Source: Veleropilina oligotropha (lineage: Eukaryota). From it: a stretch of DNA of 64,000 nucleotides. The DNA lies in NCBI GenBank assembly GCA_048128005.1, contig JBEUKZ010000006.1, positions 124,001-188,000 on the forward strand, given 5' to 3'. Position 1 is the first letter of the stretch. The number at the start of each line of letters is the position of its first letter. The notes below the pieces were generated by a model, which was not told the origin of the DNA, made no database searches, and worked only from the letters and a program-made list of their open reading frames with translations. The translations under genes were made by a program, and so were the position numbers. Below are positions 1 through 64,000 of the stretch, piece by piece.

Positions 1-131
1 ATGCAACTGGATCCCGTACACGGCTATTTTATATCTATTAAAACCCCTGATTAAAGCTGCTTCTCATGAATACAATAAATGAGACTCGAGAAATGCAATC
101 AATGGATTGGAGATTATTCTCTTGATTTACA

Positions 132-642
132 AATTCCCCTCCTATATGCAACATGTAGTGCCATGTCATAGGGACAAGATATCTCATCCCTGGCAGTGAA
201 TGTGTTAATTCCCCTCCCATATGCACATGTAGTGCCATGTCATAGGGACAAGATATCTCATCCCTGGCAGTGAAGGTGTTAATTCCCCTCCCATATGCAC
301 ATGTAGTGCCATGTCATAGGGACAAGATATCTCGTCCCTGGCAGTGAATGTGTTAATTCCCCTCCTATATGCACATGTAGTGCCATGTCATAGGGGACAA
401 GATATCTCGTCACTGGCAGTGAATGTGTTAATTCCTCTCCTATATGCACATGTAGTGCCATGTCATAGGGACAAGATATCTCGTCCCTGGCAGTGAATGT
501 GTTAATTCCCCTCCTATATGCACATGTAGTGCCATGTCATAGGGACAAGATATCTCATCCCTGGCAGTGAATGTGTTAATTCCCCTCCTAAATGCACAGT
601 GCCATGTTATAGGGACAATATATCCCTGGCAGTGAATGTGTT
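132..642. repeat. 74-bp tandem repeat, about 7 copies
   Basis: Unit aattcccctcctatatgcacatgtagtgccatgtcatagggacaagatatctcatccctggcagtgaatgtgtt recurs at 207, 281 and 355 (74-bp spacing). It explains ORFs 38..238 and 279..461. Confidence 0.95.
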
Positions 643-662
643 CAAGCCTACGGCCTTCGACG

Positions 663-913
663 GAATGATGGATGCTTAATGTCCTGTATATTTACAACCA
701 TCAGGTTAAAGGCAGGACATGTCCATATTGTCATGAGGAAAGCCTGGTCGCACGGGAAAACCCGCCCTCTCCAACCAATTACAGACAACAGCGATTGATA
801 ACTGAACATATGTTAAGGCCCAAGTCGAGATTTGAACGCACTCTCGTTATTTAGCGCAGTCGAGCCAGTTTTTTCCGAGTCGACAACTCCATACCACATG
901 ACAACTGGTGCGG
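663..913 (-). mobile_element. Diverged tRNA-derived SINE (same family as 14283-14536)
   Basis: Shares atgcttaatgtcctgtatattta...ggcaggacatgtcc...aaacccgccctct with 14291-14390. B-box-like GTTCAAATC on the minus strand; near-duplicated flanks ccttcgacgg / cctccgacgg. Confidence 0.7.
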
Positions 914-1113
914 CCTCCGACGGTTGTGGTCTAGCAGGACACATAAATCGAATATGTCTATTGAAAGTCAAAGCCTAATAATTGTAGATCAGTGTCTTGG
1001 GCTAAAACTTATAACTTTGTGTAAATTACATCTACATGTGAAATCTAACTTCGTAATAGCAGATGTGTGGACAATAATTAACACATAAAAAGATATAACT
1101 TATTTTTACTTAC

Positions 1114-3747
1114 CGTTTGCATCTTCATCCGTATTGGAGACGTAAAGCATTTAATATTGTCTTCAACTTCATCCAGAGAAACGGAGGAGTCAGATAGGCG
1201 ATTCCGGTACCCGTCATCTGAGATGCTCGATAATGAGGAGTTCAAGGAATTGGCTGACGACGTCCTTTGGTGGCCTGATGGTGTAGGTAGCAGAGAGGTC
1301 TGTCGACCGGCTGATGATGGAAAGAGAGAATTGTTATTACTCGGCGACATCGGAGAATTGGCGGTGAACACATCGTCGTCAGACTTGGGCGGGTTACTGT
1401 AGTCGCTGACAACCACACAAGGCACAGAAATGGGCGCTGCGCTGCAGACAACATCCTTCAAGGTTTCAGATGCAGATGTGAATGAAACATAAGCATGATG
1501 GTCTCTTGCTTTGTTCCGAGAAGACTCTTCTGGTTTTTTAAGGCTCTCCGACCGTAGCCAGTCGATGGTGTATTGGTTGTTATCACCGCAATACTGCACG
1601 TCGTCTTCCGGACCCCGCATGTCGACAGCCGAGTCCGCGTTGCTATAGGAACTGCCAACGGGACTTACAGAGGTCTGGCGAACGTCGAGATAGGGCTCAG
1701 AGAGGTGACTGACAACGGGCCTCAATGAATTCCTTTCATTAACAAGGGGATCCTTGAGGTACACAGTATGATGGTCGCCAACCGATTGTCTGGTTGAAAG
1801 GTGAGATTCGGGTGAGGTTTTGGTGAGGTAAATTTTTGGATGTTCGCTGTCCAACTGTTTCGCTACCTTGTGAGATTCAGGTGGTGGTTCGTCATGGTAA
1901 ACACTAGCATATCCACTGGCATATTGCCTTGCTACCGTGTGAGATTCAGGTGGTGGTTCGTCATGGTAAACACTAGCATAGCCACTGGCATATTGCCTTG
2001 CCAAATGAGGTGAATCTGGTGAAGGTTTTTTCAGATAAACATTAAAGGTCTCTCCCTCAGCTTGTCTGGTCGAAAACTGAGAGTCAGGTGAAGGTTTGGT
2101 GTGGGAGACATTGGCATGTTCATTATCAAATTCTCTGGTTTCAAGACGAATCTCACCGGAAGGTTTGGCCAGATAGAATCTAGATTGGTCGCTTTCATAT
2201 TGTCTGCTTCCAGCATGAGTGTGGGGAAAGGATGTTGAGAGGTAAACGTTATGATGGCTATCAAATACCGGTATATTAGGATGATGAATATATGTAGAAG
2301 GTTCGTCGAGGCAAGGTTTGCTCTCGCTGTATCCAGGGCTTGGTGAGGATTCATTGAGGCGAGTGTGCTCATGGCCACTCTCCCTATATCGGTTTTCAGT
2401 GGGTGCGTCTGCGATACCCATGTTGTGATGGAACCTCTCGTCTTGCATCGAAAGCTGTTCAGTTACTGAAGGGTGGGTAAGATACACATTGTCGTGCCTA
2501 CCATCAACTGGTCTGGCATAATCCCTAGGACTAAAACGTTCTGGAAACTTGCGATCATTATACCTTTCATGTTCAGACGTTGGTATGTTTGTAGGATAAT
2601 AAGATGAGGTGACTGGTTGCACATAAGAGCTTTTCAGGTTGACTGCGCTTGCCTCAAGCTGTTCAAATTTATGTCTAGAAGGAGATGGTTCCCACAAGTG
2701 TCCATATGGAACATTTGGTTGCACCGAATACAGAGTAGAGGTCACATCCTTGGTAGAATTTTTAGGATCAATGATGTACTCAGGGCGGAATGAGGCAAGT
2801 TCAGATGCGTATGCATCGGCTAATGGCTTGGAGTGCCATGCAGATTCATGTTCATCTCGGTTCCATCGGTTATGGTCATTATTATTATAAAACTTGCTAA
2901 ATGATTGGTGATTCAGACTGGATTCCGCAACATTCGATGCACCAAGTTTTTCATCATAGCCCGCAGACATTTCAAACTCATCGTCTGTTGTTTCTTGAAC
3001 TAGTCTGGCTGCTGCCGAATGCCGTCTCAATTTGTGGTACTGTTTCCTCTTGTGTCGTGGAGGCCGAACTGGTGATGGTTCAGCAGCTTCTTGGTGCTTG
3101 AAATTTTGGTGCGGTTCGGGTGAATAGGGAGGAGTTATATCTGCGTGATAATGGAGATCCCTCTCATTCTGCACCGGTGTTGGTGAGGGATATGCATAAT
3201 GGTGATAGTGACGATTGCTGGGTTCTGTAATATGTGGTTCTTCGAGATAATCGGATTCATTACGATGTTTGGTATTTGATGATGAGCGGTACTGTGAGCA
3301 TGCTCGATTGTCCACATACCTGGTACTGCGAGGTGGTAGCCGGTCATTTACATATGGAGGTGGGTACTGCACTGGTGGTTGCCAATTCCTGAAACGGTCA
3401 TTAGTGTTTAATGTTTTATTCTGACTTTCTAGGTTATTATGTGCTGCATAATACTTTTTCCATTTTGACTGAGCACTTGCATGAGATTCCGATGTACTGT
3501 GATGATTTGAGACATCTGGGTCCGTTTTCCTATTGGTGACATGGAGAGTTCTATTCAAAGCATCTGGAAATGCCTGGAAGCTTCTGGAGAGACCAGCTGA
3601 TGACATGTCAAGAGACGTTGGGCTTGGATGTCTGTCAACACCAAGGGAACCCCTAATCCTGAGGTCGGCACCAGGGGAACCCCTAATCCTGAGGTCGGCA
3701 CCAGGGGAACCCCTAATCCGGAGCGGTCTAGGATTAACAGTATCCAT
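1114..3747 (-). CDS. Large first coding exon of a host gene; Ser/Pro/His-rich disordered N-terminus (tentatively inositol-trisphosphate 3-kinase-like)
   Basis: 889-aa ORF in AT-rich DNA. Acceptor tttatattttCAG| at 3768/3767, an in-frame TGA just upstream of ATG 3747, and a phase-0 donor ACG|GTAAGT at 1114/1113. The family guess rests only on my recollection of a PxVVxSDxS motif plus Ser-rich/acidic tail in invertebrate IP3 kinases; no catalytic domain is in the window. Confidence 0.8.
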
Positions 3748-3864
3748 CGTAATTCATGCTTCCTGATCTGAAAATATAAAACAAATATATTAATTTTGAT
3801 ATGCAGTAAACAGAGTTAATTTAATGAGAAAATGAGGTTTTAATGTAAACCTAATATTAGTATA

Positions 3865-4070
3865 AAACATACTTACGTCCTTACTCTTGCCATAATAGCA
3901 TATTATCGCCCAAACCGGAAATGGTGAATATGTCCCATAATGCACCGTTATAAGCCAAAAAAGCACACGGTCACCTTCCCTGCTCCTACCCCCCACGTTC
4001 CCTAGCGAGACTTCGCCAAGTCTCGTGAGACTTCCGAACAATAGAAGTCACATGACATCAATTCAAAGTT
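3865..4070. repeat. DIRS-A 3' inverted terminal repeat
   Basis: Reverse complement of 11062-11267; ORFs 3790..4041(-) and 11091..11294(+) translate identically over the shared part. Confidence 0.95.
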
Positions 4071-4129
4071 CAAAAACCACAAAGGAACGTAGTAGAGGGG
4101 AGGAATGCGAACGCAGGGTGGGTAATCGT

Positions 4130-4220
4130 GTAAGGACGTAAGTATGTTTTATACTAATATTAGGTTTACATTAAAACCTCATATATAGTTACAAACATAC
4201 TTACGTCCTTACTCTTGCCA
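4130..4220. other. DIRS-A internal complementary region (ICR)
   Basis: 4130-4182 is the reverse complement of the left terminus starting at 3832; 4181-4220 is the reverse complement of the right terminus ending at 11279. Confidence 0.95.
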
Positions 4221-4278
4221 GAATAACCTTGGATAGGTGGGTAAGACGTTCCTTACAACAAACCCAAACAAGATAATG

Positions 4279-4585
4279 ACTTACTTTTCACCAATTCGAT
4301 CAGCATGAAGCGTCGAGTGTGTCCGCCTAGAGTGGAATTTTTACTGAGTATTATATTCTACTCTTACCAGGCGAGAATTTCGACCAGTGTTACCGGGAGA
4401 ATACGCCGTGGTGTTAGTCGGACGAGGTGAACGGAAGTGCAATCAGCCCCTGGCACGGCCGGAAGGATAAATCCCTGTAGGTCTTACGTGTCATGGACCA
4501 GTGGCAGCCAAATGGGTCTCCGGGCCTATAGGCCGGTAGCCAGAGGATGCAGTCGGATTTGTAAGCACACGGAACCTAACAGGTT
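4279..4585 (-). ncRNA. Putative conserved structured RNA element in the DIRS 3' UTR (copy A)
   Basis: Motif-level conservation and compensatory changes versus 18249-18560 and 52482-52790; reading frame not conserved. Confidence 0.6.
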
Positions 4586-5053
4586 GTGAAAGCTTTAAAA
4601 TCAAAAGCAAAGAATTAATAGATTATATAATAATCGATATTAATAAGTAGTTCGTATGACCAACTTGCGAACGCTAACATGGACGACATGTCACTTAAAA
4701 TAAATTTTAAGGAAGCAAAAATGTTCGACATGTTACTTAAAAATAAATGTTAAGGAATCAACATTTTAAATGTATTGAACATCGTATGTTCGATTACAGC
4801 AAAGAACATAATAATATTGAACCCTAATCTTTTTAAGATTTGTGCAAAATTATCAAAGTTGTTTTATTAAATTCAATGTGATCTGGCTTATGTCAACACT
4901 CAGTCTGACATGAGAAGTACAAAATCTTAAATTAGATTTAAGAAATGAACAGACATTGAACTGCCCCATAGGTGTTAATTACATAGCACCGTTTGGCCAA
5001 CGAAAATAAAATGGCGTCAGTAAATATGCAAATGAGCAATCAGAGAACAATAC

Positions 5054-7987
5054 TTACTGATTAGAAGACCTCGGTCTAACAATAACCCGTTGTGCAGCAA
5101 CACAGTGTAAACTGCTTAGGCCATCAGCCCCGGTTGAGTAGTCGCGCAGATAATGTTTTACAAACACGTTAGCGTTTTTCCAATATCCGGCCTGTAGTAA
5201 CGCATTGATATTTAAATTATGTCGGAAGGCTACAGACGCTGCAATGGCCCGGACCTCATGTGCGCGGACCGATAAAATAGTTCGGTCGTCGTCATCACAA
5301 CGGATGTAAACATCTCTCACAGTTTGTGAAATCCACCGCGAAACAGTAGTCCTCGTAATGTCGCGGGTGTAGGTGGGCAAATACGAAATGAATAAACGTA
5401 ATTTTCCCTGTCGCAACTCACGGGTTCTGTCTAGGTAGAATCGAAGCGCCCGGACCGGGCAATTGAAGCGGTCTGCGTCGCGCCTTCCGACTAGCGTTAG
5501 CTTGGGAATAACAACATCGGGTGCGTCCTCGTTCGGCCGCTGGTTCTTGGCTAAGAAGCCCAGAATGGGACGCAGTATCACCGACCCGTCTGACTGGAAT
5601 CGTATGTCTCTTAACTCGGAGGAGAAAGCATGAATCTCGGAACAACGCCTGCCCGACGCTAAGGCGATCAGAAAAACTGTTTTGTGCGTCAAGTTCCTCA
5701 TGGTTATCTCGGACATCGGCTCATACGGTGGTAAGAGTAATGCGTTAAGAATAAGTACGATATTCCAGGCAGGTGGCTTAATTCTTCGGGTCGGTATCTC
5801 GAGTTCATAAGATCGTATAAAATCTGATATCGTTCGGTCGCTTGATAGGCCAGCATGGGCACGACACTGCTTTAGCGTGGTCGCGATCGTTGCCCGATAG
5901 CCTTTGACGGCGGACACTGACATACCGCGGTCGAAGAGCGACGATAAAAACTCGATAAACTTGTTCACAGGGGGACGGAGTATATTGATCTGCCTGCTGT
6001 GACACCAATCCACGTACTTAACCCATCGGTAGTCATAGACTTTTGTAGTGGAAATCCTTCTCGATCGATAGATACGTAAGGCTGTAGCTTTAGAAAATCC
6101 TTTCTTAGCAAGGGATCGTTCGATAACCGCCAGGCGTGTAAACGTAAGTGGTTCGGCGACTCGTGGAGTACACGGGTGCGTGGTTGCATTAACAGGTCTA
6201 GTTTCTGCGGTAACGCTAACGGTCGATCGACGATCAGATCGAGGAGGGTCGGAAACCAAGGTTGCGTGCGATAAAGGGGCGCTATTAGCGTTATCTCGCA
6301 ACGTTCGGTCGCTGCCTTCTGTAATACCAGTGATAGAATGCACGTCGGGGGGAAGGCATACGCGGACAGATTCTCCCATGTCATTGACATTGCGTCGACC
6401 GCCAGGGCGGCCGGGTCTGGGTACGGGGAGACATACAGAGGTAGTCGGTAATTGAATTCTGTTGCAAACAAGTCGACTTGGGGTTGCGACCACCGGCGGC
6501 AAACATCCCGAGCTACTCGGCTGTGTAGCGTCCATTCTGTGTGTATAATCTGTGATCTCCGAGAGAGCGAATCCGCTCTGACATTCAGCTTTCCCGGGAT
6601 GTGTCGGGCTCGAATCGTCGAGTTGAGGGACATCACTAAGCGGTGTAGGTCTATTGCTCGGTCGCATAGGGGACGCGAGCGTGTACCGCCCTGGTGCTGT
6701 ATGTAAGCGACGACAGTCGTGTTGTCCGTGGCGAGCATTATATGCTTGTTGCGGAGATGTGACGAGAGGGACCGTACTGACAGGAAGACGGCTTCTAACT
6801 CTAGGAAGTTGATATGTCGTCCCTGAAGGTCTGTCGGCCATAGGCCTGATGTCTCGTAACTGTCGAGGTGACCACCCCAGCCGTCGTTCGAAGCGTCTGT
6901 GAACAGGTAAGCGTTCGGCTCTGGTGGGGATATAGGAACCGACTGGTCCGGCAAAGCGGGGTTCAACCACACTGCTGTCGTGTCGGTAAACCAATGCCGT
7001 AGATCGATGCGATCCTTCCACTGCCCCGTCCGTTGTATCCAGCGATCCCTGAAAGCCTGTTGTAACGGTCTTTTGTCCATGCGACCCGTCGGTAGCAGGG
7101 GCGCTACCGACTCGATGTGCCCCAGGACAGTGGCCAGTTGTCGCGCCGTAGTTATGTCCGATGACAGGGTGTCTTGGATAACCGCGCGTAGGTTCCGCAT
7201 ACGCTTCTGGGTCGGCTTCGCGGTGTACCGGACCGTATCGAAGTCGACTCCGAGGAACGTAAACGTCGTCGAGGGCACGAAGCAGGATTTTGTCTCGTTG
7301 ATCTGAAATCCCAGGCGCTTCGTCGATGACAGGGTAAAGCTCGTAGACCGGAGGCACAGATCTCGGGACGCCCCAAGGATCAGCCAGTCGTCGAGGTACA
7401 TATGTACCCTGTGCCCTAGAGAGTGTAGGAAGGCCCCCAGGGCCTGTACTGTTCTCGTGAAGACGTACGGGGCTGACGATAGACCGAACGGTAGGCACCT
7501 GAATTGGTAGATCGTCTCCCCGTGTATAAACCGAAGGTACTGATGAGCCGTGATATGCATCGGGACATGCAGATACGCGTCGGCGAGATCGATAGACGCT
7601 GCCCAGTCGCCCGGACGGATGGCCGCTCGAATCTTCGAGAGGGTTTCTTGCTGGAATTTCTCGGTACGAAGATATAGGTTTAAGTACGAGAGATCGAGGA
7701 TCGGTCTCCAGCGGCCATCGGGTTTCGGGACCAGGAAGAAATGGCTGTAAAATCCTGGTGTGCTGGGCGGCGCGGGATATATCGCTCTTTTTAGGAGCAA
7801 ATCCCGCACTGCCTGGTCTAAGACCGCTTGTTTCTCTCCGTTTAGGAGTCGAGCGTGTCTTGTTGGTGGTGCCTCGGTTAAGGTCGGATGCCGGTTGAAT
7901 GCCAACTTGTATCCGGCACTCACGACTAAGTGGACCCAGTTGCTGTCTGTCAGCTCTAGCCAGGGCTGGCTGTGTGCTAACAGGCAC
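5054..7987 (-). CDS. DIRS-A ORF3, tyrosine recombinase (C-terminal about 360 aa); N-terminal part overlaps the RT frame
   Basis: ALASGRRCSEIHA (catalytic R), AHEVRA (HxxR), AGYWK..VFVKHYL (W, Y). Annotated start is GTG, so the true start is unknown. Confidence 0.93.
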   Translation of the reverse strand: MPVSTQPALARADRQQLGPLSRECRIQVGIQPASDLNRGTTNKTRSTPKRRETSGLRPGSAGFAPKKSDISRAAQHTRILQPFLPGPETRWPLETDPRSLVLKPISSYREIPARNPLEDSSGHPSGRLGSVYRSRRRVSACPDAYHGSSVPSVYTRGDDLPIQVPTVRSIVSPVRLHENSTGPGGLPTLSRAQGTYVPRRLADPWGVPRSVPPVYELYPVIDEAPGISDQRDKILLRALDDVYVPRSRLRYGPVHREADPEAYAEPTRGYPRHPVIGHNYGATTGHCPGAHRVGSAPATDGSHGQKTVTTGFQGSLDTTDGAVEGSHRSTALVYRHDSSVVEPRFAGPVGSYIPTRAERLPVHRRFERRLGWSPRQLRDIRPMADRPSGTTYQLPRVRSRLPVSTVPLVTSPQQAYNARHGQHDCRRLHTAPGRYTLASPMRPSNRPTPLSDVPQLDDSSPTHPGKAECQSGFALSEITDYTHRMDATQPSSSGCLPPVVATPSRLVCNRIQLPTTSVCLPVPRPGRPGGRRNVNDMGESVRVCLPPDVHSITGITEGSDRTLRDNANSAPLSHATLVSDPPRSDRRSTVSVTAETRPVNATTHPCTPRVAEPLTFTRLAVIERSLAKKGFSKATALRIYRSRRISTTKVYDYRWVKYVDWCHSRQINILRPPVNKFIEFLSSLFDRGMSVSAVKGYRATIATTLKQCRAHAGLSSDRTISDFIRSYELEIPTRRIKPPAWNIVLILNALLLPPYEPMSEITMRNLTHKTVFLIALASGRRCSEIHAFSSELRDIRFQSDGSVILRPILGFLAKNQRPNEDAPDVVIPKLTLVGRRDADRFNCPVRALRFYLDRTRELRQGKLRLFISYLPTYTRDITRTTVSRWISQTVRDVYIRCDDDDRTILSVRAHEVRAIAASVAFRHNLNINALLQAGYWKNANVFVKHYLRDYSTGADGLSSLHCVAAQRVIVRPRSSNQ

Positions 7988-7995
7988 GCTCCCAC
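5965..7995 (-). CDS. DIRS-A ORF2, reverse transcriptase - RNase H - methyltransferase-like domain
   Basis: FLVPKPDGRWRPILDL, IDLADAYLHVP, LPFGLSSAP, YLDD; RNase H TDAS..GWG, HINFLELEA, TDNTT, NVRADSLSR; MT-like DLFAT...YAFPP. No ATG at the start. Confidence 0.95.
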   Translation of the reverse strand: MGACLLAHSQPWLELTDSNWVHLVVSAGYKLAFNRHPTLTEAPPTRHARLLNGEKQAVLDQAVRDLLLKRAIYPAPPSTPGFYSHFFLVPKPDGRWRPILDLSYLNLYLRTEKFQQETLSKIRAAIRPGDWAASIDLADAYLHVPMHITAHQYLRFIHGETIYQFRCLPFGLSSAPYVFTRTVQALGAFLHSLGHRVHMYLDDWLILGASRDLCLRSTSFTLSSTKRLGFQINETKSCFVPSTTFTFLGVDFDTVRYTAKPTQKRMRNLRAVIQDTLSSDITTARQLATVLGHIESVAPLLPTGRMDKRPLQQAFRDRWIQRTGQWKDRIDLRHWFTDTTAVWLNPALPDQSVPISPPEPNAYLFTDASNDGWGGHLDSYETSGLWPTDLQGRHINFLELEAVFLSVRSLSSHLRNKHIMLATDNTTVVAYIQHQGGTRSRPLCDRAIDLHRLVMSLNSTIRARHIPGKLNVRADSLSRRSQIIHTEWTLHSRVARDVCRRWSQPQVDLFATEFNYRLPLYVSPYPDPAALAVDAMSMTWENLSAYAFPPTCILSLVLQKAATERCEITLIAPLYRTQPWFPTLLDLIVDRPLALPQKLDLLMQPRTRVLHESPNHLRLHAWRLSNDPLLRKDFLKLQPYVSIDREGFPLQKSMTTDGLSTWIGVTAGRSIYSVPL

Positions 7996-8038
7996 CGGCG
8001 GGAGCGGGCAGCTGGGGCCGTCGCGAATGCCGGCAGCC

Positions 8039-10282
8039 CTAGGGCCGAGGCTTCCCTATCCCGCTCTGCTTGCGGGATTTCGCTGGAGGTGCTCGCCTCT
8101 TTGGAGTGGGTTTATTGGCCGGAGGCCTACCACCCGAAGAGGGCTTCGCACGCTTAGAAGGCTTCGGGGCCGGGGTGGGCCCGGAGCGCTTCTTCGAGTT
8201 GGCAGGTGGACCCCGGGTGGGGAGCAGTACTGCCTTCTCGATGGCACGGTCCTTAATGTCCGCCGCTCTCTTGTCAACAAACTCCGTGAAGTTGTCACCA
8301 AAGAGAGTGGTGGCCGAGCAAGGTACGCATCGCAACGAGCGCCGGGTGGGCTCGTCCAGCGAGGTACCTTCCAGGCAAGCATCCCTACGTAGTAGGAGGG
8401 CATTGCCCAGGACACGTCCCGTCTCCAACGCGCTGGTCTCCTGCGCGGCAGCAACCTCCTGGAGGAAGGACAGGGCAGCCTCGGTGGCGCCGGGTCCATT
8501 CTCCTGTAATACGGCTATCGCCCCGTCTAGGAAAAAATCCTGAACGGACGATAGCCGCAGAGCCCGTCGGGCGGAGCTCTCGAAAGCTTCCAAGGCGGAC
8601 CAAGGAACTTTCGCTACGGAGGGAGTGTGACTGGCGGTCAGTCGACGCAACGAAGCGTCAACACGAGCCGGCTCAGTCGCCAGGCACGGGCCAGTGCATT
8701 CGAACGGGGTCGCTCGAGTACTGGCCCGGAGGTACCTCCCACTACGGAACCCCGAAGGGAACTCGTTCAGCGGGGAGGACTCCACCGGATTGCGCCCCTG
8801 AACGAGCTTGGTGATCGAGTCTACAACAAGATCCACCAGCCCGGACTGAGGTAAGGAGGGGAGCTCGGGGGCTTCCCTCGCAACAAACCGATGTGCTGCC
8901 GTCCTATGCTTGGCTACGTCTACAGCCGACCGAGTCGGTTCCGACAAGCCAAGCACCCCGCGAAGTGACGCAACAGCGTCGAGCCTTCGGCGGGTGGAGG
9001 AGGTCGGCTCCTGCATGCCTGTAAGACTAATGTCTTCGGACCCGACCGATTCAGGGAGGTCGGAGTGATTTGAACAGAGATCCTCGTTGGAACGAGGGTC
9101 GATGTCTATCACTGAGGCAGGAGCCGTGCTCTGCGCCATGGGCAGAAGTGTAGGTACCAGGTGCGGCTCGGGAGCCGTCGGCCAGGCCTTACACCGTTCC
9201 TCGATCCCCGCCGCGATCCATGCCTGGACGTTCTCAAAAGAGAAACCCGGAGGCAGGACGGGCGACGAACTAACAGCCGGTAGTTCTGTCGAGGTAACCG
9301 TGGCGCTAGGTAGACGGGCTGCATTGACAGGTCGAACCGAGGACCAGGGTCCACGGGCACTTGTCGAGGGGTCGAACCCGAAGGACTGGCCCGGAGGCGC
9401 AGTCAGTGGGCCGGACGACCGATAGGACTGCGGCAACAGTTCTGATCGGTCTACCACTCTGTTCGAGCGAGGCACGGACGGAAAACCGCCGTAGAACCCC
9501 GTCCCGAACGCAGCCGGTCTGTCCACGTTCTCTAGCGTGACCACGGTGGGTGCACGGGAGAGACCGGGCCCTCTGAATGTCTCGTGAGCTTCGAGGTTGA
9601 GCGGAAAACCCCTAGGGGAAGTCGCATCGTTCTCGACCGAGGATTCAGGTTTCGCCGATTGTCCGAGTCTTAGACCTACAAGTAGGTGCCCGGCCTCTTT
9701 AAAGGCTTTCTCTGCATTGGGTCTGTCACCGTAGGAAGACGGTGAGTTTCCCGCAGAAGGACTAACTGTCCCCTTATTCTTCGAGGCCGAAGAAAAGGAT
9801 GGGGATAGTCTGCCCTGTTCAGCTGTTCGCTGCGCTGTCATGTATACCTTGCTAGCCGGCAAGGTATGGCTGACTGCAGTTACTAGGCCCAGTTGTGGAG
9901 GAACGGTCGACACTCGGGTCTTTACCTGAATCTGGGGTACCGGCAAGGTTTCGGTGACTCTCCCAAGAGTCGCGGAGGTTTCGCCGGTGGATCCGGCGAC
10001 AGACGTCTGTCGGCTGTCGTCCAGCGTCCCTGAAGCAGACAAAGAAGAAACGTTAGGTAACTTACCGGTCTCTTCATGACCCTTCTCCACGGGAGGACCC
10101 ACCGTGGCAGTCGCCCTGGTCGACTTACCGTGGTGAGACAGGGTTGCCCACTGCTTATCTGATAGAAGAAAGCACAGATCACATTGATGATGTATACTAC
10201 AGCTACGATGAGTACAACATTCCTTGTGCCTATCAAATGCGTGAATTTTCTGGTTACACCCGGAGCTACTGCACCGGACCAT
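8039..10282 (-). CDS. DIRS-A ORF1, gag-like
   Basis: Long ORF upstream of RT. N-terminal Cys/His cluster (CSSSGC..H..C..H..C...C..C) and LLRRDACL...LFG motif shared by all three copies, plus a basic tail. ATG 10282 chosen by alignment with copies B and C. Confidence 0.88.
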   Translation of the reverse strand: MVRCSSSGCNQKIHAFDRHKECCTHRSCSIHHQCDLCFLLSDKQWATLSHHGKSTRATATVGPPVEKGHEETGKLPNVSSLSASGTLDDSRQTSVAGSTGETSATLGRVTETLPVPQIQVKTRVSTVPPQLGLVTAVSHTLPASKVYMTAQRTAEQGRLSPSFSSASKNKGTVSPSAGNSPSSYGDRPNAEKAFKEAGHLLVGLRLGQSAKPESSVENDATSPRGFPLNLEAHETFRGPGLSRAPTVVTLENVDRPAAFGTGFYGGFPSVPRSNRVVDRSELLPQSYRSSGPLTAPPGQSFGFDPSTSARGPWSSVRPVNAARLPSATVTSTELPAVSSSPVLPPGFSFENVQAWIAAGIEERCKAWPTAPEPHLVPTLLPMAQSTAPASVIDIDPRSNEDLCSNHSDLPESVGSEDISLTGMQEPTSSTRRRLDAVASLRGVLGLSEPTRSAVDVAKHRTAAHRFVAREAPELPSLPQSGLVDLVVDSITKLVQGRNPVESSPLNEFPSGFRSGRYLRASTRATPFECTGPCLATEPARVDASLRRLTASHTPSVAKVPWSALEAFESSARRALRLSSVQDFFLDGAIAVLQENGPGATEAALSFLQEVAAAQETSALETGRVLGNALLLRRDACLEGTSLDEPTRRSLRCVPCSATTLFGDNFTEFVDKRAADIKDRAIEKAVLLPTRGPPANSKKRSGPTPAPKPSKRAKPSSGGRPPANKPTPKRRAPPAKSRKQSGIGKPRP

Positions 10283-11061
10283 AGCTAAATACACGGGAGG
10301 GTGGACGTGGGTAGACGGGGTAGATAAATAGGTATATATATGGTAGTTGAGACTTCTTTCCTTGGAGGGAGTACTACGACAACTCACAGAATTGTCCTGA
10401 TCTGAAGATTAGAGATCAAGCGATATACCGTTATTAAAAACCCCGAACTGGGAACACCGAGGTCGGGTATTTTACCCGACCGACCCGGTAACCCGGCAAA
10501 TTGACTAAAACAAAGGGAGGTTATTTCCTCGAAAAAACCGCCCAGAAAAACACCTGAAAACCTCGTGGATGTTTTATGTTAGTACAATGGCGTATTATCC
10601 CAGCCACGGCAGGATATCAGAAAATTAACGCAAGCTTAATATCAAAAGATCCTGCCTTTTAACAACGCTAGAAAATTTTTTATATAATAATAACCAGCAA
10701 ATAGCGTTGTTAAGGAATTATCCAATATAATGAGTTACCTGTTTTGCAGTCTCAAACAATATCAGATAATTATACAGACCAGAAATTTCAGCTACCACTC
10801 GAAATTTTCCCTCTAAGCGGCCTCTTTAACGGCCACTGGCGTCCTTGACGACGATGTCTGTTTCCTTTGATGTCCAGAACTTCCTCGAAGTTTGAGAATC
10901 ACTCTTCTTATATTCACATGTGTTTTAGATCCACAACACAGGGTTATATTCCACTACTTATATACTATATAAGCAGAAACTGCGCCCTGATTTAACGTGA
11001 AATCGGGCGCCTATATCGAAATATTTGCGGAGCAAAACAACGTCTTTCCGCGACAGCGGAA

Positions 11062-11267
11062 AACTTTGAATTGATGTCATGTGACTTCTATTGTTCGGAA
11101 GTCTCACGAGACTTGGCGAAGTCTCGCTAGGGAACGTGGGGGGTAGGAGCAGGGAAGGTGACCGTGTGCTTTTTTGGCTTATAACGGTGCATTATGGGAC
11201 ATATTCACCATTTCCGGTTTGGGCGATAATATGCTATTATGGCAAGAGTAAGGACGTAAGTATGTTT
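11062..11267. repeat. DIRS-A 5' inverted terminal repeat
   Basis: Reverse complement of 3865-4070. Confidence 0.95.
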
Positions 11268-11854
11268 GTAACTATATATTTCACCCTACTATAAACAGGT
11301 TTACTCAGCTTCAAGAAAGCCGATCACTGTCCTGATATGAATATATAATGATGTTTTATTAGTAACATGTGCACTGAATTCATGTGCACTGAATTAATGT
11401 CTCAGTATAGTTTGTTTGCTAATAATTTGTGATGTAGGACACAAAGTGTCGTTGTGCAAATGTCAAACATTTGTTTAGATTGCACAACATTGCCAATTTT
11501 CTAATGTCCCCACGACAAACATAACTAAAACCGCTATCCAGAGGATAACTAATACCGCCCTCTCCCCACCTGATAATGTATTATACAAATTATCAGCATA
11601 GAAATCCAGCGAATAGTTGAATACAAAACCACAGTGCAATAGGAATAGACGGACAAACAGATGAACGGACGGACAGACAAACAGGATAATTTCATGGAGT
11701 TAGGAGATCGAAATAGACCTGCTGCAAAATGAGAAACCATGAACAGTCTCTTAAAAGTAGTCTGTACAAAGATTTTGGCTGAAAGTCATAACCGAAAGAT
11801 CAAAGGTCATTACTGAAGAGTCAAAGGTCATTCTGGGAAAAATCACTGCAGGTG

Positions 11855-13651
11855 CACAACTACACGACGTACTGATCCAGTATGCCACTACACGACGTAC
11901 TGATCCAGTATGCCACAACTACACGACGTACTGATCCAGTATGCCACAACTACATGACGTACTGATCCAGTATGCCACAACTACACAACGTACTGATCCA
12001 GTATGGCACAACTACACGACGTACTGATCCAGTATGCCACAACTACACAATGTACTGATCAAGTATGCCACAACTACACGATGTACTGATCAAGTATGGC
12101 ACAACTACACGATGTACTGATCAAGTATGCCACAACTACACGACGTACTGATCCAGTATGCCACAACTACACGACGTACTGATCAAGTATGGCACAACTA
12201 CACGACGTACTGATCCAGTATGCCACAACTACACGATGTACTGATCAAGTATGCCACAACTACACGATGTACTGATCAAGTATGGCACAATTAACTACAC
12301 GATGTACTGATCAAGTATGCCACAACTACACGACGTACTGATCCAGTATGCCACAACTACACGACGTACTGATCCAGTATGCCACAACTACATGACGTAC
12401 TGATCCAGTATGCCACAACTACACGATGTACTGATCAAGTATGGCACAACTACACGACGTACTGATCAAGTATGGCACAACTACATGATGTGCTGATCAA
12501 GTATGGCACAACTACACGACGTACTGATCAAGTATGGCACAACTACATGATGTACTGATCAAGTATGGCACAACTACACAACGTACTGATCAAGTATGGC
12601 ACAACTACACGACGTACTGATCAAGTATGCCACAACTACATGATGTACTGATCAAGTATGCCACAACTACACGATGTACTGATCAAGGAGGCACAACTAC
12701 ACGATGTACTGATCAAGTATGGCACAACTACACGATGTACTGATCAAGTATGGCACAACTACACGACGTACTGATCAAGTATGCCACAACTACATGATGT
12801 ACTGATCAAGTATGCCACAACTACACAACGTACTGATCAAGTATGGCACAACTACACGACGTACTGATCAAGTATGCCACAACTACATGATGTACTGATC
12901 AAGTATGCCACAACTACACGACGTACTGATCAAGGAGGCACAACTACACGATGTACTGATCAAGTATGCCACAACTACATGATGTACTGATCAAGTATGC
13001 CACAACTACACGATGCACTGATCAAGTATGCCACAACTACACGATGTACTGATCAAGTATGCCACAACTACACGATGTACTGATCAAGTATGCCACAACT
13101 ACACGATGTACTGATCAAGTATGCCACAACTACACGATGTACTGATCAAGTATGCCACAACTACACGATGTACTGATCAAGTATGGCACAACTACACGAT
13201 GTACTGATCAAGTATGGCACAACTACATGATGTACTGATCAAGTATGCCACAACTACACGATGTACTGATCAAGTATGCACAACTACACGATGTACTGAT
13301 CAAGTATGGCATAACTACACGATGTACTGATCAAGTATGGCACAACTACACGATGTACTGATCAAGTATGGCACAACTACATGATGTACTGATCAAGTAT
13401 GGCACAACTACACGATGTACTGATCAAGTATGCCACAACTACATGATGTACTGATCAAGTATGCCACAACTACACGATGTACTGATCAAGTATGCCACAA
13501 CTACACGATGTACTGATCAAGTATGCCACAACTACACGACGTACTGATAAAGTATGGCACAACTACATGACGTACTGATCAAGTATGGCACAACTACACG
13601 ACGTACTGATCAAGTATGGCACAACTACACGATGTACTGATCAAGTATGCC
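11855..13651. repeat. 31-bp minisatellite, about 58 copies
   Basis: Unit cacaactacacgatgtactgatcaagtatg(c/g). Confidence 0.97.
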
Positions 13652-14282
13652 AGGTGTTGAGGAAATCTGCTCAGGGGTAGTACGGACAAGTCAATATTGG
13701 ACAATTTTAGAAGTGTAGAAGTCAATACGTCAAGGACAAAGATCATACCGAGAAAATTTCTCGCTTTTGCACAACTACATGTTGTAGGAATAGTCCACAT
13801 GATGTATTGATCATGGATGCCAAGTGTCGACAAAATATTCCCAGCAGGTTTGGAGGAGTAGTCCAGACAAGTTAACAAGAGGTTACTACGTCAAGGTCAA
13901 AGGCCATACCAGGAAATTTGTCACCATTGCACAACTACATGATGTAGTGATCAAGTATGCCAAGTGTCGATGAAATATTCCCAGCGGATTGGGAGTATTC
14001 CGGACAAGTTAATAACAGACAATGTTTTGAAGTCCAGAGGTCACTATGTCAAGGTCAAAGGTCATACCAGGAAAATTTGTGGACGTTGCACAACTACATG
14101 ATGTAGTGATCATGTATGCCAAGTGTCGATGAAATCTGCCAAACAGGTTGGAAGGAGTAGTCCGGACAAGTTAATAGCGGACAAGGTCAAAGGTCGTACC
14201 GGGAAAATTTTCTCAGGTAACAACTATATGATGTCCTGATCATGTATGCCAAGTGTCGTTGAAATCTGCTCAGCAGGTTGAG

Positions 14283-14536
14283 GAGGAATTATGCTTAATG
14301 TCCTGTATATTTATAACATCGAGGTTCAAGGCAGGACATGTCCGTGTTATCGCGGGAGGAAACCCCGGTCGCCGGGTAAACCCGCCCTCTTCGGCCAGTC
14401 ACGGACAACTGTGCTTCATAACTTGAACAAATGTGTGCTGCCTCAGCCGGGGGTCGATCCCACTACTGTTCGCGTCAGCGGAAACAAGCCAGCGAATTTA
14501 GAGTGGACACTCTACCCACTGCGCTACCGAAGCGGC
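14283..14536 (-). mobile_element. tRNA-derived SINE with 14-bp target-site duplication (TSD)
   Basis: Minus-strand head GCCGCTTCGGTAGCGCAGTGG (A box) and GGATCGACCC (B-box-like), TCC tail, TSD ctcagcaggttgag at 14269-14282 and 14537-14550. Near-identical to 46935-47181. Confidence 0.92.
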
Positions 14537-15215
14537 CTCAGCAGGTTGAGAGGAATATAGTCCGGATGGACAGACAGATGGATATCAATATACCCCCCTA
14601 ACTTGAACGTTACGGGGGTATAATAATTAAGTAGGCTTCACAAGTGCTCCAGAAAATATTGTTTTCAATTTGTGAACTTCAGAAAAAATAATGCATGCTG
14701 TACGTGCTGATTTATCGTGTGCCGAATGTCGTATGAACAGACAAAAGGAAATATTTTCAAGTGCTACATACCGGCTCGAAGTAAGTCGTGGGCCATAAAA
14801 ATATTCATGTACCAAAATAATATGATAGCTATATATATACTCATAATTATGTCAAAATTCTCTTTGTAATTGAATAGTAAGCTGCATAATTATACAGCCG
14901 TTCAGCTGGGTGAGACCACTAGTATAGATTACACGTCATGATTATGCATCTCATTAAAACCCAGAAATGATAGATCAATAATAAAATAATGATAACAATG
15001 TAAGCAATTTTGCATAAAGAGAATATTTTTAATGTTACATATATCATTTTTCCATCCACAAATTAAACATAATATTAATGCATATCAAATTCCTAATTTC
15101 TATTATTTGTGCATGGAATTTAAACTGTACACTATCAACATTGCATCTTTTCACAGTACTGCTTTAGGAAAATATATACATTTGACACATCATATTTATC
15201 CAAGCATGTATTTGT

Positions 15216-15568
15216 ACTACACATTCATATATGCCGGTAGCTTCTACACATTCATATATGCCGGTAGTTTCTACACATTCATATATGCCGGTATCTTCTA
15301 CACATTCATATATGCCGGTAGCTGCTACACATTCATATATGCCGGTAGCTTCTACACATTCATATATGCCGGTAGCTTCTGCACATTCATATATGCCGTT
15401 AGCTTCTACACATTCATATATGCCGGTAGCTTCTGCACATTCATATATGCCGGTAGCTTCTGCACATTCATATATGCCGGTAGCTTCTACACATTCATAC
15501 ATGCCGGTAGCTTCTGCACATTCATATATGCCGGTAGCGTCTACACATTCATATATGCCGGAAGCTTC
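15216..15568. repeat. 27-bp minisatellite, about 13 copies
   Basis: Unit tacacattcatatatgccggtagcttc; explains three overlapping repetitive ORFs. Confidence 0.95.
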
Positions 15569-15663
15569 CGCAGATATATTGTATATTGTATTCCATTTAG
15601 AAAAATAATCGCAAAAATGCTGCATGAACAGGAATCAATATTAGATAGCAAAATGTTTAGTAA

Positions 15664-16125
15664 AACTAGAACGCTCGGTCACAAGTGACCACATATGTAT
15701 CTTGGAGGTCGAACCACACCACACCCAAAATCTCTAGGGATCGTACCCTTATGCACCCAAACCAATGAACATACCAAATTTGAAAACATACCGTTAACAA
15801 ATGGCCTGTCTAGAACGATCACGAGGAATCTCTCGGCGGCGACCATCTTGGATGTCGGACCACACCCGAATCACTAGGTGTTGTGTCCTCACGCCAACCA
15901 ATACACATACCAAATTTGAAAACATTATGTAAAGAAATGACCTCTCTAGAGTGATCACAAGCAATTATGGTGGCCGTGGCGGCCATCTTGGAGGTTGGAC
16001 CACACCCAAAATCTATAGGTGTCGTGTCCTCGCTCCAACCAATGCACATATCAAATTTTAAAACATTCCGTTAAGAAATGGCCTGTCTCTCGGCGGACGC
16101 AGCGGTGTAACGGGGGATACAACTA
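15664..16125 (+). mobile_element. Short non-autonomous Helentron-like repeat with about 3 internal about 145-bp units
   Basis: aactag start, ggtcacaagtgacc palindrome, repeated atcttgga..tcggaccacaccc...accaat.cacataccaaattt units, and gggggatacaa end. Confidence 0.45.
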
Positions 16126-18248
16126 ACAAAAGCATCGCCTTGCATTTATGTTAAACTGATAATGATTAAACTATGATGACACTATACAGTGTCCACTCAA
16201 GAATTTTGAACAGATTTATATGAAACCGGTACTTTACGACATTGTGTACTAAAGATTTTCTGCATAATAAAATGCTGTACATACGTTCTCTTATGATGTC
16301 CAGAGAAATAAAATGCTGTACATACCTTCTCTTATAATATCCGGAGAAATAAAATGCTGTACATACCTTCTCTTATGATATCTGGAGAAATAGCTACATG
16401 TATCTCAATTGTCCTTCACCATAATAAATCAATATTGACTTGCTTAAGAATTCAAGCACGATGAAATCCTGCAAATCTTACTATTAGGAAGATAATACAT
16501 ACGCTGTTCAATTATTCAGTTGCTAACTCTTAATGGTTCTATAATGGTCCATCCATTGATTAGCAGATCTCTCCTTTCCATTTCCCATGTATCCATATGA
16601 ACATTAATGCAACATATCAATCTCACGTTTTCAATGCGATAAAATTTAATATTAAATTGACCACACCTTGTTGCATGCCAACATCAATGATCGACAAGGT
16701 GTAATAACAATGAAACACGCATCTGCTTTGCAACATCAAATTATTGCGTGCTGTTACTCCAGAATGCACAACCCTCTCTACGATGCCCACCCACGAGATG
16801 TCACACGCTACAAAGAAGGATCACAATTCATTGCCCGATGCCTATTCAGCCAAAAACACAGCAATTAATATTTCAGGTAAATTGAATGACAAAGGCCTCT
16901 GGTCAGGGGTTAATTAATAGATATATGCCGGAGACGATCCATTCTTAAAAATATTGGCCCGGGGCCGGCCCAATATTTTTAACAATGGATCGTCTGAGAC
17001 TTACATCTACTTAAACTATTGTTTCCCATTTGAATGTGTTTTGTCATGCCACATTATTATTTAAATAATATTAAAGCACTCAAACAACATGATTTCAGTA
17101 TTAAAATTAACTTCTATAATAAGTCATTTAGTTGTTAATTTCAATACTGAAGTCAAGCTGTGTCTGCTTCTTCCCACCGCCCCACACGGGTCATTGTTAA
17201 AGTGCTTGGCTTATACGGGTCATTGTTGAAGTGCTTGGCTATTTTATAAATATAATTATCTGCCTGATTTTTAAGTGAAGTCTCACCTGAACGATGTACC
17301 ACGTGGTATTTCAGTTCAATTTGGCTGTTGTAATTCGGACAGCGACCTGTCCACACTTGGAATTTATCGCAAAGAATATGGATATTTATTTGTGCTATAT
17401 TGCAATCTGCCAATGTTGTCGCTTTAAGTTGGATTTATAACATTCTGGATGTACTACACGGACATAGGAATATCATATTTTGTTTACCTGCATTATAAAA
17501 GACTAGCGGATACAGTCATATTTCGCTGAAATCCCCCATTTTTCGCCCCCCCCCCTCCCCATTTCTCGCCCTCTTCCCCAGTTTACCCCCCTCCATTCAC
17601 AACAATAGTTTAAATATCAATAATTCCACAAAGACAATGCTACACACAAGCCAGCAATATTGTCATCTGATTGGCTCAGCAGCTTTACAGGCGACTGTCA
17701 AGGAATATCAACATCAGTGTCTATCGGTTAGATAACATGTTTATTTATTACTTGCAAGAATGTCGGAGGGCACCGACAATAATAAGATTTTAACTAATCT
17801 ATATATTTACAATAACATACTTACGTCCTTACTAATGCCATAATGGCCTCATTATCGCTAAACCGGAACCGTGGAATTTGACAAATTCGCACTTCTCTTA
17901 CAAAAAACCACTCCCTTCCTCCCCCCTCTGCACCAAGTTCCCAATCTCCAGAAGAGCAGAGGTCCAGGACATGTCCCAATCGAATGCGTCTTATGACATC
18001 AATTCAAGTGTAGGAGCGTTACCATAGCTAGGAACTTAGAGAGGGGAGGAAATGCGTGTAACGCATGGGAGGGCCAAACGAGTAAGGACGTAAGTATGTT
18101 ATTGTAAATATATAGATTAGTTAAAATCTTATTATTTACTTCAAACATACTTACGTCCTTACTAATGCCAGAATAAACTTGGATAGGCGGGCCTAAGTTC
18201 TAGTTTATTAAACTAATAAACAATAAACCCATAATCAAGATTATCTGT

Positions 18249-18560
18249 ACTTACGCCATCCGGAATCGGCTTTGAAGCGTTGATTCGAGTGATCCGCCCA
18301 GAGAAGAATCTCATGAGTATTATTCTACTCTTACCGCGCGTGGATTTTGACCAGTAATCCTGGGATGTACTCGCTCGGATGTTAGTGGATCGGGATGGAG
18401 GAAGTGCTTGCCACCCAGGAACCTGGTCGTATGTTTTCGAAGACACCGGGCGCTCAGGTTCTGGACAGGTGTAACCTACTGAAATAGACCTCAGGCCATC
18501 ATGGCCGGCATTCAGGAGGACAAGTCGGTTGAATAAACATCCTGAAATGAGTTGCAGGCA
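18249..18560 (-). ncRNA. Putative conserved structured RNA element in the DIRS 3' UTR (copy B)
   Basis: Aligns by motifs with 4279-4585 and 52482-52790, with compensatory changes. Confidence 0.55.
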
Positions 18561-18916
18561 TCTGTTATCAAACAAGCAGGTATTCATGGAATTTTGATAA
18601 ATTCCGGTAAAATGTGATATATAAATATATACAATTTAAAATACCTATTTCGCATGACTAACCAGCGAAATGCTAACCTCTGCGTAGGAATGTATTTAAA
18701 ATGCAAAGGAAAAAATACCGTAGAGGTTTTACAAAGCAGTACAAATAATATTCGAAGTAGGCAGTCAATAACTCAGTATGACAACATTTATTCTTAATTA
18801 AATTAAGAGAAATTAACTTCGAATCATCGCTAAAGAGATAAAGTAACTCGATAGGAAAGGTTGTACATTCATTGTTTTCAATGACGAGAGCAATAAACTG
18901 ACAGTTTCAACTCACC

Positions 18917-21865
18917 TCATTGTTTCGGCCTGGGTCGGACAATGGCTGTCTGGGCAGCTACGCATTGCAGCGAAAAAAGTCCGTCTGCCGCCGTGTTGAA
19001 ATCCCTGAGGTAGTGGCGTATGAAGACATTTGGTTGTTTCCAATAGCCTGCCTCTAATAAAGCCGTCATGTTGAGTGTAAAATTGAACGCGAGTGAAGTA
19101 GATATGGCCCTTACTTCATGTGCGTTTATCCGAACTACATTGTGGTCGACTTCGTTGGAAGCGAGGTAAATCTGTTTTACCGTAGTGGCTATCCATCGGG
19201 CGACGGTAGACTTAGTCACGTCGCGTTTGAACGTAGGCAAGTAGGAAATAAAAAGCTTTTTCTTTCCCTGGCGCATATCCCTAGTTCGGTCCATGTAGTA
19301 ACGGAGTGCTCTAACAGGGCAGTTGAGGCGATCCCGGTCTTTGCGGTCTATGATCGAAAGGCTGGGAATCACTACATCTCTGGGTACGTCTGCGGGTCGT
19401 TGAGTTTTAGCAATGAAACTGAGAACGGACCGTAGTATAACTGACCCGTCTGGCTGGAATTTGATGTCCCGAAGCTCTGAGGAAGCTATGGATTTCGGAT
19501 GACCGTTTGCCCGACGCCAAGGCGATTAGGAACACCGTTTTGTGAGTAAGGAGTTTGAGGGTGCTATCACTCATAGGCTCGTAAGGCGGTCGTAGTAGAG
19601 CGTTCAGGATCAATACTATATTCCAGGCTGGCGGCCGCGCCAGTCCGACGGGTCGTTCGATTTCATACGATCGGACGAAGTCCGATATCGTTGGGTCAGT
19701 GGACAGGTTTACTCGGGACCGGCATTGCTTGAGCGTAGTCGCTATTGAGGTCCGGTATCCTTTGACCGCCGAGGTAGATAGTCCTCGTTCGAATAAAGTT
19801 GATAAGAATTCGATGAAATCGTTTACAGCTGGTCGGAGAATATTGACCGACCGGCCGTTACACCAATCCACGTAGAGATTCCATCTATAATCATAGAGTC
19901 TAGTAGTAGATTGTCTCCTCGATAGGTAGACGCGGCGGGCGATTGCTCTAGAAAAGCCTTTCTTAAGCAGGGATCGTTCGATAAATGCCAGGCGTGAAGT
20001 CTCAAGTCGTCTGGCGACTGGTGGAGTACACGGTTGCGCGGCTGCATTAACAGGTCTGGTCTCTGCGGGAGCGCTAGCGGTTTGTCGATGATCAGTTCGA
20101 GGAGGGTCGGAAACCAGGTCTGCGATCGTCGTAGTGGCGCTATTAGCGTGAGATCGCAACGGTCCAGCGATGCTTTCCTTAGCACTCGGTGTAGAATACA
20201 CGTTGGTGGGTAGGCATACGCGGTCAGATTCTCCCATGACATGGACAGCGCATCTATTTGTAGGGCTGCTGGATCCGGGTAGGGTGATACATACAGAGGA
20301 AGTCGGTAGTTGAACTCTGTTGCAAACAGATCGACTTGGGGTTGTGACCACCGGCGACAAACATCCCGTGCTACTCGGCTGTGTAGCGGCCACTCTGTGT
20401 GTAGAATCTGCGATTTCCGAGAGAGCGAATCCGCTCGGACGTTCAATATACCTGGGATATGTCGTGCTCGTATGGTTGAATCGAGGGACATCACTAGGCG
20501 GTGTAGGTCGATCGCCCGGTCGCATAGTGGACGGGAGCGTGTACCGCCCTGGTGTTGAACGTAAGCAACGACAGTCGTGTTGTCCGTAGCTAGCAGAATG
20601 TGTTTGCTGCGAAGGAGTTCCGAGAAAGACTGAACTGAAAGGAAGACCGCTTCCAACTAAAAGGTTGATGTGTCGTCCACGTAGTTCCTCCGGCCATAGG
20701 CCTGACGTCTCGTGACTGTCGAGGTGACCCCCCCAGCCTTCGTTTGAAGCGTCCGTAAAAAGGTAGGCGTTCGGTTCTGGTGGGGAAATGGGAACCGACT
20801 GGGTCGGCATCGTAGGGCCCAACCACACTGCTGTTGTGGAGTCGAACCAATGCCTGAGATCGATGCGATCCTTCCACTGTCCCGTACGTTGTACCCATCG
20901 TTCCTTGAGGGCCTGTTGTATTGGTCGCTTGTCCATGCGACCCGTCGGTAGCAGGGGAGCTACTGATGCGATATGCCCCAGGACAGTGGCCAGTTGTCGT
21001 GCCGTGGTAACTTTCTGGGAGGATGTCTCCTGTATCACGGCTCGAAGATTCCCGATACGTTTCCCTGTTGGCTTCGCGGTGTAGAGGACCGTGTCGAAGT
21101 CGACACCGAGGAACGTAAACGTCGTCGAGGGCACGAAGCAGGATTTCGTCTCGTTGATCTGGAATCCTAGGCGCTTCGCCGATGACAGGGTAAACCTCAG
21201 GGACTGGAGGCACAGCTCTCGGGACACCCCGAGAATCAGCCAGTCGTCGAGGTACATTGTACTCTGTGCCCATGCGAGTGTAGGAAGGCACCAAGGGCCT
21301 GTACTATCCGCGTGAAGACGTATGGGGCGGACGATAGACCGAAAGGTAGGCACCTGAATTGGTATGTTGTCTGCCCGTGCACGAACCGAAGGTATCTGTG
21401 TGTCGATGTATGCATCGGGACGTGTAGATACGCGTCGGCAAGGTCGATAGACGCTGCCCAGTCGCCCGGACGGATGGCCGTACGTATCTTCGCCAGTGTT
21501 TCTTGCTGGAACCTCTCGGGGCGAAGATACTTGTTGAGGAACGAGAGATCGAGGATCGGTCTCCATCGGCCGTCTGTCTTCGGGACCAGGAAGAAATGGC
21601 TGTAGTATCCTGGTGTGCTGGGCGGCACGGGATAGATCGCTTCCTTCAGGAGCAAATCCCGTACTGCCTGGTCTAGGACAGCTTGCTTCTCCTTGCCTAG
21701 GAGGCGAGTCTGTCCAGGTGGTGCTTCGGTTAGGGTTGGTTGCCGGATAAATGAAAGCTTGTATCCGGCACTCACGACTGAGCGGACCCAGCTGCAGTCT
21801 GTTGTCTCCAGCCAGGGCTGGCTGTATGACAGCAGGCACGCTCCCACCGGCGGGAGCGCCGGCAA
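18917..21865 (-). pseudogene. DIRS-B RT/RNaseH/MT and tyrosine recombinase, frameshifted
   Basis: Pieces in ORFs 21236..21865, 19407..22010, 19823..20656 and 18917..19372; frameshifts near 21258, 20660 and 19415-19480 relative to copy A. Confidence 0.92.
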
Positions 21866-21867
21866 CC

Positions 21868-24108
21868 CTAGGGCCGAGGCTTCCTCTTCCCGCTCTGACG
21901 GGGCTTCGTTGGAGGTGCGGTGGTAGGACGGGGCTTAGTAGCCGTAGGCTTGCCTTTCCTAACCCGTGCACGCTTAGTCGAGCTCTTGCCGTCCCTCGGG
22001 GGGGCGGCACGCTTCCTTGAGTCGGTCGTTTGGGCCCGGGTGGGCCCCGAGGACGGCCTTCTCAATCGCTCTGTCCTTCATCTCGCTGGCTCTCTTCTCG
22101 ACGAATTCGGAGAATTTGTCACCGAAGAGAGTGGGAGCGGACAAGGGAACACAACGCAACGAGCGCCGGGTGGCCTCATCAAGCGTAGTTCCCTCCAGGC
22201 AAGCGTCCCTCCGAAGAAGGAGAGCATTGCCCAGGACAGAAGCGGACTCCAACGCGCTTTTCTCCATGGCGGTAGCAACCTCGGACAAGTATGAAAGTGC
22301 GGCCTTTCGAGCGCCGGGTTCATCTTGTTGTAGGACGACAATCGCCCCATCCAAGAACAAGTCTTGTATGGAGGATTGTCGTAGAGCCCATCGGGCAGAG
22401 CTCTCGAAGTTTTCCATGGCGGCCCATGGAACCTTCGCCGTCGAGGGAGTGGAACTGTCGGGTCTAAGGCGGTGCATCGCTGCGTCCACCCGGACCGAAT
22501 CAGTCGCCAGGCACGGGTCAGTACAGGAAATCCCGTGGGATTCCTTCCTGGCCCGGAGCAGCCTGCCCTTAGAAAGCCCCTTGGGGTATTCTGTGAGGGT
22601 AGCCGTATCCACCGACTTTTTACCCTGAATGGAGCGGGTCGCCTTGTCCAAGACAAGGTCGATTAGCCCAGACTGGGGGAGTGTGGGAAGCAGGGGCGCT
22701 TCCGACTCCAAAAAGCGGTGTGCCGCCGTCCTGTGCTTGGTCTGGCTGACGGTATCGCAATGATCCGGCAGACCAAGCACCCCACGAAGCGAAAGCACGG
22801 CTTCTCGCTGTTTGTGGGTGGTGGAGACGGGTTCCAGGGTGCCTGTGAGACTCGAAGAGTCTTCAGGGCCGACCGACTCAGGGAGGTCGGCTAGAGAGGA
22901 GTCGGAGTCCTCGTCGGGACGAGGGTCGACCTCCATCTCTTGGGTTGGAACCCTGCTCTGCGCCTCGGTCAGAGTAGTAGAGAGCTGGTGTGACTGCGAA
23001 GCAGACGGGGACCAGGATCTACGTAGGGCCTCGCATTCCGCCGCTATCATTGCCCTTACTGACTCCATGGAGACGAGAGGCATGACGGGCGTTGAACCAA
23101 CAGCCGGTGGTTCACGCGAGGTTACCGTGGCGCTAGGGTGTCCGTTCGCATATGTGGGTATCTGGAACCGAGGTCCCTGATACTCCACGTAGCGGTCGCC
23201 GGTGAACAACGGGCCCGAAGGCGAGTTGAGCCCGGCTAGTGTCGTGGCCACGACGCATACGGGTTCACCGCTATGCCCGACTGATCAGGGAAACCCCTGT
23301 AGGATCTGTCGGGCGCGAACGAACCGTCCACACCTCCGGTCGAGAGGCTATTAAAATAGCTTCGAGCGTTGGTGGGCCCTCCGTCGTCGACTTGAGCTCC
23401 TGCATAGAATTGGTGGCCCTCTCGGGTCGCAGTCTCTGTGCGGGTCGTCGGAACGGGTTTCGGCGAGTGTCCGGCTACGTGTCCAAGGACCGAGCCGGCG
23501 ATCGAGTCGTCTTTTACCTGTGGATCTGTTAGAGCGGCATACTTCCCCGGAAGGAAGCTGGGTGACCCTAACAGACCACAGGAGGGATGAGAAGTGCCCT
23601 GCTCTACCGAGGCCGGTAGAGAGGAAGGAGACTTTTCACCCTGAACGTTTCGGAGCGGCGCCCGGTCTGTCTCGCTGGCCAGCGAGTCAGGTTGGGTGGC
23701 TCGTACTTTGTCCGGAGGAGGAGGAACTTGCTCTCGGGCAATAATTGTTACCTGAGTCTCTCGGATCTCACGTGTCCCTGCAACGCCCGCCCCCAGGGTC
23801 GCGGTGGAGCTCGGAGATACGGCGTCGGTCTTCGCTCGTGCTGGATCGACAGCCGGAGTTCCTGAATGAGATAAAGGTGTAGAGTTAGCACACTTACCCT
23901 CATTCTGCTTGGGCCCGGTGGATTCTTCCCGGATTGGAGTGCTGGACAGCATTTTACCCGCAACAAGAAGGGCCCACTGCTTTTCCGTAAAGAAGACGCA
24001 ACGCTTACATGGCTGTTGTTGATTACAGGAACGGTGCAAAACACACCGAGGGTGTTTATCAAATGACAGGATCCTGTTGCCACAGAGGGGGAGGGTACAC
24101 CTGCCCAT
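21868..24108 (-). pseudogene. DIRS-B gag-like ORF1, frameshifted
   Basis: Cys/His N-terminus and LLRRDACLEGTTLD motif; two frame breaks (about 23240 and about 22040). Confidence 0.85.
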
Positions 24109-26212
24109 GGTGGAAGCACGGAAAATTGGAGAGGTTGGAAAACGGAAACTATCTAAATCAGGGTAGGTTTTGTCAAGTTGAACTACGACACTTTCAGGGT
24201 ATGTACCCGGAAGTGTTTCTTACTCGAAGCTGAGTAAGACAGATAAAGATGAAACCGAACCAGCTGGAATTCGCTGACAGCGACTTTATCCAAGCGCTAT
24301 GCGCGTTTAGATAAGGTCGGAAAACAAGGGAAGGGGGTGATTGTTCAACAACCCCCTCCCCCGGACAGGTTGTTAGGAGGGTGAGCGAGTTATCCCAGGA
24401 TTGGCAGATTGAGAATTCGATGAAATCGCCAAAGATCTGCCTTTTAGAGACGCGGAAAATTTTTGTAAATCTTTTTAGCAAGCAAGCGTCTCTAAGGATT
24501 ATTCAAAGTATACAGAAATATTACAGTATATATATTACGTAATCCCGTATACAAGAATAATATAGAACAATCAGAACAATATAGAAAAGATGCCCCCTGT
24601 TAAGGGGGCTACCCTGTGTTGTTGTTCCCTCTGTAGGCGTTCACTCCCTCTTGTTTACATCTCTAGGATTTTCAAGATGGCGCCCAAAAAGGCGGGAAAG
24701 TTTTTTCACAAAGAAAACTTTTCTTCCTTCTAGATCTCCCTTTTCGTAGGTCGAATAGGCGATCGGCTTCTAGTATTCCACTGTAGTACTATAAGGCACA
24801 CTCCAGAAACAATCTTTGGTAAAATCCAACAGGTAGATCTTCAGAAATTATTTCAGAAATCAGCAGCCAAAAGCACTAGGTCTATGCTTGACAACGGAAA
24901 CACTTGAATTGATGTCATAAGACGCATTCGATTGGGACATGTCCTGGACCTCTGCTCTTCTGGAGATTGGGAACTTGGTGCAGAGGGGGGAGGAAGGGAG
25001 TGGTTTTTTGTAAGAGAAGTGCGAATTTGTCAAATTCCACGGTTCCGGTTTAGCGATAATGAGGCCATTATGGCATTAGTAAGGACGTAAGTATGTTTGA
25101 AGTAAATATTTATTAAGTAAATTTGGGATAAGAGCATGGGCTAAATGCCAATATTTCAATTGCAAGCCCATGTAGCGTATGTATTTAGCAATCTGTTCTT
25201 TTCTGAACAAACAGCTTAGCTATTTTATCGACCATTTTAATTTAAGCCGTGGCTACGAGTGTAGAACCATGCATTCAAATCCGAAGGCTAAAAGTGCAGA
25301 ATCATCCTTAATTGCATGGCATCATATGCACCGCTAGAAGTGGCTGCGACTGTCCTGCCGGCTGGCTATCCATTCTAGATCAAAATCCATTCTCTATCAA
25401 CCCAGCCCACCATATGCAACTGTATTGTGATTTTTAGGTGGGTACCACCTTCAGAAGAGACAGTCACTCTGACCGTCCGTTTACCTGGTTGTCTGTTATA
25501 GATCAAAATATGTTCTCGATCAACCGTGCCCACCTTATGCAACCGTGTTGTGATTTTTATCTATGACATGAGGTGGGAAAATCCATACGCTTTTTATACA
25601 TGGCAACGGGTATGGAATAGTTCTGAATGGTAACATGCAGATAAAAACTGTATACATCGACAATGGTTCATTTCGTCTCCATTAATTAATCATTCTTAAC
25701 AATTGTGGTATAAATTAATGATCTAGCTTGAAAATATCTGAGTGAATAATGCACGATTTGCACGGAGATTGGAAAGATTTGAGTGAATTATGTGATCCAT
25801 TTTGAAATATTCAACGGAATTTGAGTGACTAATGAACAACCATCATTGTGCGCAGCTTGAAGAAATTCGAGTTACAGCCTGGCCATTTTTAATATGCACG
25901 ATTTTTCAAATATTATTAAATGTACATATATGACTTTTAGACAAGATCACATGAATTCCATGCCAATTTCAATAACACAAGAGAAGTTTCCATGTCAATA
26001 CAACAGTTCTGGGGGAGTGGGCTATGAATTTTGACAGGACATCTTCGTGTGCATATTCACTTTTATGGGATGTTTGAAGGAATAGTTCAGAAGTGACAGA
26101 CAGGACAGATATGGGTGGAAGAGAATGAGAAATCTGACAATGGGGATTGCGAGAGACAGTATTATAGTAGAATTTTTACATGATTGAATTGGACCTATGC
26201 TGTATTTATAAT

Positions 26213-26392
26213 TAACGTTCAGGTTCAAGGCAAGACATGTCCATATTATCATGGAAGGAAAGCCTGGTCAAATGGGGAACCGTCTCTTTCCGGACAGTTT
26301 CAGACAAATGCGATTGATAACAGAACAAAGAATGCCTGTCAGTTTGCCACAACTCAGATTTGAACCCACTCCTGTTAGTTAGTGCAATCGAG
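26213..26392 (-). mobile_element. SINE body whose tRNA-like head is expanded into the adjacent minisatellite
   Basis: aggttcaaggcaagacatgtccatattatcatggaaggaaagcctggtc matches the SINE family; B box GGTTCAAATC on the minus strand at about 26357-26366. Confidence 0.75.
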
Positions 26393-29300
26393 CCAGAGTC
26401 AGTACTCGAGACCACACGTCTACCAGAGTCAGTACTCGAGACCACACGTCTACCAGAGTTAGTACTAGAGACCACATGTCTACCAGAGTCAGTACTCAAG
26501 ACCACACGTCTACCAGAGTCGGTACTAGAGACCACACGTCTACCAGAGTCAGTACTAGAGACCGCACGTCTACCAGAGTCAGTACTCGAGACCACACGTC
26601 TACCAGAGTTAGTACTAGAGACCACACGTCTACCAGAGTCAGTACTCGAGACCACACGTCTACCAGAGTCAGTACTCGAGACCACACGTCTACCCGAGTC
26701 AGTACTAGAGACCACACGTCTACCAGAGTCAGTACTAGAGATCACACGTCTACCAGAGTCAGTACTAGAGACCACACGTCTACAAGAGTCAGTACTAGAG
26801 ACCAAACGTCTACCAGAGTCAGTACTAGAGACCACACGTCTACCAAAGTCAGTACTAGAGACCACATGTCTACCAGAGTCAGTACTAGAGACCACACATC
26901 TACCAGAGTCAGTACTCGAGACCACATGTCTACTAGAGTCAGTACTAGAGACCACACGTCTACCAGAGTCAGTACTAGAGACCACACATCTACCAGAGTC
27001 AGTACTAGAGACCACACGTCTACCAGAGTCAGTACTAGAGACCACACGTCTACCAGAGTCAGTACTCGAGACCACACGTCTACCAGAGGCAGTACTAGAG
27101 ACCACACATCTACCAGAGTCAGTACTAGAGACCACACGTCTACCAGAGTCAGTACTAGAGACCAAACGTCTACAAGAGTCAGTACTAGAGACCACACGTC
27201 TACCAGAGTCAGTACTAGAGACCACACGTCTACCAGAGTCAGTACTAGAGACCACACGTCTACCAGAGTCAGTACTAGAGACCACACGTCTACCAGAGTC
27301 AGTACTCGAGACCACACATCTACCAGAGTCAGTGCACACGTCTACCAGAGTCAGTACTAGAGACCACACGTATACTAGTCGGTACTAGAGACCACACGTC
27401 TACCAGAGTCAGTACTAGACACCACACGTCTACCAGAGTCAGTACTAGAGACCACACGTCTACCAGAGTCAGTACTCGAGACCACACGTCTACCAGAGCC
27501 AGTACTAGAGACCACACGTCTACCAGAGTCAGTACTCGAGACCACACGTCTACCAGAGTCAGTACTAGAGACCACACGTCTACCAGAGTCAGTACTCGAG
27601 ACCACACGTCTACCAGAGTCAGTACTAGAGACCGCACGTCTACCAGAGTCAGTACTCGAGACCGCACGTCTACCAGAGTCAGTACTAGAGACCACATGCT
27701 TACCAGAGTCAGTACTAGAGACCACACGTCTACCAGAGTCAGTACTAGAGACCACACGTCTACCAGAGTCAGTACTAGAGACCACACGTCTACCAGAGTC
27801 AGTACTAGAGACCACATGTCTACTAGAGTCAGTACTAGAGACCACACGTCTACCAGAGTCAGTACTAGAGACCACACGTCTACCAGAGTCAGTACTAGAG
27901 ACCACACGTCTACCAGAGTCAGTACTAGAGACCACACGTCTACCAGAGTCAGTACTAGAGACCACACGTCTACCAGAGTCAGTACTAGAGACCACACGTC
28001 TACCAGAGTCAGTACTAGAGACCACACGTCTACCAGAGTCAGTACTAGAGACCACACGTCTACCAGAATCAGTACTAGAGACCACACGTCTACCAGAGTC
28101 AGTACTAGAGACCACACGTCTACCAGAGTCAGTACTAGAGACCACACGTCTACCAGAGTCAGTACTAGAGACCACACGTCTACCAGAGTCAGTACTAGAG
28201 ACCACATGTCTACCAGAGTCAGTACTAGAGACCACACGTCTACCAGAGTCAGTACTAGAGACCACACGTCTACCAGAGTCAGTACTCGAGACCACACGTC
28301 TACCAGAGTCAGTACTCGAGACCACACGTCTACCAGAGTCAGTACTAGAGACCACACGTCTACCAGAGTCAGTACTAGAGACCACACGTCTACCAGAGTC
28401 AGTACTCGAGACCACACGTCTACCAGAGTCAGTACTAGAGACCACATGTCTACCAGAGTCAGTACTAGAGACCACACGTCTACCAGAGTCAGTACTAGAG
28501 ACCACACGTCTACCAGTCAGTACTAGAGACCACACGTCTACCAGAGTCAGTACTCGAGACCACACGTCTACCAGAGTCAGTACTCGAGACCACACGTCTA
28601 CCAGAGTCAGTACTAGAGACCACACGTCTACCAGAGTCAGTACTAGAGACCACACGTCTACCAGAGTCAGTACTCGAGACCACACGTCTACCAGAGTCAG
28701 TACTAGAGACCACACGTCTACCAGAGTCAGTACTAGAGACCACACGTCTACCAGAGTCAGTACTAGAGACCACACGTCTACCAGAGTCAGTACTAGAGAC
28801 CACACGTCTACCAGTCAGTACTAGAGACCACACATCTACCAGAGTCAGTAAAAGAGACCACACGTCTACCAGAGTCAGTACTAGAGACCACACGTCTACC
28901 AGAGTCAGTACTAGAGAACACACGTCTACCAGACTCAGTACTAGAGACCACACGTCTACCAGAGTCAGTACTAGAGACCACACGTCTACCAGAGTCAGTA
29001 CTAGAGACCACACGTCTACCAGAGTCAGTACTAGAGACCACACGTCTACCAGAGTCAGTACTAGAGACCACACGTCTACCAGAGTCAGTACTAGAGACCA
29101 CACGTCTACCAGAGTCAGTACTAGAGACCACACGTCTACCAGAGTCAGTACTAGAGACCACACGTCTACCAGAGTCAGTACTAGAGACCACACGTCTACC
29201 AGAGTCAGTACTAGAGACCACACGTCTACCAGAGTCAGTACTAGAGACCACACGTCTACCAGAGTCAGTACTAGAGACCACACGTCTACCAGAGTCAGTA

Positions 29301-30698
29301 CTAGAGACCACACGTCTACCAGAGTCAGTACTAGAGACCACACATCTACCAGAGTCAGTACTAGAGACCACATGTCTACCAGAGTCAGTACTAGAGACCA
29401 CACGTCTACCAGAGTCAGTACTAGAGACCACACGTCTACCAGAGTCAGTACTCGAGACCACACGTCTACCAGAGTCAGTACTCGAGACCACACGTCTACC
29501 AGAGTCAGTACTAGAGACCACACGTCTACCAGAGTCAGTACTAGAGACCACGTCTACCAGAGTCAGTACTCGAGACCACACGTCTACCAGAGTCAGTACT
29601 AGAGACCACATGTCTACCAGAGTCAGTACTAGAGACCACACGTCTACCAGAGTCAGTACTAGAGACCACACGTCTACCAGTCAGTACTAGAGACCACACG
29701 TCTACCAGAGTCAGTACTCGAGACCACACATCTACCAGAGTCAGTACTCGAGACCACACGTCTACCAGAGTCAGTACTAGAGACCACACGTCTACCAGAG
29801 TCAGTACTAGAGACCACACGTCTACCAGAGTCAGTACTCGAGACCACACGTCTACCAGAGTCAGTACTAGAGACCACACGTCTACCAGAGTCAGTACTAG
29901 AGACCACACGTCTACCAGAGTCAGTACTCGAGACCACACGTCTACCAGAGTCAGTACTCGAGACCACACGTCTACCAGAGTCAGTACTCGAGACCACACG
30001 TCTACCAGAGTCAGTACTAGAGACCACACGTCTACCAGAGTCAGTAATAGAGACCACACGTCTACCAGAGTCAGTACTAGAGACCACACGTCTACCAGAG
30101 TCCGTACTAGAGACCACACGTCTACCAGAGTCAGTACTAGAGACCACACATCTACCAGAATCAGTATTAGAGACCACACGTCTACCAGAGGCAGTACTCG
30201 AGACCACGTCTACCAGAGTCAGTACTAGAGACCACACGTCTACCAGAGTCAGTACTCGAGACCACACGTCTACCAGAGTCAGTACTCGAGACCACACGTC
30301 TACCAGAGTCAGTACTCGAGACCACACGTCTACCAGAGTCAGTACTAGAGACCACACGTCTACCAGAGTCAGTACTAGAGACCACACGTCTACCAGAGTC
30401 AGTACTAGAGACCACACGTCTACCAGAGTCAGTACTAGAGACCACATGTCTACCAGAGTCAGTACTAGAGACCACACATCTACCAGAGTCAGTACTAGAG
30501 ACCACACATCTACCAGCATCAGTACTAGAGACCACACATCTACCAGAGTCAGTACTAGAGACCACACGTCTACCAGAGTCAGTACTAGAGACCACACGTC
30601 TACCAGAGTCAGTACTAGAGACCACATGTCTACCAGAGTCAGTACTAGAGACCACACGTCTACCAGAGTCAGTACTAGAGACCACACGTCTACCAGAG
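26393..30698. repeat. 30-bp minisatellite, about 143 copies (4.3 kb)
   Basis: Unit ccagagtcagtact(a/c)gagaccacacgtcta; explains all the SSTDSGRRVV / STRDHTSTRV ORFs. Confidence 0.98.
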
Positions 30699-31759
30699 TA
30701 GGCAAATAATTTTATACAAAATTAAACACCTGACTCATGTATATGGTCTTCAGAAACAGAGTCGCAGTGTGGTTGTGGGTGACAACTTCCATCATAGATT
30801 CATCCATCATGTCAACATGGATGTACTTTCCTCTATGGTAATCATTAAATGGTGTGTCATCATCAAGGGAAGTCGCCTTTACTCAGGGGAAGACGGCACA
30901 CCAAACAATAAGATCTTGCATACTTGTTCTGATCTCTGGTCCAGTGTTAAGCCCAATATCTCTCCATAACTGATCGAAGAAAGTCAGAGAATGGCCCTCT
31001 TGTGTGGTTACTATATAGATGTGAGTTGGTCGCCACTAAATAATGTCTCTTGCAGCCGGTTATGGATGTCGCACTTAGTGTACTGTTAGTCGAAGTCTTC
31101 TTATTCATATTTCAAGGATTCGAGGAAAATCTACATAAAGGAGATCATATCTGACCCTATCTCTCCACATAACCTTGATCATCATCCAGAGCATAGTTTG
31201 GGTTCAACATATTCAATATTAGTAGCACCAATCAGTAATCAGTAGTACCTAATAATCGTGGTTTATACACATGAATAATTATTATGTGTGCAGTGCTATT
31301 TGTAGAAGGAACTGACCTCGGTAGATCGACTGATAGGGCGTCGGAAAAACATAAGTGGAACGATAGGATGTGGGTTCGATTCCCCCAGAAGCTTGGCTTA
31401 TTCTAACGCTTGAAACAAATAAAAGGGATATATATGGCTTCAAAACCCATTGCCCATCCTTAGAAAGTTGATGTTAAGCAGAGTTTCAGAATACAGATAA
31501 AACGGAAAAATTGTCATAAATGGTCCTAAAACTAAAGCTGATTCACTTCTCATATTTATGACAGCAACTACATGCAACTAATGAGATATTATGTTAAAAG
31601 TTAACCGTTTGCTAGATTAGCCGTGACTAACAAGTTACCTTCTGAGCCGAGTTGGGGCCGATAGGTGTGGCTGTATGCCTACTTCTTTATAAGTGACAAG
31701 GTAACTGGGATATTTTCATATCGAAAGCTGAAATATTGTCAATATATGTCATAGAAGTG

Positions 31760-31990
31760 GATTGGATTGGATCGATGATTTATGTCCTGTATAATTACAA
31801 CCATCAGGTTTAAAGCAGGATATATGTCCATATTATTGTGGGAGGAAAGCCTGGTCGCAAGGGGAAATCCGCCCTCTCCGGACAGTTACGGACAACTGTG
31901 ATTCATAACTGAACAAATAATGCGAATGGGCCAACCGAGATATGAACCCACTAATTATTCGTGTCAGCAGAATCAAGCCAGTGATTTTGT
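31760..31990 (-). mobile_element. Diverged SINE copy
   Basis: atgtcctgtataattacaaccatcaggtttaaagcagga...ggaggaaagcctggtcgc...cgccctctccgg matches 672-790; (GGATT)n tail. Confidence 0.7.
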
Positions 31991-32422
31991 GTGATTTCAG
32001 ATTCTGCAATCGATACATGTAATTTCATGTATTGTTAGTCTATAAAATTCTGATTACAAATTGATATCTCATAAATAAACATGGACAGGCGTATTTAAGG
32101 TTCAGAGCATCATTGTTGAAAAAGTTCAGAAGTCAATTTTATGGCAACTACAATTAAGAGTTATTACTCTGAAAGTCAGACACACCAATTAATGATTTAA
32201 ATACAGCGTACTTATTGCAGGGCGCCTAATAGCCTGCGGCTAAACAAAGGTATCTATCAATCCAAGAACAGCGCTGTCGAGTGTACAGTAGTTCACCATG
32301 GCAACATTTATATGAACATGCAATTATTTAGGCTGTTGAAAATTGATATTTGGCATTAATGACATTGCATATGTATATAAATTATGAACCTGACGAAATT
32401 GCCAATGCAATGACATTATTTA

Positions 32423-34295
32423 CAGTACCAGTCAAAAGTTTGAGTACACCCACTGGAAACAATATATTTTTATTTTTGATCAAGTTTTATTCCACATATA
32501 GATCACTGCAGTGCAATCATTTAACAAGAGTCAGAAGAAGACGTATCCCCCCAGTGGAAAGTTAATTTTAACACTCAGTAACATCCCTGATATTAGTGTA
32601 AGCAAGATGACAGAGCCATCACTAATGGTTAATTCCAAAGGAAACATTAACAAATTTACAACAAGGGCAATAACTCTGTTATGAATCGCCGCACAACGTC
32701 AAAATTAGCAAAAGGCACCAGTTCACCGACTACAGAATACATATTGAATTTCATAAAGATATGCCAATCAGTTTATGAGATATGCTCTGGAAAAGAGAAC
32801 ATTAACAAATTTACAACAAGGGCAATAACTCTGCACAGCATTGCAATTAGCAAAAAGCACCAGCTCACAAACTACTTAATACACCCAGCAAGTTTCGTAA
32901 AGTTATGTTGAGCGGTGTATGAGATACGGTCCTGAAAAGAAAACATTAGCGAATTTGCAACAAGGGCAGTAACTGTGTTAATAATCGCCGAACAACGTCA
33001 AAAGGCACCAGTTCACCGACTACTTAATATACACCCTGCAAGTATCGTAAAGTTATGTTGAGCGGTGTATGACATACGGTCCTGAAAAGAAAACATTAGC
33101 GAATTTGCAACAAGGGCAGTAACTGTGTTAATAATCGCCTATCAACGTCAAAAGGCACCAATTCACCGACTACTTAATACACCCTGCAAGTATCGTAAAG
33201 TTATGTTGAGCGGTGTATGAGATACATTCCGGAAAAGATAACATTAGCGAATTTACAACAAGGACAGCAACTCTGTTAATAATCGCCGCTCAACGTCGAA
33301 AGTGGCAAAAGGCACCAGTTCACCAACTACTTACTACACCCTGCAAGTATCGTAAAGTTATGTTGAGCGGTGTATCAGATACGGTCCGGAAAAGATAACA
33401 TTACAGAATTTACAACTAGGGCAGTAACTCTGTTAATAATCGCCGATCAATGTCGAAAGCGGCAAAAGTCACCAGTTCACAGACTACTTAATACACCCTG
33501 CAAGTATGGTAAAGTTATGTTGAGCGGTGTATGAGACACGGTCCAGAAATGATAACATGAGCGAATTTACAACAAGGGGAGTAACTCTATTAATAATCGC
33601 GGCAAAATGTTGAAACTGGCAAAAGACACCAGTTCACAGACTACTTAATACACCCTGCAAGTATCGTAAAGTTATGTTGAGCGGTGTATGATATACGGTG
33701 CGGAAAAGATAACATTAGCGAATTTATTACAAGGGCAGTAACTCTGTTAATAATCGCAGGTCAACGTCGAAATGGGCAAAAGGCACCAGTTCACCGACTA
33801 CTTAATACACCTTGCAAGTATCGTAAAGTTATGTCGAGCGGCTTACGAGATATGCTCCGGAAACGATATAGATTGCATACAGATGGACGGCCAGACAGAC
33901 TGGGCGATCGCATCTCACTCAGAGATGGTTAGTATTGGATGAACAGGATAGAAGAGTAACAGCGAAACAACTCACTAGTGGCACACACCTCTGGAAATTG
34001 CAGCAGGAAAGATGGGAACACATGTTGGGTGATTATCTCGCAAAACTTGTAAACCGAATGCCACGTACTTGTGAAACAGTTTTCCAAGTCAAAAGTGGCT
34101 ATTTCGAGAAGTCAAAGATTTACAGACATTTCGCAAGTTTGTGGCACATTTAATTCATATTCCTTGACAATTTAGTTGTTATATGTGTTTATTTGTAAAT
34201 TAGATGTGCTAACTGATACTTTTTTTGATAAAACATTGTCAGATATGAAAAATCGTTGTTATCAACGGGTGTACTCAAACTTTTGACTGGTACTG
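32423..34295 (+). mobile_element. Internally deleted Tc1-like DNA transposon with nested repeat
   Basis: Perfect 29-bp terminal inverted repeats (TIRs) cagtaccagtcaaaagtttgagtacaccc (32423-32451 / 34267-34295) with TA on both sides; transposase C-terminal remnant 33935..34153 (WDE.DRRV...KLVNRMPRTC..V....GYF). Confidence 0.92.
32523..33905 (+). repeat. About 157-bp tandem array (7-8 units) in a Helentron-like insert inside the Tc1 relic
   Basis: cggtgtat recurs at 33211, 33368, 33525 and 33682; aacaag start and acagatggacggccagacagac microsatellite end. Confidence 0.8.
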
Positions 34296-36699
34296 TACCT
34301 TAAATATGGGTGACTTAAAGTGTTAGTTGAATGACATTTAAATATGTTACTTGGACAAGTTAATACAATACACGATTTATGCTATGAAAACAATATACGG
34401 TTAGAATATTTGAACAATTATCGATAACATGTTTATTTTGCATGTTTATAACCTAGACAATGCCTTCCGTTAAAAACAACGCGTAAACGGCTATTATTCG
34501 TTTTTCCGCGCATGACGTGTGATGAGTATTCCTCAAGCTGGAATGGTTGCTGTCAACAAGGAACGTGATATTGGCAGTTCGTCAGATACCAGTCTTTTCT
34601 CTGGAATAAAACCGGACCAACACTAATATTTTGTAGAAACGAAAGAGGGAAGTATTATTACGAAGTATTGTAGGCTACATAATTAAATAACATTATTTTT
34701 TTCCAAAATCGTTGAAGGCTTGTGGCAACATGCGTTCGGGATAGCGATTTATCGGAGAATTGTTGTTATATTCTACACAGCACATTTTTGTTCCGATGGC
34801 ATAAAACTGAATGTCACATGTCAATTCCGGGATGCTTATAAGGTCGGCGATAGGCTGGGTGCCGTTACTCGTATACAATAATGAATTATAATATTAGCAC
34901 CGACGTTGTAAGCACTCGCGATATCATCTTACCATATCGTCGTGGAGGACATTCGACCAGCCTGCATGCTATGAGCAGTTCCATCGAACGGGAGCGGTTA
35001 AGCAAGCATTTAATTTGTGCTCTTATGCAGATCGGCAGTTCAAATCCATTCATTGAATATTTAAATATGATTTATTTTGATTTGCGTCACTGAATTATAT
35101 CAAACTTTACTGACAAGTGTTTTTCGTTCACGTGAAACAGTAATGTTGACAATTGTTTACATTTGAATGGTCCGGCATACGTCACGGGGGTTTGGGCAGG
35201 ATCTAATTTAATTACGTAACTATATATACGGTACAGTACTGTAGTAACATGTATTAAGGACATCAAAAATAATATAATAGTATCTTTCTTAACATATCAA
35301 ATACTTTATTTTAATACAGCTGATTAGATTTAGTCTACATGCATAGTAGTTATAATAGCCGACACCCCCATGACGTTAAAATGGACCAGACATGGTAGCC
35401 GCGCGTGCTCCTTCCGTTCACATTTCGAGGTCATACGTTCGTAGATTTGTACAAATTTGATTCAAAATAGCAAAATGCTCATTGATTTATTAAATATACC
35501 GGATTATAACAAATATTGGATTAAAAATGCAAGCCGTAATCTACTGCATATCATAGGTTGACAACTTTGCAGATCACCATACAGGCAAGATATTAGAAAT
35601 AAGCAACCCATTGCTTTCAATGCATACTATTTCGGCCTCTAACTTTATTTATAACTAGGCCTATAAACTTATTTTTAGTAAGTACTGTACCGGTATTATA
35701 TATTTATTCAGACTATAATCGATTACGTTTTAATGAAATAATTGAGCAAATACAGCGCATGCCTTCGTCAACAAATTTACGCGACTCCGAAACATCAGCG
35801 GCGGATTGGCCGTCTGCAATCCATAAACTGACAGAATTTTCCAATTTGAATATTGCAGTTAAATAACTGTTATACGAAGTTAACAGCGCTGGTCTGACTT
35901 TAAATTCACTGTACTTCCATTATTGCACCTCTTTGCGTTGAGGGATGACGATTTCACATATCGTGAAGAAAAACGATCGAGTACCGCACTGAGTGATTGA
36001 ATCAAATGCAGACGTTCCTAAATAAAAAATATTTTTGTCATCCGTAAAGCATTATCAGAATTAAATTCAATATATTTAGTTTGTGTATACTGAATTCGTA
36101 CAGTATTACCACAAAAGAAATGGGTAACAAATGACGCTGACAACATGTAAACAAGCACTGAAATAGGTCAGCGCTAAAGCAGAAAATTTGTTACAATACT
36201 CTTGTGACGTCACATCAGAGATCGACACAGCTGGGCGTTCGCACATCGTTTTTATGAGGCGGATAACAAAAATCGTTATAACTATTAAATTGTATAACAT
36301 ATTTAAAGATGCACATATGCAATATGTAAGTTACATATTGGTGTATTAGAATAACTAGAGACTAGAACTCATTCAACTAACACTTTAAGACTACCATTTT
36401 CAACGCAGAATACAATTTTTATATGATATATGGTTCGATCGGCCTGGATCGTTGCTTAAAGTCCAATTTAATCATCTGTCAGGGTCAATATCTCAGGATA
36501 TTTCCTTATCAATATAAATATTGCAGGAGCAAAACCTGGTTGCCCTAGAAAACCTGTAGACAGCAGGCAATTATGTCAACAGTGACTGTGAATTAATCAA
36601 ATGAACAGCCGAGATTTTAATTTCATTGTTATTAATTAGAGAGATCAATTCAGTAAATCTAGAGCCACATGCATATGCAGTCCTACATTACTGGGTGGT

Positions 36700-37910
36700 T
36701 ATGTTGTATGCATGGCAGATTAATTTAAGCCTCAATATACTGTCTTCTTTTCAAAAGTAATTGTATGGCAAGTCCAATTAATCGCCCAGTTAACTGGCAT
36801 GCCAGTATTGAAACAAGATCTACATGATATCAAATATCAACCATCACTCTAAATGAAAGGAACTATGAAAACATACGACACCAATATCCAGAGATATTAA
36901 TAATGTTTGATTTATCATCAGCTAGGCCATACTGAGCACGAGTTCCAGGGAGACAATCGACAATATCAAAATAAATCAAGTCAGTTATTCAAAATTTTTA
37001 GGTGTTGTAGTCGATGATGATCTATCGTGGAAACATCACATACACGAAATAGAAAGCAAGGTGGCCAAAAATATAGGTATATTATATAAAGCAAAGCAAT
37101 ATTTACCCTCATAAATATTACCGACCTTATATAATAGTTTAGTTCTACCATACATTGAATATTGTAATATAGTATGGGGTAGTAATTATAGAACACGCCT
37201 TAATAAACTATACTTACTGCAAAAACGTGGAATTAGAATAATCTCAAATGCGCCTTTTAGGGAACATGCCACTCCATTATTTGCACAGCACAAACAGTTA
37301 AAAATTTATGATATCAATCGAATGCAAATTGGTATATTCATGTATAAATTCAATAAGGGATTACTTCCAGCATCTTTCCATGACTATTTTCAAATCAATT
37401 CACAAATACACCAACACAACACACGCAATATGGATAAATGCCATATACCATATTACAGAACTAACAAAAGATTATTTTCAATTAAAATACAGGGACCACG
37501 AATTTGGAATACATTGCAAATAACTTTACGTAATGCAAATACCATCTCCTGTTTTAAAAATCAACTCAAGACAACATTGCTTCAACAATATACAACTTTG
37601 CCATAACCTCACTAACCGAAAACATTATTTGAAAATTGACCAAAATATCCAAATCTATTAATTTAATCTATTATTTTAGCAATTTTCTACAAGAAATAAT
37701 TAACAATAATACAACATCAGGGTGTCTAAGTTTACCTCACAAGCCAGAAAGGGTTTCCTGAGACACCCTGCCATTACATCATATTACATTTCATGTTTAG
37801 TTTTATTAGTTTTGTAAATACAATAATATGTCTATACTTTTTTATATTAATGTCTATATTTTCTATTGTATTTAAATGTGCGATGGCAAATAAATGATTT
37901 TATTTTATTT
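36700..37910 (+). mobile_element. 5'-truncated degenerate LINE (CR1/L2/Daphne group) 3' fragment
   Basis: Plus-frame KFLGVVVDDDLSWKHHI...LYNSLVLPYIEYCNIVWG...LQKRGIRII, then ORF 37322..37606, ending in aataaa plus a short repeat tail. Confidence 0.8.
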
Positions 37911-40450
37911 GGAGACACCAGAGAATGATGAAGAATCAGCATTATAGCATTTCTGGGGACCAGGCTTTCCTCCTGAGATAATACGGACATGTCGTAGTTT
38001 GAACATAAAGGGTTGCTTTAAGTATCAATCTAAACCAAACCAAGCCAAAATTTATGTACAAGGAAATAGCTTTTAATAAGTTTTATTTTGCGGAAATGCG
38101 ATATCCTCAACAATTTTATACAAAAATTATATTACGTAATGTATATAATTATTTTGGATCTTTTTTATGATATAAATATTGTTTTAACTAAAATTGCGAT
38201 CACACAATATTAATTCTGTTTATTGTCCTGTTTAACAGCCAAGGTCATGTCTATTTAGAAACATATTATCGTTCAAAGATAGACTGAAATGTTTAAATCA
38301 TAAAGACAATTTTCTGTCCATTACGATCGTCTGATATTTCTCCGAAGCTCAGAAAAACATGAAAGATTAAAGATTTAAATACAGCCTACTTATTGCTGGG
38401 AGCCTGGCCTTCAAACAAAGTTATCTACTATTAAATGTTCACCATGGCAACATATATATGAACAATTAATGAGACAAGATTGAAAAATGACATTTTGTAT
38501 TAATGGCACTGCATATAGATATGAACCTGATGAAATAGTGCCAATGTGATGAGGTTATGGACCTGAAACGACCATGGCATTATGTGAAGAAAATATTAAA
38601 TGTAACGCTATGATACAAATTGTAATATAAATGTGTGAAACAAATATACTACATGTATAATACTAGTCATATTTAAACTTGACAAAACACATAAAAACAT
38701 GAAAGTTCATGTATTGAAGCTTTTAATGTGTTTTGTCAAGTTTAAATATATGACTATGTACAAACACAGATGAATTTACATGCTACTGAATAATACTAGT
38801 ACACTAGTTGTCGCAATCAACATTCAACAGCAAATTTGTAAACGTGCAGATTTAAGTTAATCTATTAAAAAATGTTCAGTACATTTACCCAAAATGGAAA
38901 ATGCATGCCAATATAGAAACATGATCAATATAGAAACCATGCAAATAAGAAACGTTACTATCGAGAAGTAAAATTAGCATATGATTCATCGTTTTGCGTG
39001 TACGGCATGACATTTTATACTAAAGATAGGAAGCAATAAAGGAGATACATTTAAACCATGAACGAAAGTAATTTGTTGTCACATCAGTCCTGGTATCAAG
39101 ATCGACAGAAGGAATCATTAGTGAGGTGTAGACTACCAATGACGACTACCATATTTGTCCGCGAATAAGTCTACTTCGCACATAAGTCAACCCCTAACTT
39201 TCACCATTTGAACGAGATACATTTGTATGATGTGCGTATAAGTCGAAACCTAACTTTTAAAAAATACCAACATCCTGGTTTTTTAAAATATATCAACCAT
39301 TAAACAAGTAAAGAAGCCTACTTATGATGTTTGACTGTGAAATGTCTAATTGGCAATTGAAATAATACATCACACTGCACATCAGACCTGGTATAGAGAA
39401 CGACAGAAGGAACCATTAAAGAGGCGTAGACTGCCAATGACTACTGCACTGCGCATCAGAGTCCAGCTGGTATAGAGAATGAGAGAAAGAATCATTAGAC
39501 AACTAGAGGAGTTGTTTTTGTGTGAACAAACACATATATGTCTCCCCATGTAAGAGAAATCACTCCATATTGAGACCCTCATGAAGTTTTGAAAGTCACG
39601 AATTGGGAGTGTAAATATATTTGACGAAATGGATGGATTTATGCAAATGTCCTGAAAGGCATAGGAACCTATGAAGATGACAAGAATTTTAGTACGTCAA
39701 AGGTCATTACGGCAAGGTAAAAGGTCATTTTCGGAAAATTACACCTTGCACAATGGCACGTTGAGGGCAGATAGCATATCACTGGAAATCATGCTGGCAT
39801 CTATAATTAAAAGGACCCGAAATCAAGCCCGGACAAGGTGTGTATCAGGAAAGTACAATTTGACCTTTGTGACCTTGACCTTTGACCGAACAAGAAAATT
39901 GAACATTGTTATATAATGTACTCACCCTCACGAAGAAATTTGCCGAAAATAATGATGGAAACAATAAAATATAAAAATAGACAGCCGCCCGGCTATCAGG
40001 AACCCCAGCCTTATATATAGCAATCAGACTGCCATATAAAATCTGTGATCTTGACCTTGCCAGTAGCCCTTGGCTAAACACTGTGCTAACTGTCCATCAT
40101 GAAGAAGTTCGGATGAAAAAATAATTTTAAAGAAAGAAAAAATTGTGAGTATATTTAGACCTCTGTGACCTTGACCTTTGACCAAAGGCCATTACCGGCC
40201 CGGACAAAATTTAAGGGTCAAAGGTCATTTCCGCAATGTCAAAGGTCATTCACGTGAAATTTCGCAACCATGCACTAGTGTATAATAAGGGTAGTTAGCA
40301 TACCATATGAAATAAAGGTAACATGTTTGGTAGCCGAGATATAGGCAGGACAACATTGCAAATTGCGAGTATATTTTTACCTCTGTGGCCTTGACCTTTG
40401 ACCAAATGCCATTTTTCGTATTTGTTATATGATGTACTAACCCTAAAGGA

Positions 40451-42571
40451 CTCAAGGAAGGCGCACCAATTATATCACAATATCTGTCACTTATATTCAA
40501 CAACTCTCTCCGCCAATCTGTCTTTCCCAAATGCTGGAAAATAGCCAACGTAACGCCCGTACATAAGAAAGGTGATAAAACTGATGTTACAAACTACAGA
40601 CCAATTTCGTTACTAAGTTGTCTAGACAAAGTATTTGAGAGATGTGTTTTTGATCATGTGCATAACTTCATAACGACCCATAATATTATCACACAGCACC
40701 AGTCTGGTTTCACTTCCAACGACTCTGCCGTTACACAACTAATGGACATATATAACACTTTTAGTAAAGCAGTGGACGATGGGAAGGAAATAAGAGTGGT
40801 GTTTTGCGATATCAGTAAAGCATTTGATCGTGTATGGCATCGGGGTTTATTATTTAAACTTCGACAATCTGGCATCTCGGGCTCTTTACTCGATTGGTTT
40901 CAAGATTATCTGAAAGATAGATCACAGAAAGTTATCATTGAAGGATCACAATCAGACTGCCTTGAAATCAAGGCTGGAGTCCCACAGGGTTCCATATTAG
41001 GGCCTATGTTATTTTTAATATATATCAATGATATAATTAATGACATTAAAGCTAATATCAAATTATTTGCAGACGATACATCATTATATATAATTGTTGA
41101 GGATCCCGTAGCAGCATCAGATATATTGAATAGTGATTTAAATAAACTTCATTTGTGGTCAAAACAATGGCTTGTAATTTTTAACCCAAATAAAACCGAA
41201 GAAATGATATTGAGTAGAAAAACTAACCCGCCTAACCATCCAAGTATCTACATGAACAACAATCAAGTCCAACAGGTGAATTCACACAAACACTTAGGCT
41301 TAAACATACAAATTAATCTTTCTTGGCATACACATATTGAGGAAATAACGTCAAAAGCTTGGATGAGGATTGCAATATTAAGAAGTCTGAAGTTCAAATT
41401 GGATAGAAAGTCGCTCCAAATTATGTATTTTTCTTTTATTAGGCCTCTACTGGAATATGCTGACATTGCACCGGTTACGAGCGTGACGAAGTTGAAAAAA
41501 TACAAACAGAAGCAAGCAGAATCGTAACCGGTGCAACTAAATCATGCTCTGTTGCAAAACTAATGGAGGAAACTAAATGGGAGTCACTGTCGCACAGGCG
41601 CTACAAACATCGTATATTATTTTTCTTCAAGATGGTCCATAATTACTCACCTGCTTACTCACGTATATTAGTCCCTCCAAGAAATCAAAACATCCATGAG
41701 CGAAACTTGAGAAACAATGCAAATCTACAGATTCCGCTATCAAGAACCAACCTTTACCAAAATTCATTCCTACCGAAAACTGTAAATGATTGGAACCTCC
41801 TTCCGGAAAATATCAGATTAAATCCCTCCATATACTCAATCAAGACTTTTTTTAATAGAAACAATTCCAGCCCTCCACAGTATTACTATTTTGGTAATAG
41901 AGAAGCTCAAATATATCATACTCGATTACGGCTGGGTTGCAGCTCGCTAAATAGTGATCTGTTTCTTAATCGAATATCCCAAACTGATGCTTGTGCCTGT
42001 GGGCATGCAGAAACACCAAAACATTACTTATTAGAATGCAATCAATATCAGCTCACCAGACAGTTAACAATAGGAACATTAACTCACCCAATTAACATAG
42101 ACATACTACTGAATGGTAGCTCTATGCTGTCCGATGTTGCAAATCTAGAGATCTTCAGAGAGGTACAAAACTTTATTATTTCCAGCAAACGATTTACATA
42201 AATAAATACATTAAGTTATATTATGATAAACGTAGAAAATCGAGACTGAATCTTATGGAATAATCACTGTAATAATTATTGTATATTCGCATGTATGTAC
42301 GCATGCACGTATGTTTGTATACTGTAGTAAATTGCGTTCCACCCTTTGAAAATATATACATGTATTCCATTGTACAAGGATTACCACTGTTTAATTAATA
42401 CGTTTCAGTAGACGACAACCATCCTTGTATAAATAGATATTATGTATATTTGTTACGCTATGTACTATAGAGGAAATAGCTTTAAATAAGATATCTTTCT
42501 TGTTGCTAAATCCTCTACTTGTATTATTGTAATGTAATCAATTGGAATATTTCTTAATAAATATTGTTTAA
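40451..42571 (+). mobile_element. 5'-truncated CR1-group LINE with 15-bp TSD
   Basis: RT motifs NYRPISLL, FCDISKAFDRVWH, GVPQGSILGP, LFADDT; C-terminal C.CG...ET..HYLLEC; frameshift about 41470; TSD actaaccctaaagga at 40436-40450 and 42572-42586. Confidence 0.93.
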
Positions 42572-43866
42572 ACTAACCCTAAAGGAATAGTTTGGCCCCG
42601 AAAAATAAAAAAATTACGAAAAATTAAAAAAATCTAAATATAGAATATTTGTGAAGGTCACTACGCAGAGGTCAAAGGTCAAATGATCAAAATTTTACTT
42701 CCATGCACAGGTTTGAAGTATAGGCAACACATCTAAGAAAAAATTAGAAGGCTAACATGTTTGGTCTCCGAGAACCGGCCCGGACAAAATTTAAGGGTCA
42801 AAGGTCATTGCCGCAAGGTCAAAGGTCATTCACGTGAAATTTCACCACCATGCACTAGCGTATAATAAGGGTAGTTAGCATACCATATGAAATCAAGGTA
42901 ACATGTTTGTTAGCCGAGATATAGACCGGACAACATTGCGAATTGAGAGTATATTTTGACCACTGTGACCTTGACCTTTGACGAAAGGCCATTTTTCGTA
43001 TTTGTTATATGATGTACTAACCCTAAAGGAATAGTTTGGCCCCGAAAAAAAAAAAAATTACGAAAAATAAAAAAATCTAAATATAGAAAATTTGTGAAGG
43101 TCACTACGCAGAGGTCAAAGGTCAAATGATCAAAATTTTACTGCCATGCACAGGTTTTAAGTATAGGCAACACATTTAAAAAATATTAAAAGGCTAATAT
43201 GTTTGGTCTCCGAGAACCGGTCCGGACAAAATTTAAGGGTCAAAGGTCATTGCCTCAAGGTCAAAGGTCATTCACATGAAATTTCGCCACCATGCACTAG
43301 CGTATGACAAGGGTAGTTAGCATACCATATGAAATCAAGGTAACATGTTTGGTAGCCGAGATATAGGCCGGACAACATGAACCGCCCGTCCGCCCGCCTC
43401 GGGCGATGACACTCAACCCCAGCTTTTTTTAAGCTGGGGTTAAAAATGACCAAATATGGAATCAGGAAAGTACATTTTGGCTTTGACCTTTGACCGAACA
43501 ACAAACTGAACATTGTTATATAATGTACTCACCCACATGGGAAAAGTTGGCAAAATATAATTAAGAAAACAATAAAATATAAAAATGCCCAAATATGGAA
43601 TTATTTTATGAAGGTAACAGTGCCAAGGTCAAAAGGTCAAAATTTTAGCACCCCGCACATGCTTTAAGTGTGGGCCATGCATCTTCAAAGAAATTACAAG
43701 GATAAGATTTGACATCAACGAGAACCAGACCGGACACGATTTCGGGGTCAAAAGTCGTTTCTGCAAAATTTTGCCGAAAAGGACAATGGCAAGATAGGGC
43801 GGTTTAACATACCAAAGGAAATCATGCTGGCATGTATAGGACCGGAGATGTAGCCAGGACAAGGTG

Positions 43867-44730
43867 CAGCCCTGTGAATTAGCGACGGCATTCGGCAAAG
43901 CCGTCGTATTTGCTGTCGCCGTGGAGATTTGCGACGGCATCCTTTTGCCGTCGCAAGCAATATGACACGTAATTTATATTTCAATAATCCCTGCTTTGCA
44001 ATCTCTAATTATACTTTAAAATGCAGTCAGAAATACATCGCATTCAATAATTTTCGACGTCTATAAATTTAAATATCGCGGCAGCCACGACATTGCATCG
44101 ACTATCGCAAAAACTTTCTGAAGCTGCATTCACCGACATGCTAGTTTCGGTTGTCGCCGGAAAGTGACGGAGATCGAGCGTGTGTCGTAAATTCCAAGTT
44201 TCTAATTCAAGTGCGTCATTGTTATAAGTCAGCCTAAACCAGTGTCAGTATTTAAAATTTTGCTATCATATGTGCCTAACTCACTAAATAAATCTATTTT
44301 ATTTGATATTTTATAGCAAAAATGTTCGTAACGATCATGATTTTTAATATGTGAACCCCGCAGGACACGTGTTCTTCACTATCAGAATCCAACTCCCAGA
44401 AATTATCGATAAACAAGTACATACTTGGACACGTTCAGTATGACATATATACAATTTTTAATACAGTTTATTGCAACTTCAGCCAAGATGCAGTAGTCAT
44501 GAGTCCAGGTAAATTCATAACAATTATCTTTCTAATTGTAATTGAATAAACTGAAGTCGGCCACTAATTGAACTTTTGCGCGAACGAAAATTGGGCTACG
44601 CAACATTGAATTTGCGCAATTTTTGGCATGCATTTTTGCATACGCAAAAAATGCCGACTCGTGCCGACGGCGTCCAGGTTTACGGTGGCATTAAAATGCC
44701 GTCGTGGTTACAGGCTAATTCACAGGGCTG
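43867..44730. mobile_element. Non-autonomous DNA transposon with CAG termini and 5-bp TSD (hAT5-like)
   Basis: 17-bp TIRs cagccctgtgaattagc / gctaattcacagggctg, TSD aggtg (43862-43866, 44731-44735), subterminal cgacggca/tgccgtcg repeats. Confidence 0.85.
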
Positions 44731-46099
44731 AGGTGTGTGTTAGAGAAAGTACATTTTGACCTCTGTGACCTTGACCTTTGACCGAACAACAATATCAAAT
44801 ATTGTTATATAATGTATTCACCCTCAGGAATAAATTTGGTGAAAAAAATTAAGAAAACAATAAAATATAAAAATGCCCAAATATGGAAATTGTTTATCAA
44901 GATCAAAGGTCAAAAGTACAAAATATGGAAATTGTTTATCAAGATCAAAGGTCAAAAGTGTGGGCCATGCATCTACAAAAAAATTATAAGGATAAGATTG
45001 GACGTCTCCGATAACCGGGCCGGACACGATTTCGGGGGTCAAAGGTCAAGGTCGAAAGTTGTTTTCGTGAAATTTTGCCAAAAAGCACAATGGCATGATA
45101 GGGCAATTTAACATACCAAAGGAAATCAGGCTGGCATGTATAGGACCTGAGATCTAGCCCGGACAAGGTGTTTTAGGGAAAGTACATTTTGACCTCTGTC
45201 ACCTTGACCTTTGACCGAACAACAAAATTGAACATTGTTATATAATGTACTCACCCTCAGGAATACATTTGGTGAAAAAAGGTAAGAAAACAATAAAATA
45301 TAAAAATGCCCAAATATGGAAATTGTTTATAAAGGTCACGGCGCCAAGGTCAAAGGTGCAAGATTTTAGCGCCCTACACACGCCTGGGGTGTGGACCATG
45401 CATCTACAAAGAAATTAGAAGGATAAGATTTCAAGTCTCCGAGATCCAGGCCGGACACGATTTCGGGGTCAAAGGTCATTACGTCAAGGTCGAAAGTCGT
45501 TTTCGTGAAATTTTGCTGAAAAGCACAATGGCATGCTTGGACGGTTTAATTTACTGAAGGAAATAATGCTGGCACGTATACATAGGACCTGAGATCTAGT
45601 CCGGACAAGAAAAGTGAAGAAGGAGGAGAAAGAGAAGGAGAACGGAGTGTAAAACAATATGTCTCTCCCATCCTTCGGATGGGGAGACATAATTATATCA
45701 AGACCACCTCGCAAACACTGCACATCAGTCCTATCATGTAGTCTGCCAATCACTGCGCATCATTCTTCGTATAGAGATCGACGGAATGAATCATTAGGTT
45801 GGATTTGGATCGATGCCTAATGTCCAGTTTTCAACAACCAGTCTGGTTCGTACCAGGACCTGTCCTTATTATCGCAGGACGAAAGCATGGCCGCAGAGAA
45901 AACTCGCCATTACCAGCCAGTTATGGACAACTATGATAGTTAACTGAACAAACGACACTCCGTCCAGAATTAGAATCCATTCCTTTTACAAGGAAGCAGT
46001 CAAGACGTATTGTAAAGCATTTACCAATTTTAATTAGATTGCCATGATAACCATATTTTAAAATGTGATGTCATTCCAATATTTGTGTATTATTCCTTT

Positions 46100-46360
46100 T
46101 AACAGCTATTAGCCTAAGGTCATGTCTATTATGGATTATCGTTGGATTGTTTGTTTGCCAACTGTGTTTTATGACCACTTTTTGAAATTTTTCAGACTTA
46201 ATGCAGTCGGGACCCACGGTTCAAGGTCTCGCTCCGATATTACCGACATACATCTATTATTTTTGAAGCAAAAGAATAAGCCGCCAGCTGGCCTCGAACT
46301 CGGGCCCTCCTGGCTGTCTCGGTCGAGTGTCTGATGCGCTATCCACTTACCCACCGAAGC
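46100..46360 (-). mobile_element. Second tRNA-derived SINE family copy
   Basis: Minus-strand head GCTTCGGTGGGTAAGTGGATAGCGC...GAGTTCGAGGCC (A and B boxes) without a complete cloverleaf; 3' extent uncertain. Confidence 0.5.
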
Positions 46361-46934
46361 AATCATATTATCATTGGAGGAAAGCTTCAAATATCCCTAA
46401 AAATTAACGTAGTCTTCTCCATCAGAAACGGCTATGGACAACCGTAACAGTCGGCTATGCATGGACAACCGTAACAGTCACGGCTGTCTTTAACCTGACT
46501 TATATATTAAAGTATCTTCATCCGCCTCTTCATTTGCGAGTCGAAGCCACACAGCTGAACCAATGCAGTCAAATAGGCAAAAATATGAACTTACATTCAT
46601 TATAATTGTCAAAATGTTCATATTATAACATAGTGGCATATTTTCATATGGCATTACATTGATACAGAATTATATTGCTTCATTTGGCATAATACATTAC
46701 CTGAAGATTAACAATCAGATATATTCACACTGTTTAAAGCCTTCATTGGCGTCATGTCAACAGTTCAAGGCTACTACTAAATCCTGTATCATATACATGT
46801 ACTAGCATTTCAGTTGTAAGCAGAGTAACTACCTACATCACATTGTATATCATTTCCATTAACAACAAGTATGTAATAGCAGCATGGTGCCCACTCTTGT
46901 GTCACAGGTGTCTTTGCTCTTCATACCTATCGCT

Positions 46935-47181
46935 GGCCGCTTCGGTAGCGCAGTGGGTAGAGTGTCCACTCTAAATTCACTGGCTTGTTTCCGCTGACGC
47001 GACCCCCGGCTGAGGCAGCACACATTTGTTCAAGTTATGAAGCACAGTTGTCCGTGACAGGCCGAAGAGGGCGGGTTTACCCGGCGACCGGGGTTTCCTC
47101 CAGCGATAACACGGACATGTCCTGCCTTGAACCTCGATGTTATAAATATACAGGACAATAAGCATAATTCCTCCTCCTCCA
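46935..47181 (+). mobile_element. tRNA-derived SINE with 16-bp TSD, B-box region deleted
   Basis: Near-identical to 14283-14536 reversed; TSD cttcatacctatcgct at 46919-46934 and 47182-47197. Confidence 0.92.
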
Positions 47182-47231
47182 CTTCATACCTATCGCTCTC
47201 ATGATGGCTTACCTTACTTCCTTGTTATATA

Positions 47232-48866
47232 TTGGGTGGCCAATAAAAAACTTCACGAACTTTAAATGTTAATAACTTTGCAACTAACCACTATGCTGTT
47301 ATGAAACTTCACACAACTCATATATATGATGTTTTTAATATTTGCTGAAAGTTTCAAGTCTCTATGTCACATATTTTTTCTGCAGTCGGATAATTAAAAA
47401 CAAAAGTCATAAACAGCAATGGCAGACAATAGTTGTCATTTGTGACACTGACAAGATACACGTGCTGTGTTATGGATGGCAGCCTTCAATCAATTGTCAA
47501 TAGCATGTGTTTTATCTGTCTGGCATGTATGTGTTGTTAAAAATTTCAGTCTTGTTCCGAATAGGCTGGGAGCTTGATGTTTGCTATCTTGGTTATATTA
47601 TTATAACATGGTATTTAATCAGAGTGATAAAGCAGTTATTGAGGCATGTTTCAAGGAAAAGGGCTGGTGTGGTGCGAGGATTATAAGGGAATTCCCTGAT
47701 AAAAAGTGGAATGTGCGAACAGTCAACCTCCTTATTGACAGAATAAGGACTTCAGGTTCTACCAGTAGAAAACAAGGTAGTGGAAGGCCAAGAACCGCAA
47801 ATAAGGTTTACGTGGAAGAAGCAATTGTGTCGCAGGAGGACAAGCCAGGGAATCGTAAGTTTCAGCGGAAAATTGCCAAAGATCTGGGAATTTCACGCTC
47901 ATCAGTTCAGAACATTACTAAAGAATAGGAATTAAAATCTTTCAAATGCTTAAAAGTTTCACGGCGGGAAAAAACAGTCAAACAAAAAAGGAAGACCCAT
48001 TCAAAAAAGTTATGCAGCAGGTATTCCAAACAGGATGCGAAAAGACTGGTCTTTACGGACGAGAAAGACTTCACGTATGAGGTGGCGCGTAACCGCCAAA
48101 ACGATAGGGTGTACGGAAAGAAGAAAGGGGATATATCCACCACAAGACTGTACCATGAAACATCAAGGTTGTCCAAGAAAATAATGGTTTCTGCAGGGGT
48201 ATCGTGGAATGGGAAAACGAAGCTTCACTTTATTGATACCAAAAAAGTGCAAGTTAACTCTGAGACATCAAAAACTATTGGAAAAGGGACTCTTGCCTGA
48301 TTGCCGTCGGCTCTATCCTGATGGAAGTTTTGTTTTCCAACAGGATGGGGCAACTTTGCACACAAGTAGGTCTACGCAAGCCTTCTTGGATCAATCAGTG
48401 GATGGGTTCATAAAAAAAGACGAGTGGCCACCCCAAAGTCCAGACCTTCTTAACCCAATGGACTATTACATTTGGAATAGTCTGTCAGAGAAAGTGTACG
48501 AAGGACGTACAGATGTGTTTAATGAATGTGAACTAAAAAAGAGGCTGAAGAAATGCTGGGACAAAATATCTCTTAGAGAGGTTAGAAGTACGATATCAAG
48601 TTGGAAAAAGAGACTCAGAGCAGTTTTTGAAGCAGATGGAGGCCATATTGATCACTTCTTTCAGTAAATATAAGATAACTATGGTGCTTTTTGGATGTTG
48701 CCCTTGCAGTTTTTACGTTTCTTTATATTTATCCGACTACAGAAAAAGTATGTGATATAGAGAATTGAAACTTTCAGAATATATTAAAAACATTACATTT
48801 TTTACGTGTGTGAAGTTTCATAACAATATCGTATTTCATTGCAAAGTTATTAACCTTTAAAGATCC
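47232..48866 (+). mobile_element. maT (DD37D)-like Tc1/mariner transposon, degenerate, right end truncated
   Basis: Long imperfect inverted repeats (about 47260-47400 vs about 48725-48862) flanking a transposase. Confidence 0.85.
47608..48667 (+). pseudogene. DD37D-type transposase pseudogene
   Basis: GSGRPR, VFTDEKDF, FQQDGA, WPPQSPDL(L)NPMDY (38 residues between D2 and D3, including one duplicated Leu); TAG at 47926-47928 and frameshift about 48265. Confidence 0.9.
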
Positions 48867-48989
48867 ACGGTACCGGACACTTACGCCCGGGCGGTAGTCA
48901 GGTTTGGAGGTTTTACATTAGTAAATGTGTAAAAAAATGTAAAATAAAAATTTAAATGAGATTATTAAAATAGGTACCGGTGACTGTGA

Positions 48990-50604
48990 AATCCAGAAGT
49001 TCCTAATGATAACATGCCCAAGACATTGTGATAGACAAGCCAATTGCAATAATGTCGAGGCCACCACACCAGAATTATATTATCGTAGGTTTCTTATAGT
49101 GCCTTTCCTTGACCATCTTCTACAAGAGCTACGATCCAGGTTATTGGATGGAGGAAGAAATAATTTCAAGGGGCGGATTTAGAGGGCGGTCCGTGGGGGT
49201 CGGGACCCCCTTGATGACCAAGTGCCCCTTTGCCAAAAAACGAAAGAAATACTTCCACATTTTAGTGAAAACGGTTCATAGATGTTGATAAGAAACATCA
49301 TGTTTGTACTGTCAGAATGCATGTGAGGGAGTTTCATATCCATTAATTGTCAAAATTTTCGGAGAACCAGAGGGTTCGACCGACCCTTCTTTTGAAAATG
49401 AGAAATGCATGTTTCATTGCGAAAAAATCCGAAATATTTACTAATACATTTTAATGAAAACGGGTCATAAATGTTTGTAGGAAATATCGCGTTTGCACTG
49501 GCAGAAGGCAGGAGAGGGGGTTTCACATCATTAATTATCAAAATTTTCTGGGGGTCAGGGCGGTCCACACCCCCATCTAAAAAAATTTAAAATGCTTGTC
49601 TTTGATAGTGAAACTAGCAATATGTCCATCGGACACGAATGCCCCCACTGGCAGCCTTGACCATAGGGGCAGTGTACAAAGTATCAAGTCAATCCATGAA
49701 GGCAAATAGAAGTTATAGCAGATTGGAGTTGCTTACACGCAAATACTGGTTTCGGGACGGACGGGACGGGACGGACAAGAGTAAATCTAAATGCCACCCC
49801 AATAAATTGGTGGTGGCATAAAAAGGAAAAATACTTGATACGTGTTAGTGAAAAACATTTAGTGTCAAATGCAGGGGGGATCAAATTTCACACCGTTTCT
49901 TGACTTTTCTGGGGATACAGGGGGTCTGGACCCCAAGTTTGAAAGCAGAAATGCATGTGTTAGATTGTGAAAAAAAGAAAAAATAACTCATACATTTTAC
50001 AGAAAATTGTTTATAAATGTTGGTAAGAAATATCGCTTTTGCACTGTCAGAGTGCAGGAGAGGAGGTTTCAAGCTGTTGATTGTCAAAATATTCTTTAGC
50101 GAACAATTGAAAGTATATTTGATGAAAGTTGGACCCCCTTTTCAAAATCCTGGATACGCCCCTGCTGCTGCCTCGGCAGATGCAGTCCACTGCAACTTGG
50201 AGGGATGAAGTACTCGTGTTTGCTATGGAATACTGTGATGATACACCAGCACCAGTCATTAACGGCAGTGAGCTGGACCTGTGAGAGTGAAAGTGGATAG
50301 ATGTAGATACAATGCCAGAAACAGTGGTAGAGACCCTCTCATTGATAGACCCAGTTATATGTTCCCAAACATCGTCACCTGCCTCCAGCTGTCGTTAACT
50401 GTGCCTGTCACATCATGTGAATGTAAATGCTCGGTGTCAGCTCTTCGCCCCTTGAAAACATATATGCGAAGCACCATGAACAATTCAAGGTTGAATGGAC
50501 TGGCTCTTCTTCACTCCTATTACGGCATGCGAATTGATGTCGATAAAGTTTTGGAATTATATGCCTCGGAACACTCGCGTAGGATGCAGATGCGCAACAT
50601 CTAG
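48990..50604 (+). pseudogene. hAT transposase C-terminal relic split by a MITE
   Basis: YYRRFLIVPFLDHLLQELRSR at about 49075-49140 and dimerization-domain-like LTVPVTSCEC..SVSALR.LKTYMRSTM...RLNGLALLH in 50281..50604. Confidence 0.75.
49167..50164. mobile_element. Non-autonomous hAT-like MITE (composite)
   Basis: Termini aggggcggattt / ggatacgcccctg; internal diverged repeats (gcactg.caga..gcaggaga); interrupts the transposase relic. Confidence 0.5.
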
Positions 50605-51083
50605 GAGAGCGCCTTTGTTTGAGCCGGAATTGTTATACCTTTATTGTTGTATGATGTAATGATCACTATAATCATTACAATACAACCCTTATATATATGA
50701 TTTAGTTTCTTTTTATTGATAATTATCCTCTTTAAATTTTCAATACTAATGACCAGATATATGTAACACCAGGGAATGCACTAAATGCAGGAAAGTATCC
50801 ATTTTGAAAAAGTTGAATCCAGTGGCGGATTAGACACGATGATGTTTTGTAAATAGTTTCTTTACCTTGAATAGCTTTATTATGGGGGGCATGTTGCCTC
50901 TCCGATGGCTTCAGATTGATTATATAAAAGGCATCCAAAAATACTATCAGTACATGCATTCAATGGATGGGGCAGTAGTGACAGATATTGTCTGGACCCG
51001 CCCCTGATATATATACATATATGGAAATAGTTCAGTATATATATATATACATATATACAGGGTTCTCCCGGATTATATATATA

Positions 51084-51898
51084 CCGTATGTAGTCCATAT
51101 ATGGCGCCCCTTCCAAATATAGCGCCCCACTGTTTCAATTTTGATTTTTCACGATTATTTTTCTACTGTCGTTGGCATGTACAGCATTCGATCTTCTTGT
51201 TATGTACGGACACAGTCGGTGTTTAAGTTCAAACGAGACGAGAGTTTCTGCAACAGACTTGACGGAAACTATCGACATGTGCCGATGCTACTAGTTCAAA
51301 CGAGACGAGAGCTTCTGCTACAGACTTGACGGAAACTATCGACATGTGCCGATGCTACTAGTTCAAACGAGACGAGAGCTTCTGCTACAGACTTGACGGA
51401 AACTATCGACATGTGCCGATGCTACTAGTTCAAACGAGACGAGAGTTTCTGCTACAGACTTGATTGGAAACTATCGACATGTGCTGATACTACTCGACAG
51501 ATGTTGTCTGAGAATCGGTTTGATCTATATCTTTGACCATGTGCATTTACGAGGTCGCATCGCATGTAAGAGGCTTTCACGTTTATAAATCTGTGTAGAC
51601 TCCATTTATTGGACAGAAATTGGACGCAGGTATCGAAAATAACAATCAATTCGATAAATACGCAGTAGCGGTAAAATTGGACAACGAAGTGGCTGGACAC
51701 GTTCCGAGAAATTATCAAACTTGTCCATTTGTTTCTGAAACATGGCGGAAAAGTCGTTTGCATCGTAACCAGTGATGAGTATACACATTCGCCAGTAGCT
51801 GGAGGATTGGAAATTGAATGCTATATCGATTTACTGGAATAAAACATTTGGTGGACAGGCTTAATAAAAGTTACGTGCGATATATGGAATAAATACGG
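51084..51898 (+). mobile_element. TA-flanked CCGTA...TACGG element carrying a degenerate HIRAN-like coding fragment
   Basis: ta|ccgta ... tacgg|ta termini. Plus-frame VRGFHVYKSV*TPFIGQKL...NNQFDKYAVAV...GHVPR...GGLEI at about 51565-51820. Confidence 0.6.
51227..51494. repeat. 67-bp tandem repeat, 4 copies
   Basis: gttcaaacgagacgagag at 51227, 51294, 51361 and 51428. Confidence 0.93.
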
Positions 51899-52481
51899 TA
51901 TATATATATCTCTCTTTCGTCATCACATAACATGCGTAATGGCTAGATGACCAACAACCGTCATGCGATAAATATATTTTGTTTCTAATGCTAATTGAAT
52001 GTTAATTGTTTGTTGTTCTGTTATAATTGGCAATGGTAACATGAGGATTAAGAGTAATCCCTTGTATCTATAATAATATACTTAGGTCCTTACTAATGCC
52101 ATAATAAGCCTATTATCGCTAAATCCGGACAAGGTGGAAATGGTAATTTCGCACTTTTTAGTAAATTTAACCCACTGACCCACTGACCTGCTCGACCTCC
52201 TCCAGTTCATGCCTATTAAGAGCTCGCCAACTCCCGCGAGATCCTCGTGACCAAGGGTCAAGACCTCATCCGAAGTTTAAGCAAACCCCAAGGCAAAGAA
52301 CTTATATAAGAGGGGAGGTGCGAAGCAGGGTGGGCCAAGTGGGTAAGGACGTAAGTATATTATTATAGATACAAGGGATTACTCTTAATCCTCATATCTA
52401 TATCAAATATACTTACGTCCTTACTAATGCCAAGAATAACTTTGGTTGGCGGAGTTATAAGTTCCATACACCAAAATTAAA

Positions 52482-52790
52482 ACTTACTTGTTACCAGAAG
52501 ACGACGCTTTAGCGTTGAGATCGAGTCCGTTCAGAGTGGATTTTACTGAGCATCAAATCTACCCTTACCCCGAGGTGAGATTTTGACCAAGAAATCTGGG
52601 AAAACACGCCAGGGATGTTAGTCGGACAGGTAACACGAAAGTGCATGTAGCTCCGGACACCGGCGGAAGGTATACCTTGAGGCACTCGTGTCATGAGCAA
52701 AGACAGTGGACTGAATATTCCGGACTCAAAGGTCGGCAGACAGAAAACTGCAAGACGTGGTTTTTAGAAGCACCCGAACCTAGGCAGGTA
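52482..52790 (-). ncRNA. Putative conserved structured RNA element in the DIRS 3' UTR (copy C)
   Basis: Aligns by motifs with copies A and B; G-U pairs are valid only on the minus strand. Confidence 0.58.
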
Positions 52791-53218
52791 GATAGTGTTA
52801 TAAAACCGTGACAATTATCAATAGATTGAAGAAAATTTCAATAACTTCATCTTGAATAATAAATTTTTGCATGTCCAACTTGCAAAATGTCAACATGATA
52901 CATGTTACTTAAATAATTTTAAGTAGAGAATAATATTAAAATTTTCCAATGTACGCACATTGAAATGTTCTGCGACAGCAAGGAGAACATTTTAAAAATA
53001 ATATTATTTACAAAAAACATTTTAAAGATTTAATAATATAAATGTCTACATCCAATGTGGGCATTGCTTCATATTAACTCAGTATGAATAAATAATTTCA
53101 ATTTCTTAATCAGTTTAAGAAAGAAATAACATTGGAGTAAATTCGAATGGTGATTTCAATGTACACAAATAGAATTACATTATATTACCTCAGTGCCTGG
53201 TAAAATTCCTTAAACCAA

Positions 53219-55965
53219 TCACTGTCGGGATGACCCAGATCCCGTGATACATTGTTGTCCTGCCGCCACAAAGGAAATCCGATGTTCACCCCCAGCCGTG
53301 ATCGCATAATCATGCAGGTAAAAGCGAACAAAGGTATTAGCATTCTTCCAGTAACAAGCCTTTAAGATTTCATTGATATTCAAATTATATTTGAAGGCTA
53401 GAGAAGTCGCGACTGCACAGGTCTCGTGCGCGTGAATTGAAACGAGATCTCGTTCTGGCTCATTGGACCGAGAGTAAATCTCTTTTACAACAGAGACTAT
53501 CCAACGTGAAACAGTCGATTTGCGAATGTCGCGGTGGAATTGAGGCATATGGCTAACGAATAAACGCTTTTTACCGTGCCGTAGGTCTCGGGTCCTATCC
53601 AGGTAGAATCTCAGCGCGCGAACCGGGCAGTTCAGGCGGTCGATATCATTTCTATCCAGCATGGAGAGGTTACGGATACAAACCTCGGGACTGATATCTT
53701 CAGGTCGTTGTGTCTTCGCTAGGAAGCCAAGGACTGTATGCAGCGTCACCGACCCATTGGTGTGGAAGTGTATGTCTCGAAGCTCTCCGGATAAAGCGTG
53801 TATCTCCGAGGCCCTGTTACCGGTGGCGAGAGCGGTAAGAAATACGGTCTTATACGTGAGATTTTTGAGGGAACAATCACTCATAGGCTCGTACGGGCCT
53901 CTAAGTAAAGCATTGAGAACTAACAAAACATTCCAAGCGGGCGGTCGCACCCGCTGAATGGGCCGTTCGAGTTGGTAGGAGCGTATGAAGTCCGATATTG
54001 TTTTGTCGGTAGACAAGCGGGTGTGCTCGCGGCATTGCCGTAACGTTGTTGCTACGCATGAACGGTAGCCTTTGACTGCGGAGATTGACATTCCCTGTTC
54101 TAGCAACGACGATAAGAACTCGATAAATTGTCAGATTGTCTTCTAGATCGGTAAATGCGCTGGGCTGTCGCTCTAGAAAAGCCTTTCTTAATGAGCGATC
54201 TCTCGATAGTCGCCAGGCGTGAAAGTGAAACTCGTTCGCCGACGGGTGTAGAACCCGACTGCGCGGTTGCGATAACAGGTCTGTCATCTGCGGTAGCGCT
54301 CGTGGCTGATCGATGAGTAGATCCAGAAGTGTCGGAAACCATGACTGCGTGCGTTGTAGAGGTGCTATTAGCGTCAACTCGCAGTCTTCGCGGGTCGCTT
54401 TCCGTAGTACTTGTGCCAACATGCACGACGGTGGGAAGGCGTAGGCGATCAGATTCTCCCATCTCATTGACAGAGCGTCGACCGCAATAGCGGCCGGGTC
54501 CGGGTAAGGAGACACATAGAGAGGGAGTCGGTGATTGCATTCGGTTGCGAATAGATCGACTTGAGGCGTCGACCACAGGCGACAGACATCTCGGGCTACA
54601 CGGGCGTGTAGCGTCCACTCTGTGTGTAGAATCTGTGTTTTCCGAGAGAGCGTATCCGCTCTGACGTTCAGCTGTCCCGGGATGTGTCGGGCTCGAATCG
54701 TCGAGTTGAGTGACATCACTAGGCGGTGTAGGTCGATCGCTCGGTCGCAAAGTGGACGGGAGCGAGTGCCGCCCTGGTGCTGAATGTAAGCGACGACAGT
54801 CGTGTTGTCCGTTGCTAACATGATGTGCTTGGTGCGGAGATGTGACGAGAGGGACCGTACTGACAGGTAGACGGCTTCGAACTTTAGGAAGTTTATGTGT
54901 CGTCCCTGCAGGTCCGTCGGCCAAAGGCCCGATGTCACGTGACTGTCGAGGTGACCTCCCCAGCGCTCGTTTGACGCGTCCGTGTAGAGGGAGGCGTTCG
55001 GTTCTGGGGGGGATATCGGAACCGACTGGCTAGGCAGGGTAGTGTTCAGCCACACTGCTGTCGTGCGAGTAAACCAATGCCGTAGATCGATGCGATCCGT
55101 CCACTGTCCCGTACGTTGTACCCAGCGGTCCTTGAAGGCCTGCTGCAACGGTCGTTTTTACATGCGACCCGTCGGTAACAGGGGAGCTACCGACTCGATG
55201 TGCCCTAGGACAGTGGCCAGTCGTTGCGCTGTCGTTATCCGTGAAGACCTCGTTTTCAGTATAACTGCGCGTAGGTTCTCTATACGTTTCTGAGTCGGTT
55301 TCGCGGTGTACCGGACCGTGTTGAATTCGACCCCTAGAAATGTAAACGTCGTCGAGGGCACGAAGCAGGATTTGTTGTTGATCCGTAATCCTAGGCGCTT
55401 CGCCGATGACAGGGTAACGCTCATAGACTGGAGGCACTGATCCCGGGACGCCCCGAGAATCAACCAGTCGTCGAGGTATATGTGTACTCTGTGCCCTTGC
55501 GAGTGTAGGAAGGCCCCAAGAGCCTGTACTACCCGCGTGAAGACGTACGGGGCTGACGATAGACCGAACGGTAGACACCTGAAGTGGTAGACCGTTCCCC
55601 CGTAGGTACCGGTGAGCCGAGACGTGCATCGGAACGTGTAGGTACACATCGGTCAAGTCGATAGACGCTGCCCAGTCGCCCGGACGGATGGCCGTTCGTA
55701 TCTTCGAGAGTGTTTCTTGCTTGAACATCTCGGTACGAAGATACTGGTTGAGGCACGACAGATCGAGGATCGGTCGCCAACGGCCATCAGGTTTCGGGAC
55801 CAGGAAAAAGTGGCTGTAATATCCTGGTGTGCTGGGCGGCGCGGGATAAATCGCTCTGTTTGAGAGTAAGTCCCGCACTGCCTGGTCTAGGACGGCTTGT
55901 TTTTCTCTTATTAAGAGACGAGCGCGTCCTGGTGGTGGTGTCGCGACGAGGGTTGGATGCCGGAC
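53219..55965 (-). pseudogene. DIRS-C RT/RNaseH/MT and tyrosine recombinase, disabled
   Basis: YLDD, TDAS, DLFAT and YAFPP present. Deletions near 55965, 55600 and 54135 and a TAA at 55158-55160. YR core 53219..54106 has GNRASEIH but AHETCA in place of HxxR. Confidence 0.92.
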
Positions 55966-55968
55966 CAA

Positions 55969-58216
55969 CCCTAGACCGCGGCTTCCCTCTCCCGCTCTGA
56001 CGGGATATGGTCGGAGGTGCCGTTTTCGCAGTAGATTTATCGGCCTGAGAAGGCCCACTATGCGAAGGTTTGGCACGCTTGGAAGGCTTATGGGACCGGG
56101 ACGGTCCCGAGCGCTTCCTTGAGGCAGCAGCCGACGTACTACGAGGAGTATCCAAGACTGCCTTCTCAACAGCGCGATCCTTGAGGTCGGTCGCTCTCTT
56201 CTCGACAAATTCGGCGAATTTGTCTCCGAAGAGAGTAGGGGCCGACAGCGGCACGCAACGTAGAGACTGCCGGGTGGCGTCGTCTAACGTGGTGCCGTCT
56301 AGGCAAGCGTCTCTACGGAGTAGGACAGCGTTACCTAAGGATCGGGCTGATTCCGACGCGTAGTTCTCCGTGGCGGCGGCAACCTCTTCGAGGAAGGACA
56401 GTGCGATCTCTCGAGCGCGGGGTCCATCCTGTTGTAGCACGGTAATAGCTCCGTCCAAGAAGGAATCCTGGATGGAGGAATGCCGTAGAGCTCGACGGGC
56501 GGAGCTCTCAAAGCCCTCCATGGCGACCCATGGGACTTTGACTACCGAGGGAGCTGTACTGGCCGACAGGCGACGCATCGCTGCATCGATCTGAACCGGC
56601 TCAGTCGCCAGACACGTCCCAGAGCACCCGATCGGAATCGGACGCTTACTGGGCCGGAGGTACCTTCCCTTACGGAGACCACTAGGGTACTCCGTTAAAG
56701 TGGAAGTCTCCACCGCTTTGGACCCCTGAATGGATTTGGTCGTCGAGTCGAGGACGAGCGAGACCAACCCAGACTGGGGTAGGGTAGGAAGCAGGGGGGC
56801 TTCCGGCCCATCAAACCGACGTGCCGTTGTCCTGTGCGTGACTCCGCTTACCGGCAGGGCCGGGTCGAGCAAGTCAAGCACCCCGCGAAGCGACGCGACA
56901 GCGTCGTACCTTCGGCGGGTGGCGGAGACGGCTTCATGTGAGCCAGAACGACTACGAGAGCCGTCTGGTCCGACCGATTCAGGGAGGTCAGAGTGAGGAG
57001 TAGGAGTGGTGTTCTCGTTGGAACGAGAATCTACTTCCATCACCGAAACATGAGCCGAGCCCGGCGTTACGGTCAGAGACGTTGGAACCTGGGGCGGCTG
57101 GGTAGCCGGTTGCCAGGACCTACAACGTGCCTCGACTTCCGTCGCAATCATAGCCTGGACGTTCTCAAGAGAGAAACCCGTAGGCATGACGGACGTCGGA
57201 CCAACAGCCATTGGTCCGCTCGAGGTTACCGTAGCGCATGGTGGACGGGCTGCACGGACAGGTGGAGCCGAGTACCAGGGACTCGGGTTACCTGTCGGGA
57301 AACCGCAGCCAGGGAAACGGCCCGAAGGCGCGTTAAACGGTGCGAACGACCCGTAAGACTGCGACCACAGTCTATACGGGTCTGTAACCCTGTTCGGGTG
57401 AGACACGGGGGAAAATCCGCCGTAAGCCTCAGCCACGAACGCAGCCGGTCCTACCACACCACACGGGACGTCTTGAAAAGAAGCGTCGCAGGAGGTTGGC
57501 CTTCTATCACTCTCGTGGGCTCCGACGGTGGCGGGATTAGTCTTTAAACTAGCGCCGTTGTCGGAGGAGAGGACGGGTTGCGTCGAGCGTCTGGAACTTC
57601 GACCACTTTCGTGGTGCCCAGCAACTGTATCGACTTTCTCTGCTAGTCTCCTTCGCCTCTTTTCAGAGGTTACTTGACTCACAGAAGGACTAACGCTGCC
57701 TTGCTCCTCCGAGGCCGGAGGAGAGGAAAGGTTTTGTCTGCCCTGCTCAGCTTTTCGCCGCAGCGCTCGACGTATCTTACTGGCCGGCAAGATACTATGA
57801 GCAGCGGTTACTAGGCCCAAAGGCGAGGAATCGGACGGCACTCGGGCCTGTACCTGAACCATGGATCCCGACGAAGTTACTGGGACTTTTCCCAAAGTCT
57901 CAGAGGTTCCGACGGCGGATCCCGCGATAGCCGCTGTCCCAACACGGCTATTACCGAGAGTATCTGAAACAGAAAGAATAGGATCAAAGCCTGTCTCTAA
58001 ACTTTTAAGCTTCTCGGTGGCTGTCCCATCGGAAGAAGACACCCTGGTCGTCTTCTTCGATGGGAAAAGAGTCTCCCACTGCCGATTTGTTAGTGCTATA
58101 CAATGCTCACATGGATGGTTCTTATCGCTAGAACAAACACGGTGAATAATGCATTCGGAGTGCCTGTCAAAACCACGGATTTTCTGTCGGCACCCGGAAA
58201 CACTGCAATGCTGCAT
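55969..58216 (-). CDS. DIRS-C gag-like ORF1 (open; reads on into the YR frame because of a deletion at the gag/pol junction)
   Basis: ORF 55787..58216 has the Cys/His N-terminus, LLRRDACLDGTTLD and ...GKPRS; the remainder matches the YR-frame translation of copy A. Confidence 0.8.
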
Positions 58217-59223
58217 AGCTACTTACACGGGTAGGTAGGAGATAGGGTTTTTAAGTGATAAGGATATTTCCTGGGTAGTTTACCAAATTACTACTACAAC
58301 CTCGATTGTACCTGATCCGAGAGTTGGAAAAGGCTGAAATACGCTTAGAACTTACGGCGGATTATACGCCCAAAAACACCGACTTTGATAAACCTTTTTA
58401 TTACAAGTCGGCCAACGAATTGAGAAACGGGAGGTCTTTCTTATACAGAAACCGCCCTTTACACCTAAAACCTCTTGGATGTATATATATCAATTTGTTA
58501 GAATTCGGCGTGTTATCCCCGACTTAGCAGATTTACCAAAATAACGATAGTTAAATTCTAAACAATCTGCTTTTCAACGACGATAAATTTTATTACATAA
58601 ATGTATAGCAAGAAAAACGTCGTTGAGGAATTATCGTATATATAAATGAAATGCAATGCAAATTCAAGCAATATCAATAATACAACTCTCTCCTGACTCC
58701 GTAGTAATTGCTAAGGAGCTTCCTTCTTTAAATATCCCTCTGAGCGTCCTCTTTATTTTCTCTTTCAGAATTTCAAGATGGCGTCGTCAATGGAGGATGT
58801 TGATTTCGTTTTTTGTCTGTAGTCGACAGGAAAAACTTCCAAGAAGGGCTTATTCAGGAGGAAAACTCTCTAATTTTCCACTAAACGTGTACACAACACT
58901 ATCAACAACCTTATGAGCTATATTGATCTTTAGATCAGGCTCGAAAAGATCGATTTTCACAAAAAAATGTGGAGCAAAGTAAAACACGACTTGTTCAATC
59001 GAGCGGAAAACTTCGGATGAGGTCTTGACCCTTGGTCACGAGGATCTCGCGGGAGTTGGCGAGCTCTTAATAGGCATGAACTGGAGGAGGTCGAGCAGGT
59101 CAGTGGGTCAGTGGGTTAAATTTACTAAAAAGTGCGAAATTACCATTTCCACCTTGTCCGGATTTAGCGATAATAGGCTTATTATGGCATTAGTAAGGAC
59201 GTAAGTATATTTGATATAGATAT

Positions 59224-59310
59224 ATGGTAACATCAAGCAATGGTAGCATCAAGCATTGGTAACATCAAGCAATTGGTAACATCAAGTATTGGTAACATCA
59301 AGCATTGGTA
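59224..59310. repeat. 16-bp tandem repeat, about 5 copies, at the DIRS-C insertion site
   Basis: Unit (a/t)tggtaacatcaagca. Confidence 0.85.
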
Positions 59311-59397
59311 TGTTTAAACTTGTTAATGCAACAAATATGTGATGTTGCTATACAAATTTAGTCATTATAAATAAATGTTCTCATGAAAAAATATTCC

Positions 59398-59552
59398 GTT
59401 GACGTGAACAGTAGTGGGTTCAAATGTCAGCACACATTTGTTGGTCGGCTAGGGCGGGTTTCCCCGGGTGACCGGGCTTTACTCTCGCGATATTATGGAC
59501 ATGTCCTGCTTTGAACCAAATGATGGTTGGAATTATACAGGATATTAAGCAT
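59398..59552 (+). mobile_element. 5'-truncated SINE copy
   Basis: gaacagtagtgggttcaaat...cagcacacatttgtt...gggcgggttt...ggacatgtcctgc; (CCTTT)n tail. Confidence 0.75.
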
Positions 59553-59789
59553 TGATCCTTTCCTTTCCTTTCTGATGAAAATGAACTGAAACAATATTGA
59601 AAGATATAGCATGCATTACGTTATGAACCAGTCTGGCATCGTTTCTAAGACTCAGTATCCAGTGTGTATACATAAATTTGCGATATTGATTTCTAAATTG
59701 CTAATACTCACGAGCTTTTCTTGAAATAAACTGCATATATGGAATAACAAATATATAATAATATGTACCTTATTGGACTGCTAGATATA

Positions 59790-60564
59790 CTGTAAAATAT
59801 GAAATTATTGCGTACATGATATTATTGTGAATATTGCGAGTGGCTCGTGATCGCAATAATAACATGTCGCAATATTTCTGTAGTTCTAATAATTTGTAGA
59901 AGGTACTAGTAATAATTGCAACAAATATTAGCAAGCCAGAACGCGTCGATTAGTCAGATAATACTAGTAAGTCAATATAGGCAATTGAAGAAAATAAAAT
60001 AAATCCTTCATATAAAATGCGTGTGTGAACATGAACAAGAAAGTCCTGTCGAAATGGAACAATTGCTACTATTGATTTCAGTCTTTTGTCGGGATTAGGC
60101 TACTCAACGTAGCACACAATTGTGTATAGGCAGATTGTTTTAGAGATTACTAATTGACAGCTTCTTGTATCAGCAATCATAGTTACGAGCTACTTAATAC
60201 AACCATTGATCACTGGTGAATGACCCCATCAAAAGGTTCAGCGTTGTTAATCAAAGGACCCTATTGAATAAACAATTTTGTCCGAAGTTCCTGGCTACTT
60301 TTGACCACTGGTGACTTACCGCATCATTAGAGTTAGCATTGTTAATCAAAGGACCGTTATTGGCTAAACTAAAGTTCCCGACTATTAAGTTGTTTGTAAA
60401 AAGGTCAATGGACCGAAAATTGCATAGTAATACAGTATTATAGAAATCTTAGACAATAAATTTTAACCGACTTACAGGGATGAAAACGCAATAATATTGT
60501 CGCATTATTTTTGACTTTCACCAATCGCAATAATATCATGGCGCAATAATATCATGTTTTACAG
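59790..60564. mobile_element. TA-flanked MITE (Tc1/mariner/pogo type)
   Basis: ta|ctgtaaaatatgaaattattgcg ... cgcaataatatcatgttttacag|ta; subterminal cgcaata repeats. Confidence 0.8.
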
Positions 60565-63151
60565 TATTATGAGTGCTGCCAAGCAGCAATACAGACATAT
60601 TAGATAACATAGCAAATGTCAGTGAACTACGTTACCCACATGCATGCCATGGTGACATGTGTATGTCATCAAGGTCTGAAGTACAATTGCTAAGTTGACA
60701 CACCCATCCATCAAAATCTTAGTAATGAATGATGAACTTCTCGTGTTTACCATTAAAGAGACAATCTATAGATCCTTTAGGTTTAATATAATATATTAAT
60801 TTGCATTTTTCTAATGTAACAACAAAGTCACAGATTATGTGAACACCAAAAGATGATATGACATTTTTGTACTTAAATGTATCACATGCGGCTTTGCAGT
60901 TTTTGTTACCAAAAGTTATTAGTTTCAACAATATTTGTGAACTTGTCCCACCCCAGCCAGTTATGGATAACTGTGACTGGTGACTGAACTTAACTGAATC
61001 ATTTTAGTTTTACGACAAAAGTTTGACAATTTTTCAGTTGTGTCTGTAGTAGGAACCTCTGTTTAACTTCTACCATTGAAGGACGGTAACAGGTTTATAA
61101 GCCATCCCTTCTATTACTTTTAAGTGTTGGAATAAGCCACGCCGGGGCGGGAGACGAACCCACATCCTTCTAAATGTTTTTCTGATGCTCTTCCCGTTGA
61201 GTTATCGAGGACCGTTATTGTAAATAAACAAAAAATGACCAAACAAAAGTTCGAACACACTCTTGTTAGAAAGAGAAGTTAATGATTGAATTCAGCAGTT
61301 GCCAGAGCGACCACTATCCTTAAATACTGTAGATTAATAAACAATTTCACATCATGCCCCAGCACAATAATACAGAATGTGTAGAGAATCCATCCGCGAA
61401 AGTATCAACATAAAACATGCAGGAAACACTGCTTTGGCAAATGGTGACATAGTTCCTTTAAAATGATAAAGGAAAATACTATTCAGTATTGCGCATTTCT
61501 TATTCATAATTGATCACAACATACCGTATAATCGGTAATTATAGTATTGTGTTGCATATATAGATGCATGGCATGTCAGCAAGTGTATGTTGATAACTGC
61601 AGATATTGCACAAACACTCGAAAGAGCAACCAGTATGATTAGCAACCTACTTGACAATTGTATATTAAATTACACTTAGCGTTCAATGGAACAAGTCAAA
61701 TTATATTGACATCACCAGTGATTAATTCTACCGCTTAAAATAATAGATGGTATATCCCTAATGTATATCAATCAGATCAGAGCGAGCCCTTAAACCGGTT
61801 GACCCAACTGCATTAAGGCAGAAAAATTGCCAAAAGTGGTTGTAAAACAAAGTTGCCAACTGTACAAGATTTGCTCTGGTTTCGATTGATGCCTAATGTC
61901 TCATTTTTAACCACGTTCAGATTCATATCAGGACTTGTGCATACTATCCGATCGTGAGATCCAGGTCACTTGGGAAAACCCACCATAAGGCAGGACTTGT
62001 CCATCCTATCGTGAGATCCCGGTCACTTGGGAAAACCCACAGTAAGGCAGGATTTGTCCATATTATCGTGGGAGGAAATCTCTGTCACCCAGGAAACATG
62101 CCCTCTCCGGCATGAAGAATGTTAATTCTCCATCGGAGATTCAAATTCACTCATGTTACTTATTTAAAGTGCAAATGAGGCAGTCGGCACTCGGCACTTT
62201 GACCGGGTGGTCAAAAGATACATTCTCACTGTCGACACATAACAACAGTTGCTGTCATTGGTCATATGTGACAATACTAATAACAGGCGTCATTGTACAT
62301 CAAGTTACAAAGATTGAAATGTAATAATTCCATCAACGGACAGTGGCTTTGGTGAATAAGTGGTTAGCGCTTCTGGAACTCAACCGTGGCTGTTTAGTAA
62401 GGTGGGTCCAAGTTGGAGACCAGCGAATGGACCATTCTACCGCTCCATATAATAGACGACATCTTCCCTAGATACAAGACTTTGCTTGTGAATTTAATAT
62501 ACTTAACGTTATCCTGGGTTGGCGAGTTTAATACGTATGTTTATCCTGTGAACTTTGAAAATATCACACGCGACGAAGTAGAGTGTGATATTTTCATAGC
62601 GAACAGGATAAACGTACGTATCAAACGAGACGCCACAGGGTAACATTTTTATTTTCATTTTATTTAAAAAAAAACTTACTTTATATGCCTGTCAATGCTG
62701 AACAGTGACTACGCAAAAAATAACGTCATGTTAAATTGCGCCTTACGAGTTATTCTAAGTGCAAAATAACCTGGATATTTGAAAAGCTGAGGAATAGTTT
62801 AGTCATATACATTCAAAGAAATGTATATACATCTCAAAGAAATACTGGGAAACAATTGATTATCTCCCGCAGAAGCAAATGACGACTTGCATACTACGTG
62901 TAATTTGCCACGAAAACGTCGAGTTTGACATGAGTATTTGTCACACTCCACGTGACGTCATTTTAACCAATCAGACGTAGCGGATTCGAAATGAAAATAA
63001 GTAGCATTGCGACTACTGTCGGCCTTGAGAAATTCTATCATTTCATGTCAAAAATGATATTTAGACTTATTCTCCATGTTTGTTGTGAATTGGGAAGTGT
63101 CTAGTTTGACTCAATTTTTAAAAGCAACATATACTGAGAACAATATATTTA

Positions 63152-63675
63152 AGGGAACCCAATTTATTGAGAAAACGTGTACAGAATTGATTCTGTGTAA
63201 CTCATTTGTCTGTGTCAAGGCAATATCTGGCCCATGCTCCGTGAGCAACGATGCAAGCACGACATCTTCTGGGCATACTGGAGATCAACTGACATATTGT
63301 CTCCCTTGGAATCCTACGCCATTCTTCTTGCAAGGCCTGGCCACAATGCTGAAAAGTGGGGGAATGCTGATGTCTTTTGCAAAACCTGCTGTCCAAAACA
63401 TCCCAAAGATGTTCAATGGGAGACATGTCTGGTGATTTTGCTGGCCTGAGCAGTGCTGCGATGCCTTAGCTGCCTCAGAAAGTCGACCACAACACGAGAC
63501 CTGTGTGGACGAGAATTGTCACCCTGGAACTCAAAGTCCTACGTGTTGGGTGATGACCAATGGTCATAAAATTTGTCAACACAACATTGACCAGTCTTGT
63601 TACCGTGCACGATGGTCAAATCAGTCCCGCTTTCGTACGTGATGCCAGCCCAGACCATGATGCTGCCACCGGCAT
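63152..63675 (-). pseudogene. Tc1 transposase 3' relic
   Basis: Minus-strand GGSIMVWAGI (about 63641-63670) and PDMSPIEHLWDVL...LQEEWRRIP...LISSMPRRCRACI (63202..63426). Confidence 0.85.
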
Positions 63676-64000
63676 ACCTCCTAGATGCTACCGGATGGTA
63701 CCGCTACCGGATGGTACCGCTACCTACGCCACCGGCATACCTCCTAGTTGCTACCGGATGGTACCGCTGCCTATGCCACCAGCATACCTCCTAGATGCTA
63801 CCGGATGGTACCGCTGCCTACGCCACCGGCATACCTCCTCGACTGCTACCGGATGGTACCGCTACCTATGCCACCGGCATACCTCCTAGACTGCTACCGG
63901 ATGGTACCGCTACCTACGCCACCGGCATACCTCCTAGACGGCTACCGGATGGTACCGCTGCCTACGCCACCGGCATACCTCCTAGACTGCTACCGGATGG
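63665..64000. repeat. About 47-bp minisatellite running off the window end
   Basis: Unit gccaccggcatacctcctagatgctaccggatggtaccgct(a/g)ccta(c/t) at 63728, 63775, and onward. Confidence 0.93.

Follow-up and report, generated by a model that had tools for sequence, protein, structure and literature searches.

The 3' untranslated regions of three DIRS-type retrotransposons on the minus strand of the window (the whole stretch of DNA that was analysed, 64,000 nucleotides) share a GC-richer block located between the stop codon of the tyrosine recombinase (YR) and the ICR, and our comparisons of the three copies support the conclusion that this block is non-coding and under selection relative to its flanks. 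We tentatively read it as a lineage-specific cis-acting module that may mark the template for the RT or Gag, most likely in the form of a partly folded RNA within the sense transcript, an explanation that we consider possible rather than probable. We infer that RNA rather than DNA would be its active form, as we do the fold itself and the involvement of a protein partner.

Organization of the three elements

The elements (A, 3872-11260; B, 17818-25093; C, 52079-59207) had their ends fixed via the matches of the ICR to both termini and belong to distinct subfamilies, as evidenced by their amino-acid identities (RT, 78-82%; overlapping frame, 59-67%; gag, 51-57%). Element A has a gag-like ORF (8039-10387), an ORF of the RT/RNase H/methyltransferase type (5965-7995, minus strand; Pfam RVT_1, E 3.1e-20; 78-82% amino-acid identity to B and C) and, lying over the RT gene, a 977-codon frame (5054-7987, minus strand) whose last ~300 residues constitute the YR. 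The C-terminal 302 residues of this frame matched 12 DIRS copies in the assembly of another host, G001, at 34-44% identity, and 11 of these 12 matches sit in frames of 988-1009 residues. The ICR of element A (4125-4225, minus strand) has perfect 20-nt arms at 4212-4193 and 4149-4130 and a consensus-fold z of -10.6, and joins, both in reverse complement, the beginning of the left terminus and then the end of the right one, which is the arrangement of the classical DIRS-1 model as given in the accessible text of PMC7192593 and PMC3266345.

Downstream of the YR stop codon each element has the same succession of an AT-rich spacer, a GC-richer island, a short AT-rich segment and the ICR. At the start of the element A spacer (4590-5053, minus strand) stands GTAAGTAT (5057-5050), overlapping the TAA with which the YR frame stops. 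The spacers are essentially unalignable, having many gaps, identities of 0.14-0.5 and a GC content of 0.24-0.34 along the identity profile; compared directly, spacers have 0.22-0.31 GC and islands 0.45-0.58.

A conserved non-coding block upstream of the ICR

The island, which the first-pass annotation had recognized as a conserved structured RNA, is indeed found at 4279-4585 in element A, 18249-18560 in element B and 52482-52790 in element C (all minus strand), with a GC content well above that of the spacer directly preceding it (0.22-0.31). A profile built from the three sequences identified exactly three places in the window by nhmmer (E 1e-80 to 1e-85; 4e-84 for A, 3.5e-80 for B and 9.3e-85 for C), along with one chance match at E 7.6. 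Six motifs, GCACTT, ACTAACA, TGGTCRAAA, GGTAAGRGTAGA, ACGCT and a final GTAAGT, occur in this order in all three copies, as had been described. The length of the conserved region, however, was overestimated at about 310 nt. Based on an identity profile of the three copies, positions 4300-4460 of element A are ~65% pairwise identical, the level of the YR gene, whereas positions 4460-4590 are 45-60% identical, little above the spacer; hence the claim stands for the 3' ~165 nt and fails for the 5' half, and we take ~165 nt rather than 310 to be the well-conserved part.

That the block does not encode a protein was apparent from the stop codons, of which every sense frame contains at least four in A and at least three in C, and from the similarity of tblastx scores in all six frames, no open frame being common to the copies. 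A comparison with Rfam produced no match at the gathering threshold anywhere in the window and none inside the three blocks at E<=10 (a 20-nt chance match at E 2 lies at the edge of the block in B); the matches that the window does have are miRNA-like, lie on the ICR palindromes and are all below gathering. ARAGORN identified no tRNA in the window. The sequence TGGTCRAAAT starts like a primer-binding site, but its conservation ends after 10 nt, and a primer placed there would not copy the ICR. The block is also distinct from the ICR, which is defined by reverse complementarity to the termini: in a blastn comparison with the termini (word size 7) the block had no match, and only A 4225-4200, within the ICR, matched them (at 3872-3897 and 11235-11260). 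A reading of the block as a CpG island was discarded, as the observed/expected ratio of CpG is ~1 across the whole element. When partners of the block were sought elsewhere in the element, the best was a stretch at the beginning of the YR gene (9 bp, rich in G-U pairs), which in our judgment is probably no more than chance would give.

Consensus pairing in the block

The helices described for the three copies were located as claimed. For the best conserved part, the 3' domain (A 4316-4428, minus strand; equivalent to B 18286-18396 and C 52520-52632), we propose a three-way junction, modeled by hand, that consists of four helices with 21 pairs and leaves ACUAACA, UCRAAAU and CACUCU unpaired. 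In the coordinates of element A (minus strand) these helices are P_a (4423-4419/4325-4321), P_f (4410-4404/4373-4367) and the hairpins P_c (4396-4393/4387-4384) and P_b (4363-4359/4350-4346). P_a is the long-range GUCCG/CGGAC, also present in C and replaced by GAUCC/GGAUC in B. Likewise, GAGUA/UACUC in A and B corresponds to GGGUA/UGCUC in C, and one hairpin has the variants CCGG/CUGG, CCAG/CUGG and CCAG/UUGG. In the 5' half, alifold predicted a long imperfect hairpin, P2 (A 4446-4498, minus strand), for which the covering windows have z of -3.6 sense and -4.4 antisense, and a hairpin region, P1 (A 4508-4547, minus strand). The outer stem of P2 changes from GUCC/GGGC in A to GCUC/GAGC in C, and its inner stem is GACAC/GUG(C/U)C in A and C, A having one mismatch (GACAC/GUGCC) relative to GACAC/GUGUC in C, with GAACCUG/CAGGUUC instead at the same hairpin in B. 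P1 is built on CCGGCC..GGCCCGG, which in C reads CCGACC..GUCCGG, a G-C to A-U change.

Whether the pairing is more than would be expected by chance was assessed on three sequences only (A, B and C). Strict covariation of the helices could not be demonstrated at this sample size: the covariation score of the hand model was reached by 317 of 500 shuffles, and a single pair of the 21 changes on both sides. In the hand model 88.9% of the cells pair (vs. 26-46% when partners are slid). The paired columns are more invariant than the unpaired (28/42 vs. 34/76), so that constraint on the primary sequence could account for the helices, which consist mostly of conserved sequence and are little informative. 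Stems of at least 5 bp that are kept in both other copies despite substitutions, allowing a slack of 3 nt either way, amount to 24/214 (0.11) in the block, compared with 49/677 (0.07) in the YR gene, 115/709 (0.16) in the spacer and 126/642 (0.20) in the RT gene; conserved stems are not enriched in the block relative to these controls. The folding stability of the whole block is ordinary relative to dinucleotide shuffles (z of -0.86, -0.40 and +0.28 for the three copies), and among the single-sequence values for the 3' domain (-3.26 in A, -1.55 and -0.14) only that of A stands out.

Different behavior was observed for the consensus fold. RNAalifold produced a consensus of -38.3 kcal/mol with 64 or 65 pairs depending on the alignment, and its energy against column shuffles had z of -3.44 sense and -2.41 antisense. 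A stricter null that keeps the order of conserved and variable columns as well as the dinucleotide content was used afterwards and gave z of -3.45 sense (0/150) and -3.18 antisense (1/150). This null was calibrated on the YR gene (14 windows, mean z +0.09, minimum -1.11) and the spacer (4 windows, mean -0.3). Four consecutive windows of the block in a scan of the whole element had z of -4.57, -3.37, -2.95 and -2.25. Further, among the 64 consensus pairs there are 45 that A, B and C can all form, including 15 that have changed on both sides, and pairs predicted from single copies survive substitutions at a rate of 0.38-0.40 in the block versus ~0.27 in the RT and YR genes. These results support the conclusion that the three copies share more consensus pairing than the calibrated null predicts. 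Some of the shared pairing is probably real (hairpins P1 and P2 of the 5' half and, in the 3' half, a small junction), although judging from these model folds it is not strong.

The same elements provide a yardstick for the strength of this signal. In element A, an 11-bp hairpin in the 5' UTR (10713-10659) has z -7.4 with four pairs that change on both sides, hairpins in gag (9881-9750) have z about -12 with 15 of 39 pairs changing on both sides, and two hairpins at the gag/RT junction (about 7861-7766) have z -8.85, with 22 of 36 pairs invariant and two changing on both sides. Like the block, these regions have conserved pairing in three transcripts that was detected by the same test. They differ in being long stems, with several two-sided changes and z of -7 to -12, whereas the helices of the block are 4-7 bp and its z are -2 to -4.6; the fold signal of the block is far weaker than that of any of these three regions. 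Apart from the block, these elements are notable for the much clearer hairpins of those regions and for a motif close to the ICR that resembles a splice donor and is also found in a second host.

A candidate template mark

Under our favored explanation, that of a template mark on the sense transcript, the 5' half of the block would form two hairpins whose sequence drifts, and the 3' half would form a compact junction of four short helices displaying the invariant single-stranded motifs ACUAACA, UCRAAAU, GGUAAG and CACUCU. These motifs would be bound by the element's own RT or Gag, and binding would mark the full-length RNA as template before minus-strand synthesis begins in the right terminal repeat, perhaps akin to the use that non-LTR elements make of their 3' UTRs. 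Such a module is suggested by the conservation of the block next to flanks that are not conserved, its 3' half having the identity of the YR gene (~65%) against about 25-50% for the spacer. A need for one can also be argued from the accessible text of PMC7192593, according to which the priming of DIRS cDNA synthesis is unexplained and the first strand can be made without the ICR; on these grounds another cis signal would be expected. Evidence against a template mark is that the block is not at the 3' end of the RNA, as the ICR and part of the terminal repeat follow it.

Splice-site-like signals around the block

Both edges of the block resemble splice sites. At the 3' edge is the 5'-splice-site-like hexamer GTAAGT (A 4279-4284; B 18249-18254; C 52482-52487; minus strand), and at the 5' edge a 3'-splice-site-like pyrimidine run ending in TAG/G (A 4576-4590, minus strand), which reads ..catttcag/g in B and ..ctgcctag/g in C, such that a pyrimidine tract with YAG/G at one edge and GTAAGT at the other are present in three of three copies. 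In addition, three of the six motifs of the block equal textbook splice signals, ACUAAC that of the branch site and GGUAAGR and GUAAGU those of the 5' splice site. Donor-like sequences also occur at the end of the YR gene: the stop codon of A lies inside CA/GTAAGTAT, and in B the sequence GAG/GTGAGT starts one base past the stop, with a weaker version in C. An internal arrangement of ACUAACA...CCCAG as a working branch site and acceptor was considered and rejected, as A, the most intact copy, reads CCCGG.

Signals of this type extend beyond the three elements. Of 10 elements examined, 7 (three of three in the window and four of seven in G001) have a GTRAGT at a distance of 63-120 nt upstream of the ICR, where 0.05 would be expected per 120 nt; in the G001 copies a pyrimidine tract and an AG come after it. 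ACTTAC, the complement of a GTRAGT-type motif, is situated within the right ICR arm or just past it in 8 of 10 elements. The sequence GTAAGGACGTAAGTATG, conserved in the termini and the ICR, contains GTAAG two times, and the block has GTAAG as well.

These signals raise the possibility that the block is an RNA-processing module, that is, an exon-like island recognized by the splicing machinery (e.g., by U1 on the GUAAG-type motifs) which would control splicing, nuclear export, stability or premature polyadenylation of the full-length RNA, and in which the motifs would serve processing and not folding. The splice-type boundaries in all three copies, the intron-like character of the AT-rich variable segments on either side, the donor-like sequences at the YR stop of A and B, and the recurrence of GTRAGT, with tract and AG, in two hosts are all as this explanation would have it. 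Nevertheless, we regard it as somewhat unlikely: C is without a good donor at the YR stop, and a GTRAGT that overlaps the stop is missing from all 12 G001 copies (in one, L022, GTGAGT is 31 nt past it), the branch-site/CCCAG arrangement is broken in the most intact copy, and introns spliced from the template RNA would vanish from the progeny, yet the segments persist.

A broader proposal would join the block and the nearby splice-type signals, taken as functional, with GTRAGT and ACTTAC into a system of RNA-level control, one that recruits U1-type or element-encoded factors to choose between mRNA processing and an intact replication template. Both GTRAGT upstream of the ICR and ACTTAC, present in the termini as well as in the ICR, are conserved between the DIRS lineages from two hosts; even so, we think it improbable that such a system exists. 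If it does, the DIRS order would gain its first defined cis-acting RNA signals other than the ICR.

Strand preference and other explanations for the block

The first-pass annotation had argued from G-U pairs, which are mismatches on the other strand, that the fold forms on the element transcript. This was borne out in the 3' domain, where the consensus-fold z is -3.29 sense versus -1.85 antisense, with windows further 3' at -2.93 versus -1.25, and was contradicted in the 5' half (-3.59 sense vs. -4.43 antisense); for the whole block the signal is similar on the two strands. The sense preference of the 3' domain agrees with the G-U pairs in P_b and P_c, and the CCCGG that A has for CCCAG loses an AG and keeps the pair as G-U.

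The antisense signal bears on the possibility that the block acts as DNA or as minus-strand cDNA, for instance as a scaffold that aids the annealing of cDNA ends to the ICR, as accessory recombinase sites, or as an antisense promoter or regulator. The consensus-fold signal is as strong on the antisense strand (z -3.18 for the whole block, and the stronger of the two in the 5' half), the block abuts the ICR, and GTAAG is common to the block and GTAAGGACGTAAGTATG. Moreover, according to the accessible text of PMC7192593, linear single-stranded cDNA of DIRS-1 accumulates and the ICR comes into play once the first strand has been made. Against such a role, the 3' domain folds better on the sense strand and two of its helices contain G-U pairs for which the opposite strand would have C-A, no repeat or complementarity links the block to the termini beyond the ICR, and with CpG at ~1 element-wide there is no island signature. 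We hold a DNA or cDNA role to be unlikely, and retain a transcript-borne template mark as our working explanation.

It is also conceivable that the block has no discrete function, being a slower-decaying GC-rich relic (e.g., of a former coding segment) or a product of exchange between subfamilies, with helices that are chance pairings. The frequency of conserved stems, the covariation score and the single-sequence folding z near 0 are all consistent with this, as are a GC content equal to that of the coding parts and several indels between A and C that sum to multiples of three. However, the non-coding segments on either side of the block can no longer be aligned between A, B and C, and a neutral block should have diverged likewise. 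An identity of ~65% is too low for recent exchange, stops occur in every frame of A and C, and the consensus-fold z of -3.4 was obtained under a null calibrated on the adjoining YR gene. We judge the absence of function quite unlikely. Finally, an undescribed self-cleaving or ligating ribozyme is highly improbable despite the occurrence of ribozymes in other retroelements (hammerheads in Penelope-like elements and retrozymes, per the accessible text of PMC4209133 and PMC4918200), as none of the three blocks has an Rfam match at E<=10 or a recognizable signature, the helices are short and poorly supported, and a cut upstream of the ICR would part the template from the ICR and terminal repeat, a signal essential for transposition.

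Distribution of the block among DIRS elements

To gauge how widely the block occurs, DIRS elements of other origin were examined. A scan of genome contigs by RT alignment identified four DIRS loci in two assemblies (G001 and G002), and in G001 at least 12 copies match the YR with an E value no higher than 6.8e-43, of which 11 lie in open frames some 1000 residues long. BLAST of the block DNA against G001 and G002 produced only chance matches of 15-25 nt (E 0.4-5.9), and neither the profile HMM nor the motifs of the block identified anything in the DIRS loci of these assemblies, GGTAAGRGTAGA being present in 0 of 33 loci. A covariance model of the 3' domain (R1) identified only its three training copies in 154,942 bases that included the DIRS loci of other hosts. 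A metagenome scan with TGGTCRAAAT..GGTAAGRGTAGA returned nine loci, all chance, for which blastn found nothing and nhmmer matched the pattern itself only; in viral contigs the block DNA pattern had no matches and the protein and alignment scans revealed no relative. The best 120 matches listed in an RT protein search are only 38-50% identical, and there are therefore no close public relatives among them. Judging from these sequence searches, the block appears to be specific to the A/B/C lineage and not a general part of DIRS elements; as no homologue is present in 12 DIRS copies of another host, it would not be a general DIRS requirement.

The 3' UTRs of the G001 copies run ~300 to ~1000 nt before the ICR. 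A sense fold upstream of the ICR had z of -3.63, -2.72 and -2.16 in three of seven G001 copies, the others being weaker. A stable fold upstream of the ICR was accordingly considered as a general DIRS trait and set aside, the outcome being mixed (three of seven G001 copies, with the A, B and C copies near 0).

Relationship to known cis-acting elements

The cis signals defined so far for DIRS elements are only the terminal repeats and the ICR, and template choice and priming are unexplained, which makes a conserved non-coding module adjoining the ICR a concrete candidate for a cis signal. Its value is limited by its apparent confinement to one lineage, for which the RT search listed no close public relatives, and by the weak support for its fold. 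In kind the block would be a familiar one, a non-coding retroelement module that acts in cis, and Rfam describes nothing like it. A domain at its position is not mentioned in the accessible text of PMC3266345 or PMC7192593. The words non-coding, untranslated, intron and hairpin are absent from the article text of PMC3266345, and the only RNA structure mentioned in the accessible text of PMC7192593 is a short 3'-terminal hairpin proposed as primer. Likewise, no paper listed for DIRS elements on introns and splicing, secondary structure or covariation was found to describe an RNA domain here. Close to the block among known systems are the ICR, terminal repeats and extensions of DIRS elements as presented in the accessible text of PMC3266345 and PMC7192593: these are non-coding cis elements of the same 3' region, as the block would be, and conservation continues from the block into the ICR. 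Unlike the ICR, the block has no complementarity to the termini.

Two systems from other retroelements may also be compared with the block. It may be analogous to the 3' UTRs of R2 and other non-LTR elements in being non-coding, a few hundred nucleotides in length, conserved within a lineage and a proposed mark of the template for the RT. The 3' UTR RNA of those elements is bound by the element's RT, and that of R2 is at the very 3' end and has a well-supported fold. The block, by contrast, precedes the ICR by 70-90 nt and lies about 400 nt short of the element end, and its fold is weakly supported; DIRS elements further differ from R2 in replicating via single-stranded cDNA and a tyrosine recombinase. 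The second system comprises the constitutive transport element of simple retroviruses and export elements like it. The block differs in having no sequence or Rfam match and no internally repeated loop motif, and resembles them in its location between the last ORF and the 3' terminal repeat. By analogy, an export element of this type would suit an RNA that keeps splice-site-like sequences and yet leaves the nucleus unspliced.

Covarying hairpins along the DIRS transcripts

The three minus-strand DIRS elements (A, B, and C) share an 11-bp hairpin in the 5' UTR, identified by consensus folding and covariation on the minus strand at 10659-10713 of element A and at the equivalent positions of B and C. 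Its arms read UUAACAACGCUA..UAGCGUUGUUAA in A, UUAGAGACGC..GCGUCUCUAA in B, and UCAACGACG..CGUCGUUGA in C. The hairpin clearly covaries, with two-sided changes at 4 pairs among the three copies and a consensus-fold z of -7.4, and its support is much better than that for the 3' block, the conserved non-coding island of the 3' UTR. The hairpin is surrounded by GTAACT...TTTCTAG, which from its sequence has an intron-like appearance.

Consensus folding also identified hairpins within the gag-like ORF (8039-10387, minus strand), at about 9750-9935, and these covary strongly within coding sequence. Two-sided changes were found in 15 of 39 pairs across the three copies (z about -12), and z was -3 or lower in 20 of the 38 windows scanned across gag. 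For instance, one hairpin pairs UACCUUGC..GCAAGGUA in A, CUCGC..GCGAG in B, and UAUCUUGC..GUAAGAUA in C; a second pairs UCUUCG..CGAAGA in A, UCUACCG..CGGUAGA in B, and CUCCUCCG..CGGAGGAG in C. Two further conserved hairpins were found by consensus fold at the gag/RT junction (about 7766-7861, minus strand; z -8.85), a short way 3' of the gag stop (8039) and of the starts of the RT and tyrosine recombinase (YR) frames. They could represent a translational control structure, acting for example in reinitiation or in the choice between overlapping frames.

When A, B, and C were compared, the sole conserved island of the AT-rich spacer between the YR stop and the 3' block was a small minus-strand hairpin, read from the sequence at 4650-4672 (A), 18647-18671 (B), and 52863-52887 (C). 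It pairs GUUCG(C)A..U(A)CGAAC in A, with one mismatch, AUUUCGC..GCGAAAU in B, and UUUUGCA..UGCAAAA in C, where a C-G pair has changed to U-A.

Donor-like sites at the ICR and termini

The motif ATACTTAC(C/G) occurs in the right arm of the internal complementary region (ICR; 4130-4212 in A, 18082-18165 in B, 52340-52425 in C, and also G001 loci L019, L023, L027, L028, and L030) and at the start of the left terminus; the complementary sequence, (C/G)GTAAGTAT, is found close to the right terminus. (C/G)GTAAGTAT equals the consensus 5' splice site, and its complement corresponds to the 5' terminus of U1 snRNA; both ends of the element thus have a donor-like site that faces outward. ACTTAC was present in 8 of 10 elements (three from the window, seven from G001) in two hosts. 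The ICR hairpins draw miRNA-precursor matches in Rfam, all of them sub-threshold. A C-rich minus-strand motif lies on either side of the ICR (4235-4245 and 4112-4122), in the same orientation on both flanks, and occurs in both DIRS lineages: it reads TTACCCACC in the window and CCTCCCACC or CCCGCCTCCC in G001 (L019, L022, L027, L028, and L030).

Genomic context and other DIRS copies

DIRS loci were found in two other assemblies, G001 (L010, L012, L013, and L019-L042) and G002 (L011). G001 is 9 Mb in size and is filed as a bacterial MAG; it contains at least 12 DIRS copies whose YR match reaches E 6.8e-43 or better. Open frames of ~1000 codons are present in 11 of these copies, and there are 12 further, weaker YR matches. 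The DIRS-bearing DNA in G001 comes from a eukaryotic host and was binned together with the bacterial genome.

Within the window, GC content is 0.55-0.61 in the coding parts of the DIRS elements versus 0.32-0.40 in the background. The overlapping open frames at 26212-30705 (minus strand) are highly repetitive and have weak, repeat-type Pfam matches, and a separate reverse transcriptase ORF on the plus strand (40658-41527; RVT_1, E 1e-24) probably belongs to a non-LTR element.

Element A is extended at both ends, by about 14 nt on the left (11247-11260) and about 35 nt on the right (3837-3871); these extensions were recognized by their matches to the ICR and are complementary to the ICR alone. 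In PMC3266345, left extensions are reported for no groups other than fungi and amoebozoa.
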